A stretch of 64,000 bases of DNA from a virus. The position numbers and the translations under genes are program-made. The stretch covers positions 1 to 64,000 of IMG/VR virus record IMGVR_UViG_3300032288_003086, one strand, 5' to 3'. The notes below the pieces were generated by a model. That model was not told the DNA's origin. It did no database searches and was given only the letters and a program-made list of their open reading frames with translations. This document shows, piece by piece, positions 1-64,000 of this stretch (positions are counted from its first letter, which is position 1; every line of letters starts with the position of its first letter).

Positions 1-1
1 T

Positions 2-1744
2 AGGAGTCATCAGTGGAACGTTAGTTCTCCTTCTCTTGGATTTCGTCAGTTCACTTCTGTCAATGATTATTTCTTGGCTGCGGGGGATGACATCATCACT
101 AGGATCCTTAATGAGTCGGAAGATCTCCAAGACTTCGGGACATACCAGCTCCTGAGGGTTACCACCTGCTACTGGAAATCCCAAAGAATGGTAGGTCATC
201 TAACCAAGATTGACCCTGAGACAGGGATGAAGTTCCATGAAATTGTGACAGAGGATTACAAAGTGACTGTTCCTCCAGTATATGATACTCGTATTAATAA
301 GAATAAGGATGATTCTACCTTGACTCAGGGAGAACATATCAAATGGATATGGATCAACCAGGTGTGGGGTGGATTGAAGATTGGTCCTAACAGACCTAGC
401 TTCTATGGTAATGCTGACTATATGGGTATCCAACCTATATATCTGAATATAAAACCAATCAAGTTCCAGTTCAAAGGTGATTTGACTATCTATGGTTGCA
501 AGCTTCCTGTGGAAGGTTCGGTCTTCAGTGATCGCAATTCCAGGAGTGTATCCATGGTAGATAAGATGAAGCCTTTCCAAGTGGGCTATAATTTGGTGAA
601 CAACCAGATCTCTGACATCCTTATAGATGAGTTGGGCACTGTGATTTTGCTAGATCACAATGCTCTTCCTAAGCATTCAGCAGGCGAAGACTGGGGTAGA
701 AACAACTATGCCAAGGCATATGTGGCTATGAAGAACTTCCAGATCCTGCCTTTGGATACAAGTATTTCCAATACAGAGAATGCAGTAGGGTTTAATCACT
801 ACCAGATGTTGAATCTGGAGCAGACCCAGCGTCTGATGTCCAGGATTCAACTGGCCAACTACTTCAAGCAGCAGGCTTTTGAGGTGATTGGTATTACACC
901 ACAGCGTCTTGGTCAGCAGACTGGTCAGGAAACAGCCACAGGTATTGAGCAGTCCATCAATGCATCATTCTCCCAAACAGAGATGTACTTTGTGCAACAC
1001 TCTGAGTATCTGATGCCTAGGGTACACCAGATGCGTACAGACTTGGCACAGTATTATCATTCAAATCGTCCAAGCGTGCGTTTGTCTTATATGACATCCA
1101 TGGATGAGAAGGTCAATTTTGAGATGAATGGTACTCAGCTTTTGTCTAGGGAGCTGAATGTATTTGTAACTACCAAGGTGAATCACAAGCAGGTGATGGA
1201 ACAGATCAAGCAGCTTGCCATCCAGAATAATACAGCGGGTGCCAGTATCTATGATTTGGCTGAGATTGTGAAGGCTGACTCCATGAGTGAGGTAACGCAT
1301 GTGCTTAAGAAGATTGAGCAGAAGACTGAGGCACAACGTCAACAGGAGATGCAACAGCAACAGCAGATGCAGGATAAGCAACTCCAATCTGCACAACAAA
1401 TGCAGGAAGCTCAACAACGATTTGAGGCTGAGCAAAAGCAGTTGGATAGGCAGACCCAGATTGATGTGGCTGAGATCAAAGGTGCAGGGTATCAAGTTCA
1501 AGATATTAATGCCAATCAACAGAGTGACTACATGGATTCACTTCAGTATTTAGAAGGCAAGAGACAAGCCAATGAGACCCTGAATCTCAAGCGCGAGCAG
1601 GAGATCAATAAAAATGCCCGCGAATCTCAGAACATGGACATCAAAAGAGAGGAGATGAACACTCGAAAAGAAATAGCTGAGAAGCAGTTGCAGGTAGCCA
1701 AGGAGAACAAAAACAAGTATGACAATAAATCAAAAAATAAATAG
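2..1744 (+). CDS. Portal protein (crAss-like), 5'-truncated
   Basis: Frame is open from position 2 (RSHQWNVSSPSLG...), so the track start at 74 is internal. Has 'WINQVWGG.KIG', 'GITPQRLG' and a Q-rich coiled-coil C-terminus, as I recall for crAss-like portals. Lies two genes upstream of the MCP. Confidence 0.85.
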   Translation, partial: RSHQWNVSSPSLGFRQFTSVNDYFLAAGDDIITRILNESEDLQDFGTYQLLRVTTCYWKSQRMVGHLTKIDPETGMKFHEIVTEDYKVTVPPVYDTRINKNKDDSTLTQGEHIKWIWINQVWGGLKIGPNRPSFYGNADYMGIQPIYLNIKPIKFQFKGDLTIYGCKLPVEGSVFSDRNSRSVSMVDKMKPFQVGYNLVNNQISDILIDELGTVILLDHNALPKHSAGEDWGRNNYAKAYVAMKNFQILPLDTSISNTENAVGFNHYQMLNLEQTQRLMSRIQLANYFKQQAFEVIGITPQRLGQQTGQETATGIEQSINASFSQTEMYFVQHSEYLMPRVHQMRTDLAQYYHSNRPSVRLSYMTSMDEKVNFEMNGTQLLSRELNVFVTTKVNHKQVMEQIKQLAIQNNTAGASIYDLAEIVKADSMSEVTHVLKKIEQKTEAQRQQEMQQQQQMQDKQLQSAQQMQEAQQRFEAEQKQLDRQTQIDVAEIKGAGYQVQDINANQQSDYMDSLQYLEGKRQANETLNLKREQEINKNARESQNMDIKREEMNTRKEIAEKQLQVAKENKNKYDNKSKNK

Positions 1745-1800
1745 CGTTATACTCCTCTGATTTTTAGTATACACAATGAAAAATAACTCTCAAAAGTTTA

Positions 1801-1817
1801 AAATTGCGTATATTATA
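1801..1817 (+). promoter_or_regulatory. Putative late promoter AAATTGCG-TATATTATA
   Basis: Intergenic. The same core recurs 21-48 nt upstream of six other start codons. Confidence 0.55.
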
Positions 1818-1832
1818 AATAGGAAGACAATC

Positions 1833-1846
1833 AAAACCAACCATAT
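1833..1846 (+). promoter_or_regulatory. 5' leader motif AAAACCAACCATAT
   Basis: Identical 14-mer at 7460-7473. The AAAACCAAC core also occurs at 8160 and 12662. All lie just before an ATG. Confidence 0.45.
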
Positions 1847-3064
1847 ATGACTTCCAATGAAAACAATGCCCCAGACATTAATCTGGATGAGTTCTTACCA
1901 ATGCCAGGAGCTGAGGACATCGTCACAGCTTCAGAAACAACAAAACCCACCAATGTATTCTCAAAGCCTGAGCCCTTTGATACCAACTTCTTAGATAAGA
2001 AGGACGAGAAAAAGGATGAAGACAAAGAGGATAAGAAGGAGGAAAAGGTTGACCTTGAGGCAGCTGCACAAGTAATCGACGAGATTACAGGTGATGAGCC
2101 TAATGAAAGCAAGGGACCTGGAAGACCAAAGATTGACAAATCAGGTCTTGTAGACACCTTTTCCAAGCTCATCGAAGAAGGACTTCTAGTTCCTTTTGAT
2201 GATGACAAGCCCATGGAGGAATATTCAGTTAAAGACTGGAAGGAACTCTTGCAGGCAAACTTCGAGGATAGGGAGACTAAAGCTAGACAGGATCAAGCTG
2301 GGGAGATTGTCCAGCAACTTCCAGATGAGCTGAAGCTTGCCTACAAATACATCTCAGATGGTGGTACAGATTTGAAAGGATTATTCAGGGTCCTTTCACA
2401 TGTAGAAGAAGTTCGTTCTTTGAATCCTGAAGATGAAAGAGACCAAGAGACCATAGTAAGAAATTACTTCAGGTCAAAAGGTGATCTGTCCGAAGATGAG
2501 ATCAGTGAAGAAATTGATACATATAAGGACTTGGGAACCCTTGGTAAAAAGGCTACGCAGTACAAGCCTAAGTTGGATAAGTTTGAAGCTCAGAAAGTTG
2601 AGCATCGTCTTAGACAGCAAGAGCAGTACCAGCAGCAGAAGTATGAAGCCGCTCAGCAGTACATGGATAATGTGTATGATACACTTAAAGGTGGCCAGCT
2701 GAATGGTGTAAGACTTGACAAGAAGACACAGGCCTTCCTTTTCACAGAGCTTACGCAGCCCAAGTATCAGACTGCGGATGGTAGTGGAAGGACGACAAAC
2801 CTGCTAGGTCATTTGCTGGAGAGATACCAGTTTACTGAACCTAGATATGACTTGGTAGCTGAAGCGCTTTGGTTACTGGCTGATCCTGATGGTTACAAGA
2901 ATCAGATTAGGTCCTTAGCTAAGAATGAGGCTACTCAAGAAACAGTGAGAAAATTAAAGACCGAGGAGTCCCGTAAGATTTCGACGTCGATGGTTGATGA
3001 TCAAGAAGATCAGCAGCCAACAAAAAGAAAACTTCCAAGACAACAAAACATATTTAAACGTTAA
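1847..3064 (+). CDS. Putative capsid scaffolding/assembly protein (conserved crAss-like gene between portal and MCP)
   Basis: 405 aa with an acidic low-complexity N-terminus, helical/coiled-coil body and basic C-terminus. Synteny portal-X-MCP. Confidence 0.6.
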   Translation: MTSNENNAPDINLDEFLPMPGAEDIVTASETTKPTNVFSKPEPFDTNFLDKKDEKKDEDKEDKKEEKVDLEAAAQVIDEITGDEPNESKGPGRPKIDKSGLVDTFSKLIEEGLLVPFDDDKPMEEYSVKDWKELLQANFEDRETKARQDQAGEIVQQLPDELKLAYKYISDGGTDLKGLFRVLSHVEEVRSLNPEDERDQETIVRNYFRSKGDLSEDEISEEIDTYKDLGTLGKKATQYKPKLDKFEAQKVEHRLRQQEQYQQQKYEAAQQYMDNVYDTLKGGQLNGVRLDKKTQAFLFTELTQPKYQTADGSGRTTNLLGHLLERYQFTEPRYDLVAEALWLLADPDGYKNQIRSLAKNEATQETVRKLKTEESRKISTSMVDDQEDQQPTKRKLPRQQNIFKR

Positions 3065-3091
3065 CCTATTACTAACTAATTTATTACAAAA

Positions 3092-4720
3092 ATGGCAACA
3101 CCAGTTTTAAACAATGGTCTATTTCTACGTGACACGCAGTACAAAGCTTCGTCCCACGTAGACTCATACCACTTAGTGAACATGCTTAGAGGAACTGAAC
3201 CTATGGATATGGGTCCTGTAGATCTTTGGGCTATGGCTCAGAAGGTAGAAATGCCTCTGTACCAGATGGCTTCATTTGGTGGTAAGAACACAATCCTTGT
3301 AGACAACCCTCGCGGTGAATACAAGTGGCAAACTCCTGTCGTACAAGATCTTCCCTACATCGTAGAGAACTTGGAAGATGGCAACACAACTACAGGTTCG
3401 GATGGAACAACCTTCCGCATCAAGTTGAACAAGCGCATCTTTGGTCATGGTGATATCATCACTTACGACAAATACAACGGTGCTGAATTGTACATCACTG
3501 CTGATGACATCATCCCTGCTGGCGATGGTTTTGTCTACACTGTGCAGATGGTGAACAATGATAACACCGCTATCTTCAAGCAGGACTATATGGCTCCTGG
3601 AACTAAGTACTTCCGCAAAGGTTCTGCCCGCGGTGAGTATGGTGAGCGTTTCTCTGACATCATGGTTCAAACTGGTTTCCGCGAGTACTACAACTTCGTA
3701 GGTGGCGCTGAAGCTCACGTACACTACAGCATCTCTTCTCGCGCAGAGTTGATGATGAAAGGTGGTTTGAATGCTGATGGTACACTTCCTGTTACTGAAA
3801 TCTGGCGCATGTTCGACAAGCAAGCTGATCCTTCGATCACTTCTCTTGAGACCATGGTATCCAAGATGGGTAAGGAATATGTGAAGCGTGCTTATGACAA
3901 CGGTACATTGACTCGTTCATTTGTAACTGCTTTGGAAGCTGCACACCTTACTAAGATCGCTACTGACATCGAGACTTACTTGATGTGGGGACAAGGTGGT
4001 CGCATTAAGCAAGATGGTCCAGATGATATCCGCTTGTCAGTGGGTCTTTGGAAGCAGCTTGACAACTCTTACAAGCGCATCTACAACAAAGGTCAGTTCT
4101 CTCTTGAGCTGTTCCGCGCTGAGATCTTCAACTTCTACAATGGTAAGGTTGAGTTCAAAGGTCCAGATCCAAAGCGTGAACTTATTGTTCAGACTGGTAT
4201 GGGTGGTATGAAGCTTGTAAATGAAGCAATTAAGAAGGAAGCAATCGCTGCTGGTCTTGTGATCAACGCTGGTCCTTCTGGTAATGGTATTGGTGCAATC
4301 ACTGGACAAGGCATGGATCTGAACTTCGGATTCGCTTTCACTAGCTACACCATCCCATTCCTTGCTAATGTGAAGTTTGTGTTGAACCCTGCGTTTGACA
4401 ATGTACACACCAATGACATTGAAAACCCAATGATCGATGGTTACCCATTGTCTTCATACAACTTCATTATCTTCGACATCACTGACAACACCAATGACAA
4501 CATCTTCCTTTTGAAGTTGTCTTGGGACAACCAGTTGAAGTGGTTCTATCAGAATGGTACTATGGATTATATGGGTCGTACCCAAGGCTTCCAGTCAAAT
4601 GGACAGTTCAATGGATACCGCGTCTATATGACTCAGACCATGCCTGCAATCTGGGTTAAGGATCCTACCAAGGTCCTCAAGATTGTTCAGAGGAACCCAA
4701 TCACTGGTGGTTCATTCTAA
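3092..4720 (+). CDS. Major capsid protein (crAss-like, HK97 fold)
   Basis: 542 aa with strongly biased high-expression codon usage and a strong downstream terminator. Motifs 'GLWKQLDNS', 'VQTGMGG', 'FVLNPAFD', 'IWVKDPTK' and gene position fit crAss-like MCPs. Confidence 0.88.
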   Translation: MATPVLNNGLFLRDTQYKASSHVDSYHLVNMLRGTEPMDMGPVDLWAMAQKVEMPLYQMASFGGKNTILVDNPRGEYKWQTPVVQDLPYIVENLEDGNTTTGSDGTTFRIKLNKRIFGHGDIITYDKYNGAELYITADDIIPAGDGFVYTVQMVNNDNTAIFKQDYMAPGTKYFRKGSARGEYGERFSDIMVQTGFREYYNFVGGAEAHVHYSISSRAELMMKGGLNADGTLPVTEIWRMFDKQADPSITSLETMVSKMGKEYVKRAYDNGTLTRSFVTALEAAHLTKIATDIETYLMWGQGGRIKQDGPDDIRLSVGLWKQLDNSYKRIYNKGQFSLELFRAEIFNFYNGKVEFKGPDPKRELIVQTGMGGMKLVNEAIKKEAIAAGLVINAGPSGNGIGAITGQGMDLNFGFAFTSYTIPFLANVKFVLNPAFDNVHTNDIENPMIDGYPLSSYNFIIFDITDNTNDNIFLLKLSWDNQLKWFYQNGTMDYMGRTQGFQSNGQFNGYRVYMTQTMPAIWVKDPTKVLKIVQRNPITGGSF

Positions 4721-4731
4721 TCGAGGTTATC

Positions 4732-4770
4732 AAAAAAGGGGGAGAGAACGCAAAACTCTCCCCTTTTTTT
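4732..4770 (+). terminator. Intrinsic (possibly bidirectional) terminator after MCP
   Basis: AAAAAAGGGGGAGAG-loop-CTCTCCCCTTTTTTT. Confidence 0.85.
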
Positions 4771-4772
4771 AG

Positions 4773-4781
4773 TATATTATA
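4773..4781 (+). promoter_or_regulatory. Putative late promoter TATATTATA
   Basis: Directly after the terminator, 27 nt before ATG 4800. Confidence 0.55.
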
Positions 4782-4799
4782 GTATAAGCACTTATACTC

Positions 4800-5384
4800 A
4801 TGGCAATATATCCCCCAATTCCTAAGCAATTTATGTGGCAATGCTGGAACGCTCCTGTAAAGGGTTCATGTGCCACAGGTGGTGGAGGTGGAACATCTTT
4901 ACTTTACAAAGAAGTTCCTATCTCCTCAGCACAGATCCTTACAATAGGCACTATTCGAGTTGAACTACTTCCTCAATTACCACAAGGACAGTATTATGAT
5001 AATGTGAAGATGAACTTGGAGTACAAGTTTGTTACGACACCTTATGTTGATGGCAATACTGCTTTGATCATAAATAGTATAAATGCCTCTTTTGTTGCAG
5101 ATTTTTCAGCTAGTCCCTATTTTGCGGTTACAAGAACCACACCTTTTGCAGCTACTACTGATACCGCTTGTATAATTGATGGTACACAGACACAAGGTAC
5201 AACTACTGTAAATAGTTTGAATTACAATGCTCGTCCTTTTAGCGCTAACATAGCAGATCCACAGTTTTCTGATTTACATATTTATGCAACTGGATCAAAA
5301 GGAGCTCCTAATCCATCAGGAGGAGATGGTACAATGCTTGTGAAGATCTGGTATGAGATTCGTAATATAGGTAGTGAATTATAA
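4800..5384 (+). CDS. Putative head decoration/fibre protein
   Basis: 194 aa, beta-rich. Shares N-terminal WQCWNAP..G..C.TGG with the next gene. Directly after the MCP. Confidence 0.5.
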   Translation: MAIYPPIPKQFMWQCWNAPVKGSCATGGGGGTSLLYKEVPISSAQILTIGTIRVELLPQLPQGQYYDNVKMNLEYKFVTTPYVDGNTALIINSINASFVADFSASPYFAVTRTTPFAATTDTACIIDGTQTQGTTTVNSLNYNARPFSANIADPQFSDLHIYATGSKGAPNPSGGDGTMLVKIWYEIRNIGSEL

Positions 5385-5396
5385 AAAATATAAAAC

Positions 5397-7445
5397 ATGT
5401 CAATATATTCAAGACCAAGAAAGACACGCGGCTGGCAGTGTTGGAATGCTCCATTAGAAGGTGATTCATGTTCAACAGGTGGTTCTAGTATTCCAGGTCC
5501 TGCTGGTCCTGCTGGTCCACAAGGTGTGCAAGGAGCGCAAGGTATTCAAGGTTTTCAAGGTGTTGCTGGTACTACAGGTGCTACTGGTGCACCTGGTTCT
5601 CAAGGTATCCAAGGAGCAGCTGGTCCCATAGGTCCTGCTGGTTTGAACTGGCAAGGAACATGGTCAGCTCTTGCATCATATGTTCCTGATGATGCTGTAG
5701 CCTATAATGGTGCTTCTTACTTTGCAATAAACAATGTAGGACCTTTAGTCACTCCTCCAAATGTTGACACCGCTAACTGGGCGCTTTTGGCTGCACAGGG
5801 TGCAACAGGTCTACAAGGACCAACTGGAGCAACTGGAGCAACAGGAGCTACTGGTGCAACAGGTCTTCAAGGTCCACAAGGTTTACAAGGTCCTCAAGGT
5901 CTGCAAGGTATACCTGGTCCTACAGGTCCTGCGGGTAATGTAACAAGTCTTACAGTTGAAAGTGGTTTGAGGAACATTGGTGATCTTGCCAATCCAATCC
6001 TCAGACTTGGTCAGAATCCACTTCTTGCGCAGACAGAGATTCCTTCAGGAGGATTCAACCTGTCTTTGTCAGGTACTGGAAAACTAGGTGTTGGTCTTGA
6101 CTTGTCTACAGGTTCATCAACTGCTGCCAAACTACAGGTCATGTCAAACGGTGGCGCTGATTTGATAGCGGGTGTCATAAGTGGTAATACCCTTACTTTA
6201 CAGACAACCTGGGTTATAAACTCAATCACTTATACAAGCGCTGCTTTCACAGGTACCATAAACATAGGGGATGGAGTATTTGTACCTACGGATTCTGGTG
6301 TAAAACCTGGAACTGTGATAACAGCCAATCCTTCTCCAGGGGTTTATACCCTTAGCACTACTGGTAATAGTTTTACAGCATACGGAAATACTACTCCACC
6401 ACTTCCTCCAGGATTTGCAGGATACGGTATTTCCACATCTCCGCTTGTATTCAAAAGCCAACCTTTGACAGGATCCACATGGGATGGAGGAACAACAACC
6501 ACATCTTCATTTGAAGTATATGCAAATGGTGCAGTCAGATCAGGAAACCTGTTTATTTCAAAGCAAGGAAGCGGTGGAAGTAAATTCTCTTTTGGTTTTC
6601 CAACCAGCACTGATCCTTTTGGTACATCAGGTAATGGAAACTCTTCATTCTCTGTTCTTGGACAGATGGCTACAAATGCTGGTATAAGCACTGGAACACC
6701 AGGAGTAAGTTCAAGCATAAGGTTTGTAGGTCAGAATGAATGTGCCATAACTGGTCAAACAGATCTTGCACTGTCTTACTTTTCTCTGACAGGAACAAGA
6801 GGTCGTCACTCTTTCATAGGTGGTATTGCAATCAGTAAAAACTACGAGAATGGTGGTAATGCTATAAACGGAAGATTTCCATCCATTTATTATGGTGCTG
6901 ATTCATCAACAGCTGGAAACTATGGAGCACAACAAGGTTATTCCCTTTGCGTTTATCAGCCATTCAGTCCTGGAACAGCAGGTTCAATATCAGGTACAGT
7001 AACAGGTTACATAGTTGGAACCACCCTTTTTGTAACAGCTGTGAACGGTAGCGGATGTAATGCACTACCCGTAGGATTGTTGAATGCTGGCAATACGTTG
7101 TCATCAAGTAGCGCTGCTGCAAGTATCGTAATAGGTACTACAATTACAGGTACTCTCGTACCTTATGTACCTGGTGTTATATCAGGTGTTCCTCCTAGTT
7201 GTCCTGGGGCAGCAACTGTTGGTCAATATTCAGTATCCGCCTCCCAGACTTATTCCTCAGGTCCTGTTGGGGTCACAATATACGTATCCGCATATCCAAA
7301 CTGGAACAACTCACGCGCTATGTATGTGGATGGAACAATCAAGTTTGTAAATCTTCCACAAGGCGCTGGTTCCGCTCCAGTGGGTCTTACCGCGGGTGAT
7401 ATCTGGGTGGACACATCAGCAGGCAACGTATTGAAAATGGTGTAA
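5397..7445 (+). CDS. Collagen-like head fibre protein
   Basis: Two Gly-X-Y tracts flank a Trp/Tyr-rich CBM5/12-like module (WQGTWSALASY...VAYNGASY...NWALL). G/S/T-rich fibre body and 'GDIWVDTS' C-terminus. Confidence 0.75.
   Translation: MSIYSRPRKTRGWQCWNAPLEGDSCSTGGSSIPGPAGPAGPQGVQGAQGIQGFQGVAGTTGATGAPGSQGIQGAAGPIGPAGLNWQGTWSALASYVPDDAVAYNGASYFAINNVGPLVTPPNVDTANWALLAAQGATGLQGPTGATGATGATGATGLQGPQGLQGPQGLQGIPGPTGPAGNVTSLTVESGLRNIGDLANPILRLGQNPLLAQTEIPSGGFNLSLSGTGKLGVGLDLSTGSSTAAKLQVMSNGGADLIAGVISGNTLTLQTTWVINSITYTSAAFTGTINIGDGVFVPTDSGVKPGTVITANPSPGVYTLSTTGNSFTAYGNTTPPLPPGFAGYGISTSPLVFKSQPLTGSTWDGGTTTTSSFEVYANGAVRSGNLFISKQGSGGSKFSFGFPTSTDPFGTSGNGNSSFSVLGQMATNAGISTGTPGVSSSIRFVGQNECAITGQTDLALSYFSLTGTRGRHSFIGGIAISKNYENGGNAINGRFPSIYYGADSSTAGNYGAQQGYSLCVYQPFSPGTAGSISGTVTGYIVGTTLFVTAVNGSGCNALPVGLLNAGNTLSSSSAAASIVIGTTITGTLVPYVPGVISGVPPSCPGAATVGQYSVSASQTYSSGPVGVTIYVSAYPNWNNSRAMYVDGTIKFVNLPQGAGSAPVGLTAGDIWVDTSAGNVLKMV
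5496..5933 (+). repeat. Collagen Gly-X-Y repeats (16 triplets at 5496-5639; 15 triplets at 5799-5933)
   Basis: Read directly from the translation. Confidence 0.9.
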
Positions 7446-7475
7446 TAACGTAACCCCTTAAAACCAACCATATTT

Positions 7476-7667
7476 ATGAACATTACCCTTTATCTTACAG
7501 TAGAAGAAGTGAACGTCATCATTCAAGGACTAGGTGAATTGCCAGCAAAAACATCGATGACGCTTATTAAAAAAATTCAAGAAGAAGGTTCTAAACAGTT
7601 ACAATCTAATAATTATACTCAAAATGGGAATCAGACCTATACCGAAGATATACCCAGCGTCTCCTGA
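7476..7667 (+). CDS. Small helical protein, possible fibre chaperone
   Basis: 63 aa 'LTVEEVNVIIQGLGELP'. Preceded by the AAAACCAACCATAT leader and follows a fibre gene. Confidence 0.55.
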   Translation: MNITLYLTVEEVNVIIQGLGELPAKTSMTLIKKIQEEGSKQLQSNNYTQNGNQTYTEDIPSVS

Positions 7668-8118
7668 CACTGCGATATCACGTGCAAAAGAATCAGAAGC
7701 AGCTCCTGCTAGACTTGCACATCTAAACAAACTTATTGCTGAACTCAATGACATCAAGCACTATGAGCTTGATATGTCATTGGCCTCTTCTGTTGAGATT
7801 ACCAGCTCAAAGGGAATCATTGACATCACAGGCATAGATGCATTTTCACCACCCGATCCAGATACAGCATTTGGAAGTTATGTAATAATTACACTGGTGA
7901 ATCCAGCCATTGTTGCAGCAGGGGTTGACAACACATATGTTCAAGTGACTCCGTATTATAATCCTGCTATGGATGATTGGGCAATTCCATACCTAATGCC
8001 AATCGGTGGTGGACCAACTGGATTGAATGTTGCAGTCTATAATGCATCACCTACACCTGCAGGAGCTAATCAATGGACAGGTGCATTTTACATCTACTAT
8101 GAAATCAAAACCCTGTAA
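7624..8118 (+). CDS. Putative virion decoration/head fibre protein
   Basis: 164 aa with a short helix (ARLAHLNKLIAELN) and a beta-rich domain. Ends 'YYEIK', like 'WYEIR' of 4800..5384. Confidence 0.5.
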   Translation: MGIRPIPKIYPASPDTAISRAKESEAAPARLAHLNKLIAELNDIKHYELDMSLASSVEITSSKGIIDITGIDAFSPPDPDTAFGSYVIITLVNPAIVAAGVDNTYVQVTPYYNPAMDDWAIPYLMPIGGGPTGLNVAVYNASPTPAGANQWTGAFYIYYEIKTL

Positions 8119-8131
8119 TAGTGGGTTTTGA
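8105..8131 (+). terminator. Hairpin over stop codon (TCAAAACCC-N9-GGGTTTTGA)
   Basis: Perfect 9-bp inverted repeat with a weak U-tract. Confidence 0.4.
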
Positions 8132-8180
8132 ATACATTTATTAGTATTATTGCAGACGTAAAACCAACAAAATCAGCAAT

Positions 8181-9197
8181 ATGAGCGTAACAATCGTTGA
8201 AACCAACCCCGTAAGCAAGAAGTACAACAGTACCATTGCTATCAGACCCTATGTTGACAGTAGTAAAAACAACATGGGTTTGGAGAAGTATGATCAAGCT
8301 TTGTTTGATGGAATCTTCCATGAAGAACAGCTAGCCTGTCTTGAGATGAATGGCATCAAACGCTATGTCACAGGACTGAATGAATTTGCTCCTGAGATTA
8401 AGCGTCTTCCCACTGAAGAGCGTGAAGCAGCCATCAAAGAGATTCGCAGACTAGTAACTCAGTTAGAAGCAGAGCTTGCAACCAACTTCCTAGATCCTGA
8501 AGACAAGGAGTTTTGGAATAAGGTAAAACTTCTGCGTCCTGACAATGATGACTTCTGGAGTAAGATTGTCATTCGCGTGGGTAATGAACCTATATGGTTA
8601 AATCCTACAGATCCTCACGATTTGATCAAGCTTAAAGCAATTGAAGCTGGTGGATTTAGTCTGGTGGCTAAGACTTTGGATGTAGCGCGTAAGAGTAATC
8701 CTTCTTACAAGTTCTATCTGGATAAGTTTGAAGAGACTGCCTCTATCAAGACTGAGGTTAAAAAGCTACGTAATAAAGCGCTGGCTGAACTGGAGAAGCT
8801 TGCAAACAAGAACGTCAATAAGTTGATGTATGTATGCAAAGTGGTGGATCCTAACTCTCCTCAGTACAAGAAGACTACTCCTACAGATGTCATGTACGAT
8901 AACATGGACAAGTACATCAATGGAGAAACTGTGGATACAGACAAGCGTAAGACTGCTCAGCGTTTCATGGATATTGCAAACCTGGATATGGAAACGCTTA
9001 AGATCCGCGCCATCATCAAAGATGCCACGTATTATAAGTTATTAATTCTCAGAGGTGATGGGTTTATTTATCATGGTGAATCCAATACTTTGGTAGGTAA
9101 GAATCCTTCTGAGATTGCAGAATATCTCAAAAACCCTCTCCATGAAGACATCCTGATGCATTTGACTAAGGGTGTGGAGAAATACTGGAATAACTGA
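8181..9197 (+). CDS. Conserved crAss-like capsid-module protein, function unknown
   Basis: 338 aa, charged and helical. Position downstream of the MCP and upstream of a ring protein matches the crAss-like capsid module. Confidence 0.6.
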   Translation: MSVTIVETNPVSKKYNSTIAIRPYVDSSKNNMGLEKYDQALFDGIFHEEQLACLEMNGIKRYVTGLNEFAPEIKRLPTEEREAAIKEIRRLVTQLEAELATNFLDPEDKEFWNKVKLLRPDNDDFWSKIVIRVGNEPIWLNPTDPHDLIKLKAIEAGGFSLVAKTLDVARKSNPSYKFYLDKFEETASIKTEVKKLRNKALAELEKLANKNVNKLMYVCKVVDPNSPQYKKTTPTDVMYDNMDKYINGETVDTDKRKTAQRFMDIANLDMETLKIRAIIKDATYYKLLILRGDGFIYHGESNTLVGKNPSEIAEYLKNPLHEDILMHLTKGVEKYWNN

Positions 9198-9907
9198 TGA
9201 CAAACGCCGAGTTGCAAATTAAAGTCAAAGAGAGGCTGAACAAACTGGCCTCTCTTGACTATGATAACTTTGAATGCTGGCAGATTGTTGAGGCATTCAA
9301 CAAGGCGCAACTTGAGTGGTTTCGCCGTCAGATTAATGGTATCAACCAGCTTCAAGCGGGGGATGGATCTACCAAGGTCAACTACGATGATACCCAGAAG
9401 CTAATCAAAACAGTTCCTCTTACAGGTGCAAACTATCCAAATACATATCCTCAGAACTTTGAGACAGATCTTATCCCAGAGGATTATCTGTATTACAGTT
9501 CCATGTATGTAATGGCTAAGAGTGACTGTTGTCCAGAAAGGAATATCATTGTGTATATGGTAGATAAGGCTGATCTATATGTAATCCTTAGGGATGATAA
9601 TAAGAAGCCTAGCTTTGACTGGGGTGAAACAGTTGCAGTTGTTGGTGACAATAAGTTCATCATCTATACAGGTGGTGAGTTTGACATCACATCCATAAAT
9701 CTTACTTACTATAGAAAGCCAGTTCCAGTATCATTTGGCGGATGTGTGGATATCAGTACAGGACTTCCTACTGCAGATGTTGCATGTGAGTTCAAGGATG
9801 ATGTTGCAGAAATCCTAGTTGATAATGCTGTAACCATACTTGCTGCTGATATTGAATCATTCAATCAATACACTAGGGCTGCTAACTCAGTACAATCTAA
9901 CACATAA
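9197..9907 (+). CDS. Putative head-tail connector ring protein
   Basis: 236 aa with 'AFNKAQ', 'KPSFDW', 'LTYYRKP', 'EILVDNAV', the pattern I recall for crAss-like ring proteins. Coupled by TGATG. Confidence 0.65.
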   Translation: MTNAELQIKVKERLNKLASLDYDNFECWQIVEAFNKAQLEWFRRQINGINQLQAGDGSTKVNYDDTQKLIKTVPLTGANYPNTYPQNFETDLIPEDYLYYSSMYVMAKSDCCPERNIIVYMVDKADLYVILRDDNKKPSFDWGETVAVVGDNKFIIYTGGEFDITSINLTYYRKPVPVSFGGCVDISTGLPTADVACEFKDDVAEILVDNAVTILAADIESFNQYTRAANSVQSNT

Positions 9908-10473
9908 TGGCTGAATCTACACCATACAAAAGAGTTCTTAAGAACAGTGAGAAGGAGGCTGCCCCAGCTTCTAAGAAGAATCCTTTGATTACTGACAAAT
10001 GTGTTGAGTATCTCAACTACAGGATTGAGCAGGAGGAGTATAGTTCCCGCATCTATCTTGCAATGTCCATGTGGTTGGAGGACAAAGGATATGTGAATGC
10101 TGCTAAGCTTTGGAAGAAGTATTCTACAGAGGAGCATGCGCACGCGGACTGGGCGCGCGTATATCTTCTTAGTCTTGGTATTCAACCAAAAACACCTGCA
10201 TTGAAAGAACCTCCACAAGACTTCTCAGGACTTCCTCAAATCATTAAGGATTCACATGCTCATGAAGTGGATATTACCAACCAGACCAAGGACTTATCTT
10301 CTCATGCTTTGGAGATGTCTGACCACATGCTTTATCAGCTTGGTTTACAGTATGTTAAAGAGCAAGTGGAAGAACTCAGCAAGCTTCAGAACTGGTTAGA
10401 CCAGTTGGAATCCTTTGGTGAGGATAAGATTGCAATGCGTCTTTTGGACCACGAAATGAAAGATTACCTCTAA
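9907..10473 (+). CDS. ftn: Non-haem ferritin (FtnA-like)
   Basis: Ferroxidase-centre pattern intact: EEYSSRIY, EEHAH, HE, EQVEE (E. coli FtnA has ELYSSLLY, EEMTH, HE, EQHEE). Carries a ~25-aa basic N-terminal extension. Confidence 0.9.
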   Translation: MAESTPYKRVLKNSEKEAAPASKKNPLITDKCVEYLNYRIEQEEYSSRIYLAMSMWLEDKGYVNAAKLWKKYSTEEHAHADWARVYLLSLGIQPKTPALKEPPQDFSGLPQIIKDSHAHEVDITNQTKDLSSHALEMSDHMLYQLGLQYVKEQVEELSKLQNWLDQLESFGEDKIAMRLLDHEMKDYL

Positions 10474-10487
10474 AAAATTTGGATATC

Positions 10488-10510
10488 AGGCAGAAATGCC
10501 TTATATTATA
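10488..10510 (+). promoter_or_regulatory. AGGCA-GAAA-TGCCT mini-hairpin followed by TATATTATA
   Basis: Intergenic. TTTG lies 20 nt upstream of the core (10478-10481), which matches Bacteroidota -33/-7 spacing. Confidence 0.55.
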
Positions 10511-10547
10511 AGTGTAATTTATATGTATAACTTAATCTAACAAAACA

Positions 10548-11903
10548 ATGGCTTATTTTAATCATGCGTTCCAGAAGCTTCTTCTAGGAACGAACCCTAC
10601 AGCCGTAGGTGCCAACTATACAAATGGTTGGTACACTGGCGCTCAAGGTGCAATTCAGACAGGTGGTAATGTAATTCCTGCATTGAATCTTGCTCCTGGT
10701 ACTCTTGCTGCTGTCACTGCTACTCCTGGTGATGGTTCAATTGGTGCAAACGTAGTTCTTAAAGGTGATGCTGCAGCTCCTACAATTGCTGCTGCTCCTC
10801 AGATCTATCTTGCACAAGGTTCAATCAACACTAAAGACAGGCTCGGTCCTTTCGCTGGTGGTTACCAAGAGTCTGTAAAGACCAAAGGTATCAACCCACG
10901 CTATGTGACCAAGTTCTGGAAGCAGTGTCCTTTGACTCCTGAAAATGAAGTAGTGGATGTATGTATCTGCGAAGGTGCTGAACCTCAGTGCGGTACCTCT
11001 TACTACTTGCGTATTGATCTTAAAGGATCTCCATTATTGCGCTTCCTCAGTCACAATGCGTACAAGACATTTGCATCTGAGAACTATTGCTGCCCTGCAG
11101 ATCCTTTGGCATCAACTGCATTGAGTACTGCAGATGCATTTGGTATTCTTGTTGACTGGACATGGCAAATCTTGTTTGATCCATGGATGAGTCAGTTTAT
11201 TGCTCCTGAGTTGACTAGCGATGCTGGTACTTGGACTTGGCAGGATATCCAAATATGGTGGGCTGCAAATGGCGGAAACAGTGTAAACCTTGCTGACAAA
11301 CCGTCTAAAGCTGAGTTGTATGCTGCATATATTGCTGCAGAAGGTACTCCTGCAACCCTTACTGGTGCTTGTATCATTCTTTACGGTGCTTATGTAAGTA
11401 CTGAATTTGGAACATGTTCCTTCCACCCACAAGATCATTATGAGTTGGAGCCTGTGAAGATCTATGCATCTATCACTGACCAACTTGGCGATCCTTGCGT
11501 AGACCAAATCTTCTGCATTGAAAAGACTACTCTTGCTCAACAAGGTTCTGGATATGGACATCGTTACATCCGCGACCTGATCCTATTCCGTCGCTACATG
11601 CAAGAGCATTATGTATATGATCCACGTCTGCGTGAAGTTATGGACCAGGATGTCATTACCAACTCTGGATTGGTGCCTACTGAGCAATACACTGAGTACA
11701 ACATCCTTCACAGTGTTCCTCGCTTCAACAATCCAACAGGTGTGTTTGACAATGATCAGTATATGATTACTGTTGTATTCCCATGTGAAAACACTGACTT
11801 CGAAGATTTCATGCAAGAGTATATTGATCTTGGTGGAAATGGTGTTACACTTGAGTCTATCAACGGTTTGACTTGTGCTTGTCCTACTCCGCCGATTCTG
11901 TAA
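10548..11903 (+). CDS. Putative auxiliary capsid protein
   Basis: 451 aa with MCP-like codon bias, its own promoter motif and a strong terminator, implying high copy. 'QGSGYG' and 'YTEYNILH' motifs. Synteny with the crAss-like auxiliary capsid gene. Confidence 0.65.
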   Translation: MAYFNHAFQKLLLGTNPTAVGANYTNGWYTGAQGAIQTGGNVIPALNLAPGTLAAVTATPGDGSIGANVVLKGDAAAPTIAAAPQIYLAQGSINTKDRLGPFAGGYQESVKTKGINPRYVTKFWKQCPLTPENEVVDVCICEGAEPQCGTSYYLRIDLKGSPLLRFLSHNAYKTFASENYCCPADPLASTALSTADAFGILVDWTWQILFDPWMSQFIAPELTSDAGTWTWQDIQIWWAANGGNSVNLADKPSKAELYAAYIAAEGTPATLTGACIILYGAYVSTEFGTCSFHPQDHYELEPVKIYASITDQLGDPCVDQIFCIEKTTLAQQGSGYGHRYIRDLILFRRYMQEHYVYDPRLREVMDQDVITNSGLVPTEQYTEYNILHSVPRFNNPTGVFDNDQYMITVVFPCENTDFEDFMQEYIDLGGNGVTLESINGLTCACPTPPIL

Positions 11904-11926
11904 GAATAACGGTTAAACCTAGTATC

Positions 11927-11973
11927 AAAAGGGGGAGTGAGAGTTAATACTCTCCTTCCCCTTTTATATTTTT
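11927..11973 (+). terminator. Intrinsic terminator
   Basis: AAAAGGGGGAGTGAGAGT-TAAT-ACTCTCCTTCCCCTTTTATATTTTT. Resembles the MCP terminator. Confidence 0.8.
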
Positions 11974-12009
11974 GAAAAATTCATTAAATTATATTAATAC
12001 CAGTCAGTT

Positions 12010-12645
12010 ATGGCAATCAAGCATCAACTTTCCCTGAACATTGTGGATGGGTGTAATCCCAACAATTTCAGTATCCTGGATACAAGCCTCTATGGCGCAG
12101 GTCTACCTATTAGCTGCCCTACTCTTGCCATAACAGTTCCTGGTACATCAGGGCCTGTATATTTTAGTCAGGGCACCTTACCCAATCCAGCGTTGAATCC
12201 CAACGATGATTATTATATCCTTCCCACATATAATTACCCTCCTACTCCTTACAGTGGTACTCCAAAGTTCAATCTAAGTATTGACAATGTGTTTTTACAT
12301 ATTCAGACTTCAGGAGAGAACTTAAGCCCCTTACCTGATGGATTGTATACAATCAGCTATTGTGTAGCCCCATGTGATAAACTTCAGGTAGAATACTACT
12401 ATCTTAGGACCACGGTTGCACTGAATCAATATGCATCGCTTCTGTGTAAACTACGCTTATCAGATTGCCTTCCTTCACAGGAGACACAAAACATGATTAA
12501 CCAGTTACATATTATCAAAATGTATCTTGATGCTGCCAAAGCCAGAGTTGAGGTATGCCATGCTCCAAATGAAGGGGTTGCATTGTATGAGTATGCTCTA
12601 AGGTTAATGGCAAACTGGGAAAGAACCTGTTGTTCAACTTGTTAA
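12010..12645 (+). CDS. Putative tail hub/vertex structural protein, Cys-rich C-terminus
   Basis: 211 aa with 'ILDTSLY' and 'LPDGLYTISY', ending TCCSTC. Synteny after the auxiliary capsid gene. Confidence 0.55.
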   Translation: MAIKHQLSLNIVDGCNPNNFSILDTSLYGAGLPISCPTLAITVPGTSGPVYFSQGTLPNPALNPNDDYYILPTYNYPPTPYSGTPKFNLSIDNVFLHIQTSGENLSPLPDGLYTISYCVAPCDKLQVEYYYLRTTVALNQYASLLCKLRLSDCLPSQETQNMINQLHIIKMYLDAAKARVEVCHAPNEGVALYEYALRLMANWERTCCSTC

Positions 12646-12675
12646 CTATCACTATAAACTAAAAACCAACAAACT

Positions 12676-12831
12676 ATGGCTAAAATAGCATGCCCTAATT
12701 GCGGTATCCAATGCACAGGATGTGCGGGTGCTAGAATCACAACAGCTTCTGATGGAAGAAAATGCTGTACCAAATGTCTTCCTAGGGTTGAAGCTGAGAT
12801 TAAAGCTAAATCATTAAGACCTAAAACATGA
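12676..12831 (+). CDS. Small Cys-rich protein (51 aa), not in ORF track
   Basis: MAKIACPNCGIQCTGCAGARITTASDGRKCCTKCLPRVEAEIKAKSLRPKT. Has an AAAACCAAC leader, fills the intergenic gap and overlaps the next gene by ATGA. Confidence 0.75.
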   Translation: MAKIACPNCGIQCTGCAGARITTASDGRKCCTKCLPRVEAEIKAKSLRPKT

Positions 12832-13073
12832 GTTGCAAAGTCACTCCTTCAACCTCTCCTGAGGACAAGATCCAGATTCTTATGGGAAACGAGGCGATGA
12901 ATAGATATCGCCAGGATCACTATGGGATGAATACATGTCGCATTGGGTATGATTACATGTATCTTGCTGATATGGCATTCCTATTGAAGATGACTTCATG
13001 TGCGGAAGAATCCTGCCATTGCTATTGCCAATGCTCTTATACAAGGGTTAAAGAGAAGATAAACATGTTATGA
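12828..13073 (+). CDS. Small Cys-rich protein
   Basis: 81 aa with SCAEESCHCYCQCS. ATGA overlaps at both ends. Confidence 0.7.
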   Translation: MSCKVTPSTSPEDKIQILMGNEAMNRYRQDHYGMNTCRIGYDYMYLADMAFLLKMTSCAEESCHCYCQCSYTRVKEKINML

Positions 13074-14674
13074 AGCCACTGGGCAAACCTGTAAATAATC
13101 TGGTAAAGTCATGCGAAGATGTGACAGCAACCTGTGTCATTTGGGATGGACCAAACATCTCAGCTGACTGCCTTGGTATACAGATATACCAGGGAGACAG
13201 TATTGTGCCCATTGTATATAACACTTTCAAAAGGTTTTGTGAGCTTCTGCAGAAGATTGATCTCAGTGCCATAGATTCCAGTTGTATTATTGATCTGACT
13301 TCTCCTCCTGATCAATTGGTTGAGTTGATTAATTTGATCAATGAAAAGCTTTGTGAGAACAATGTTCGCATTACCAAGGAAGAGAATAAGGCCTATGCTG
13401 CCAACATAGCGGGTCTACCATTCTGCCTGCAGATAAAAAGTGATACCATTACCATAACTAGGCTGCCTTTGGATGAACAGCTGGGTGTGGTATCCTCAAA
13501 GGTTTGTGAGGAATTGCAGGACATTGAGAATCTGAAATCACAATTAGATCCCAGTTTCACACCTACTCCTGACATTTATGTGCAGCTAGATGAGTTGCAA
13601 GATCAGATAGATGCCCAATGCAGTGTAGTTGTTCCTGATGTGACACTTACTTGCATTGCCCCTATTGGTATTCCTATGCCAGTGGAGGAGGCTTATCAGC
13701 TACTTGAAAAGGCATTTTGCACATTCAGGAATTTCACAGGTACTCCTTCGGAGTTACAGGCAGCTATTGCCAGGGATTGTCCAAATCTCAGCAGTTTGCC
13801 AGCTTTATCCAATACAGGATTAATGAGTGACATATATGGATGGATAGACAGTCCTATAAATGTTGCACAAAGCATGAGCAATCTATGGTTGACTATATGT
13901 GATTTGCGTACTGCAATTCGCAAGATATTAGACACTTGTTGCGCTGATACCCCGTGTCTTTCTTTTGATATAGGATACAAACTCAATTTTGATCCCAATG
14001 ATCAGTTTGTGGAAGTAATATTCCAAGATTTTTATAATGGTCCAACTCCTGTATTACCTCCAGGTCCTCCTAGTATCAATTGGATTTCTAGGATATTTAA
14101 TCTGGATAGGACAGCAAGCTATCTTTCTACTCCTCCTCCTTACCCAGCGTGGTTGGATCAAACTACTACTTCTGATTTCTTTGATATATCCACTGTGCAG
14201 ATAACCCTTAATGATGGATCTGGTGATTTTACACAGGATACAGGACTGACCATAATGCAGTTGATGGAGATTTTTCCCTTTGGATACCAATTCAACTATC
14301 CTGCAGGCTACAATCCCCAAGCCTTGGCAAAGACCATCAACATTGAATTCACATATTCCCATGTACTGAAGATTACCAATGCCCTTCCTAATATTCCATC
14401 TCCAGGTAAGGTTACATATCAGACAGCTACAAAGCATCCTTTTGTGGTGGGATCCAGAGTGGACATCATGAATGTCAATCCTTCTACCTATGATAACATG
14501 GATATAATTGTGACATCTGTTACTTCAGCATATGAATTTGTTGTGACAACTCCTACTATTCCTGCTCTTGGTGCATATGTTTCTGGTGGAAATGTGATAC
14601 AAAGTTCTCAAACCAGGAATTGTGAAGAGTGCGCATGTTGCTGCACATATTCAATAACAAACGGACTCTATTAA
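13070..14674 (+). CDS. Cys-rich tail fibre/fibre-base protein A
   Basis: 534 aa, paralogous to 14676..17876 (CV.WDGP.I; NLWLT.CD.R; ILD.CC). Coiled-coil stretches; ends CEECACCC. Confidence 0.6.
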   Translation: MKPLGKPVNNLVKSCEDVTATCVIWDGPNISADCLGIQIYQGDSIVPIVYNTFKRFCELLQKIDLSAIDSSCIIDLTSPPDQLVELINLINEKLCENNVRITKEENKAYAANIAGLPFCLQIKSDTITITRLPLDEQLGVVSSKVCEELQDIENLKSQLDPSFTPTPDIYVQLDELQDQIDAQCSVVVPDVTLTCIAPIGIPMPVEEAYQLLEKAFCTFRNFTGTPSELQAAIARDCPNLSSLPALSNTGLMSDIYGWIDSPINVAQSMSNLWLTICDLRTAIRKILDTCCADTPCLSFDIGYKLNFDPNDQFVEVIFQDFYNGPTPVLPPGPPSINWISRIFNLDRTASYLSTPPPYPAWLDQTTTSDFFDISTVQITLNDGSGDFTQDTGLTIMQLMEIFPFGYQFNYPAGYNPQALAKTINIEFTYSHVLKITNALPNIPSPGKVTYQTATKHPFVVGSRVDIMNVNPSTYDNMDIIVTSVTSAYEFVVTTPTIPALGAYVSGGNVIQSSQTRNCEECACCCTYSITNGLY

Positions 14675-14675
14675 T

Positions 14676-17600
14676 ATGAAACCAATCAGTTCCAATATAA
14701 AACCCAATAACAAGTGTCTGAATCCAGTCACTACCAAATGTGTAACATGGGATGGTCCAGATATTGTATGTCTGGATGGAACAGTACTTTGTAAAGGGCA
14801 AAGTGTTGAAACCACTCTGTATGCAATTGCCACCAAGCTTTGCCAGGTGATCAATGAACTGAATTTGGAGGGTATCAACCCATGTATCAATAACATTGAT
14901 GATGGAGGTGTTTCTGTAAATGTCAGTCAGAACTCCAGTTTACAAGAAGTTTTTTCAGCTATAATCCAAAAGCTCTGCGTATTGAATACCAGAGTTGAAG
15001 TCCTTGAAGGTGAAGAATGTGATGTTCCTAGGGTAATTGTTCCAGTTACAAGTTGTTTCAGGAATGTAAACTATCCTAATTGGAATGTGGAGACCCAGCC
15101 TGATTGGGATCCTGTTACTGAAAGTCTTCCTGCTACGACATTTGCAGAACTTGTAGCTGTTGCTGTTTGTGCAATGCTGGTGGATATAACAGCTCTCAAT
15201 TCATCTGTTGCCACTATCAATATGCAAATCCAGGACTTGTGGTTTGCATTGCAGAATTGTGCAAATAACTGTGACAATCTGGTTCTTCCTACTTGCACTT
15301 ATGACTTCACGTTGAATCCAGATGGAGAGCCTGTATCAGTACAGACTGCATTCAGCTGGCTAGAGCTGGACTATTGTTCTTTGAAGTCTGCCATAGGAAC
15401 TGAGGATGACATCACAGAAGCCATTTCAAAGCAGTGTCCTGATCTTGCATTTCAAGACAGGTTGTCCGCAGGTGGTCAAATGGGCGATGTTTCAGGATGG
15501 ATGAGCAATCCAATAACGCTTTCTGACAGCCTTGGCAATCTATGGTTGACAGTATGTGATATGCGTCAGGCTGTAGCAAATATCCTTGATGGATGTTGTT
15601 TCTCAGCATGTGACTATCTTGAGTTTGGATACAATCTATTTTGGGATCCACTTGGGGATTATGTTGATGTAATGTTCAGTGATACAATCCAACCTGGTGT
15701 AACTTATGTTTCATCAAGTACTCCTCCTGCAGGGGTGCCTGTGATTGCTACTCCTGGAGTAGCTCTTCCAGCTTGGGTGACTACCCAGTTTCCAACAGGA
15801 GTACAGACAAACATTATTCTTACAGTGAGTGATGGAACAGTTGCTGGTACATTTGACACAGGTGCTGTATTAAATTCCTGGGCGGTGGTCACTAATGCCA
15901 CACACAATGGATATAGGATAAACTTCTCTGCAATCCCTGGATATGACAAGACATCTGTGAATCAAAGTATAAATATATATTTCACATATAGTGTAAATAC
16001 TGGAACAAGTGTTACAGCATGTACCATAAACCAAACTGATGGTTTAGTTTTCCAATGCTGTGCTCCTAAGCCATACATCTGCGATGCCATGATTACTACT
16101 ACAAGTGATCCATTAGGTGTAGGATTAGAGCTTATGATCTCAGGAATTGTCTCTGAAGAGCCTTTGCTTTGGGATAGTTCTGTTACTTCTGCAGGAACAG
16201 GTACTGATACATTAGAAGATACAGGAGGTGTTGACTTCAATACTATAGGTATTACTACTGGTACTAATGCTGGATCTATTGTGTATATCAACTATAATAG
16301 CACTACTGGATCATATGATCAGTGCCGATACATAGTAAGTATAAATGCTGCGGATGAAATTCAAGTTGACTCTGATTGGAACCCTGTCTTGGTAGGTGGA
16401 GAGACTTATGTCATCAAAGATGCCTACTATAATGATTATCAAGATAGTCCTTGTGCATACAATGCTGGAACGTCAACAAATTATCTTACAGGATTCACAG
16501 TAAAAATAATCCTGATTGATTCAGCATTCAATCCTAATGATCCTAATACCTGGAATCTTGTTACACAGAATACAAATGTCTCATGGTCTGTCTTGACAAA
16601 TTCTCCAGGTTTTGTGGTTCCAAACGGAACTCTTGATCCTAATAAGGATTATACTGCTGCGATATATGCAAATTATGTCTGTGGAAAGTCCGAGTATTCT
16701 ATTCTTTATGGTAAGACAGCCATACTTGCTTCTGTACTATTGCAGAGCGGAACTCCTTCTCAGCCTGTCCCTGGCGTATTTCAAGGAACAACTTCTGTAT
16801 CAGTAGCCTATATAACAAGCAATGATACTACACCGAATCTTCCTGATCAAACAGCTACTTTCTCAGGACCTGCACAGTTCTCATTGGATCTTCCTACAGG
16901 TTCTAATGTCACACAGTTTCATATAATACCAAGTCCTGCGCCATGGATAAATACAGTGGGTGTATATCCTAAGAGTTTCTGCTATTGTGGATTGAATGTT
17001 CCAGGAAACGTATTTGGTACAGTGACTGTGGGTGGTAGTACTATTCCCACAAGGGACACTATCCTTGGACAATTTAGGGGATATGCTGTGCAACCGCTGT
17101 ATAATGATGTACTGAATAATTCATTGTTACCTATTCTTGACAACTCAGCTCCTCCTATCCCTTACCTGACAGATTCAATTAGTGACCCTAATTTGACATT
17201 CTCATCCAATACTCCTACTGTGGATGGTACTATAGCTGGAGGTATTGTGGCAAGTATACCTTCTACATTTACAGCTGGACTTTATCCTGTGATAGTAAGG
17301 TATAATCCAAACCCTTATAGGGTAATTCTTACCCAGGATTATCATACTCTGACACTTGATTTTGCTGAGTTTATAGTGAACAATAATAGACTTACACCTA
17401 TTGATATTGAAGTTAGGACAATTGCAGAAGTCCTAAGGTGGAATTCAAACAACAGTGTTTATGAAAGCTATAGTCCTACAAGAACTCTTACTTATAGCAC
17501 AGGTGTGCAGACTATCCCTGCTTCAACTAGTGTAACCTTTACTTTAGGTGCACCTTTGACAATGCTGTGCAAGTATGGTGATGCTGTTTATTTCCAATGG

Positions 17601-17876
17601 CAGTATCGTGTTAACTTTGGTGGAGGCTGGCTGCCTGTAACTCCCACTATTGATATAGCCTCACGGCTATTGGTTACACCATCTGCAACAGCTCCTGTAA
17701 ACTATTCATGTTCAGGATCACAACAGACATTGCAAAATGCATTATATCCTACAGCAAATAATAACAATGGCAATATACCTGTGAATCCTCAAGGATATGG
17801 ATTTATAGCAACATCATTCCTTGTGACAGAGGATTTTGATCTTGAAACACGTGTTACACTAGATGTCGATCCTTAA
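14676..17876 (+). CDS. Cys-rich tail fibre/fibre-base protein B
   Basis: 1066 aa. N-terminal ~330 aa paralogous to 13070..14674, followed by T/S/P-rich beta-sandwich-like domains. Confidence 0.6.
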   Translation: MKPISSNIKPNNKCLNPVTTKCVTWDGPDIVCLDGTVLCKGQSVETTLYAIATKLCQVINELNLEGINPCINNIDDGGVSVNVSQNSSLQEVFSAIIQKLCVLNTRVEVLEGEECDVPRVIVPVTSCFRNVNYPNWNVETQPDWDPVTESLPATTFAELVAVAVCAMLVDITALNSSVATINMQIQDLWFALQNCANNCDNLVLPTCTYDFTLNPDGEPVSVQTAFSWLELDYCSLKSAIGTEDDITEAISKQCPDLAFQDRLSAGGQMGDVSGWMSNPITLSDSLGNLWLTVCDMRQAVANILDGCCFSACDYLEFGYNLFWDPLGDYVDVMFSDTIQPGVTYVSSSTPPAGVPVIATPGVALPAWVTTQFPTGVQTNIILTVSDGTVAGTFDTGAVLNSWAVVTNATHNGYRINFSAIPGYDKTSVNQSINIYFTYSVNTGTSVTACTINQTDGLVFQCCAPKPYICDAMITTTSDPLGVGLELMISGIVSEEPLLWDSSVTSAGTGTDTLEDTGGVDFNTIGITTGTNAGSIVYINYNSTTGSYDQCRYIVSINAADEIQVDSDWNPVLVGGETYVIKDAYYNDYQDSPCAYNAGTSTNYLTGFTVKIILIDSAFNPNDPNTWNLVTQNTNVSWSVLTNSPGFVVPNGTLDPNKDYTAAIYANYVCGKSEYSILYGKTAILASVLLQSGTPSQPVPGVFQGTTSVSVAYITSNDTTPNLPDQTATFSGPAQFSLDLPTGSNVTQFHIIPSPAPWINTVGVYPKSFCYCGLNVPGNVFGTVTVGGSTIPTRDTILGQFRGYAVQPLYNDVLNNSLLPILDNSAPPIPYLTDSISDPNLTFSSNTPTVDGTIAGGIVASIPSTFTAGLYPVIVRYNPNPYRVILTQDYHTLTLDFAEFIVNNNRLTPIDIEVRTIAEVLRWNSNNSVYESYSPTRTLTYSTGVQTIPASTSVTFTLGAPLTMLCKYGDAVYFQWQYRVNFGGGWLPVTPTIDIASRLLVTPSATAPVNYSCSGSQQTLQNALYPTANNNNGNIPVNPQGYGFIATSFLVTEDFDLETRVTLDVDP

Positions 17877-17901
17877 TTCATAATAACATATATATAAAAC
17901 A

Positions 17902-19011
17902 ATGGCTAATAACACTAACTGCGAACCTTGTAACATAACAGCTACAGTTCCAGTAGCTCCTCCACCTACTTGTCCTGTGGAGGCTTGTGAGGAACTTGTC
18001 CCTACAGAGTGTGTGATAAACAACACGCTTAATGATAATTGCACATCACAGTTCTATCAATATGATACAGATGGTAGTTTGGTGACAAATAATGGTCTTC
18101 CTGTTCCACAGGTTCCTCCCATTCCATTGGGATTAACCATTACTCAGGGACAGAATTTGAACACCATTCTCACAAACATGATTGATGCGCAGAACTGCAA
18201 CTTCCAGCCCAATGTAATTGCAGGGATGTTGCAGGTCATTCAGGCAAATCCAAATCATCCTGTAAGTCAGATATTCTGTAATCTGGTATGCAGTTGTGTT
18301 TGCGATGTACCATGCGATGAGAATCTTACAGTGGATCAGGTTGTATTCAGTCCAATAGGACAGACTAGTGTGTCATTTACTTTCTACGCGCAGGCGGGAG
18401 TTACATATGATTTCACATTCATAAATACTACAGTCACTCCTCCTACTTCAAGTAGTTATACTGGATATACAGCAAGTCCTGGTAATGCAAATGTTACCAT
18501 TAATACAAACTCATTGTCTGGGTTTGATCCATTAGAACCAGATTCCAGGTATCAATTGTTCATCAATGCTTATACTGAAGAAGGAGAGTCCTGTCCAAAT
18601 GGTTCTTGGTTCTTTAGGACAAATGGTGATCCTGATTGTGAGTGTGATGATGTATTGATCAACCTTGTATTTGAGCCTGGTGTTACAGATTGCATTTCTT
18701 TTGATATTGTTTATGCGATTGCACCTGGACAACCTGCTCCTGAAGGTTACAATGTATTGATTACTCAAGGAACAACTTCTCCTGTTACCATATATGGTCC
18801 TACTTTCAATCCAGTTTCCACTACATCCAATGCTACTCCATTCTCTTATGGATGCACAGGAGGTCTTGTAAATGACACATACACAGTATATGTAGAGCCT
18901 GTATGTACTCAACTTCCTCCATGTATTGGTATAGAGATCTTTGAAACCTTTGAGATCACAGGTGTAGTAGTGTGCGATCCTCCAATAATCACAGGCGTAT
19001 CAATAGGATAA
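17902..19011 (+). CDS. Cys-rich structural protein with FN3/Ig-like domains
   Basis: 369 aa with CEPC and CSCVC. 'LEPDSRYQLFI' is an FN3-like strand. Confidence 0.55.
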   Translation: MANNTNCEPCNITATVPVAPPPTCPVEACEELVPTECVINNTLNDNCTSQFYQYDTDGSLVTNNGLPVPQVPPIPLGLTITQGQNLNTILTNMIDAQNCNFQPNVIAGMLQVIQANPNHPVSQIFCNLVCSCVCDVPCDENLTVDQVVFSPIGQTSVSFTFYAQAGVTYDFTFINTTVTPPTSSSYTGYTASPGNANVTINTNSLSGFDPLEPDSRYQLFINAYTEEGESCPNGSWFFRTNGDPDCECDDVLINLVFEPGVTDCISFDIVYAIAPGQPAPEGYNVLITQGTTSPVTIYGPTFNPVSTTSNATPFSYGCTGGLVNDTYTVYVEPVCTQLPPCIGIEIFETFEITGVVVCDPPIITGVSIG

Positions 19012-19015
19012 CAAG

Positions 19016-21310
19016 ATGCCAGCTTTAACAACATACACAATATCATTCACAGTATCAGGGATCTCGTCGGAAACCATACGCATCAAGTATAAGGCGAACG
19101 ACGAGACCACCTATACTGTATTGGCAACACTTGCGAATGTTCCACCAGGGGTGCCACAGACATATACGCTTCCTCCATTGTTATCCCATAGGATGTATAC
19201 AGTGATATTGGAAACAGTCTGTAGTCCTACTTCTTTTGAATTTGGTGGTATTCGCTATCTAGCAAACTTCATCTGTAGTCCTTTTACAGTGGAGTTTGTA
19301 GGTCCTACAATATCTGTGGATTGGGAGTGTTATGTTCCAGAAGCAAGTGGGGATTCTGTAAAGGAATACAGGTTGGAGTATAAACCATTGGGTTCAAGTT
19401 CTCCATATTATGTGGAGACAATACCTATTGCTACTGTTGTAGCTGATTGGGCTTCAAATCCTGGAACTTATCCATTCTATAACTATGTATTGACTACAGG
19501 AGTCAATCAAGCTATATCCTATGAAGTCAATCATTACACTGTGATTGAGTATAACTTCTACACTTCTGGTGGAGGATCCATACCTATTGAAGTAGTGATT
19601 AACAGCACTACTCCATGTTCTGCAATATTGGAAGGCAATGAGTGTCCAAACTGCGGAGAGGCATTGGATTTTGTCAGTAATCCTGGAGCAGATGGTATTT
19701 ATGTAGATGATGAATCTCCAATCTTGGTTCCTCGGACAAGTGGTAGTTTTGGATATTATTTCAATCTTGCAGGTACAGGATCAGCATCTGGATCAACTAA
19801 TGGAGATTTCAACTGGAGATCATCAGTATTGATTACTGATCCAGGATCTCCTTATTATAATATGATTGCTGTTTCAGTGACTTTGTTTGGAGAGCCAGGT
19901 ACTCCTACCAAGATACAGATATGGGATCCAACGCCTACCCCAACTCCTGTTTTTGTAACTGAGTTCCAATTTGGAACTGGATTCTCAAACAATATATTTG
20001 GACCTATAAGTTATGATGCTGTCAATGACAGGGTCTATTTTACTATCATAGGGTTACAGATGCATTACCTTGATCTTGGTACTGGCACATTCACATTTGT
20101 AAGCAGCATCGGCGGCACACCTTCTGGAAACGTCTATGGATATGGCATGGCTGTTAATCCAGTGACAAATAAGAAATACACATTTTCCAGTGGAGTTTAC
20201 ATATATCCTCCAGATCGAGGATCTAATCAGATATTCTCAGCAACAGGTGTGCTACAGAATACTTTCCCATTTGACACACTCTATACAACTCCAGATCCTA
20301 CCATAGATGTTGAGTTTGCATCTACTGCAGGATTTGTATTTGACAACTTGGGATATGCTTATACGGTAACATCAACTCAATGTACCAACTATCTTCCTGG
20401 TTCTACCCAACGAGACATAGTAAAACTTGATCCTGTTACTAATGCCGTGGTTGGGATATTGAATTATGATCCTACACAGACTTGGTTACCATTGAGTTAT
20501 ACCAATAGTACTAATCAATCTGTGATGCAGTATTATGATGGCACTGGTTTGATTGCAGGAGAAAAGATACTTGTGGCGTATAGGAATATTGGTCCTTCTA
20601 CTGGGCAGACTCCTACAGGTAACATATTTACAAACTCCCCAGGTACAATAACCAGACTGGTGGCTTTTGACACCACTGCTCCTTATGCTTCTTCTGTAAT
20701 ACTTGAACTTCCAGATGCAACATATGGAGGAGTAAGCAAGTTCTTCTACAGTTATAAGTTCAACAAGATCTTTACAAATAGTGTGTATAATCAGTTATAT
20801 GCATTTGATATTGCAGGAAATGTGGTGTATTTTGAAAACACAATTCCATATACAGGTGGCACCCATTATGAGTTTAGCGATCTTCCATTCTGTAATAGGG
20901 TCTTTACAATAAACTCCGAATCTAATCCAAGTGCTAACCTTATATTAATTGAACCTGTAGATCCTTGTGATGGTGAAATTGTGCAGATGTATATTGGAGC
21001 TGATGGGCCATATCAATGGAATGCATCTACTAACTCTTGGGATGTGATGTGTAGTACAGTATTGACATCAGGCGTAGGAACATTCACAGTCACTGCATCC
21101 TTCCTTCCTTCTGCAGTACAAGGGGCATTATTGATATCCACAGATGGAGGAACAACCTATATACCTTATGAGGATCAATCCAATGTTCTATATGCTGCAC
21201 CTGTTGGATGGGCATTAGGAAGGATCTACACTGATCCAGGTGTTCCGTTTAGCGCAAGGGTTACTTTCACAGATACCACACCATGTAGTTTACAAGGAGC
21301 TGTTGTTTAA
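19016..21310 (+). CDS. Putative receptor-binding protein: FN3-like domains plus beta-propeller
   Basis: 764 aa. 'VKEYRLEYKP' is FN3-like. Blade-like repeats 'ISYDAVNDRVYF', 'MAVNPVTNKKY', 'FVFDNLGYAY'. Confidence 0.55.
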   Translation: MPALTTYTISFTVSGISSETIRIKYKANDETTYTVLATLANVPPGVPQTYTLPPLLSHRMYTVILETVCSPTSFEFGGIRYLANFICSPFTVEFVGPTISVDWECYVPEASGDSVKEYRLEYKPLGSSSPYYVETIPIATVVADWASNPGTYPFYNYVLTTGVNQAISYEVNHYTVIEYNFYTSGGGSIPIEVVINSTTPCSAILEGNECPNCGEALDFVSNPGADGIYVDDESPILVPRTSGSFGYYFNLAGTGSASGSTNGDFNWRSSVLITDPGSPYYNMIAVSVTLFGEPGTPTKIQIWDPTPTPTPVFVTEFQFGTGFSNNIFGPISYDAVNDRVYFTIIGLQMHYLDLGTGTFTFVSSIGGTPSGNVYGYGMAVNPVTNKKYTFSSGVYIYPPDRGSNQIFSATGVLQNTFPFDTLYTTPDPTIDVEFASTAGFVFDNLGYAYTVTSTQCTNYLPGSTQRDIVKLDPVTNAVVGILNYDPTQTWLPLSYTNSTNQSVMQYYDGTGLIAGEKILVAYRNIGPSTGQTPTGNIFTNSPGTITRLVAFDTTAPYASSVILELPDATYGGVSKFFYSYKFNKIFTNSVYNQLYAFDIAGNVVYFENTIPYTGGTHYEFSDLPFCNRVFTINSESNPSANLILIEPVDPCDGEIVQMYIGADGPYQWNASTNSWDVMCSTVLTSGVGTFTVTASFLPSAVQGALLISTDGGTTYIPYEDQSNVLYAAPVGWALGRIYTDPGVPFSARVTFTDTTPCSLQGAVV

Positions 21311-22089
21311 TGGGACTTTGGGGAGATACAATATTTAATAACCCCATAAGTCTTGCTGGGGGTATATATCTTGATAACTATTCTCAGACAGAGGTAAGGA
21401 TACGCAATTACGATTATACAGCCAACATATTCACTCATGAATCGCTGATCCTAAAGAACTCTAGTTGGGCATTTATAGAAACCCTGCTGGTATCTCCTCC
21501 CTTATATATACCATCCAATGCAATAACCATTGGACAAACAGGTCATAGTAACACTTATAGCTTTACCTATGACCAACTTGTAGATCCCACAGTTTCATCA
21601 ATTGATGAGCTTATAAGAACACTTAATGGTTGGTTCAACTTTGGAGGGGTTCCTATTTCAGTTAATGGTGGTACTCTTATCAGTGGATTAGCTGGTATAA
21701 ATTTCATAGAGGGAGCTAACATTACAATAAATGTTGCCCAGAATCTTACTACAAATCTTACGGATGTCACTATAAGTGCATTGGGTGGAGGTGGAGGATT
21801 CTCGTATACTACAGTTGCTGTCAATACAACTCCTTATGCAGTACTTCCAATTACAGGTTGGTATATGTATCTTGTGGATGCTACAGCAGGAAACATAGTA
21901 ATCAACTTCCCCACGGCGGTTGGTAACAATGCAGTCTATACAGTAAAGAAAGTGGATGCTTCAGCCAATACAGTTACACTTACTCCCAATGGTGCAGAGA
22001 CTATAGATGGCGCGGCGACCAAGATTATCAGATTTCAAAACACCAGCATTGACATATACAGTGACAATGCTAACTTATATATAATGTAA
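21310..22089 (+). CDS. Tail fibre-associated protein
   Basis: C-terminal 'LVDATAGNIVINFP...VKKVDASANTVTLTPNGAETIDG' is a common phage fibre module. Confidence 0.65.
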   Translation: MGLWGDTIFNNPISLAGGIYLDNYSQTEVRIRNYDYTANIFTHESLILKNSSWAFIETLLVSPPLYIPSNAITIGQTGHSNTYSFTYDQLVDPTVSSIDELIRTLNGWFNFGGVPISVNGGTLISGLAGINFIEGANITINVAQNLTTNLTDVTISALGGGGGFSYTTVAVNTTPYAVLPITGWYMYLVDATAGNIVINFPTAVGNNAVYTVKKVDASANTVTLTPNGAETIDGAATKIIRFQNTSIDIYSDNANLYIM

Positions 22090-25000
22090 TGGCATACATC
22101 GAATCAGTAATAATCAGGGATACTGGAGGTACAGAAGCTGATGTAACCGCAGCCAATGCGCTGAAGGTGGATGGGTCTGCTGTCACCCAACCAGTCAATA
22201 TAGTAGCAGGTTCCATTTCCGCATCAGTTGACTTGCAACAGGATGTCTTTGGACAGCTTGTTATTGCAAACAGGTATAATCAGTTTGAAATCAACTATGA
22301 TACAACAGATCCTGATTCCATATCTGAGATCACAGTTACCAAGACAAGCGGGGGTGATGCATCCAATCTGAATGGTCAGGCTGTATTCACATCCAACGCC
22401 AACACCAATGGTGGGGTAAAAGCTGTTACAAACCTCAGTACTACCTATAGACCAAACTCTGAAACATATGCGGCTTTCACAGCGATATGGCCTTCAGGAG
22501 GTCTTGCCAATTCATATCAACGTATTGGTATCTATGATGCAAACAATGGATTCTTCATAGGTTATGAGGGTACTGCGTTTGGTATAACCTTGCGTAAAGC
22601 AGCGGTTGATAGCTTTATCGCACAAGCTGCTTGGAATGTGGACACTCTTACTGGAGGTGTAGGTTCCAAGTATACACGCAATGGAGTACCTGAGGCGATT
22701 GATTTTACAAAGGACAACCTTTTTAGATTAAGATATGGATGGTTGGGAGCTGCTCCAATCTATTGGGAGGTTCTTAGTCCTGATGGAGAGTGGGTGCTGT
22801 TTGACATATACAGACATCCCAATACCACAGGTGGCACTACGATCAATAATCCAGACCTACCAATGACTCTGGATATCAAGAAGACTGCAGCTGGTGCTAC
22901 TGTTCTAACCATGAACACCGCTTGCTGGGCAGCTGGTACCACCTCTCCTTATACCAAGATATCAAGCACTATCAATGACAATACCTTGGCCAATATGTCA
23001 AGGTCTGTAATCACTGGTCGTTCAAGCACTGGTGGTGGTACGTATTATAATGTGAAGGTTAATCCGTCAGGATCTCTTGTTACCACTGCTGACTTTGCAT
23101 TTCCTGAGGATTCCGCGCACGCGAGCGGGGATACTGGAGCATTTGTAATGGGAGTCAGGAATGACGCTAATGCGGCAATGACAACAACTGATGGAGATTA
23201 CAGTCCCATAGCTGTCAATGCAAATGGTGCAGTAGCTATCAATGATGGTGGTAATAGTGTAACAGTAGATGCTCCTGTTGGCACTCCTGTGAATGTCCAA
23301 ATAGGTGATGGTACTGATACTGCGGATGTACTTCCTTTGGCTGGCAATGATGCACTTGTTGTTGCCATTGTAGATGGTACAGGTACGCAGATTACATCAT
23401 TTGGCGGCGGAGTTCAATATCAAGAAGACACTCCTCATACTACAGGTGACACAGGAACTCTTTCACTTGCTATCAGGAATGATGATGCAGGTACAGCATT
23501 AACCAGTAATAATGGAGATTATTCAGGTATTGCTGTTGATTCTAGGGGTCAAGTATTTATCAATACAGCATCTGGTAATTCACTGAATGTCAATGTCACT
23601 GGTCTTCCTAATGAGGGACAGCAGACAATGGCTAACAGTATATCTGTGGCTATTGCATCTGATCAATCAGCTGTTCCCATTTCTGGAACTGTGACTGCAT
23701 CAGTATCAGGAACAGTTACAGCAAGTGTAAATTTTTCATATAGTGAAGACAGTGCTCATGTAAGTAACGATAAAGGAGCCTTTATACTTGGTGTAAGAAA
23801 CGACTCTGCAGCTACTACTTTTACAAGTACTGATGGGGATTACTCTCCTATTGCCACAGATGATAAGGGAAGAGTATTTGATTATGCTTCCCAGGAAGTA
23901 AGTACAGGATATGCAAGAGGTGTTTCAACCATAGGTGGAGTTGATGGAAATACAGGTAATGCAGAGGTTGATAACATATATGTTCTTACAAATGGCAATG
24001 CGCTTGCTGTAGGTCTTGCTGACAAGAACGGAGATCTTATTGGAGCAGAAAAGCTGATTGAAACCCATCGTAAGGAAGATGATCCCCATACGACAGGTGA
24101 TTATGGAAACTTTGTACTTGCTGTAAGAAACGATGCAAATGCTGTAGTTACTTCAACTGATGGTGACTATTCCCAGATATCAGTCAACGACAAAGGAGCT
24201 ATTGCTATCCAAGACGGAGGCAACTCAATCACTGTAGACGGTACTGTGGGAGTATCAGGTACTGTTACTGTATCAGGTACTGTTGCCGCAACCCAATCAG
24301 GAACTTGGGTACTAGGTGCGAACTCTGGAGTGGATATTGGAGATGTTGATGTCACCAGTGTTATCCCAGGAACTGGAGCTACTAACTTAGGAAAAGCGGA
24401 GGATGCAGCACACACTTCAGGTGATGTGGGGGTGATGACCTTAGGTGTTAGAAACGATAGTGCTTCAAATACGCTTTCCAATAGCAATGGTGATTATACT
24501 CCTATAGCCACAGATCAATATGGCAAACAGTTTAGTGTATCTGAAAGAGTACATAATACAGTACACACGCCTTCTGACATTGGGACATTTATACTTGCTG
24601 TACGTAATGACAATGCTGTAAATCAAGCAGCTACATTAAATAATACCTATGCATCCATATCAGTAGATGAATTTGGTAAAGCGTATGGAGCAGAGAACAA
24701 GCAGGAAGATAATGCTCACACATCAGGTGACACTGGAAGTTTTATACTTGCTGTAAGGAATGACTCCAATACATCTATGACATCTGCCAATGGAGACTAC
24801 TCTCCAATTGCAGTTAATGCCAATGGAGCAGTTGCCATTAATGATGGTGGAAACTCTATTACTGTGGATGGTACTGTTGCAGCTACGCAGTCTGGTACTT
24901 GGAACGTGGTTGCCGCAGGTGATGTGGCTCATGATTCCCCTGATTCTGGTAATCCAGTTAAGATTGGATTCCAAGCTGAGACAACACTGCCAACAGCTGT

Positions 25001-25421
25001 TGCCAATGGAGACAGAACCAATGGAACAGCTGATCAGTTTGGAAGGCAGCTTGTCACTCACATATCACCAGGTATGCAAACCTGGAAATCTGGTAACTAC
25101 ACTACCACACAGACAGGTGTTGCACTTTGGACTCCTACCGCAGGTAAGACTGTTGCAGTCACATATCTTGCGGTTAGTTCTTATGCTACTACCGCAGGAC
25201 GTGTCATTGTTTGGTTTGGAGCTACTGCTGATACCACATATACAGCAGGTACAGACCAGCTTGTATGGGCGGGATCATTTGCTCCATCTGCCAACAGTAA
25301 ACCTGGGGCGATACTTACATTCAATACTCCTGTGTTTTCTGCAAACGTGGACTACGTGCTGCGTGTGACTACGGATGCCAATATATCACTTGATGTTTCA
25401 GTTTATGGATATGAATTCTAA
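22089..25421 (+). CDS. Long tail fibre with seven ~41-aa repeats
   Basis: 1110 aa with an N-terminal beta-rich (lectin-like) domain and repeats ED.xH.xGD.G.f.L.VRND...t..dGDYS.I..d..G. Confidence 0.7.
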   Translation: MAYIESVIIRDTGGTEADVTAANALKVDGSAVTQPVNIVAGSISASVDLQQDVFGQLVIANRYNQFEINYDTTDPDSISEITVTKTSGGDASNLNGQAVFTSNANTNGGVKAVTNLSTTYRPNSETYAAFTAIWPSGGLANSYQRIGIYDANNGFFIGYEGTAFGITLRKAAVDSFIAQAAWNVDTLTGGVGSKYTRNGVPEAIDFTKDNLFRLRYGWLGAAPIYWEVLSPDGEWVLFDIYRHPNTTGGTTINNPDLPMTLDIKKTAAGATVLTMNTACWAAGTTSPYTKISSTINDNTLANMSRSVITGRSSTGGGTYYNVKVNPSGSLVTTADFAFPEDSAHASGDTGAFVMGVRNDANAAMTTTDGDYSPIAVNANGAVAINDGGNSVTVDAPVGTPVNVQIGDGTDTADVLPLAGNDALVVAIVDGTGTQITSFGGGVQYQEDTPHTTGDTGTLSLAIRNDDAGTALTSNNGDYSGIAVDSRGQVFINTASGNSLNVNVTGLPNEGQQTMANSISVAIASDQSAVPISGTVTASVSGTVTASVNFSYSEDSAHVSNDKGAFILGVRNDSAATTFTSTDGDYSPIATDDKGRVFDYASQEVSTGYARGVSTIGGVDGNTGNAEVDNIYVLTNGNALAVGLADKNGDLIGAEKLIETHRKEDDPHTTGDYGNFVLAVRNDANAVVTSTDGDYSQISVNDKGAIAIQDGGNSITVDGTVGVSGTVTVSGTVAATQSGTWVLGANSGVDIGDVDVTSVIPGTGATNLGKAEDAAHTSGDVGVMTLGVRNDSASNTLSNSNGDYTPIATDQYGKQFSVSERVHNTVHTPSDIGTFILAVRNDNAVNQAATLNNTYASISVDEFGKAYGAENKQEDNAHTSGDTGSFILAVRNDSNTSMTSANGDYSPIAVNANGAVAINDGGNSITVDGTVAATQSGTWNVVAAGDVAHDSPDSGNPVKIGFQAETTLPTAVANGDRTNGTADQFGRQLVTHISPGMQTWKSGNYTTTQTGVALWTPTAGKTVAVTYLAVSSYATTAGRVIVWFGATADTTYTAGTDQLVWAGSFAPSANSKPGAILTFNTPVFSANVDYVLRVTTDANISLDVSVYGYEF
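23106..24827 (+). repeat. Seven dispersed His/RND protein repeats
   Basis: Copies begin EDSAH, EDTPH, EDSAH, EDDPH, EDAAH, HNTVH, EDNAH. H and RND are invariant. Confidence 0.85.
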
Positions 25422-25618
25422 TGGATAAGCTAATTGAACTTGTAGATAAGGTAGATACTGGTGTTGAGATAAGACTCATCGCAGAGATGAACATATATGA
25501 ACTTGGCGTACATGTTGCCCAGTGGAGCAGGTCTCCTTTCAGTTTCCCATCAGGGATGCCTGACCAGGATATCATAGACTCCCTTCAACAAAACCAATAC
25601 GCACACTATTTTGAATAA
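25421..25618 (+). CDS. Small acidic protein, possible fibre assembly factor
   Basis: 65 aa, TAATG-coupled on both sides. Confidence 0.6.
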   Translation: MDKLIELVDKVDTGVEIRLIAEMNIYELGVHVAQWSRSPFSFPSGMPDQDIIDSLQQNQYAHYFE

Positions 25619-26049
25619 TGGCTACTACTACTAACAGATACCTGGCATATCCTGCCGCAGCAAACGGAATATCAAGAGCATCATCAGGTGGTGTTGCTTG
25701 GTCTTTTTCTGCATGGACAGAGGTTGTTCCTGCATCCACCATTACCGCTAACTTTTATATCGCAGGTATCACATGGGCGTGGCATACTCCAGTGGCTGCC
25801 GCTGATACAACATATCAGTGGATCATAGAACTTGGTACAGGTGCAGCAGCTGCGGAAACAACCATCATACAGGTTCCATCAAATGTCAGGGGTGATACCT
25901 TGGTAGGATATGTCCCATCAATGAATGTCATGTTTCCTGAGCCTAAGTTTGTCGCAGCCAACACAAGGATTTCAGTAAGGGTGGCGTACTCCCTTGCCAC
26001 TACAAGCAATACGCTGACTGGTATTAAAATCATCTATCAGATTCCTTAA
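25618..26049 (+). CDS. Small beta-sandwich fibre-tip protein (paralog 1)
   Basis: 143 aa. Paralog of the next gene (WTE, E.G.G.A.AE, VR.DT.VGY, PEP, TRI..RVA.SLAT). Confidence 0.6.
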   Translation: MATTTNRYLAYPAAANGISRASSGGVAWSFSAWTEVVPASTITANFYIAGITWAWHTPVAAADTTYQWIIELGTGAAAAETTIIQVPSNVRGDTLVGYVPSMNVMFPEPKFVAANTRISVRVAYSLATTSNTLTGIKIIYQIP

Positions 26050-26519
26050 TGGCTCTTGATGATATAGAATCGTTACCCACGACTGTCAATGGTATAACAC
26101 CCATATCAGCGGCATCAATATGGGGATTTGGTCTGTGGACTGAACTTACATCAGCCACAACCACGGATATCTATGTCATAAGTCTTGTATTCCAGATAAC
26201 CAACATCCCTGCTTTGGATACAACTGTAGAGCAGCTTTTTGAGATAGGTATTGGAACAGCAGGAGCAGAAGTTACTGACATACAGATACCTTATAATGTA
26301 AGGAATGACACCCAGGTTGGTTATTACTTGACAACACCAGACCATATATTCCTACCTGAGCCTGTGTTGATTACATCAGGAACAAGGATAGCGATCAGGG
26401 TAGCGGATAGTCTTGCTACTGCAATCACCTACCAAGGTGTGAAAATCATGTATACAGAGGGGGCATCTGCATTTACCCCAGTAGATCCTTTTGGGATGAT
26501 GGGGATCTTTGGGATCTAA
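26049..26519 (+). CDS. Small beta-sandwich fibre-tip protein (paralog 2)
   Basis: 156 aa. Same shared motifs as the previous gene. Confidence 0.6.
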   Translation: MALDDIESLPTTVNGITPISAASIWGFGLWTELTSATTTDIYVISLVFQITNIPALDTTVEQLFEIGIGTAGAEVTDIQIPYNVRNDTQVGYYLTTPDHIFLPEPVLITSGTRIAIRVADSLATAITYQGVKIMYTEGASAFTPVDPFGMMGIFGI

Positions 26520-26534
26520 AAGTCCCAAATTTTT
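26508..26534 (+). terminator. Terminator hairpin TTTGGGA...TCCCAAA-TTTTT
   Basis: 7-8 bp stem over the stop codon, followed by a U-tract. Confidence 0.55.
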
Positions 26535-26545
26535 CGTATATTATA
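26527..26545 (+). promoter_or_regulatory. Putative late promoter AAATTTTTCG-TATATTATA
   Basis: Recurrent motif; core is 34 nt before ATG 26571. Confidence 0.55.
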
Positions 26546-26570
26546 TGTGTAACCTAAAACACATATAAAA

Positions 26571-27431
26571 ATGAAAAAATTCATTGGATTGATGGCAGTG
26601 CTGATGACCATCGTAACTCTTTCAGTATCAGCGCAAACTTGTCCTACTGCTGTTGAGAAACCCATCATTTATGGGGACTTTACACCATGTAGAAACCAAA
26701 GAAATGTTACTTACACAATTGCTAACCGCAATCCTGCGCTTCCAATGCAATGGACCTGGTGTCGTGGTCAAGTTGGTCAGAACGTTTCTGCTGGTTTTGT
26801 ACCCACTGAATATCGCTGGACTCTTCCTTCAATGACCACTGCTACTGATGGTATTACTACAGTAAACTCAAGCTCAGGCGGTTATCTTTATACTACTCAG
26901 ACTACTATTGCTGTAAGCTACAAAACTCGTGGTGGTTATCTGAGCTGCTACTACAAAGACTCTTGTGGAGTATGGCAAGCGATGAGTGGTCGTACCATCA
27001 ATCTTACTTGTGATGCTGGTACAGGGGAATTCCCATATGTAGCTCCTGCAGCTGTTGACACTGGACGTACTGTGATTAATGCAGATGTTATCCATGGTAC
27101 TTATGAGATGAGTTTTGATTTGGATAGTATTTCTGGTGAGACTGGTCCACACACTAATCTTGTAATGTATGTAAAGTGTCCTACCTGTTCTTGTTCTAGT
27201 AACTATGCGGTTTGGTTCTCTGATGGTTGGTATCAGCAGATTCGTCAAACTCCTGATCCATCTCTTCCTTTTACTGTGGCTTATGGATGGAGTTTGTACT
27301 TCGCATCTCCTAGTACTCCACCTCGAACTTTCCGTATTGCTGGTTCAGGTGCAAGTGGTGGATGGATAAGTTTACCATTTACCATCAGTACTTCAGTACC
27401 TTCTACAGTAAATTATCCAACGCTTCCCTAA
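26571..27431 (+). CDS. Secreted (Sec/SPase I) protein with PKD/Ig-like domain
   Basis: Signal peptide MKKFIGLMAVLMTIVTLSVSA|Q, with Gln at +1 as is typical of Bacteroidota. 'IYGDFTPC...TYTI...YRWTLP' is PKD-like. Several Cys. Confidence 0.7.
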   Translation: MKKFIGLMAVLMTIVTLSVSAQTCPTAVEKPIIYGDFTPCRNQRNVTYTIANRNPALPMQWTWCRGQVGQNVSAGFVPTEYRWTLPSMTTATDGITTVNSSSGGYLYTTQTTIAVSYKTRGGYLSCYYKDSCGVWQAMSGRTINLTCDAGTGEFPYVAPAAVDTGRTVINADVIHGTYEMSFDLDSISGETGPHTNLVMYVKCPTCSCSSNYAVWFSDGWYQQIRQTPDPSLPFTVAYGWSLYFASPSTPPRTFRIAGSGASGGWISLPFTISTSVPSTVNYPTLP

Positions 27432-27441
27432 ACCATAGGTC

Positions 27442-28050
27442 ATGAAAGCCACTAGACTTCTTATTCTTCTCACAGCCTTGTTCATCATGGGCTGTGAGAA
27501 GGAGGATGTCAAACAGACATCTTCAAAAGCAAATGATGTAAAAACAGATTTGTCACAGGAGACCTCAGAGGATCAGCCTAGTGGAGAAAGAAGAGGTGGA
27601 AATGGCAATGGTAACGGTCAAGGTAACAATAACCAAATTACTGATCCTTGTGCCAGTTATCCTGTATATCCTATTGTAAATCAAGAGCCTACTGATTGGA
27701 ATATCAAGGTTGACACCACGATCTGCGGTATGGTTGTATTCAAATGGGATGCGCAGCCTGGGTTTAATCCAGTGACTGATACTTGCTTTACCATAGCCAG
27801 ATACTATTACATAGGGTTTGCTCCTGTAGGACATACCAACGGCTGCACAGGTGGCGGATCAATCAGTGCTACAAACTCCTACTATTACACCCTTGGCGCA
27901 GGATGTTCCCTGTGGCCAGGATACAAGTACATTATGGGTATCACTTACTATGAAAGGAATGTAGAACTACAGACCACCTTTGTAAGGGCATCCAAGACAG
28001 TGGAGTTTACAGCAGGTTCACGCACACCGTGGCTTAATAATTGTAACTAA
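27442..28050 (+). CDS. Lipoprotein (SPase II), probably surface-exposed
   Basis: MKATRLLILLTALFIMG|C-EKED: a lipobox plus a K(D/E)-rich motif like the Bacteroidota lipoprotein export signal. Disordered linker, then an FN3-like domain. Confidence 0.75.
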   Translation: MKATRLLILLTALFIMGCEKEDVKQTSSKANDVKTDLSQETSEDQPSGERRGGNGNGNGQGNNNQITDPCASYPVYPIVNQEPTDWNIKVDTTICGMVVFKWDAQPGFNPVTDTCFTIARYYYIGFAPVGHTNGCTGGGSISATNSYYYTLGAGCSLWPGYKYIMGITYYERNVELQTTFVRASKTVEFTAGSRTPWLNNCN

Positions 28051-28065
28051 TATAAACATTTAAAA

Positions 28066-28449
28066 ATGAACGCAGTACCATTTCTCAAATCAAAGATCGT
28101 ATGGGTACAGATCTTGGCAGCATTGTCAATCCTTGTAGCTCAGTATGGTCAGTTTGGATTTATGAATCCTCAGATTGCCATGTTCATCAGCTTTGCTTTG
28201 ACAGCAATTCTTCAGCAGTTTGGATCATACAAACCCATTACGCTTACAGGCATTTCTCATGATAAGACCATGTTCTGGACAAACGTAGTAGCTGCTGGTT
28301 TGATGATCACTGATTACTTCTTAGAAAACCAGATATTCATGTCCTGCGGGATGAATGCAAACATGATTGGTATGTTCATGATCACTGTGAACCTGGTTTT
28401 GCGTACTTACTTTACAAACCAGCCATCTGACGAAGTAGCTGGTAAATAA
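28066..28449 (+). CDS. Four-TM membrane protein, holin-like
   Basis: 127 aa with four hydrophobic segments and an internal duplication (KSKIVWVQILAA / HDKTMFWTNVVAA). Confidence 0.55.
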   Translation: MNAVPFLKSKIVWVQILAALSILVAQYGQFGFMNPQIAMFISFALTAILQQFGSYKPITLTGISHDKTMFWTNVVAAGLMITDYFLENQIFMSCGMNANMIGMFMITVNLVLRTYFTNQPSDEVAGK

Positions 28450-28500
28450 TAAGTTTCTCTTGGTTAATCGACTGGGGATAGCTTATTTTGTTGAAAATCA

Positions 28501-28542
28501 ACAGTTGCGGGCAGTTACTTAGGTAGCTGTCCGCAGTACTGT
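28501..28542 (+). other. Strong RNA hairpin (13-bp stem with 2 G-U pairs, UUAG loop, 5-bp extension)
   Basis: ACAGT-TGCGGGCAGTTAC-TTAG-GTAGCTGTCCGCA-GT-ACTGT. Confidence 0.7.
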
Positions 28543-28558
28543 ATATATTTAATTGACA

Positions 28559-30337
28559 ATGAATGTATTAGTAACCTGGGCACCTGACGCTACTTCCCTG
28601 CTTCCAACAGATACTTTTAATGTATTCTACAAGGTAGCTGATGTAACCTATCTGAATATTTGGACATTGGCAACTCTGACGCCGCTTCCAAGTACAGCTA
28701 CCTCTTTTACAATAACAGGATTATCTCCTAACACTGTCTATAGGATTGGGGTTGAGAAATCCTGTATATCAGGACCAAGTCAATTTATTCAAGAGGTAGA
28801 AGTGACGGTGGTGAACTGTCCTATATACTCTTATTACCAAGGACCTGTAGTAAATGGATATGCCACTGTTTTCTACAGTCTATCTTACCCTGATTCTACA
28901 CATGTGACTATATCAGGATCACAGATTTATGATGTTACAAATGCTGACTACAGTTACATATCAGGCTGCTTGACTTTACCATCACCTTGCACCACTGCAT
29001 TTTTTCCAATAGGTAGAGGTGTTCGCTATGATTCACAGTGTCCTTCTTGTACAGGTCTGGGTTATCTCTGTGGACTAGATTACATGTTCTTTGACACACC
29101 TTGTAATATAACATCGGGGGTTGGCTACTATGGATTAGCTCCATCTCCATTCCAAGGAAATCAATCACTAAGTCAAAACTGTCCTTCAGGTTCTGGAATA
29201 TTGGGTGAGCCTATCCTTTTGGATTATGGAAGAGATTATAGGTTTGCACTTGGTCAACCATTTGTACAATCTCCTTCGCTTCCTCCATATACATTCCCAG
29301 TATCCAATCTCAATACAACATTGTTTGATACAGGAGAATGCGCATTTAATGCAGTAGGTCAGCCTTCATTTACACTGTCTCCAATTGCAAATGATCCTGC
29401 TAGACTTAGTGGGGAATTTGACTACAGTACCATAAGTGGAAAGGCTATACAGGACGTCATCGATGGTACTAACCAGACTGCAATCAATGGAAGCATCAAC
29501 CATTACATATTCTCATATACAGTAGAGGATTCTCTTAGCAATACGTTTCCTTTATTGAATTCCAATAACACTCCTGTTACAGGTCCCAATATCAGTTATT
29601 TCAGACATGCTCCAATCTACATACCTATAACAGCACCTGAGCTTTCCGCAGGCATGACCATTAACTGCAAAGTGTTAACTCCTGGACCTGGAAGCGTGGT
29701 GAATACAACAGTCAATGCTGCTGGACTATCTGTTGCCAACTTCTGTACCTTGATTGCAAACCTGCTCAATACTGCAGGATTTCCATCGGATACAGTTACT
29801 TATTTTGGAAACAGATACCTTAGATTTGGTCTTCCAGATGCTTCTTACCTAGGTGGAGAGATTGTAATAGATGGACCTAATGTAATTGGTGGTCCTGTGA
29901 CATATAATGACAATGTATATGGCATACTCAACACCTATCTGAACAATGTACTTTGGAGAAGTGAAGACTTGCTTTCTCCTACACTTGTAAGCGATACAGT
30001 AGGTCAGTACAAGTTCATCACCAGCGATACTTGGCAGATGATTCCTTATGGAGGAGTCATAAATGCAAATCCCAATGACATCATTGAATTTGTAATGTTT
30101 GATACGGATGTAACTTTATATGAAGTAGTTAACCTTAGCAGTGTTACCACATATGATCTGGCAAACTACACTAATAATCCTACACTTCCAACATTCAATA
30201 CCAACAACTCAATAACCGTATTCTCATTGCAGTGTGATACTGTCAACTTCTTTACGGGGAGTACTATTGCATTCAAGTTCACCAATCCTACGAATCCAAG
30301 TCTTCCATTTACAAATATTGTAACACTTAACTTCTAA
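28559..30337 (+). CDS. FN3-domain structural/fibre protein
   Basis: 'VLVTWAP...FNVFYK...SFTITGLSPNTVYRIGV' is a classic FN3 pattern. ATG 28559 preferred over TTG 28553. Confidence 0.65.
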   Translation: MNVLVTWAPDATSLLPTDTFNVFYKVADVTYLNIWTLATLTPLPSTATSFTITGLSPNTVYRIGVEKSCISGPSQFIQEVEVTVVNCPIYSYYQGPVVNGYATVFYSLSYPDSTHVTISGSQIYDVTNADYSYISGCLTLPSPCTTAFFPIGRGVRYDSQCPSCTGLGYLCGLDYMFFDTPCNITSGVGYYGLAPSPFQGNQSLSQNCPSGSGILGEPILLDYGRDYRFALGQPFVQSPSLPPYTFPVSNLNTTLFDTGECAFNAVGQPSFTLSPIANDPARLSGEFDYSTISGKAIQDVIDGTNQTAINGSINHYIFSYTVEDSLSNTFPLLNSNNTPVTGPNISYFRHAPIYIPITAPELSAGMTINCKVLTPGPGSVVNTTVNAAGLSVANFCTLIANLLNTAGFPSDTVTYFGNRYLRFGLPDASYLGGEIVIDGPNVIGGPVTYNDNVYGILNTYLNNVLWRSEDLLSPTLVSDTVGQYKFITSDTWQMIPYGGVINANPNDIIEFVMFDTDVTLYEVVNLSSVTTYDLANYTNNPTLPTFNTNNSITVFSLQCDTVNFFTGSTIAFKFTNPTNPSLPFTNIVTLNF

Positions 30338-31386
30338 TGCCTGTACTGTTTGACATAACCTATCAAAGTAGTCCTTATGCAATATTTGGGGGATTGTATT
30401 ACAGACACGTGCTTCCAGATGGAACCTATTCTACTTGGACATTTGCTTCTACCTATGGACCTTTTGTAATCAATACCAGCGGGGGTACTGTAACTACACA
30501 TACCCTTAATGATGTTGTTGGCAATCCTCCAGAGTTTTTCTCTGGAACAACTTACCAATTCTATATTGATCAACAGTGTAGCAACAATGTAGTAGAGCCT
30601 TCTCCTATATCAGATGATATTTGGATTCCAGCATGTCCTGAGTTTATTGCAAATCTTACTGTAGACTATGATGACAATGCTTCATCCTATGCCATACAGA
30701 TATCCCTTTATGATCCTGCTGGGCCTGGAGCTCCCATGAATCCACTTGCATACAGTATTGCAAACTACAACTTTACAGTCTATGAGCTTTTGAATACAGG
30801 GCCTGTGAATATAGGAACAATCACTGTCCCATACTCAAACATTGAAGCAATACTTCCTGCTACTCAATACACACTATTGATAACATCAGGAGACCTTGTA
30901 AATCCAATTGTTGCTGGTATAACTTATCAAATCAATATGAGTATTGATCTTACGACTTCTACTCAGATTGAAACTTACGAATGTCCTAATGCTGTCAACT
31001 TACTTGTTTCAGAGTGTGATACTTTTAAGATTACTACAGGAAAAACCTGGGCTGTTGAGTATTTGGATTGCAATGGTCAAGTGAGGAAGTTTGCAGGAAC
31101 AGCTCCTGTACCACCTTTCTACATTTGTGCCAAACAGATTCCAAAAGGGTACTGGTGTTTAAATGGTGTACAAAAGGCTCCAGTAAATACTACTGGGGGA
31201 GTCATTCATGCAATAGGAAGCTGCATATCCACAGCAATAACTGGAATCTTAGATCAAGGTGCTGTTATCACATGTGCTCCTGGCCCTGGTTGCGACAGTG
31301 CATACAATCAACCATATCCTACAAACATTCAGAATCAAATAACACTGAATACCTGGAACACAGTTATAACATCTGTTCAATGCTAA
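30337..31386 (+). CDS. FN3/Ig-like Cys-containing structural protein
   Basis: 349 aa with 'GTTYQFYIDQQC' and 'GITYQINM'. TAATG-coupled. Confidence 0.55.
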   Translation: MPVLFDITYQSSPYAIFGGLYYRHVLPDGTYSTWTFASTYGPFVINTSGGTVTTHTLNDVVGNPPEFFSGTTYQFYIDQQCSNNVVEPSPISDDIWIPACPEFIANLTVDYDDNASSYAIQISLYDPAGPGAPMNPLAYSIANYNFTVYELLNTGPVNIGTITVPYSNIEAILPATQYTLLITSGDLVNPIVAGITYQINMSIDLTTSTQIETYECPNAVNLLVSECDTFKITTGKTWAVEYLDCNGQVRKFAGTAPVPPFYICAKQIPKGYWCLNGVQKAPVNTTGGVIHAIGSCISTAITGILDQGAVITCAPGPGCDSAYNQPYPTNIQNQITLNTWNTVITSVQC

Positions 31387-31422
31387 ATCATTTGTCAGGT
31401 TGGTTGGTACCCCTGATTGTCG

Positions 31423-31463
31423 GTGAGGTCCCCCTGGGTGATAGCAGGGGGCTTCACTATTTG
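31423..31463 (+). terminator. GC-rich terminator-like hairpin
   Basis: GTGAGGTCCCCCTG-N8-CAGGGGGCTTCAC-TATTTG at the end of the fibre block. Confidence 0.65.
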
Positions 31464-31469
31464 TAAAAA

Positions 31470-31486
31470 AAATTGAGTATATTACT
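31470..31486 (+). promoter_or_regulatory. Putative late promoter AAATTGAG-TATATTACT
   Basis: Near copy of 1801-1817; core is 21 nt before ATG 31499. Confidence 0.55.
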
Positions 31487-31498
31487 ATAGAGATAGTT

Positions 31499-32080
31499 AT
31501 GAAAGACGCAATCAAGGTAAACCTAAAAGGTCCTCGCTACAGACCTCCAAGATTCAATACAATCTCCGCTGAAATACTCAGCGATATATCTGCTCATGAG
31601 GATTGTTTGATAAAGGATGTCAAGAAGATTAGGGACATCATTGTTGCGGCCAATAGGGAAATCTCAAAAACAGTGATAGACTTCAGGGATGGAATAGAAC
31701 TTCCTGATCAGCTAGGGTACATGTTCCTTGGAACCTGTCAACCCAAAGTACGTAAGAATGTAGATTACAAGGTCACCAAGGAATATCTCAAGGTGATCCA
31801 ACATCGTAACTGGGAAAGTGATAACTACCTAGCTAAGATTTTCTATACCAACTATGAAACAAAGTATGGTTTCAAGTTTCATGAAGTGTGGGCATTTGCT
31901 CCATGCAGGGACTTTACCAGGGAAGTAGGTAGAACCTATCCTGAAAACTGGAAGAAGTATATTCAGATTGACCATACTCTTAAGGTATCCAAGCTTTATC
32001 GCAAATACATGGGTGAGGTAAGAAGAAGCATGCTTGACAAGGAAAGACTTGAATCATATAATCCTTTGGAGCTAGACTGA
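31499..32080 (+). CDS. IHF/HU-like DNA-binding protein (crAss-like)
   Basis: Basic 193 aa with 'ISKTVIDFRDGIELPDQLGYMFL'. Conserved position upstream of ring and muzzle genes in crAss-like phages. Confidence 0.65.
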   Translation: MKDAIKVNLKGPRYRPPRFNTISAEILSDISAHEDCLIKDVKKIRDIIVAANREISKTVIDFRDGIELPDQLGYMFLGTCQPKVRKNVDYKVTKEYLKVIQHRNWESDNYLAKIFYTNYETKYGFKFHEVWAFAPCRDFTREVGRTYPENWKKYIQIDHTLKVSKLYRKYMGEVRRSMLDKERLESYNPLELD

Positions 32081-32081
32081 T

Positions 32082-32612
32082 ATGCTTGACTTCATCAAAA
32101 ATATAATACGTAAATGGTATGGTACCCAAAATGAGGCCATCCATGAATCTGCAAAAGGCTATGCTGTCAATAAGCAGACTGTTAATTTAGTGAAGATGTT
32201 TGAAGGCTTTGAGCCTGTTGCCTACAAAGATGTAGTTGGAGTATGGACCATAGGATATGGCAATACATTCTATCTTGATGGAAAGAGAGTAAAAGAGGGT
32301 GATAATATCAGCCATGCCCAAGGTGAGCAGCTTTTAAAGAATGTATTAGATCATTTTGCCAAACTAGTGACTGACGAGATACGAGTGCAACTTACTGATT
32401 GCCAGTTTGGTGCCCTTGTGTCCTTTACATATAATGTAGGCATTGGCGCTTTTCGGAGGAGCACTCTCCTTCGAAAAGTCAATGCTGATCCAGAGAACCC
32501 TGAGATAAAAGCTGAGTTTACTAAATGGGTTAGAGCTGGAGGAAAGACATTGACTGGCTTAGTGAGACGTAGAAAAGCGGAAGCTGATTTGTATTTTAGT
32601 GAAAACTGCTAA
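32082..32612 (+). CDS. Phage lysozyme/endolysin, GH24
   Basis: Catalytic E-x8-D-x5-T (FEGFEPVAYKDVVGVWTIGYG), plus 'ALVSFTYNVG', 'STLLRKVN', 'GLVRRRKAE'. Confidence 0.95.
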   Translation: MLDFIKNIIRKWYGTQNEAIHESAKGYAVNKQTVNLVKMFEGFEPVAYKDVVGVWTIGYGNTFYLDGKRVKEGDNISHAQGEQLLKNVLDHFAKLVTDEIRVQLTDCQFGALVSFTYNVGIGAFRRSTLLRKVNADPENPEIKAEFTKWVRAGGKTLTGLVRRRKAEADLYFSENC

Positions 32613-32614
32613 CC

Positions 32615-33289
32615 ATGGTAACAAAAGTATCAGAGGCCATAAGTAGGGTCAGAAACCAGATAAAGTCAGTGACAGTCGATGCATTTGTCACTGATCGTTA
32701 TATCTATTCGCTTATCCTCAAACATATATCCTGGCTGATCAAACGCGAAGATGACAAGGGTATCTTACGTAAGTACAATAACATCTTTCATACCTTGGAT
32801 TACTTTCCATTGATAGATGTGGATAAAGCTGATGTGGGATGTTTCTGTATTACATCAGGATGTACAATCAAGCGTAGTCAGCATAAGATTCCTCCTACAT
32901 ATGATGGAAGCTATGGGCCAATTATCAGGTCTTTAACCAGCATCGATGGTACCACTCCACTGACTATGACATACCCTTCGACTTATCAGGCAATGATACG
33001 TCAGAAGACCTTTAAGTATAATAAGACTCCTTACTACTACATAGTAAATGATTACATCTATGTACCTAGTGTAGACTGGCCTGCTATCCGAGTAGAAGGA
33101 TTGTTTAGATCAGGGATAGGAGATTATAATTGTGATACTGAGCATGACTGCATTTATGTGCAGGATGAACCATTCTCTGTTCCCATGTACCTCTATGGGG
33201 AGATGGAGCAGAATGTCATGAAAGACCTGGCAACCAGTATCAGCATACCAGGTGATGTCAAACAAGACTTTGTAAGCAACACCAAATGA
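32615..33289 (+). CDS. Tail ring protein
   Basis: 224 aa with 'KYNKTPYYYIVNDYIY'. Synteny IHF-ring-ring-muzzle. Confidence 0.6.
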   Translation: MVTKVSEAISRVRNQIKSVTVDAFVTDRYIYSLILKHISWLIKREDDKGILRKYNNIFHTLDYFPLIDVDKADVGCFCITSGCTIKRSQHKIPPTYDGSYGPIIRSLTSIDGTTPLTMTYPSTYQAMIRQKTFKYNKTPYYYIVNDYIYVPSVDWPAIRVEGLFRSGIGDYNCDTEHDCIYVQDEPFSVPMYLYGEMEQNVMKDLATSISIPGDVKQDFVSNTK

Positions 33290-34413
33290 AGACAGAACTC
33301 CAATACAGGACATTCGATGACCTGATGAACTCTGTACGGAGTGATCTGTACACTTATGACCAGGACAACTTCCTGAATCCTCAAGAACTCTTGAAGATTG
33401 CTATCAAGGTCAATTATGAACTTGGTCTGAAGATTAACCCTAGCAGAGGAAAAATCATAGATGTCCATAATGGAAAGGGGAAGTTACCTTCTGATTTCTA
33501 TGTGATGAACTTTGCTATGCTCTGTGGTCTTGGCAATGAGACATACACTAACTGCACGCAGTCACAGGTTGAGACATTGTATGACCAGATGGTCAAGCTT
33601 GCTGAGATTGTAAATGCAAGACCTCTTGTACAAGTTGCTGATTTGGGTGAGGGATGGAATATAGTAACCCACAATTTAGGTTCTACTAATTTGGTTCTCA
33701 AAGTTCAAAACTCTGAAAAGGAATATGTCAACTTCGAATATGTCATCCTTAACGAAAACCAAGTCAAAGTCAAAGTTTTTGAAACTTGGAATGCTGCGCG
33801 CATTACTATTATTGCCGCGGCAAATATTGTTGCTAATTGTAGCATCAGTCTTGATAATTGCCCTGATGGTTGCAGGATTATTGAAAATAGACCCGGACTC
33901 ATGAGGGAGTTTCCAAGGCCTGTTCCTATTGAAATTATCCCATACAACTACGGTGAACCAGAATGCAATCTCGCGCATGTAGGTTCATATGAATACAGAC
34001 TCAAGATCAAAGATGGATTTATTCATACGATCAACTTCAAAGAAGGTCGTGTATATATAAACTATGAATCAGTCATGGAAGACGATGAGGGCAACTTGCT
34101 TGTCCTGGATCATCCCATGGTAAATGAGTATTATGAATATGCACTCAAAGAGCGTATTCTAGAAAATCTGTTTATGAATGGTGAGCCTACTGCGGCACAA
34201 AGACTGCAGCTGATTCAGGCTAAGATTAGACCTTCAAGGAATAATGCTCTTAGTTACATCAATACTCCTGACTATGGCGAGATGAAACGTATGTGGGAAA
34301 AGAACCGCAAGGCGATGTATGCCAAGTACTATAATATGTTTAACAGCTATGCATGGTATGGAGGATTGAAGACTGCAAGAGGTCCTTATCCATCACATCC
34401 ATTCCATTATTAA
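33286..34413 (+). CDS. Tail ring/tubular protein with inserted 'HNLG' domain
   Basis: 'GKLPSDF' and 'IHTINFKEGRVYINY...DDEGNLLVLD' fit crAss-like tail tubular proteins. Directly before the muzzle. Confidence 0.65.
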   Translation: MKTELQYRTFDDLMNSVRSDLYTYDQDNFLNPQELLKIAIKVNYELGLKINPSRGKIIDVHNGKGKLPSDFYVMNFAMLCGLGNETYTNCTQSQVETLYDQMVKLAEIVNARPLVQVADLGEGWNIVTHNLGSTNLVLKVQNSEKEYVNFEYVILNENQVKVKVFETWNAARITIIAAANIVANCSISLDNCPDGCRIIENRPGLMREFPRPVPIEIIPYNYGEPECNLAHVGSYEYRLKIKDGFIHTINFKEGRVYINYESVMEDDEGNLLVLDHPMVNEYYEYALKERILENLFMNGEPTAAQRLQLIQAKIRPSRNNALSYINTPDYGEMKRMWEKNRKAMYAKYYNMFNSYAWYGGLKTARGPYPSHPFHY

Positions 34414-34419
34414 TAGATT

Positions 34420-37400
34420 ATGGCAAAGTCCACAAGCTCTTCATCTGGCACCACTGATCTCAATAGTGCAAAGAGTGCTACCTATGTAAAAGGTCTTATC
34501 AAGGATTATAACGACAGTTATGTTCCTGAAGGAGTGTGGATCAATGCTATCAATGCGGTTACTAACTCTCATAAGGGTGATGCTGGTACAATAGGTAATG
34601 AGCCTTCCAATAGATTTTGTGTAGAGGCTCCTTATACCATAATAGGTCTTGTGCGCAGGGACTCCAACACCTGGGTTGTTTTCTCTACCAATAATGTCAT
34701 ATCCGAGATAGGTTACTTTACAGAGTCTACTTGTGAATACATTAAGATCATAACAGATCAATGTTTAGGATTCAAAAAAGAATATCTGATCACAGGAGTT
34801 ATCCAGTACAATTTTGATTGCACATGGTCTGTGTTTTTTGCAGATGGATTGAATCCAGATAGGACAATCAATCTAGATAATCCTCCTTATCAGTATACAT
34901 GGGATAGGACCAATCCAAACTGTCCTATAAAAGTATTCAATGATTGTTTGGACTGTGAGCAGACCAGATTGAATTACCTGATGACACCTCCCTGCATCAA
35001 TGTAAAGAAAGCAGTGGGAGCGGGTTCGCTGTTCAATGGATCCTATCAAGCTGTTATTGCTTACAGCATAAATGGACAAAGAGTCAGTAATTACTTTAGT
35101 CCAAGTAATGTCTTAGGCATATGGGATCACACAGGTGTAGCTGGTGGTCTTGAGATAAGTATTGAAGACTTGGACACCAGGTTTGAGGAGTATGAGTTAG
35201 TGGTTGTAAGCAACATCAATAGCCAGAACTTTGCAAGGAAGATTGGTAATTACAGCACCAGTCAGTCTGTAGTATATCTTGATATATATTCTGAAAGTCT
35301 TCCATCCATACCATTGAGTATAATTCCACTAGTGGTTCCTGTATATGAAAAGTCTGACAAGATGTTTGCAGTAAACAACTATCTTCTCAGATCGGGCATA
35401 TACAGCAAGTATGAGTTCAATTACCAGCCATTAGCCAACAACATTGCAGCACATTGGCAGGAGGTGGAATATCCTTCTGACTACTATTACAATGGAGGAG
35501 CAAATACATCCTATATGAGGGATGAGCAGTATGCTTTTTTCATCAGATGGCTATACAATGATGGCGATAAATCAGCAAGTTACCATATACCAGGAAGGGT
35601 GGCAGATCCATCTGATCTAACTACAGTGAACAACTTGGATGTGTTATATCCTGATGACAACAAATACTGGCAGGTTTACAATACAGCCTCTGTCACTAAT
35701 CCTGTTGTAAACACTATTCTTCCAGATGGTGGTATAGTTACCAAAGAAGGCTTGATGGGTTATTGGGAATCCACTGAAAAATATCCTATTAATAGGCCTC
35801 AGGTATGGGGTGATCTTTGCGGGCTTCCTATTCGTCATCATAAGTTTCCAGACAACTGTGTTTCCCACATCCATAATCAAGGTGGAGACAAGATGTATAT
35901 ACTGGGTGTCAAGTTCTCAAACATCCAGCATCCTTTGGATAACAATGGAAACCCTATATTAAACATCATAGGGTATGAGATATTGCGAGGTAGCAGGGAA
36001 GGCAACAGAACTGTTATTGCCAAAGGTATGCTCAACAATATGCGTGAGTATACCAGTATTGGTGATCAAAAGGTATTATATCAGAACTATCCATATAATG
36101 ATCTTAATCCAGATTACTTCCTAAGGACATCCCTTGCCAATGACCAGGGTGAGTCTCCTGATGACAGCGGCAGTCCATTGTCAGTATACAAAACAGATTA
36201 CTACAGCTTCCATAGTCCTGAAACCAACTTTGCAAAACCCTTTCTTTCATTCAATGAGGTAAGGTTGTATTCCAAAGAATATGGAACAAGCAATGGAAGT
36301 TTTGAATATCCATTTGGGCATCCCAAGCATAAGCTAATAACCAACGCATCCTATATATTGGCTTTGACACTTGGTTTGTCAATAGGTCTTAAAGCTGCGT
36401 TTGGTCAAAGGAATGTAAAGGCTACTGCAGATTCTGCCACAGCTCTTCCTGCAGCATTGAGTACAATATCCAGTTATGGATTCTTTGGAGTCAATGGTTC
36501 TATGGCTGCAGCACTTTCATCTTATGTGGGAAGTGCTCCTATATCGATATCCTCAGGAAACTATGGTCAATTTGTAGGAGGTACTTCTACTGGTTCAGGG
36601 GGTGGTAACTGGGGAGGTGTAGAGTTTCCAACTTTGACAGAAACAGGAGGTGACCTTTCAAACCTTGACTTTAGGACATTCTTTCCTGGATATACGACCA
36701 AGGTTGGACAGTTTGCATTTGAGGCTTTGAAGTATTTAGCATTCCTGTCAACTATAAAATACTGGTCTGGACTTGGTCTTGATGCTGCATTGAATGTTAT
36801 ATATGAGCTTATACCTTTCAGACAGTATGCGCTTCAGTATAACTCACATGCCTTTTATGCAAACTACAAAACCATTTGTCCAAGCAATTCCGCAGGTGAT
36901 ATGCGTAGGGCACATCAAGACAGTGTTTACATAAGGGATCAGATACAAAGCTTTGATGCCACTTATAATGTAAACAACCTTTATAGGAACAACTATGTCT
37001 TGGTTAAGATAAAAGGTAATTTTCCTAATGTGTCTGCTACTGACTCTTCTATAAAGGACAATTCAAGGAAGCGCGTGAGAGACACAAGTCTCAGTTTCAC
37101 CAATCCTACAAATACCAATATTACCTCTACTACCTCTGCATACTATGGAGGATTGAAGGTGGATCTTGAAAACCAATATGGACAGCTTGAAGGAATCGTG
37201 CAGGTTCCTATAGGGATGTGTTATGAGGTTACTTCTGGAAAGCTTGAGAACAAAAGATATGAATCAACCACATTGTTTGGTGGTGATATCTATATCAACA
37301 GGTATACAGAAAAGAATCCTTTCTTCTTTTTTGTCAATTGGCTTTATGATGTACCTAATGGTACCGAGTTTGATTATAGTCAATACAGCAATATCCTTTA

Positions 37401-39246
37401 TCCAAGGTACTGGGGTAACTTTACTAGGTTTGATAGATCTAGTATAAAGTCACCTTTTGGATTTGGTGCTATAAAAGGATGGGAGTCTGATGATGATCCT
37501 TTATTGGGTTGGATTCTTGCTGCTAGTGCTTATCATCACTTAGACAGATCCAACGCTACTAACACATTCCTTGTTACCAAAGCATGGTTCTATCTGTTTT
37601 ATAATGGAGTAAGAGATTTCTTTATAGAGTCCGAGGTAAATCTGGCATATAGGGATTATGGTGATTTGACCAGTCAGCGCCACTATGATTATAAGAGTTA
37701 CACGGATATTCCCAGGATGTTCAGGACTGATATTATCCAGTCTGGGAACTATTACAAGTATGACTACTCCCTTTCAGTAAGTAAGCTTTTGAGTCAATAC
37801 AAGACTTTCTCAGCAATACTTCCTAGGTCTTATGATCCAGATGTGGCGGAAAGCTGTTATACATATGTATCAGGAAAAGTGCTTTATAGTCTTCAGCAGC
37901 AGTCTGAACAAGCTAGAGAATCCTGGAGAATATACCTTCCTAATAACTATAAGGACTTTGAGAATGATGTCACTGCTTTCAAACCTATCAATAGGACGGG
38001 TGCATTAATCCTATTCCAAGATGCTGAACCCACTAGTTTTACAGGTGTAGATCAACTTCAGACAGCAGCAGGTACTAAGATTACTATTGGTGATGGTGGT
38101 TTGTTTGCACAGCCTTTCCAATCTCTTGTAAATGCTGATGATGAGTATGAGTATGGCTCATGCCAGGATACAAGATCCGTGGTCAATACTCCATATGGTA
38201 CATTCTGGATGAGTCGTAACACAGGTAAGATCCTAAATTATACAGGTTCTGGTATTGTGGACATTGCCATGAATGGGATGCGTTACTGGTTTGCAGAACA
38301 TCTACCCAATGTCTTGACTACCCAGTATCCTGAGTTTCCATTTACAGAGAATACAGTGGTGGGCATAGGTTGTCAAGCTGTTTATGATACCCAGTATGAT
38401 ATCCTTTACTTTTCAAAAAGGGACTTTAAGTCCAACACTGAGTCTGTCAAGTATGATGTAGCTGGCAAGTATTGGTATGTTGAAAGGCAGGCTGGTAATG
38501 AGGTCATTGAGCTTGGTGACCCTAATTACTTTGAAGATTGCTCATGGACAATTAGTTATGATCCAAAGACCAAGATGTGGTTGAGTTTCCATGATTGGCA
38601 CCCTAATCATTCCTTTGGTGTAAATGACCACTTCTATACCATCAAGGATAAAGGTTTCTGGAAACACAATGATGTGTGCAACAGCTTCTGTAATTACTAC
38701 GGGGTGGAGTATCCTTTTGAGGTGGAGGTACCTATCAATACCATAGCGGCGATTACTACCATCAAAAGCGTGGAATATTACCTAGAGGTATTGAACTATT
38801 CCCAAGATTGTATTGATCCATATCATGTGCTAGATGCCAACTTTGACTATGCCATGATCTACAATACAGAGCAGAACTCAGGTCTTCTAAAGCTGAATCT
38901 CAAGCCTAGGAACCCTAACTATATGCTAAGCTATCCAATAGTCTTGTCAGACAGGATAGAGATCATGTTCTCCAAAGAAGAGAATAAGTATCGCTTCAAT
39001 CAGTTTTGGGATGCTACCAGGGATAGGGGCGAGTTCTCAGGAATCCAATACAGGATGTTCAATACTGAGCAGAATGGATATCGTAAAGTATTAAATCCTA
39101 CATTTATAGATTATAATAAATCACCTTTGCAGCGTAAAAAGTTCAGGCATTATGGCAACAGGTTGATTCTGGGTAGGGCAGTCTCCCAGAACCTGAAGTA
39201 TAACCTGAAGATTTCAAGTGTGAAGGAAACTTCTAGTCCACGATGA
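34420..39246 (+). CDS. Tail muzzle/stabilization protein (P22 gp10-like)
   Basis: 1608 aa with 'IGNEPSN', 'YMRDEQYAF', 'SYHIPGR', 'PIRHHKFPD', 'FGGDIYI', 'WTISYDP...WLSFHDW'. Position matches. Confidence 0.8.
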   Translation: MAKSTSSSSGTTDLNSAKSATYVKGLIKDYNDSYVPEGVWINAINAVTNSHKGDAGTIGNEPSNRFCVEAPYTIIGLVRRDSNTWVVFSTNNVISEIGYFTESTCEYIKIITDQCLGFKKEYLITGVIQYNFDCTWSVFFADGLNPDRTINLDNPPYQYTWDRTNPNCPIKVFNDCLDCEQTRLNYLMTPPCINVKKAVGAGSLFNGSYQAVIAYSINGQRVSNYFSPSNVLGIWDHTGVAGGLEISIEDLDTRFEEYELVVVSNINSQNFARKIGNYSTSQSVVYLDIYSESLPSIPLSIIPLVVPVYEKSDKMFAVNNYLLRSGIYSKYEFNYQPLANNIAAHWQEVEYPSDYYYNGGANTSYMRDEQYAFFIRWLYNDGDKSASYHIPGRVADPSDLTTVNNLDVLYPDDNKYWQVYNTASVTNPVVNTILPDGGIVTKEGLMGYWESTEKYPINRPQVWGDLCGLPIRHHKFPDNCVSHIHNQGGDKMYILGVKFSNIQHPLDNNGNPILNIIGYEILRGSREGNRTVIAKGMLNNMREYTSIGDQKVLYQNYPYNDLNPDYFLRTSLANDQGESPDDSGSPLSVYKTDYYSFHSPETNFAKPFLSFNEVRLYSKEYGTSNGSFEYPFGHPKHKLITNASYILALTLGLSIGLKAAFGQRNVKATADSATALPAALSTISSYGFFGVNGSMAAALSSYVGSAPISISSGNYGQFVGGTSTGSGGGNWGGVEFPTLTETGGDLSNLDFRTFFPGYTTKVGQFAFEALKYLAFLSTIKYWSGLGLDAALNVIYELIPFRQYALQYNSHAFYANYKTICPSNSAGDMRRAHQDSVYIRDQIQSFDATYNVNNLYRNNYVLVKIKGNFPNVSATDSSIKDNSRKRVRDTSLSFTNPTNTNITSTTSAYYGGLKVDLENQYGQLEGIVQVPIGMCYEVTSGKLENKRYESTTLFGGDIYINRYTEKNPFFFFVNWLYDVPNGTEFDYSQYSNILYPRYWGNFTRFDRSSIKSPFGFGAIKGWESDDDPLLGWILAASAYHHLDRSNATNTFLVTKAWFYLFYNGVRDFFIESEVNLAYRDYGDLTSQRHYDYKSYTDIPRMFRTDIIQSGNYYKYDYSLSVSKLLSQYKTFSAILPRSYDPDVAESCYTYVSGKVLYSLQQQSEQARESWRIYLPNNYKDFENDVTAFKPINRTGALILFQDAEPTSFTGVDQLQTAAGTKITIGDGGLFAQPFQSLVNADDEYEYGSCQDTRSVVNTPYGTFWMSRNTGKILNYTGSGIVDIAMNGMRYWFAEHLPNVLTTQYPEFPFTENTVVGIGCQAVYDTQYDILYFSKRDFKSNTESVKYDVAGKYWYVERQAGNEVIELGDPNYFEDCSWTISYDPKTKMWLSFHDWHPNHSFGVNDHFYTIKDKGFWKHNDVCNSFCNYYGVEYPFEVEVPINTIAAITTIKSVEYYLEVLNYSQDCIDPYHVLDANFDYAMIYNTEQNSGLLKLNLKPRNPNYMLSYPIVLSDRIEIMFSKEENKYRFNQFWDATRDRGEFSGIQYRMFNTEQNGYRKVLNPTFIDYNKSPLQRKKFRHYGNRLILGRAVSQNLKYNLKISSVKETSSPR

Positions 39247-42200
39247 AAACCGATAAGTTACTGCATGTGCTCACTAAGAATGCCCCTAATAGGTCAGGCA
39301 GAGCACTTCCTTTGGATAAATATCAGGATAAGTCCCAGGTTAAAAATTGGGAAAGAAATTTAATGAATGAAAGTCCAAGAAGAGCTGCTGACAAAGCAAA
39401 AGAGCTTGGTGTTGATGTTGGTGGGTATAACAATCTTGGAGATGCATACAGGCATGCTCTTACAAGTTATTATACTACGGATCAATATGGTCCTGTCCTT
39501 GCAAATCTCATGGGTATAGGTCATGAGGGATTGGGCATATATGATTATTTCACTAAGAACAAAAACAAAAGTTTAGGTACATTTTTAAAATTGCTAAAAG
39601 AATCAGGTAGTGACATCTACAATAATGCAGTAGGTTCTTTTGCTTCTGCTACAGAACCTCTTGCTGCGTTGGCAAATCCTGGTAATCCAAACATTAATAC
39701 AGAACATCTGAAAAATGTTTTAAGCAATGTTCATGTTCTTAATAAAGGTGAGACCTACCCTGCATCTGAACAAGTAAGGGATATGTTTCCAATGGACTTA
39801 CAAAGAACAAGACATCCTCAAGAGATTAAACGCTTTCAAGGTACTATTAAACGCTTTCAAGGTACTGAACAAAGTCAGACAGGAACTTCTTTGAAGAAAT
39901 CTGTTCCAAAAGATTTGGAGGAAAGATATAGTACTGTTCAATCTAGAATACAGGGGATAATTGATAATCCTCCTCAGACTAAGAATCCAGGCATGGCTCC
40001 TGAGGATGTAATGAAGTATATCAAGGATCGTTCTATAAGTACATTGATGGAGGAAAATCCTTCTTTGGGTACTGCATGTAAAGGTCCTTATTGTACTACT
40101 GCGGCCAGTACAGCATTTAGATTGACTTATCCTAATGCAGCTCCTCTTCCTACTACAGGTGGAAATACTTTTAGGGATCAGATATTGAATAATCCTGCAT
40201 TTGGGGTTACCTCAAATGATATTTATTCCAACCTGCATCCAGGATCATATCTTCAACAACAAACGCTTGAAGAGTATTATGAAGATGAAGAAGGAAATAC
40301 CAAGCAAAGATCCAAGCCTTCTTATCAGTCTCTTCATAACATGTATGTATATGATGTTGAAAAACTCTCCAATGGTAGAAAAAGAATACATACTGTGCAA
40401 AACACAGGGAATATGTATAATCCAGAATCAACGCAGATTACAAAGGAATATGATGTAGACAAGGAAGGTAATGTTTATAACAAGGATTCAGACTATATTG
40501 TAATTGAATCGGCTAGTGAGAATGCTAAAGACAGGCCTCTATTGGTATACTACAAGGATAATGACATATGGAGTAATCCTGAAATGAACAGCCTTTTGAA
40601 AGAAAGGGAAGGGGTCAAAAAACAAATTTTGGACATTGACTCTGATTATTTCACTCCTGAGAAACCTACCAGGTATGATGTTGATTACCAACCTGGTCAA
40701 TTTCTTCTTCCTGAAAGCTTCTCATCTGAACAAGGTAAGATGGTTTCTAACAAGGACGATAAGGAGTTTATTGATTTACGTGAAAGCAAAATTCCTGAAA
40801 TTGTAGATCAGGTCAATAATCCTGAGTACAAGAAGATGATCATGCGGGATTATAACATCAGTGACGCTGAGTATAACGCAATGGTTAAGACCATGATTGG
40901 TCAGTACATGATGGAATCCCAAGGAGGCACTGATTGGCAAAGTGGATTCAGGATTCCTGAAAATAAAGGTTTGGCTAAACTGTCCACTGCATTAGGTGCC
41001 GATCTTTCAAAAAAGAGTGTAGGTCCTTTCCAAATAAACTACAGTCAGCTTGGAGAAAAGACAAAAGAGATAATTCCAAAGCGAGGAGTCAGCAATAAGA
41101 GTAGGCAGGAGTTCATTGATTTCATGTATGATCCTGTAAAGTCATCAGATGTGGCAATGCGATATCTTGCTGAAAACATGAGGATGGTCAGGAATCTGGC
41201 AAATCAGGAAGGTGAAAGACAGAACATGACTCCTGCTAACTATGTTGACTATTTACCTTATGTAATGAACCAACAAGGTTGGCTTCGTAGAACAGATGAG
41301 GAAAGTCAATCAAAAAAAGGTTCTATCTTAGGAGAAGGCACTAATGCATATGTTCAAGGTGTAAGGGATTATGGGAATAAGATGTTGGAGTATATTCCAA
41401 TGTCGAGTGATACCATGATCACAAATCCACCTACTATTCGTCGCGATGGTGGACCTTTACCCAAGGCACAGACTGGTAGATCTGCAATGACTGATTCTAT
41501 CAATGAGAACTATATACCTTCTGTCAAAGAAAAGAAGAAAGATCAACAGTCTTTATGGGATAAATTAACTGATCCAAACATGAAAACCCCTATGTTGGAT
41601 CTTTTTATGAAAGGAGCTTTTTTTCTTCCTGTGTTTAATACGCCTGAGCTTCAAAATCCTAATGCTATTCAATATAATAAAACAGGCGGATCAAAGCTAC
41701 CATCCCATCTACCAGAAGCTTACAGGGATGGCGGTCCTTTACCCAAAGCTCAGTCTGGACTTTACTATAAAGACAAGACTGGAACGCTTAGGTTTAAGCA
41801 TAATAATCAACCTGTAGCTACAGGAAAAGCTGAGTCAACAGCTAGTCCAATAGAAGCAGCATTGGCAGTAGCAACTGGAGCACCTTTGATTCCAACAGCT
41901 TTGAGTTTTGGATCAAAGACTGTTGGCAAATCAGGAGCCCATCCTTTAGATCAAAGTTGGATGGGAATACCTATTCCTGTTGCACTAGGGACCTTTGCTA
42001 ATACTTTGCGAGAAACTTATGAAGATGTTTCAAAAGGTATTCAGGATTACAACGCTACTAACCAGAGAAAAGAGGGAGGATCATTACCCAAAGCTCAGGC
42101 TGGGCTTAATACACAAGGTGTCCAAAGACTTGTTCAAGAGGCACATGCTACTGCTGAGCAGAACAAAAGATTACAACAGGACCAACAAAACACTTGGGCT

Positions 42201-42743
42201 AAACGAGATGAGACTTCTGTAAATCCACAAAAGGTAAAAGGTAATACTCCATATGTTGTATCAGGCACGGAAGGCGTTTTAGATGCAGCAGATGTTGTTT
42301 CTGATCTCATGCAATATGGATATTTTGTACCTCATCCTATAGGTCAAAGTGTTGGACTTCTAGGTAGTGGTCTGGGATCAGTTATAGATTCATATCAAGC
42401 TGGTCAGCAATATGCTCTTGGTAATTATGATGCAATGGCTGCTAACTTGGCATCCGCAAGTTTATCTGGATTGCTGGCTTCCAAAGGTTATACAAGGGAT
42501 ATGTATAATACAGTTCCAGGTTCAATGGCTGATAGGATTGCAAGTCTTGGGTCTAGGTCAGGTACCTATAGACCATTGACAGCTTATCCTCATCTTCGAA
42601 ATAATCCTGTAATACGTCGTGGATTGAATTATAATCGAGGCGCTTTAGGAACATTGGGTGCTGAAACCATTTATGATCTTCCTGAACAAAAGCTAGGTGG
42701 ACCTACTAAAACATTGAAAGTCAGAATAAAAAAATCAAAATAA
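39243..42743 (+). CDS. Modular cargo protein 1 (toxin-like, peptidase-like, lytic-transglycosylase-like and hydrophobic modules)
   Basis: 1166 aa. Modules are separated by xxGG..LPKAQ linkers. Motifs DAYRH..GHE..DIYNNAVG, YC...H and MES...GPFQIN. Confidence 0.6.
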   Translation: MKTDKLLHVLTKNAPNRSGRALPLDKYQDKSQVKNWERNLMNESPRRAADKAKELGVDVGGYNNLGDAYRHALTSYYTTDQYGPVLANLMGIGHEGLGIYDYFTKNKNKSLGTFLKLLKESGSDIYNNAVGSFASATEPLAALANPGNPNINTEHLKNVLSNVHVLNKGETYPASEQVRDMFPMDLQRTRHPQEIKRFQGTIKRFQGTEQSQTGTSLKKSVPKDLEERYSTVQSRIQGIIDNPPQTKNPGMAPEDVMKYIKDRSISTLMEENPSLGTACKGPYCTTAASTAFRLTYPNAAPLPTTGGNTFRDQILNNPAFGVTSNDIYSNLHPGSYLQQQTLEEYYEDEEGNTKQRSKPSYQSLHNMYVYDVEKLSNGRKRIHTVQNTGNMYNPESTQITKEYDVDKEGNVYNKDSDYIVIESASENAKDRPLLVYYKDNDIWSNPEMNSLLKEREGVKKQILDIDSDYFTPEKPTRYDVDYQPGQFLLPESFSSEQGKMVSNKDDKEFIDLRESKIPEIVDQVNNPEYKKMIMRDYNISDAEYNAMVKTMIGQYMMESQGGTDWQSGFRIPENKGLAKLSTALGADLSKKSVGPFQINYSQLGEKTKEIIPKRGVSNKSRQEFIDFMYDPVKSSDVAMRYLAENMRMVRNLANQEGERQNMTPANYVDYLPYVMNQQGWLRRTDEESQSKKGSILGEGTNAYVQGVRDYGNKMLEYIPMSSDTMITNPPTIRRDGGPLPKAQTGRSAMTDSINENYIPSVKEKKKDQQSLWDKLTDPNMKTPMLDLFMKGAFFLPVFNTPELQNPNAIQYNKTGGSKLPSHLPEAYRDGGPLPKAQSGLYYKDKTGTLRFKHNNQPVATGKAESTASPIEAALAVATGAPLIPTALSFGSKTVGKSGAHPLDQSWMGIPIPVALGTFANTLRETYEDVSKGIQDYNATNQRKEGGSLPKAQAGLNTQGVQRLVQEAHATAEQNKRLQQDQQNTWAKRDETSVNPQKVKGNTPYVVSGTEGVLDAADVVSDLMQYGYFVPHPIGQSVGLLGSGLGSVIDSYQAGQQYALGNYDAMAANLASASLSGLLASKGYTRDMYNTVPGSMADRIASLGSRSGTYRPLTAYPHLRNNPVIRRGLNYNRGALGTLGAETIYDLPEQKLGGPTKTLKVRIKKSK
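39825..39866 (+). repeat. Perfect 21-bp tandem duplication (IKRFQGT x2)
   Basis: ATTAAACGCTTTCAAGGTACT occurs twice, in frame. Confidence 0.95.
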
Positions 42744-42744
42744 G

Positions 42745-45567
42745 ATGGCACAGAAGAAAATGAAGGATATCTTTACACATGAGATGGGTCAGATCCTATT
42801 TCCAGGTCAACCCACAGTAATTGAGTCTAAGAAGATATCTCCAGGCACAGATATAACTATGAAGAACACAAGACCCCAAATAGCCCTGACACCATATGGT
42901 GCTACACAGATGAGTCCTAACCAGAACTATTCCTTTGCTGGAAACACAGTAGTGGAGTTGCCTATGGCTCAAATGGGTGCACAAGCTGGTGGAGATGATC
43001 AACAGGCTCAGATCATGCAGATCATACAGATGTATGCCCAGATAAAGGGTGTAGATCCTAATCAATTGATCCAGGAGATCCAAGCTCTTCCTCAAGAAGA
43101 ACAGCAGAAGTCTTTTGAGCTTATGGCATCTGAGGTTCAGAATGCAATGGCTCAGCAGCAACAAGCTGCCCAGCAAGAGCAGCCTGGTGGTATGCCTATG
43201 GCTGGCAAGGGTGGAATAATGGATGCATATCCACAAGCCCAAAACTTAGAGTGGTTTTATAAAACTGCCAAGAATGGAGGATTGCTCAAAGCTCAAGATG
43301 TAGGAAACATAAATCTTTACAATCGAGTATTGTCAGATCGTAAGAACTTTATGTCTGGTCCTGAGGCAGCATGGAAAGCTGATCCAGCTTTAGTAAATGA
43401 AGATGGTTCTTTGAACATGTGTCTTGATTGCACAAATGTGGATTATAGTAATCAACAAGATGTCATTGACGCATCGAGACTTATCAATGAAGGTGTAAGT
43501 AAGGTACCTGAGTATAGCCTTAATGATCTTCAAACCGCATTGAAGAAATTTGATCTTCCAATGCCTGTTTATAATTCTGCCAAAACCAGAGAAAACATTA
43601 TAAATCAGGATCCTTCTTTAAAGAAGCAGCGTGCGGGTGGAGGATTATCAATACATCAACTCCGCGGGGTTGTTGACTCCATGGTCAAAGATGCTGTTCA
43701 GCGCTATATGACTGGTGGTGAAGCATTCCCTCAAGCCAATAAGTATCCAGAAGAATGGGCTGGTTATTCAGGTACCATGTATGCCCAAGGGGGGGAAGCC
43801 TTCCCACAAGCTCAGACATATCTTCCTTATGACAGGCCAGGTGAAACCAGACCTAATTTTATGTTTGCCCAAGGAGGCTCTAAGGATGAGTTTGGAGGGC
43901 AGCCAGATCTGGATACAATCTATAGGATGATGAGAAGCGGTGGCCTTGCGGTTAACGCCAAAAAAAAAAGGGGGGAGGAGCTAAGTTCTGAGGAATTTCA
44001 GCAATACCTCAGCGGCGGTTCTCTAAAAGAGTTCCAAGGTATCAATCAAAGTACTACAGGTTATAGTGGTTATAACAATGACCCACGATTTGATTATCCT
44101 GATGATACTACAGCAAATGCAACTACAAACGTAGCAGCTGGTAATACTATGACCAATGCTAGTGCTAGTGCACCTGCGGTATTGACAGCAAATGCTTCTA
44201 CTGCACCTGCAGGATATTCTTGGTCTACTGGTGCTACTAGCACAACTGCAGTACCTACTATAAAGACTGCAGACCAAGGTGCTTATAAGGGTGAGCTTAG
44301 TGCAAATAAGATAGTCAACCGTAATGAGACAGTTAGTCCAAAAGGTGGTTATTCAACTACAATACCAGCTCGTCCAGGTATTCCACCAGCAATGTATCTA
44401 AATGCAATAAACACTGCAACAGGTGGTAAGAGTAGTCTATTGGGACTTTTTGGTAATGTAGCTTCTTTGGTGGGAGACTTTGCAAGTTCTAATCAACCAG
44501 GTAGTAAAGAATCAATAGCAAATCCATATGTAGGTCTTTTTGAGCAATTTCAAAATAAAGTTCCATACTCAGTAGAGCCTGCACCTGGAACCATTGGTCC
44601 TCCTCCTACTGCAAAGAAAGGTGGTCGTAAGAAGTCATTACCAAAAGCTCAGTTTCAAATGCCGCAGCTTTCAGGTGTGGATCCTAATATAGCAGCTCAG
44701 ATTGCACAAAACAGGGGGATGACTCAAGTCCAGGGTTCAGGTATGTCATTTAATGAACCTCTTCAACCTATGAATCCTATTACCCAGATCCCTTCTCCTC
44801 AAGTAGATATGCAACCCATTGGAGCATCTGCGATGTCTCAAATGAACTTAGGTCTGCAAATGCCTGGGGAAGGTCCAATTGCGGATGAGATGTCTATACC
44901 TAAAGCATCAGAAGCATACAACCCAGATGGACCAATGAGCATGGCTCCTATGAGAAGTATTGGTAGTATAACTCCTAGCACTCCTGCTCCACAGATGCAG
45001 CCTCAAATGAGTTCACAAGACTTAGGTCCTGCAGGACTTACCAATAGACAGATTCGTCAAGAAGATAGAAGCAACAGACGCGAGCTTAAGCAGGATTGGA
45101 AGGACTTTAAACAGACTGATGAGTACAAGAATGCTAGTAAGCAGCAGAGAAAAGACTTCTGGTCAGACCCCAATGCTCGCTTTGATCATGCCAAAGCTGC
45201 AAGGATGGTGGGTGCAACCCAGGGTATAGCTGACTTCTTTAGAACTGGTAATCAAGAGTATATGGAAGATCAGTTGAAGAAGATGGGTGTGAATACTTCT
45301 GCTACCATGGGTGTAAGTCAAAATAGAGATCGTGGAGACTTTGCAACCAATAGTGGAAAGTTCAGACCTAATGAATATGTAGAAGCTCAGGATTCTGGAC
45401 GAAGCATGACAGACCAGACTTCCTTCTACAATACCTTCAATCAAATGTACAATGCAAAGCTAGGAGGAAGAATCCTGGACTTTCTTGAGGATGGAGGGGT
45501 CTATGACCTGGATGAGGATACCATCAGACTCATCATGGAAGCAGGCGGCTCAGTGGAGTTTATTTGA
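42745..45567 (+). CDS. Modular, largely disordered cargo protein 2
   Basis: 940 aa, Q/M/P/G-rich, with about ten xxGG motifs and PQAQ/PKAQ repeats. Confidence 0.55.
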   Translation: MAQKKMKDIFTHEMGQILFPGQPTVIESKKISPGTDITMKNTRPQIALTPYGATQMSPNQNYSFAGNTVVELPMAQMGAQAGGDDQQAQIMQIIQMYAQIKGVDPNQLIQEIQALPQEEQQKSFELMASEVQNAMAQQQQAAQQEQPGGMPMAGKGGIMDAYPQAQNLEWFYKTAKNGGLLKAQDVGNINLYNRVLSDRKNFMSGPEAAWKADPALVNEDGSLNMCLDCTNVDYSNQQDVIDASRLINEGVSKVPEYSLNDLQTALKKFDLPMPVYNSAKTRENIINQDPSLKKQRAGGGLSIHQLRGVVDSMVKDAVQRYMTGGEAFPQANKYPEEWAGYSGTMYAQGGEAFPQAQTYLPYDRPGETRPNFMFAQGGSKDEFGGQPDLDTIYRMMRSGGLAVNAKKKRGEELSSEEFQQYLSGGSLKEFQGINQSTTGYSGYNNDPRFDYPDDTTANATTNVAAGNTMTNASASAPAVLTANASTAPAGYSWSTGATSTTAVPTIKTADQGAYKGELSANKIVNRNETVSPKGGYSTTIPARPGIPPAMYLNAINTATGGKSSLLGLFGNVASLVGDFASSNQPGSKESIANPYVGLFEQFQNKVPYSVEPAPGTIGPPPTAKKGGRKKSLPKAQFQMPQLSGVDPNIAAQIAQNRGMTQVQGSGMSFNEPLQPMNPITQIPSPQVDMQPIGASAMSQMNLGLQMPGEGPIADEMSIPKASEAYNPDGPMSMAPMRSIGSITPSTPAPQMQPQMSSQDLGPAGLTNRQIRQEDRSNRRELKQDWKDFKQTDEYKNASKQQRKDFWSDPNARFDHAKAARMVGATQGIADFFRTGNQEYMEDQLKKMGVNTSATMGVSQNRDRGDFATNSGKFRPNEYVEAQDSGRSMTDQTSFYNTFNQMYNAKLGGRILDFLEDGGVYDLDEDTIRLIMEAGGSVEFI
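43960..43975 (+). repeat. A10G6 homopolymer tract
   Basis: Read directly. It is the longest A-run I noticed in coding sequence. Confidence 0.9.
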
Positions 45568-45634
45568 TATCTTCACGAAAATTTGTTAAATTTAAGTAGG
45601 TGGTTTTCAATAAGAAAATAAATCTCAAAAGTTT

Positions 45635-48600
45635 ATGAACGTCAAGGTAAATAGAGTTCGCGGGGGTAGCATGGGCGACCAGCGCAACTATGGTTTGGTA
45701 ACAGGCAGCATCTGGAACTATGAGGATAAGCCATCCACAAACGAAGTCTCTGATACACTAGGGGCTGTGGACAGGGATCAAGCAACCATAGAAGCTGAGC
45801 GTGGGGAGACTGTTATATATCCAGACAAGGATGGACAGATTACCCATGCCAAGATTGGTGGTAAAAGACATACTCATGGAGGAACCCCATTGGATATTCC
45901 AGATGGAGCTTTTGTCTTTTCAGACACTAGGGCTCTATTGATCAAGAACAAGGAGTTGCTTAAGAACATCTTTGGTATGAACAGCAAGAAGGCTGTGACT
46001 CCTGCCAAGGTTGCCCAGCGATATGACCTGAATCAGTACAATGAGATATTGAATGATCCTGAGTCTGACTTCTTATCTAAGAAGACTGCGCAGCTCATGC
46101 TTGACAACAACATGAAAAAGCTGGGGCAATTGGCTTTGGTACAAGAAGGCATGAAAGGATTCCCTGATGGTATTCCAGACATTGCTCTTCCTCTTTTTGG
46201 TAGTGACATTGCAGTGGCTCAGCCTATGCAAGAGATGCCACAAGCCAAGTTTGGTGGACAGATCATGAGAAGGGGTGGAAAGAAACTTCCAAAACATCAA
46301 GATTATGGTGAAGTATTTTCATCTGAATCAGGTTATAGGCTTCCTGAAGTATTAGTAGAAGAATTTTATCCTGAATGGCAGCAATATATCCAAAGAGGAT
46401 TAGTAGATCCTAATGCCCTTCCAGATGAAGATGAAAGTATCAAGCGACAGCAAGTTGCTAATGCTATTAAGATCTATAACGATGCTTTGAAAAGTGGAGA
46501 TGTAAAAGCTATGAAAAATGCATCTGACGCTCTTTTTAAGATGGATATTGAAGGCTTCTCAACTCCTGGTCCATGGCTTTCTAAAGGATGGAAGAATTTT
46601 CAACAAGGTCTTGGGAACTTAATGTTTGATGTTGTATCACCTGTTTTTAAAGAGTTTAACACACCTTTAGAAGATATTCCTGCTACGGACATGTATATAA
46701 ATATGAGGGGAGCTGCACAACGAGCTGAAAGAGCATTGGCACAAAGAGCTCCTTCTGGAGCATGGACTTGGCAAGATAAAATATATGAGATGGGTCGCAT
46801 GCTTGAAAATTTTATTGAAGACAAAGAGAAGATGTCAGCAACTTCTTCTAATGCGAAAAATTTACTACCTAAGATAGAAGAGTATGGTAAAAAGAAAGAT
46901 GAAGTAGTTTCAAAAGCTGAGGAAATACTTAAAAATCCTGAAGCATATTCTCCAGATTTAGTATATAAAGCTGGAGAGTTTATCAGTGAATATAAAGGTG
47001 AAGATTTTTGGCGTGGGCTTTTGAGAGATGAAAAGTCCTTTTTTGAAGCACCACTTAAACCAGCAGAAAATTTAAATCTACATCAACTTAATCCAGAAAC
47101 TTGGAACAGTCTGTATAGCAAGCCAGTTGGTATAATAAAAAAAGCATATGACGATCTTGTAGATACTAAGGCTATTAAAACAGAACAACAAAGACAAGAA
47201 CAAGAAAATGCAGGAACTCAATCTAATAAAGAAAGTCTTAATCAATGGATTAGTGGTATTAAAAGTGGTAAATATTCTGTAAATGAAGTACCTCGAGATC
47301 TTCTACCTGATCTTGAAGCAGCAGGTATTGATATATCTGGTGCTGGCAACCCTGCTCCTACTCGTAGTAGTTCTTCTTCCCGATCTACTCAACAGCGCGC
47401 AACAACTGCTCCTTCTAAAACTGAAGAGTCTGATGAAACAATTAGGCAGAGACTTATAAGTATTGGTATTGATCCAAATGATATTACTCCTGAGATGATA
47501 CAGCAGAATAAATATGCTAAAGGAGGAATGACATATGTATATGATCCTACGAACAATATAATGCTTGATAAGTATCAGACTAAAGGAGGTGTAAAGGCAT
47601 TTAATATCTATGATAAGAATTTTAGGGACTATGCTAATCAGAATAAGTTAAAGTTAGTTCTACCTAGTTGGGCTACAGGTATGATGAGCATTGGTGAACA
47701 AAATCCTTCAAAAGATCCAAGATTTAAAAAATCTGCTACAGGAGAGATTATACCAAGCGCGGGTATCAGTGGATATACAGGTCCTGATGATCTTATCAAA
47801 TGGCATAAGAGTCAAGGAATGGACTTCTCCAAGTATGTAGATGCTGATGGTAACACTGCCAAGGATGAGACAGATGGCATGACCAAGTTTAAAAATGACT
47901 TAAAGACTTGGGATAACAGTGGTAAGAAACACAGGCATGCTACTTCATGGATGCTTGGCAAGGTTGATGAAATCAATACTGAAAGAGCTACCAAGCTTGG
48001 GTTAGCCGCTCCTCCTAGTCAAACTGATAAAGGTACAACAGGATGGGATGTCACAGGATTTGATGTACTTACAGGAACAAAGTATCTTGCTCCTGAAGAT
48101 ACGCCTGTTGATGATGTACCACCTGTACAACCTCCTGTTGAAACACCTCCTGTTAATACTCCTCCAGCTGATGTTCCTACTCCAAAATATACAGCTGGCT
48201 ATCCAGGAGGCTGGACTGACTACAGTACATTGAATCTTGCTACAGCAATGGGGATGGCGAACCAAGTTGAGCCAGGTGCCCTTCCTCCTTTTACTCAAGC
48301 ATTCCCTGACTTAGGTCGTCCTGTGTTTATGGATCCTAGAGCCAATATCATGAATCAACTTGCACTGCAGAATCAGCAAGCTGAGATGATTGCGGGTATG
48401 TCTAGTCCTACTGTGGGTAGAGCAAACATCATTGCCAGTGCTGCAAAAACAGCTGAGCCAATCAGTGACATCATGGCCAAGTATGACCAGGCTAATGCCA
48501 CTATTGCAAACACCTATGAAGGACAGCGTGCTGCAATAAGCAATCAAGCACAGATGACAAGTGCTGCCAAGCGTGAAGAGTTCCAGGATGAGCTTGCTGT

Positions 48601-48940
48601 CCGCAGACAGAATTACTTGAATGCGTTAAAAGAATCTCAAGCCAATGTGGCTTATCAATATGAGCGTGGGGCAAAAGACTTCAGGGAAAAGAATGCCTTG
48701 AATGTACAAAACCCTAACTACATGTTTGATAACTATGGCAATATCATGTTCAAGCCTGGTTACAATCCAAATGCAACAGCAAGTAGTTCGGCAGATGATT
48801 TACTTGATAACTATATCAATAAAGGCATAGATCCTAACAAGGCAGCTGCTCTTGTTGCTGCACAGATGAAGTTGAATGACAATGCTTTCAATTATGACCC
48901 TATGTCTACGGTTTGGGGTTCTCAAAAACCAGTTAGTTAA
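45635..48940 (+). CDS. Cargo protein 3 (crAss-like conserved ejected protein with inserted modules)
   Basis: N-terminal 'EAERGE...GKRHTHGG...VFSD' resembles the conserved crAss-like cargo domain. GG/LPKHQ and GG/LDKYQ linkers. Coiled-coil C-terminus. Confidence 0.6.
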   Translation: MNVKVNRVRGGSMGDQRNYGLVTGSIWNYEDKPSTNEVSDTLGAVDRDQATIEAERGETVIYPDKDGQITHAKIGGKRHTHGGTPLDIPDGAFVFSDTRALLIKNKELLKNIFGMNSKKAVTPAKVAQRYDLNQYNEILNDPESDFLSKKTAQLMLDNNMKKLGQLALVQEGMKGFPDGIPDIALPLFGSDIAVAQPMQEMPQAKFGGQIMRRGGKKLPKHQDYGEVFSSESGYRLPEVLVEEFYPEWQQYIQRGLVDPNALPDEDESIKRQQVANAIKIYNDALKSGDVKAMKNASDALFKMDIEGFSTPGPWLSKGWKNFQQGLGNLMFDVVSPVFKEFNTPLEDIPATDMYINMRGAAQRAERALAQRAPSGAWTWQDKIYEMGRMLENFIEDKEKMSATSSNAKNLLPKIEEYGKKKDEVVSKAEEILKNPEAYSPDLVYKAGEFISEYKGEDFWRGLLRDEKSFFEAPLKPAENLNLHQLNPETWNSLYSKPVGIIKKAYDDLVDTKAIKTEQQRQEQENAGTQSNKESLNQWISGIKSGKYSVNEVPRDLLPDLEAAGIDISGAGNPAPTRSSSSSRSTQQRATTAPSKTEESDETIRQRLISIGIDPNDITPEMIQQNKYAKGGMTYVYDPTNNIMLDKYQTKGGVKAFNIYDKNFRDYANQNKLKLVLPSWATGMMSIGEQNPSKDPRFKKSATGEIIPSAGISGYTGPDDLIKWHKSQGMDFSKYVDADGNTAKDETDGMTKFKNDLKTWDNSGKKHRHATSWMLGKVDEINTERATKLGLAAPPSQTDKGTTGWDVTGFDVLTGTKYLAPEDTPVDDVPPVQPPVETPPVNTPPADVPTPKYTAGYPGGWTDYSTLNLATAMGMANQVEPGALPPFTQAFPDLGRPVFMDPRANIMNQLALQNQQAEMIAGMSSPTVGRANIIASAAKTAEPISDIMAKYDQANATIANTYEGQRAAISNQAQMTSAAKREEFQDELAVRRQNYLNALKESQANVAYQYERGAKDFREKNALNVQNPNYMFDNYGNIMFKPGYNPNATASSSADDLLDNYINKGIDPNKAAALVAAQMKLNDNAFNYDPMSTVWGSQKPVS

Positions 48941-51711
48941 TGGCAACATATCTTAAAGGTGTAACGGATGTAATCCCTAAGCAACCAGAAGTCAAGTTAG
49001 ATTACGACCTGCTTTCCAAATCTCTTACTGCACTTCAAGGAAGATATGACAGTGCATATAAGAGTTGGAAGTCCATGTATAATTCTCTGCTTAGTGCAGA
49101 GCTTTCATCTACTGACAACGAGCAGTTTAGGGCTGACTACATGAAAAAGGCAGATGCTGCACTTAGTCAGGTCGCAGGCATTGATCTTGCCAATGGTGCA
49201 AACCTTCAGCAAGCGATGACCATCTTTGATCCTCTTGTGAATGACCAAGAGTATGTCAGAGACCTGTATCTGACCAAGACCCAGCGCCAGCAGTTTACAA
49301 AGATGAATCAGTTCAAGAACAGCACTGATCCCAAGCTACAAGCCCAGTACAATCCTATAATGGAGCAATACATGGGTATAGGTATGCAGCGTCTTTCTGA
49401 GATGAAAAGGGGTAATGGTTCCATAGAAAATGCTACTGTGAACATGTTCAGTCCTTGGCAGGATCCTTTAGAGTATGCTAGGACTACTGCAAAAGACCAA
49501 GGTCTTGAGATTAAAACCAACACTCCTAATGGAGAATGGTTAGTCACTGAAGTAAATGGTGGTAAAACTGTTGATACCTATAGGAATTGGTTTAAGAATA
49601 CCATAGGCAGTAAGTTTGACAATCAATTCAGGATTGAGGCGGAAGTTGATACAGAGAATGCCATCAGATCCAAAATGGCTGAAACCAAATTGGACAGGGG
49701 CACTGTGATGCAACAAATGGCGCAGGAGTACTCTACAACATATGTCAAGGATTACAACGATGACATGTCTTCTTTGGAATCCCAAATTAACAACCTGAAT
49801 TCCCAAAGGAAGAAGTTAGAGAAAAGGTATCCCAATCCTAGCCAGCAAGTTGTTGATCAGAACAATGCCATGAAGCAGCAGAAGGATATTCTTCAAAAGC
49901 AGCTTGATGACATGCGTACTGGAAAGGTGGATGATGCTCAGCTTCAAAAGAAGGCTTCTGACATATTCATGAGCAGTCCTTCAAGTGTGTATGTAGGACA
50001 GGTAAGGAACAGGTATGCTGACAGGTTTGCCTACAACCAGGCATATGGTAAGATGGAGCTCAAGTATGAGCCTAACCAGATTTGGATGCATAAAAGCAGC
50101 CAAGCTTTCCAAAGAGCCATGCAGGAAGATCAGCAGCAATTTACTGCTGAGCAGAACAAGCTTAAAGCACAGTGGGATTACAATCTTTCCCTTGCCAAGG
50201 GTGAGCTAAAAGGTACAGGTGCAGGCATTGGTCAAAAGACAGATGTGGGTGTACTGGGTGCATATGAGACTTACAGTAGGACTATCTCAGAGAACTTTAC
50301 TAAAAGCACCAATGCGTATATCAATGATAAGGTTCTAGCAGTAGCTGCTAACATAAAAATTGATAAAAATGGCACTGTAAAAACAGATGCAAATGAACCA
50401 GACATGCAGGTTGTACAATCTGCAATGGAAGCAAAAGCATCAGGTAAGGCATTGACAGGAGCTCAAAGTGTAGCTCTTACCAGATATTTCAATATGGTAT
50501 CTCCTAACTCTAGGATAAATCCCAATGCTGTAACTTTTACAGAAATGCAGAGCATGATTACCAATGCTATTCGCACTAATTCCAAACTGAATCCTGAGTA
50601 TGGTGCTGCTGCATGGACTAGTGTTAATGAAGCAAATCTTGCTAGACAGCAATACGAAAAGATGTTTGACAGTGAAACCAAGCATCTTGCAACCATCACT
50701 GATCCAGAGCTTACCAAGTTTATAAAAACAGATGCTTCAGGTAACAAGTCTGTTAATGTGGCTGCGGTAAATGCCCTTGATGAAGAAGACAGGGAAGTTA
50801 CTTATAGGGCACTGATGGGTGGCAACTATGATGCTTATGCCAAGAAAGGCGCTACACAGGCTAATACCATTGTGCTTAATCCTTTGGATGTAAGTAAGTT
50901 TGATTATTCTATTTTAAGTTCTGCAATCAATAATGCTGAACAAATAGGATACACTGATCCTACTTCAGGTAGTTTTATAAAACTGGATGAGACGGCGACT
51001 GCAGCGTTTAGAAGTCAAACATCAGGTGGTCAAAACATGAAACAAGCCTTTGATCCAAAAGGTACCATGTATGAGCGCAAGATTGTCAATGGTCAAGAAT
51101 ACATTAAAGTGACCATTCCTCTTCTGAGAACTTCTGGAGAAACCTCCACATCTATTGCCAAACAGTTCGGATATTTGAGTCAGGAGATGACTGCACAAAA
51201 CAAAGTTGAAATGTTAGTGCCTCTTGGAAAGGCTGATAATCTTGGCGGAGTCAAGGATATGAATATCAATCCTTACACTGGAGGACTGATGGGTGAACAG
51301 CAGTATCTTGGAGACATGATCAATGATCTTGCAGGCAGGTCACTTGTTGATGACAACACGAGTTGGGTTAGCGAAGGTCTTATGAATTCCAACAATGTGA
51401 CTTTTCCAGACTATCTCAAAGGTTCTGTTGAAAATGGAAATCTCAGTATAACTGGCAATGAGATAAGTTTGCAGATTCTAAATGATGATGGCATAAAACA
51501 AAATGTTAATCTTACTCAAGTCCTAGGTATTACGGCTAGTCAATTGAGAGCTGATCCTACGTCATATGATTTTAAACTAAGACAGACTGTTGAAAATTCT
51601 GTCTACAACTTACAAAGGGCAGCAATGTCTTCTTCACATAATGCCATAAATGAAAACAGGATGTCTGCTGGCTCTTCTGGAAGTAATTTTTGGAGCAGTA
51701 ATCCATTTTAA
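48940..51711 (+). CDS. Large ejected (ejectosome) protein
   Basis: 923 aa, helical/coiled-coil. First of three giant genes ending in the vRNAP, as in phi14:2-like phages. Confidence 0.55.
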   Translation: MATYLKGVTDVIPKQPEVKLDYDLLSKSLTALQGRYDSAYKSWKSMYNSLLSAELSSTDNEQFRADYMKKADAALSQVAGIDLANGANLQQAMTIFDPLVNDQEYVRDLYLTKTQRQQFTKMNQFKNSTDPKLQAQYNPIMEQYMGIGMQRLSEMKRGNGSIENATVNMFSPWQDPLEYARTTAKDQGLEIKTNTPNGEWLVTEVNGGKTVDTYRNWFKNTIGSKFDNQFRIEAEVDTENAIRSKMAETKLDRGTVMQQMAQEYSTTYVKDYNDDMSSLESQINNLNSQRKKLEKRYPNPSQQVVDQNNAMKQQKDILQKQLDDMRTGKVDDAQLQKKASDIFMSSPSSVYVGQVRNRYADRFAYNQAYGKMELKYEPNQIWMHKSSQAFQRAMQEDQQQFTAEQNKLKAQWDYNLSLAKGELKGTGAGIGQKTDVGVLGAYETYSRTISENFTKSTNAYINDKVLAVAANIKIDKNGTVKTDANEPDMQVVQSAMEAKASGKALTGAQSVALTRYFNMVSPNSRINPNAVTFTEMQSMITNAIRTNSKLNPEYGAAAWTSVNEANLARQQYEKMFDSETKHLATITDPELTKFIKTDASGNKSVNVAAVNALDEEDREVTYRALMGGNYDAYAKKGATQANTIVLNPLDVSKFDYSILSSAINNAEQIGYTDPTSGSFIKLDETATAAFRSQTSGGQNMKQAFDPKGTMYERKIVNGQEYIKVTIPLLRTSGETSTSIAKQFGYLSQEMTAQNKVEMLVPLGKADNLGGVKDMNINPYTGGLMGEQQYLGDMINDLAGRSLVDDNTSWVSEGLMNSNNVTFPDYLKGSVENGNLSITGNEISLQILNDDGIKQNVNLTQVLGITASQLRADPTSYDFKLRQTVENSVYNLQRAAMSSSHNAINENRMSAGSSGSNFWSSNPF

Positions 51712-51713
51712 TT

Positions 51714-54700
51714 ATGGTTGATCCATTTAACCTGTTTAGTTCAGATACAAGCTCAACACCAGATCCTACACCTGAACAAAGCGTAGGTGGAAGATCCTCT
51801 GAACCTGCTCAATCCCCTTCTCTTGGGGAGGCTGTCAATCAAGCTGCCAACACTGTAATGAGTCAGCAGCCGATGTTTGACGTTAGCAGCTATGACCCTA
51901 AGTTAAAAGAGCGTTACAAAAGCGATCCTAGTATCTACAATGATTACTTTGATCCTACTGCTGATAATGAAAGGGTTGCTTATGAGAACTGGGATAAGAT
52001 GGACGCCCTGGGTGCAGGATTCGGTGGCTTCATAGAAAACTTCAAAACATCTTATTCAGAAGGATGGATGGCCTGGCCTAGGATGGGTAAGGCTCTTTTT
52101 AATTTGGATGCTGATTATCTGATGCCTTCTGAGAAAGAACTTGCTCAGATGGCAATGAATGAGGAGAAGATGCGGCTTGAAAACCCTATCTTCTATGCTC
52201 CAGGTACGGAAGATGATTTCCTTACCAAAGGATTCATGGCTGAGACTTTTCAGAATCTTGGTTTCACTTTTGGTACAATGGGGCAGCTTACTACAGAGTG
52301 GGGTATAACAGCAGCAATTGCAGCTTTAGGAACAGCGGGTGCAGCTCCAACAGGAGGTACTTCAGCTGCAGCAGCAGGAGCTGTTGTAGGTGCACAAGTT
52401 GCAGCAACAGGTGTCAAGCTTGGAAGAATAGCTTCTGTATGGCAGAAGATGGGAAGGTTCTTTGTAGGAAGTGCTGCTGACGATGCTGCTAAGGCAGGTG
52501 TTAATGTTACTGCAAATGCTGTTGATGATATTACATCTACAGCCACACAAAGTGCCATAAGGAGAAGTGTTGCAGATGATGTTGCTTCATCAACTCTGGG
52601 ACCAGCTACTGGTGGAGGTTCCCGTATTTTGGATAATGCATTACAGCTTGCTTCAAAGACTCCTATAGTAGGGAATTTTGCAGATGCTGCTCGTATAATC
52701 AGGGCAGGAAGAAACGGTACACTTACAGGTGCTGAAATTGCAAAAGTAGGAGCAGGTGCTCTTAGAAGAGGATTTGCAGAATGGCAGATGGCTGCTGGTG
52801 AGGCATCCATTGAAGCAGGGGGCAACTATGGTCAGATTGTTACTACTCTTACTGATGAATACGCCAAGAAGAACAATGGCGCTCTTCCAATGGGAGATGA
52901 ATACAAGAAGATACAAGACCTGGCTATGCAGAGTGCCACTTCTGATTTTGCAACCAATGTGGCAATTCTTGCAGTAAGTAACAAGCTTATGTTTGGAAAC
53001 ATGATACGCAAGTTCATGCCAGACAGTAAAGCTGTTATTGCATTGAGAAGTGCCATGATGAAAGACATGGCTGAGGAAGCGGGAGTACTTGCTGTAAAAG
53101 GCATGGGTAAGGCTGGTAAGGAAACAACAAGGTTATATCAAAAAGGACTTTTAGGTACACTTGGTCTTGCTCCTCAGATTGCTACAACTTTTGGTGGTAA
53201 AAGAGCTGCTTGGGAAGTCGGTAAAAGTACTCTGAAAGGAGTGACTAGATTCCAACTATTGGAAGGTCTTCAAGAAAACTTGCAAGAAGGAACCAATGAA
53301 TATCTCATAGATTATTACACAGATTTATACAATGGTGATTTAGCTACTTGGGGTAAGTCATTTGATGAAGCTGTGGATTCCCAGATGACCAAGCGTGGAG
53401 CAAAGACATTCTTAATGGGTGCCATGACAGGATTGTTTGTGAATCCTGTGGTGAATACCATACAATATGGTGCGGCGGCTTCTGGTATTAATCCAAACTT
53501 GAAGAACCACCGTGAAAGCGTATCCAGGAGTGTGGAAGCCATGAATAACTTCTTCACTAGCGGGCATGAGAATGTATTGAAGGAGACTGTCAAAAACATC
53601 AAGCTTCAGACAGCTTATAATGACGGTATGGTGGAAGCGCTTAATACACAGGATAAGCTGCAATACTATAACAACAGAGATTCAGCTTTGATAGCTGCGG
53701 TGATGCATGCAAGAAGAACTGGAACCATGGATCATCTAAGCTCCTTTATAAAAGGATATGGTGAGAATTTTAGTGAAAAGGAATTTCAAGAGGCTTTCAA
53801 TTACACTCCTCAGGAGTTAGGCAAGTCATCTCCTTCTGAAGTCATGGGAGATATATCCAATTCTGTAAAGAAGTTCTCTGATATCTATGACAAGAACATG
53901 ACCAAGTTTGGTTTGTACTTGGGCATGGATGAATACATGAAGGATCCTGGAGCCAAACAAAGGTTTGGAATCAAGAAGGCGGCGTTATTAGATGCCATTG
54001 AAACAGTATCCTTCATGGAAGCTAAGGGTCAACAAAGTGTTGAACGCCAAAAACAAATGCTGCAGGAGATTGCCTCCTATGCTTCAATAGGCAGTAGTCT
54101 GTCTGGAGCATTCAATACCATCATCGACCCAGATGAGATCGACAATCAACTGCTCCTTCTTCAAAATGAGATAAAGACTCTAAGTGATATAGAGCAAACA
54201 GACCAGACCAAGAAAGCCATTGAGGGTAAAAATCAAGAGATAGATGACTTGAGCATACTTAAAATGTTCATGTATGATCCTCAAATTGCTAAAGATCCAA
54301 ATGATCCTTCCAAAAAGATAACTCTTTGGGATGTTCGTATGGCACTCAAGGATCAAGCAGGACTTAGAAAAGGTATTGCTACTGTTCTTTCTAGATATCT
54401 GCAAACCAAGAATGAACAGAATGGTGTAAAAACTCCTGTAAATGAACAGGAAGTATACGATGCCTTGGACACAATTCTGGACTATGTAGCTCTAGGTAGA
54501 GATCATGCTGAGTATGTACAGGCTATAAATTTGCTAAATGATCCTGAGACATTCACCAATCATATTGCAAAGATGCAAGATGCCAGGGCGGGTGCTTTTG
54601 CCAGATTGATATATGATCAATATCAAAAGCTTGGTGAGATAAGTGAAGTTGCAAGAGAGTGGGTAGAAGCTCCTGAACAAAAACAAGCTCTTGAGGAACT

Positions 54701-56576
54701 ACTCAAGATCAGTAAGAATCCTTCAGGCACATTTGAAAACCTTCAGAAGATAGAGCAGCTTCGCAGTAAACTTGCTGGTAAATCATCTGAGTTTGAAGCT
54801 CAGCGTACCCAGGAAGAGAAAGCTAAGCAAGAGGCAGTTGAAAAGGAGAGAGCTCAAAAACAGGCAGCTTCAGACCAGAGTAGGGACTATGTGGATATCA
54901 TATCATTATATGAAGATCCTGCCACTACACACCTTGCCCTTGAGTTCATGGCCATGCGTTATGATCTTGATGGGTTGCGGGACAACTTCCCATTTGCCAG
55001 TGAAGATCTTGCTCAAAGGGTTGTAAAAAGATATTATATAGGAGCCAATGGTGAGAGGGTTGAGTTCCCCAGGGCTTTAAGGATTAAACTCAGAAGTGAG
55101 CTGTATCCTTATGATGCAAACAATCAAAAAATACTTGATGAAAATCAAGAGCATGTACCAGTAGATACTGCTATTGATAATTACAATGCCCTGTTCCATT
55201 TTCTCATGGAGTATGAGTATGGTCTGTTTGTAAACCAGAAGGGCAATGAGATCATCCAAAACTCCCAACAGACAACAGAAACTGTTACTGCTGTAGATAA
55301 TGAGAAGGCCAAGCTGATAAACTTCGTAGGTACTCCTGTAGTTCTCAATGGAACATCAGGTACCTTGCGAATCATCGATGACCAGTTTATTCTGGAATAT
55401 GATAATGGAGACATGGTTCTGTTGGGCCCTGTATCTGAGGAAGCTTCATTTGACTCATTTACAGATCTTTCACGTTCCTATGTAAAGCAGTCCCCTGAGA
55501 ATGCCACAGTGGTGTCTAATACAGTTGCTGCCAAGGTAGATGTCCAGGAGTCTGGGGTAGTTACTATGGAAATATCTACAAACAACCCTAATGAAGTCAC
55601 TATAAACAATGTGACCTGGAGTGTAGATAGAAATCAAGCGGGAGAGATTATAGGATTTAACAGGACCACTGTTAATAAGAAAGGTAAGAGAAAGGTCCAA
55701 AAGATGTTTGGTACTGATCCAAAGGTTCAAGACTACATCCGCAGGGTCAATGCCTTTCTTATGATGACTCGTGCCATTCCAGATAACGTAATGGATGCTG
55801 CTACTGAGATTGAGAGTCTTGATATGGCTATTGCCCAAGCCACTCAGGAAGTCATGTCAATGGAGGAGCGCAAACTTCGCAGTGATGAGTTAATGGCTCA
55901 GTATCAAGTGAATAAGATTATCAGGGACAGTAAGACTCCTGATATCAACTTCTTGATACATCAGTGGAATAACTCTGAGACCAGAGCTGATATGACTCAA
56001 GAAGACTTGATGAAATTATTCATGTGGGCTTCTGACCTTCGTAACAAGATAAAAAGTAAGTTTACAATATACATGGGCAACAGAGTCTTGGAAGGAACCA
56101 TGGCTGAGTTGATCCAGGAGTATGTCAATCCCATATCTGAAATAATAGATGCAGATGCCACAGAACGAACAAAACCTAAAAGAGCTACAAAACGAGGTGC
56201 TAAAGAAAAGGAGCGAATTGAACAGCTTGATCAAGCTCTTGCCCCCAGAAAAGGCAAACGAGGTGCTAAGGAAGCTGGAGTCGAACCTGAAGGAAAAAAG
56301 CCCAAGCCAAGATCAGTAAAGACTGCTGTAGAGTCAGTAGACAAGAAGGCTGAGAAGAAGGCATCCAAGAGAGGTAAGTCTGAGACGAAATCTTCAGCTG
56401 TTGCTGACACACAACAGAAAGCCAGTCTAGGTCCTGGAACAAGGATGGCCAATAATATCACAGCCAAGAAGCTGGATACTATACAGCAATCCATAGCAGC
56501 ATCTAAAACATCTGAAATCTTCGAGCCGCAGGGTGAGAATCCATTTGAATCATTAAAACAAGCTTGTAATACATAA
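51714..56576 (+). CDS. Giant ejected protein with Gly/Ala-rich hydrophobic segments (putative channel former)
   Basis: 1620 aa with 'WGITAAIAALGTAGAAPTGG...', 'EASIEAG', 'EGLQENLQ', 'FLMGAMTGLF' and a basic C-terminus. Confidence 0.6.
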   Translation: MVDPFNLFSSDTSSTPDPTPEQSVGGRSSEPAQSPSLGEAVNQAANTVMSQQPMFDVSSYDPKLKERYKSDPSIYNDYFDPTADNERVAYENWDKMDALGAGFGGFIENFKTSYSEGWMAWPRMGKALFNLDADYLMPSEKELAQMAMNEEKMRLENPIFYAPGTEDDFLTKGFMAETFQNLGFTFGTMGQLTTEWGITAAIAALGTAGAAPTGGTSAAAAGAVVGAQVAATGVKLGRIASVWQKMGRFFVGSAADDAAKAGVNVTANAVDDITSTATQSAIRRSVADDVASSTLGPATGGGSRILDNALQLASKTPIVGNFADAARIIRAGRNGTLTGAEIAKVGAGALRRGFAEWQMAAGEASIEAGGNYGQIVTTLTDEYAKKNNGALPMGDEYKKIQDLAMQSATSDFATNVAILAVSNKLMFGNMIRKFMPDSKAVIALRSAMMKDMAEEAGVLAVKGMGKAGKETTRLYQKGLLGTLGLAPQIATTFGGKRAAWEVGKSTLKGVTRFQLLEGLQENLQEGTNEYLIDYYTDLYNGDLATWGKSFDEAVDSQMTKRGAKTFLMGAMTGLFVNPVVNTIQYGAAASGINPNLKNHRESVSRSVEAMNNFFTSGHENVLKETVKNIKLQTAYNDGMVEALNTQDKLQYYNNRDSALIAAVMHARRTGTMDHLSSFIKGYGENFSEKEFQEAFNYTPQELGKSSPSEVMGDISNSVKKFSDIYDKNMTKFGLYLGMDEYMKDPGAKQRFGIKKAALLDAIETVSFMEAKGQQSVERQKQMLQEIASYASIGSSLSGAFNTIIDPDEIDNQLLLLQNEIKTLSDIEQTDQTKKAIEGKNQEIDDLSILKMFMYDPQIAKDPNDPSKKITLWDVRMALKDQAGLRKGIATVLSRYLQTKNEQNGVKTPVNEQEVYDALDTILDYVALGRDHAEYVQAINLLNDPETFTNHIAKMQDARAGAFARLIYDQYQKLGEISEVAREWVEAPEQKQALEELLKISKNPSGTFENLQKIEQLRSKLAGKSSEFEAQRTQEEKAKQEAVEKERAQKQAASDQSRDYVDIISLYEDPATTHLALEFMAMRYDLDGLRDNFPFASEDLAQRVVKRYYIGANGERVEFPRALRIKLRSELYPYDANNQKILDENQEHVPVDTAIDNYNALFHFLMEYEYGLFVNQKGNEIIQNSQQTTETVTAVDNEKAKLINFVGTPVVLNGTSGTLRIIDDQFILEYDNGDMVLLGPVSEEASFDSFTDLSRSYVKQSPENATVVSNTVAAKVDVQESGVVTMEISTNNPNEVTINNVTWSVDRNQAGEIIGFNRTTVNKKGKRKVQKMFGTDPKVQDYIRRVNAFLMMTRAIPDNVMDAATEIESLDMAIAQATQEVMSMEERKLRSDELMAQYQVNKIIRDSKTPDINFLIHQWNNSETRADMTQEDLMKLFMWASDLRNKIKSKFTIYMGNRVLEGTMAELIQEYVNPISEIIDADATERTKPKRATKRGAKEKERIEQLDQALAPRKGKRGAKEAGVEPEGKKPKPRSVKTAVESVDKKAEKKASKRGKSETKSSAVADTQQKASLGPGTRMANNITAKKLDTIQQSIAASKTSEIFEPQGENPFESLKQACNT

Positions 56577-56582
56577 GATACC

Positions 56583-59500
56583 ATGAGTTGTTTCGTACCA
56601 TATGATAGCCTTCAGAATACCTTGCTGGCCGCATACAGGAGTGATTTCAACAAGTTCAAAGAGTTATCCGCAGTGATTGGCTCTGTAATGGGCACTAGTC
56701 TTTCCCCAGAAGCCAAGATCCATGCTGTATGGTTCTATGCTGGCTTTGTGGATACTGCTGCCCAGAACATTCCTGAGTTGCAAACCCAACAGTGGAGTGA
56801 TGGTGCATATAGGAAGTTGCATAACTACCTCAAACCTTTCCTCAATGGAGAGCAGGCGTTTGATTATGATATGCTTCTTGGTAAGATCAATGAGTTACTT
56901 GCTCCAGTGACACCAGAAGTTACTCCAGCACCAGCAGCTCCTGTTGAAGTAATTGAATCCGATGACCGCAGTCTGTCAGAAAGAATCAATGATGCCATAG
57001 CTGAAACATCACAGATTACAGAATCTGATCTTTCCAGTCATGTCAATGACATCATTAAGATGATTACTGACAATGCTGTGGAGCTTAATGAAGTTGTCCT
57101 GGATCCTCAGACAACAGCTGTGGGCAACATGCTTAAGTACCTCAAAGAAGTATTGTCAAAAAGAGAGGACTCATCCACCAAGGTATCAGTCTTGGAGAAT
57201 GTGAACTATGCTATTGACAACATGCTTCAATCCGCCACCCAAGGTTCAAAGTATTTTGACTTGGCCGCGGTAGAAGGCATAAGCATGCACAATGGTTATC
57301 CAATTAAGATAGTCACTAAACCCAATGGTGAAAATATACAAGTAGTGTATTCACCTGAAAAGGGAATTGATGTATACTGGTCTCCAGGAACACAAGAGCA
57401 TCTTGAACCTTATATTCAAGATAAAAGTGATCATGCTACTAAAGTGTTTCCACAAAAAGATAACTTATATGTAACCAATCCTAACACTGGTGCATTACGC
57501 ATACAACCTGATCAATTGTTTACAGGGGTATCCATACCTTATGAGAATGACAAGATACAAGGTGAAAGAGCTGAGGCAATTTCCCAAAATGCTCCAATAG
57601 GTGCACCATTCCAATCTTCAGTGACAGTTCGTGCCCATACCAATACTGTGGAGTTAAATGCATCACGCGTTGAAAGACTGGCTCAGGAATATCCTGATGT
57701 CAATAGGACTCTTGAGACAATGGAAAGACCTAATCAGCGTGAGATGCTTAGGAATGGCAATGGTCCCATCATAACATTATACAGGCCTGTATCAGGATTC
57801 ACCATAAGGATCAATGATCAGCTGGGTAATAATGGATTTGATCTGGATACTCTGGCTAATCTTGCAATAGTATATCCTGACAATAGTGTAGTTCCTTTTG
57901 ATATAAACAACACTGAGCATGTCAATATCCTCAGGGCCAATGTTGAAACCAAGACTGGACCTGAGACATATGGCTCCATGACTGACAATCAGTTTGAGCA
58001 GTTGAAAGAGTCTTTGATTCGATACAAAGCATTTGAAAAAGAAGTGATGGAGCGTATGGAGCAAGAGAATAGCTCTGATGTGGACATCAAGGATATATTC
58101 AATAGGTATTATAACCTAAGTAATAACATCCAGACTTCTGAACTTATCTCAGATGCCAAGCCTAAGACTAGCTTACGTGAGTTCATTGAAGAGAATGATG
58201 GCTCATTGCCTGTAATGCTGCAAAGCACAGATCAGGAAAATGCACAACCTTACTCAGGTAGGATATACATTGTTCTTCGTAAGCAGAAAGGTGTGTGGAC
58301 AATTGAGAGCACTCTTCCCAAGAATACTGTTATTGTAGGCAGGGATGGCACCAAGTACAGGAGTATTGAGAACTATCTGAAATCAGAAGGGGTCGATTAT
58401 ACCCAGGAGATCACATCCAACTTTGGTAATAACCAGGCTGTATATCTCTCCTTTCAGTATGTAGGGAATAGATTGAATCCAAGGATCATTCCTTTGATGT
58501 ATGACAAGCGCGTGCGCAACAGCAAGGATGCTGTGGACTTTGCAAGTAGTCTTGTATACAGCTTTATGCAGGCTAGCATAAAAGAAGGTAACACTGCCAC
58601 TGCTGACCTTAACAATATATTGTGGGGATTTGATGTGATGGATGATACCAGAGCTCAGTTCACAGTATTGAAAGAAGTGGGTGGCAAGAAGACCTATGGT
58701 ATCAGGTTCTTTGGTCTGCCAGAGCTTCAGAACAATGACCCTGAGAGAGCTGAGATGCTTGATAAGAAAGGCAAGAACTATGATATCGAGTTCAGTTCTG
58801 ATATGATGAACTCCTTGTTCACAGCGTTGGACCAGATGATTAAGGAAGCTGGGGTGAAGATTCCAGAAAACGCATCTGTGAAACAACTTAACATGAGTGC
58901 CATGGAAGCCATGAATATCCTTGGCTCGGAACATGCGCTTGTGAAAAAGATAAGTGATCTTGTACAGGATCTTTCTGCTGATATAAAAAGGAAGTATGCC
59001 CAGACCATGACCAAGCATGACAGTGATGTCCATGATGGTGATCTGGCCATGCCCATATTCACTTCCAAGTTCAAGGACTTTTCCATGTTTGATGGCAACA
59101 TCATGAAGGTAAAGCGTAGAACAGAGAAGACTGATATCCTGGATGCCTATGACAGGTTGGAGACCAATGACCAAAAGAAGCTGACTGTTACTGCAAATGA
59201 GTCATCAACCAGGGTTTTATCAAGTATTCCTAACAGACTGCTTGAAGAACCTATGAAGGAGGCTCCATACAGTGCACCCATACAAGTACCAAAGCCAGCT
59301 CGTAAAGTGCTGGTGGATCCTACTTCTGTAGAGAATCCTTTGAACCAGCCTGTCAATCTTAATGAGATTGATGAGCAGAATAATGAAAATCCTTTCTCCC
59401 TTGTAGAAGATATTGAATCCTTCTTGACACTCTCAAATGAAGATTTCTCTTCTGAGATACAAGCCATGAAGGATCTCATGCCTGATGCTTTCACTTTTGT

Positions 59501-62500
59501 AAGCACAGGTCTCAATGGTATGAATGTGGATGGTCATGTGCTTGGTTACATGCAGGATATGTTCATCTATCTCAATGAGACTCTGCGTGCAAAAGGTGTA
59601 GCATATCACGAAGGATTCCATGGTATATTCCGCAAAGTGCTTTCCAAGTCACAACAGGACTTCTATCTTAACAAGGTAGAAGAAGCCCTTGGTGGATATA
59701 AGACAGATGACAAGGGTAAGTACATCAGTGTACGGGGCAAGAAGATATATGCCAATGACTTTCGTCAGCGCCGTAAGTATGGTCACCTCAATGATGACCA
59801 GATACGATTCCTCATATATGAAGAATACCTTGCTGATTCCTTTGCTGACTTCATGGGAACCAACAAGGTTCCAAGGACATGGATGCAAAAGCTGTTTGCA
59901 TATCTCAAGAAGCTGCTCAACCTGTTCAAGAAAGGTGGCAGGATTGACAATCTGTTCTATGACATCAGCCTGGGTAAGTTCAGGAATGCTCCGATCATAG
60001 ACAACCAAGGTCCTAATATGGAGAAGGTGTATAGCCTTGACTTCAGGGGTATACCTATGGCATATGTTGAAACCACTGGTAAAGTGATCACCAACAACCA
60101 GATCATAGGTTCTGAAATATCCTTGGAGGTGAAGGACTTCATACTTCAAGGTATGGCTGCATTGTCTATCAAGAATCCTGACATGTCTGCTTCTCAGTTG
60201 TTTGACTTGGCCAGGATGGAGGTGCTTAAGATGAAGGACATCAATACCTTGATATCCCAGTCTCCAGAACAAGAAGCTGAGATCTTGGCTAAGTATGGCG
60301 AGGAGTTTGCCACTGCAAGATGGCTTTTAGGAGCCATGCTAGAGGGTGAGACCTTTACATATAGAAACTTGACCAATGCACAGGAGTATGATAATCAAGC
60401 TACTACAAGTAAAAAGCAGAATGATATTGTCATAGCCAACCTTAAAAGATTGAAGTCTACAGTTATAGAGGAGTACAATAAGCTTGAAGATCTTGAAGAT
60501 GTAGCGGATGATGAGAATTTTGAAGAAGACTTCAACAAGCAAGATGAAGAGGTTGAAATCAAGGATTCATTCTATGAGGGCGCAGGCTTTGTTGGTATAA
60601 AACCCAATGAGGGCAATGCTGCTTTCCGCAGGATGATTCGTTTGATTACTTATGAAGAGATAGATCCTGTCCTTGGCATCAAGGTGCGCAGGATGGTAAA
60701 CTCTGCTTTGATATTCAGTACCATTACCAAGATTGCCTCAACAGAGTCAAAGGGTAATGCCATTCAAGCCATAAGTGATAAGATACAAGAGCTGGACTCC
60801 CAGATCAAATACTTCAGGGAGAATGTACAAAGCAAACTGCCAAACCCTAATGTCATTCCAATAAGTTATGACAAGGCCATCAAGCTCAGGGACAGTCTCA
60901 AGGCGGTATATGATACCATAGATAACATCGTAGGTCTCAATGAAGACTTCGAGGCAACTCGAAACGAGCATGTACTTAAGCAGTTCTCCACTGTATTCTC
61001 AAAAACCAACATCAAGCTTATCCAAGCCGAGGTTACTACTGAGATAGAGTTCGACCAGAACAAAAAGCCAGTACCTGTTCCTACACCTGAGTCTGCTGTG
61101 TCAGATATTGTCACGCTTTATGATATCAATAAGATAAGGAGTTCGCTGCGTGATTCCATATTGTCAATAGACATGACTAAGGATCAGGCAAAACCTCACT
61201 TGCAGAAGTTGCGTGAGCTGGCCAAGCTGCTTAATATAACCAAGCAGTCTGCCATTGACAACATGCTGGATACTTTCTTCACAGATAGTGGTGTGATCAA
61301 TGACCATGCTTTCAGGAACTTCATTGATGATGTATATATCACACTGTCAGCTTTCAATTTAGACATACCTTACTCGCTTCTGTATAATGCAATAGGTCAT
61401 ACGGTCTATATGGCCATGGGTAAGAACCTGGCCATGTTTCCCCAGAACAGTGACTTCAGAAGGTCATTGAGTTTAAATAAGGATTTCTTTCAAGATTTCT
61501 CCAAGGTAAAACATGACTTCTGGTATCACAATCTTGTCAATGCGATCGAAGCTTCCGTGGAAGCATCCAATGAGTCCAAGATGCGCATGAACAATGAGGC
61601 ATTGACTACAGCATTGAAGAGGTTCACTACTCCGTATGTGGCTGCCTATGGTGAGTATATTATAAAGCATGACCCTACAATTGCTGGATCAAGCACTAAG
61701 AATGCCAATGGTGACACCATATACAAGTATGTGGATCCTAACAAGGAGATGATCATTCTTCAAAAGCTCAAATCTTTTGATAATATTGAAGAAGGTCTTG
61801 CTGCAGTTCTTAATGATGGATTCGAGCATTTCTATGAGAACAATCCTATGTTGGACACCAATGATCCAGAAGTGCGCGCGTTCCTTCAGAACATGCGCAT
61901 GGAAGTCTTTGCTGGATTCCAACAAAGATTCAACATGCCAGATGGGGGTGTCAAGATGGGTGACCCTAGGACATTCAAAGATATTGATGATGCTGCCTTT
62001 TTGATGTCCATGCTCTCACTGTTTGTCAGTCAGGAAAGGATATATGTACCTGAGACCAAGAGTTACATCACATCATTCAAAAGGATTCTTACAGTATATG
62101 AAGCCACTGGTACCAGTATGGTCACCAATGGTGTACTTAGAAGATATTTTGACAATGCATCTGGCAATGTACTTTCAGAAAATGGTCGTCCTAAATACCT
62201 ATGGGATCTTGTCAATGTCCTCAAGCAGGAGTATGAATTGATTCGTACTAACTACGAGCAGGAAAGAACCAATGATGCAAACACCAAGAAGTACCTCAAC
62301 TACAACATCAACTCTGCCATAGACGAGAAGACAGGGTTCCCCAAAGACAGGGGTTTCAGGTTCAATGTGCTTGCTGACTTTGCAGATGCCAATCCTGATC
62401 TTGCCAAAGAGTTGATCATGGCTGCCAAGGAGGGATTGTCATTTGATGCCATCATGGCTTCCAAGTCTGAGAAAGTCCTGGTGGATGACATGCTCAATAA

Positions 62501-64000
62501 CCTGCACAAATATGCCCAGAATCAGTATGTGACATTCAGGGATAAGTTTCAAAGCCTGGGATTGGATGAGACACATATTCCATTGTATGTGACAGATGTA
62601 TTTGATGAAGAGGCTCAGGTATTCCAGAATGCAAATCCAACCACTGTTCTCAGGGAGTTCTTCTTCAATAACTGGATAAACTCTCTTTCATTGAACCAGA
62701 TCTTTGATGGTCCAGTAGCGGTGGGTGTAAAGAACTTTGCCAACTTCTTCAAACGCCAGAAGGCTGGTGCTGCTGCTGGTCCTAGCTTATTCAATCCCCA
62801 TGTGAACAAATATGGTGTGAGTAAGACATACAGGGCTGCTGTGATAAAAGAGATTGTCATGTATCTAGATGACTCTGATCTTACCAAGCCTGCGAGCTTC
62901 ACTCCTTACTATGAGAAGGGTGACAAGCGCAATGTAGAAGTGAAGATGATTGATGGTCAGTCCTACAATACCATTGCTAGGATGGTCAATGTGGCTGACA
63001 GCAGGGGAAGGCTTGACAATGAATCTTACAGAATGCTTAAGCGCATGATGTATGAAACAGAAGACACTTCCCAGTATGCTAAGAATGTACGCAAACTCAA
63101 CAAGAGAGGTATTGTCTTCAACAGCTTGAAGACTGTGACTGCAGGTCGTATTGAATACGTCAAACAGTCAGAGCATACTATTATGAGAAAAGATGTCAGT
63201 ACTCTCAAAGAGGGTGTTGACTATAATACTGCCATGCAAGAGCTGGATGTACTCTATGATCGCATCATGGATTATAGTTATATGCTGCAGGCTGGCAGGG
63301 ATGAGATGGTGTTTGATCCTTCAAACAACAGGGAAAGGCTTGTATCTGAATTATACAAAGAAGCTGTGACCCAGGCTCATTCTTATTTCGAGCCCATACC
63401 TCAACATGCATTCATGCATCACATGCTCAATTCCATGGAACTCCATAGGATTGACCAGATGTTTGATCCTAATGCAAGTAAGAAGATGACCATCAATCCT
63501 GTGGAGGTTGACTTACAACCTTCTACTACAGGAATGACTTATTACAACCTTGATCAGGCAGTAATGGATCTACCTAATGAATTCACATTCATCCAGGTCT
63601 CTACTGAAAAGGATGCCAACATGGTTACCCAAGGTATCCAACAGAAGCTGTTGCTTGCTGCACAGATTGCCGCGGAGAATCCTGAGTATGCCTCTATCAA
63701 GGATGACATAAACACATACAACACAGGTCTTGCCCAGATGGTGAAGACCCAGTTGAAAGTGCTTCAAAGGATGTTCAACACCAAAGACACAGAGGTGATA
63801 GGTAAGATCTATCAGGTCATCTCTGCAGGTCTTAAGCAGCAAGGTGCGGACAGTACCATACTCCAGTACTTTGAACTGAATCCAAATGGTAGTCCCAAGT
63901 ACAATCCAAATTTGATGGTTGTGCAGTCCACCATTGCCAACTACTTCTTTTCAATATTCAACAATAACCTGTTTGATAAAAAGATAGCAGGTAGGAAGTA
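56583..64000 (+). CDS. Giant virion RNA polymerase with zincin-like metallopeptidase domain, 3'-truncated (>2470 aa; not in ORF track)
   Basis: ATG 56583 (MSCFVPYDSL...). In frame wherever I checked; absence from the track is consistent with no stop before the window end. HEGFH at 59607-59621 and EEYLAD at 59820-59837. 'FKRQKAG', 'DGQSY' (62952-62966) and 'SLKTV...YVKQS' resemble crAss-like two-barrel RNAP motifs. Catalytic DxDxD not seen, presumed downstream. Confidence 0.75.
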   Translation, partial: MSCFVPYDSLQNTLLAAYRSDFNKFKELSAVIGSVMGTSLSPEAKIHAVWFYAGFVDTAAQNIPELQTQQWSDGAYRKLHNYLKPFLNGEQAFDYDMLLGKINELLAPVTPEVTPAPAAPVEVIESDDRSLSERINDAIAETSQITESDLSSHVNDIIKMITDNAVELNEVVLDPQTTAVGNMLKYLKEVLSKREDSSTKVSVLENVNYAIDNMLQSATQGSKYFDLAAVEGISMHNGYPIKIVTKPNGENIQVVYSPEKGIDVYWSPGTQEHLEPYIQDKSDHATKVFPQKDNLYVTNPNTGALRIQPDQLFTGVSIPYENDKIQGERAEAISQNAPIGAPFQSSVTVRAHTNTVELNASRVERLAQEYPDVNRTLETMERPNQREMLRNGNGPIITLYRPVSGFTIRINDQLGNNGFDLDTLANLAIVYPDNSVVPFDINNTEHVNILRANVETKTGPETYGSMTDNQFEQLKESLIRYKAFEKEVMERMEQENSSDVDIKDIFNRYYNLSNNIQTSELISDAKPKTSLREFIEENDGSLPVMLQSTDQENAQPYSGRIYIVLRKQKGVWTIESTLPKNTVIVGRDGTKYRSIENYLKSEGVDYTQEITSNFGNNQAVYLSFQYVGNRLNPRIIPLMYDKRVRNSKDAVDFASSLVYSFMQASIKEGNTATADLNNILWGFDVMDDTRAQFTVLKEVGGKKTYGIRFFGLPELQNNDPERAEMLDKKGKNYDIEFSSDMMNSLFTALDQMIKEAGVKIPENASVKQLNMSAMEAMNILGSEHALVKKISDLVQDLSADIKRKYAQTMTKHDSDVHDGDLAMPIFTSKFKDFSMFDGNIMKVKRRTEKTDILDAYDRLETNDQKKLTVTANESSTRVLSSIPNRLLEEPMKEAPYSAPIQVPKPARKVLVDPTSVENPLNQPVNLNEIDEQNNENPFSLVEDIESFLTLSNEDFSSEIQAMKDLMPDAFTFVSTGLNGMNVDGHVLGYMQDMFIYLNETLRAKGVAYHEGFHGIFRKVLSKSQQDFYLNKVEEALGGYKTDDKGKYISVRGKKIYANDFRQRRKYGHLNDDQIRFLIYEEYLADSFADFMGTNKVPRTWMQKLFAYLKKLLNLFKKGGRIDNLFYDISLGKFRNAPIIDNQGPNMEKVYSLDFRGIPMAYVETTGKVITNNQIIGSEISLEVKDFILQGMAALSIKNPDMSASQLFDLARMEVLKMKDINTLISQSPEQEAEILAKYGEEFATARWLLGAMLEGETFTYRNLTNAQEYDNQATTSKKQNDIVIANLKRLKSTVIEEYNKLEDLEDVADDENFEEDFNKQDEEVEIKDSFYEGAGFVGIKPNEGNAAFRRMIRLITYEEIDPVLGIKVRRMVNSALIFSTITKIASTESKGNAIQAISDKIQELDSQIKYFRENVQSKLPNPNVIPISYDKAIKLRDSLKAVYDTIDNIVGLNEDFEATRNEHVLKQFSTVFSKTNIKLIQAEVTTEIEFDQNKKPVPVPTPESAVSDIVTLYDINKIRSSLRDSILSIDMTKDQAKPHLQKLRELAKLLNITKQSAIDNMLDTFFTDSGVINDHAFRNFIDDVYITLSAFNLDIPYSLLYNAIGHTVYMAMGKNLAMFPQNSDFRRSLSLNKDFFQDFSKVKHDFWYHNLVNAIEASVEASNESKMRMNNEALTTALKRFTTPYVAAYGEYIIKHDPTIAGSSTKNANGDTIYKYVDPNKEMIILQKLKSFDNIEEGLAAVLNDGFEHFYENNPMLDTNDPEVRAFLQNMRMEVFAGFQQRFNMPDGGVKMGDPRTFKDIDDAAFLMSMLSLFVSQERIYVPETKSYITSFKRILTVYEATGTSMVTNGVLRRYFDNASGNVLSENGRPKYLWDLVNVLKQEYELIRTNYEQERTNDANTKKYLNYNINSAIDEKTGFPKDRGFRFNVLADFADANPDLAKELIMAAKEGLSFDAIMASKSEKVLVDDMLNNLHKYAQNQYVTFRDKFQSLGLDETHIPLYVTDVFDEEAQVFQNANPTTVLREFFFNNWINSLSLNQIFDGPVAVGVKNFANFFKRQKAGAAAGPSLFNPHVNKYGVSKTYRAAVIKEIVMYLDDSDLTKPASFTPYYEKGDKRNVEVKMIDGQSYNTIARMVNVADSRGRLDNESYRMLKRMMYETEDTSQYAKNVRKLNKRGIVFNSLKTVTAGRIEYVKQSEHTIMRKDVSTLKEGVDYNTAMQELDVLYDRIMDYSYMLQAGRDEMVFDPSNNRERLVSELYKEAVTQAHSYFEPIPQHAFMHHMLNSMELHRIDQMFDPNASKKMTINPVEVDLQPSTTGMTYYNLDQAVMDLPNEFTFIQVSTEKDANMVTQGIQQKLLLAAQIAAENPEYASIKDDINTYNTGLAQMVKTQLKVLQRMFNTKDTEVIGKIYQVISAGLKQQGADSTILQYFELNPNGSPKYNPNLMVVQSTIANYFFSIFNNNLFDKKIAGRK

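Follow-up and report, generated by a model that had tools for sequence, protein, structure and literature searches.

A junction peptide marks exchangeable modules in the probable virion cargo genes of an uncultured crAss-like phage

The DNA analyzed here is derived from an uncultured environmental crAss-like phage (IMGVR_UViG_3300032288_003086) and comprises a 64 kb stretch, referred to as the window, of its 124 kb genome. Matches to the Pfam families CrAss_Ring_2, CrAss_Ring_1 and crAss_MUZ occupy 32615-39246 and are followed on the same strand by three genes, designated A, B and C. The muzzle protein gene (34420..39246; PF25731, E=1.1e-22) opens the cargo block. Gene A (39243..42743; 1166 aa), defined by its open reading frame (ORF) and translation, is succeeded by gene B (42745..45567; 940 aa), which is mostly low-complexity and Gly-rich with several junctions of the kind described below, and by gene C (45635..48940; 1101 aa), for which 1590 representative relatives were found. 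All of these genes, and the features within them, are on the plus strand. A, B and C lie directly 3' of the ring proteins R2 and R1 and the muzzle, at the crAss-like virion cargo position where crAss001 has gp45 and gp46, as an earlier note on this DNA had proposed. Across 80 related viral loci the gene order was muzzle, one to three variable ORFs, C, D, E and F. No family assignment was obtained for A, B or C in Pfam or PHROGs, PDB sequence searches with the three proteins and with a profile of A's conserved block returned nothing below E=0.17, and megablast and tblastn searches with A, C and another C-type domain found no cultured-phage relatives among 50,697 phage records. We infer that A, B and C are probably cargo carried in the phage particle, virion presence being known only for crAss001 gp45 and gp46.

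The junctions share a consensus consisting of an aromatic or basic residue, two variable residues, Gly-Gly, zero to four residues, L-P-K-[A/H/Y]-Q, one variable residue and Gly. Gene A begins with a 28-residue N-terminal leader ending in LPLDKYQ (39306..39326); homologue P0007 has the same leader with LPLPKYQ, and the first cargo genes of relatives have similar leaders. A tandem IKRFQGT IKRFQGT (39825..39866) lies just upstream of a conserved block (aa 209-732; 39867..41438), which was delimited by BLAST blocks starting at 200-209 and ending at 730-739. This block holds an ES...GPFQI pattern that is lytic-transglycosylase-like, and it had no PDB sequence match and no NLPC_P60 match. The earlier note had suggested that several segments between motifs look like enzyme, toxin or membrane domains, a suggestion that gained no Pfam or PHROGs family; pieces of A yielded only SLT (PF01464; aa ~592-651, E=0.011, 15.7 bits, under the gathering cut-off of 21.3) and DUF6973 (E=0.0036), both sub-threshold. 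A papain-like or NlpC/P60 domain, considered in A on the basis of a Cys...His pattern, was dropped for want of Pfam support. Three junctions follow the block, RRDGGPLPKAQTG (41439..41477), YRDGGPLPKAQSG (41721..41759) and RKEGGSLPKAQAG (42066..42104), with the conserved C-terminal Gly-rich block of A directly downstream of the third; in homologues P0009 and P0010 this Gly-rich block is located near the N-terminus. The C-terminal end piece, QKLGG...LKVRIKKSK (42687..42740), consists of GG and a basic strand, and P0007 has the same ending. Eight mosaic homologues of A were found, each with different shared pieces.

In gene B, a small N-terminal module ends in ELPMAQMG (42955..42978), and both module and ending are also present in P0011. 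Downstream are the junction AKNGGLLKAQ (43267..43296), two GGEAFPQA(N/Q) junction variants, YMTGGEAFPQAN and YAQGGEAFPQAQ (43705..43815), that also occur as a pair in P0005, and the junctions YLSGGSLKEFQG (44005..44040) and AKKGGRKKSLPKAQ (44611..44652). B terminates in an acidic tail, AKLGG...GGVYDLDEDTIRLIMEAGGSVEFI (45454..45564), recognized by alignment.

Gene C starts with a basic strand of the 'MKIRIT' type, MNVKVNRVRGG (45635..45667). In an AlphaFold2 model covering residues 1-235, a folded N-terminal domain was predicted at residues 33-190 (45731..46204; block pLDDT 64-93, mostly >83); the basic strand falls outside the modelled domain, since residues 1-32 have pLDDT <50. Directly after the domain is junction AKFGGQIMRRGGKKLPKHQ (46244..46300), in a region (residues 191-235) with pLDDT <50. 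In 230 relatives, HSPs on C stop at 180-240. A second junction, YAKGG...LDKYQTKGG (47513..47590), precedes a conserved C-terminal block (aa ~835-1101; 48137..48937) in which HSPs start at 790-899 and end at 1030-1099. Among 31 relatives, G214 of C is invariant, and G215, G630 and G631 are nearly so.

All 14 example peptides of the earlier note were located where it had placed them; coordinate 47578 is the last base of the second LDKYQ, whose first base is 47564. The core, L[PD]K[AYFH]Q, had seven matches in a six-frame translation of the window, all seven in frame in A, B or C, compared with a mean of 0.01 and a maximum of one in 2000 residue shuffles of A+B+C. In the same three proteins, a relaxed Q-half occurred 12 times (0.27 in shuffles), the full bipartite form (GG, 0-6 residues, Q-half) eight times (0.01 in shuffles) and the GG-half, [AYFMQRK]xxGG, 23 times (7.8 in shuffles, maximum 19), counts by which the earlier figure of more than 15 bipartite copies was an overstatement. 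The core, Q-half and bipartite forms were each found zero times in the muzzle, D, E and F (6623 aa), and the GG-half 12 times; the reported absence of the motif from flanking genes therefore holds for the Q-half and fails for the GG-half alone. One loose match, MDKFQ, is present on the minus strand at 19475, in a frame full of stops.

A locus set was assembled with an alignment query, which recovered 112 relatives, of which 80 were kept; single-protein queries of viral contigs found none. In these 80 loci, 95 motif matches were counted in plus-strand ORFs of at least 100 aa, and when ORFs of at least 150 aa were listed per locus, every motif carrier lay between the muzzle and the fourth gene, D. 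No match was found in the muzzle (48,662 aa), D (65,609 aa), E (78,506 aa), F, R1 or minus-strand ORFs (36,478 aa) of the set, and small ORFs near the capsid gene within the window had neither the motif nor the end pieces. The motif is real and is restricted to the cargo genes. The residues L, P, K and Q do not vary among 68 distinct instances, which occur in very different contexts, and 35 of these have G at the second position past Q; the relatives are 25-40% identical overall. Two copies in A have as many as 15 identical bases in common, and copies differ at synonymous sites, which argues for selection on the peptide rather than on the DNA; a DNA-level recombination signal as the main cause of the motif was rejected on this ground. 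No paper describing the junction peptide or the matched end pair discussed below was found.

Similarity blocks of A and C stop at motifs. Clade-wide, 20.0% of 3527 break points were at most 5 aa from a junction motif, versus 8.4% for random positions, with only 20-31% of break points lying within 5-10 aa of a motif. Because breaks in similarity are roughly twice as common near the motif as at randomly chosen positions, these alignments show the motif to mark module boundaries at which modules are swapped, in support of this part of the earlier note's proposal. The same modules occur in 146 representative relatives, at the protein start in 114 and internally in 32. Other modules of the relatives matched DUF5872 and DUF5754 above cut-offs, and PG_binding_1 and Amidase_6 below them.

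At split joints, where the chain is divided between genes, the upstream protein carries an acidic tail of 25-30 residues and the next protein a basic start strand. With a first pattern, 316 distinct boundaries were divided into 60 with both ends, two with the tail only, 12 with the basic start only (nine of which are tails that this pattern missed) and 242 with neither. A widened pattern found tail plus basic start at 69 of 311 distinct gene boundaries; at these the tail averaged a net charge of -4.83 and the following start +4.00, versus +1.31 and -0.32 at the other 242. These co-occurrence figures overstate independence, since adjacent ends are co-inherited and the 80 loci are related. Fused junctions had the tail in 0 of 25 cases and GG at most 20 aa upstream in 25 of 25. 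Under a strict pattern the acidic tail was terminal in 35 of 36 distinct instances and internal in one; a loose pattern placed it internally in 14 of 62, mostly in D-type or unrelated ORFs. In an AlphaFold2 model of a relative with both ends, which was poor overall (mean pLDDT 45.6), the tail was predicted to be a strand-helix-strand (block pLDDT 63-74). Of 144 variable cargo proteins, 125 have GG within their final 45 aa, versus 0 of 42 for the muzzle, 10 of 60 for D and 3 of 46 for E, and LPKAQ lies 10-34 residues from many N-termini (MKIRITGKGLPKAQ). The pairing of tail and basic start at split joints is thus established as a rule at the sequence level, and the acidic tail may bind the basic start of the next protein.

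The closest known system is crAss001 gp45 (PF25725, PDB 7qog chain M), a long, largely unstructured protein with one folded domain whose gene, like A, comes right after the muzzle gene (PMC10172136). Bayfield et al. (2023, PMC10172136) modelled it as a single chain, of which some parts occupy the tail barrel and others the portal. In gp45, [AF][YF]xGG occurs at 209, 263, 332, 427 and 562, adjoining ordered parts that begin at or just after AYGG and AFGG, and its C-terminal end, GGKVRTKKKKGLTYG, can be set beside the GG and basic strand that end A. In contrast to A, B and C, gp45 is without the LPKAQ half; here, three genes share the equivalent material, modules are far more numerous, and B and C meet at a split joint. 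No significant sequence link to gp45 or gp46 emerged from BLASTP, three HMMs, hhalign or the two Pfam families. Neither the crAss_CARG1 HMM (PF25725) nor that of crAss_CARGO2 (PF25712, gp46), which was considered for gene D, matched anything in the whole genome at E<=10; hhalign of alignment A3 against gp45 gave a probability of 0.2, and comparison of an HMM built from 59 D sequences with gp46 yielded E=1.4. In structural comparison, the first-ranked of 48,161 chains for residues 65-205 of C was 7qog chain M, at residues 435-552 in the portal-bound domain of gp45, a weak match with Z 5.5 (under the tool's quoted typical best chance Z of 7-8), an rmsd of 3.6 A, 93 of 126 residues aligned and 20% identity. 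Foldseek found no match of the C domain in the PDB at E<=0.001, and an Atlas feature search placed a crAss_CARG1 cluster at rank 6 with a score of 0.92. The weak structural match hints at homology of C to gp45.

We infer, with moderate confidence, that the junction most likely remains uncut and acts as a hinge and docking joint of a cargo thread. A, B and C would be virion cargo (ejection) proteins, strings of exchangeable modules linked by one peptide, and the junction would provide a flexible hinge between modules that must be stored and later pass in extended form through portal and tail, as well as a recognition or docking element during cargo loading. Where the chain is split into genes, the covalent joint would be replaced by the acidic strand-helix-strand tail and the basic MKIRIT-type strand, and C may be held at the portal via its N-terminal domain. 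Because matched ends replace the covalent joint, the cargo set is suggested to work as one head-to-tail thread in gene order. More tentatively, and as a possibility we rate well short of likely, the cargo may form one ordered thread of covalent junctions within proteins and non-covalent tail/strand clasps between them, with the junction as the repeated unit that the portal/tail channel reads during loading and ejection, or that is cut in the host so that modules are released.

A rather unlikely alternative is that the junction is a proteolytic maturation site, such that cleavage of polyproteins at GG or following LPKAQ, either inside the capsid or once they have been ejected, would free individual modules and remove short N-terminal leaders in the style of T4 internal or phiKZ inner-body proteins. 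A peptide of 8-12 residues that is repeated many times between modules, and that also lies 10-34 residues from N-termini, in regions where model confidence is low, would suit cutting, as would gene fission exactly at joints, which is expected if separate products work; the cutting enzyme could come from the host or be a phage protease that escaped recognition. However, searches of the 124 kb genome turned up no protease family: Pfam identified none in 83 ORFs, comprising 36 in the window (29 upstream, the muzzle and A-F) and the 47 longest of the 69 outside it that reach 90 aa, and six-frame genome searches found no Peptidase_C39, C48, S78 or NLPC_P60 at E<=1. The LPKAQ and GG halves are also conserved at natural termini, where cutting would be unnecessary, and split joints acquire a matched acidic tail that fused joints lack, which suggests that linkage matters. 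For crAss001, virion gel bands of 150, 270 and >300 kDa equal the sizes of uncut large cargo, the accessible text giving no protein-per-band assignment. The accessible text of the crAss001 structure paper (PMC10172136) has no words beginning 'cleav' or 'proteoly', that of the crAss001 papers does not report cargo cleavage, and no paper on proteolytic processing of Crassvirales virion cargo was found.

We regard as similarly improbable the view that the junction serves purely as a flexible linker, lacks any specific partner and is kept by descent and by in-frame recombination points, with module swapping as its sole consequence. The enrichment of break points at motifs, the Gly/Pro-rich and low-confidence nature of the motif and the identity of as many as 15 bases between two of the copies in A are in keeping with such a linker, but it would have no need for a fixed Lys and Gln, and L, P, K and Q are fixed in the 68 instances across very different contexts, in relatives only 25-40% identical and with copies that differ at synonymous sites. 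A chance or compositional artefact of low-complexity proteins, for which the Gly-rich composition of B and the 12 GG-halves in flanking proteins might speak, is scarcely conceivable given seven core matches versus 0.01 in shuffles, 95 matches in related loci with none in the muzzle, D, E, F or R1, and the invariant or nearly invariant glycines of C.

The junctions and the paired ends have partial parallels elsewhere. In modular PKS/NRPS, docking domains are matched C- and N-terminal end pieces on consecutive, separately made proteins; paired ends that are fused in some relatives are common to both, whereas the system and sequences differ and binding is putative here. T4 uses a capsid targeting sequence with gp21 cleavage, and phiKZ gp175 processes inner-body proteins; both phages encode a prohead protease, and cleavage is demonstrated. 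There too, short peptides on packaged internal proteins, including N-terminal leaders of 10-30 residues, direct loading and/or get cut, but here the motif is different, a protease was not found and any cleavage is putative.

Polyvalent proteins (Iyer, Burroughs, Anand, de Souza and Aravind 2017, PMC5512222) are likewise large, multi-module and encoded by late genes. According to the accessible text of that paper, they are thought to be packed and delivered with DNA, show extensive mosaicism and include cell-wall enzymes among their modules, and autoproteolysis by peptidase domains is proposed; 'linker' and 'crass' do not occur in that text. Unlike polyvalent proteins, A, B and C yielded no peptidase domain and no identified effector domain; set against the two or more recognisable effector or enzyme domains per polypeptide by which the class is judged, A shows only the sub-threshold SLT (E=0.011) and DUF6973 (E=0.0036) matches.

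To our knowledge, it is an unsolved problem how podovirus-like phages pack megadaltons of protein into their capsids and drive it out through the tail ahead of the DNA, and for crassviruses the view so far is limited to fragments of a single cargo protein. The present clade offers two sequence handles on this problem, a joint peptide confined to cargo and a matched end pair exactly where the chain breaks. If the joints are loading or ejection signals, this would explain the free swapping of cell-wall enzymes and other payloads, and the joints could be used for loading foreign proteins into particles. If the cargo is indeed one ordered thread, it would amount to a protein-delivery line that is programmable through the exchange of payloads at standard joints.

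The junction motif, in which a GG-half ([AYFMQRK]xxGG) is joined through 0-6 residues to a Q-half with the core L[PD]K[AYFH]Q, was found in three large ORFs 3' of the muzzle protein gene (34420-39246, plus strand; Pfam, E = 1.1e-22). These presumed cargo genes, A (39243-42743), B (42745-45567) and C (45635-48940), are followed, likewise on the plus strand, by the large ORFs D (48940-51711), E (51714-56576) and F (from 56583), the last being the sixth large plus-strand gene after the muzzle. No Pfam or PHROG family was matched by A, B or C, which we infer to be located in the virion. Every example peptide cited in the earlier note was recovered at its position. Six-frame translation of the window yielded seven core matches, all seven in frame within A, B or C, versus 0.01 in residue shuffles of these proteins; relaxed Q-halves numbered 12 (0.27 in shuffles), full bipartite motifs eight (0.01) and [AYFMQRK]xxGG 23 (7.8). 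The muzzle, D, E and F proteins together (6623 aa) held 12 copies of [AYFMQRK]xxGG and no core, relaxed Q-half or full bipartite motif. Based upon the shuffle and flanking-gene counts, the motif is real and its Q-half is restricted to A, B and C, although the earlier figure of more than 15 bipartite copies in the three genes was too high, with eight complete. The DNA of ten window copies varies at synonymous sites, with a longest common run of 15 bases; judged from these sequences, conservation acts on the junction peptide rather than on its DNA.

The whole record is 124,086 bp long with direct terminal repeats, the window being its first 64 kb, and Pfam matches in the genome include the crassvirus major capsid protein, ring proteins 2 and 1 (R2 and R1) and the muzzle protein. 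A 682-aa protein with collagen triple-helix repeats (5397-7445, plus strand; E = 1.5e-14), which may be a head fibre, lies directly 3' of the capsid gene, and the phage structural genes include one for a ferritin-like protein (9907-10473, plus strand; Pfam Ferritin, E = 4e-21). Within the tail module, a phage lysozyme (PF00959; 32082-32612, plus strand; E = 1.2e-44) lies immediately 5' of R2 and R1. Beyond the window, in the coordinates of the whole genome record (G000:C1), a 2270-aa ORF 3' of F (68234-75043, plus strand) has a PD-(D/E)XK nuclease domain (E = 1.3e-5) and could be one more giant cargo protein, and the replication-gene region contains a strong DUF1287 match (95381-95992, minus strand; E = 5.8e-66).

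At E ≤ 0.001, C had 1590 representative relatives, and among the 149 listed the strict motif occurred 62 times, usually either as ...(R/K)(Y/F)GG-x-LPK(A/H/Y)Q-x-G near residue 210-230 or as MKIRITKKGLPKAQ at the extreme start of the protein. An alignment query located 112 places in viral contigs, and the 80 related loci retained share the gene order muzzle, one to three variable ORFs, C, D, E, F. Counting ORFs of 100 aa or longer, these loci contained 95 strict motifs (26 in C-type ORFs, nine in A- or B-type ORFs and 60 in ORFs without similarity to the window query proteins), counts that are not independent events because the loci are mutually related and include near-duplicates. The strict motif was absent from the muzzle (48,662 aa), D (65,609 aa), E (78,506 aa), F and R1 proteins of the 80 loci and from their minus-strand ORFs (36,478 aa), and all motif-bearing ORFs of at least 150 aa in the per-locus listing lay between the muzzle and D. 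Across 68 distinct instances L and Q were fixed, K was retained in 65 and P in 51, and G stood two residues past Q in 35. The GG-half reached 8.65 per 1000 aa in variable cargo ORFs and 5.33 in C, versus 0.24-1.89 in the muzzle, D, E, F and R1 proteins. Literature searches with literal motif strings returned no relevant paper, and in the accessible portion of the polyvalent-protein paper neither 'linker' nor 'crass' occurs as a term.

Eight homologues of A were found, each sharing different pieces of it; the shared blocks span approximately 200 to 735 and 950 to 1150, with ends at junctions 733-745 and 942-954, and positions 20-180 and 760-900 had no relative. For C, the ends of 346 HSPs (230 relatives) cluster at 180-240, around junction 204-222, past which coverage drops from 226 to about 10. 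When 215 cargo proteins were compared all against all, 3527 internal similarity break points were obtained, of which 20.0% fell no more than 5 aa from a junction motif and 30.9% no more than 10 aa, versus 8.4% and 14.3% of random positions (median distance 32 aa versus 59 aa). On the strength of these distances, exchange at joints is enriched about twofold, though it is not exclusive to them. The junction might be a passive linker that merely favors such recombination, but we consider this unlikely for a motif with fixed Lys and Gln.

In 25 of 32 representative relatives with an internal C-type domain, the joint reads ...x-x-GG, 4-8 residues, MKIRIT.... Relatives in which this boundary is split between two genes have a conserved tail, GG...EY(D/E)L(T/S)xEEIxxILxxGGE(V/I)E(F/Y)(L/I)-stop, on the upstream protein, and the protein after it begins MK(I/V)R(I/V)(T/K). 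Under a first pattern, both ends were present at 60 of 316 distinct adjacent gene boundaries and neither at 242, two having the tail without the basic start and 12 the basic start without the tail; for nine of these 12 a tail existed but had escaped this pattern, and a widened one placed tail and basic start together at 69 of 311 boundaries. Mean net charge at these 69 was -4.83 for the C-terminal 25 residues of the upstream protein and +4.00 for the N-terminal 12 of the protein that follows, versus +1.31 and -0.32 at the other 242. Of 36 distinct instances of the acidic tail, 35 were terminal, and none of the 25 fused joints had it. For a 586-aa protein with both ends (locus L026), AlphaFold2 gave a poor whole model (mean pLDDT 45.6) in which residues 2-7 form a strand and the tail a strand-helix-strand (565-567, 570-578 and 582-585; block pLDDT 63-74). 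Presumably the acidic tail would bind the start of the next protein.

Other ends were seen in related loci. A second matched type, in L016, L019, L031, L057, L076, L080 and L081, for example, pairs an upstream end ...GG(x)NWL(D/N)(N/K)Y... with a start MK(A/T/S)(Q/E)FLKIAGV...EKEFY.KYP. Nearly all D-type proteins begin MATFIKGVTD or MAQYLPYIP..., and the C-type proteins encoded 5' of them frequently have a C-terminus of GG plus an aromatic and acidic tip (e.g. ...GGVVFDFGALPLYFFED), which may be another end pair. Cargo proteins of about 600 aa in relatives (L026, L030, L033, L035 and others) contain SDHNxGDALDI...HVHVSF, which we take to resemble an LAS/VanY-type cell-wall metallopeptidase.

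It is doubtful that the junction is a cleavage site. No peptidase family was found by a Pfam scan of 36 window ORFs (29 upstream, plus the muzzle and A-F), together with 47 of the 69 ORFs that reach 90 aa elsewhere in the genome, and a six-frame search of the whole record gave no Peptidase_C39, C48, S78 or NLPC_P60 at E ≤ 1, although an unrecognised phage protease or a host protease could be the cutter. Our literature search found no paper on proteolysis of Crassvirales virion cargo. In crAss001, gel bands of virions range from 15 to >300 kDa (Shkoporov et al. 2018); those of 150, 270 and >300 kDa are of sizes that would fit uncut large cargo. The crAss001 cargo proteins gp45 (C1; Pfam crAss_CARG1) and gp46 were both detected in virions, and gp45, with residues 214-245 lining the tail barrel and 425-552 on the portal, was treated as a single chain through the portal, in the available text of Bayfield et al. 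2023 (PMC10172136), where a term search found no words beginning 'cleav' or 'proteoly'.

AlphaFold2 modeling of C residues 1-235 with 19 relatives predicted a folded domain at 33-190 (block pLDDT 64-93, mostly >83; pTM 0.64), flanked by residues 1-32 and 191-235 with pLDDT <50, the latter stretch holding junction 204-222. Foldseek returned no match to the domain model at E ≤ 0.001. In an independent search of 48,161 chains, 7qog chain M ranked first, the match being the gp45 portal-bound domain (residues 435-552; Z 5.5, low by the tool's yardstick; rmsd 3.6 Å, 93 aligned residues, 20% identity). This match counts despite its low Z because gene position points to gp45 as the one protein to expect, and because a crAss_CARG1 cluster was listed independently by a language-model search (rank 6, score 0.92). 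Neither gp45 nor gp46 was matched in any sequence or profile test, and the structural match is weak, so C is only a probable, very distant counterpart of C1 and is not assigned to the crAss_CARG1 family. In gp45, [AF][YF]xGG occurs at 209, 263, 332, 427 and 562, including shortly N-terminal to the barrel-bound helix, where the portal-bound domain becomes ordered, and shortly past the end of that domain; gp45 lacks LPKAQ. Both A (QKLGG...LKVRIKKSK, 42687-42740) and gp45 (...GGKVRTKKKKGLTYG) end in GG and a basic strand at the extreme C-terminus.

The reading we favor, which stands about an even chance of being correct, is that the joint works uncut, as a hinge and a recognised element of the cargo thread. 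It is favored because the Lys and Gln are fixed, because the motif survives at natural protein ends, because a matched clasp is gained exactly at chain breaks, and because no protease was found. The window has a single matched pair, the tail of B (45454-45564) with the basic start of C (45635-45667), both on the plus strand. By eye, the B segment before its tail (...RGDFATNSGKFRPNE...) resembles the module N-terminal to the C-type domain in fused relatives, which suggests that B and C together represent a single gp45-like protein divided between two genes. It is hypothesized that the junction peptide would serve as a flexible hinge within the thread of cargo proteins and as an element by which that thread is recognised, and that, where the chain is broken, the covalent joint would be replaced by the matched clasp of acidic tail and basic start.
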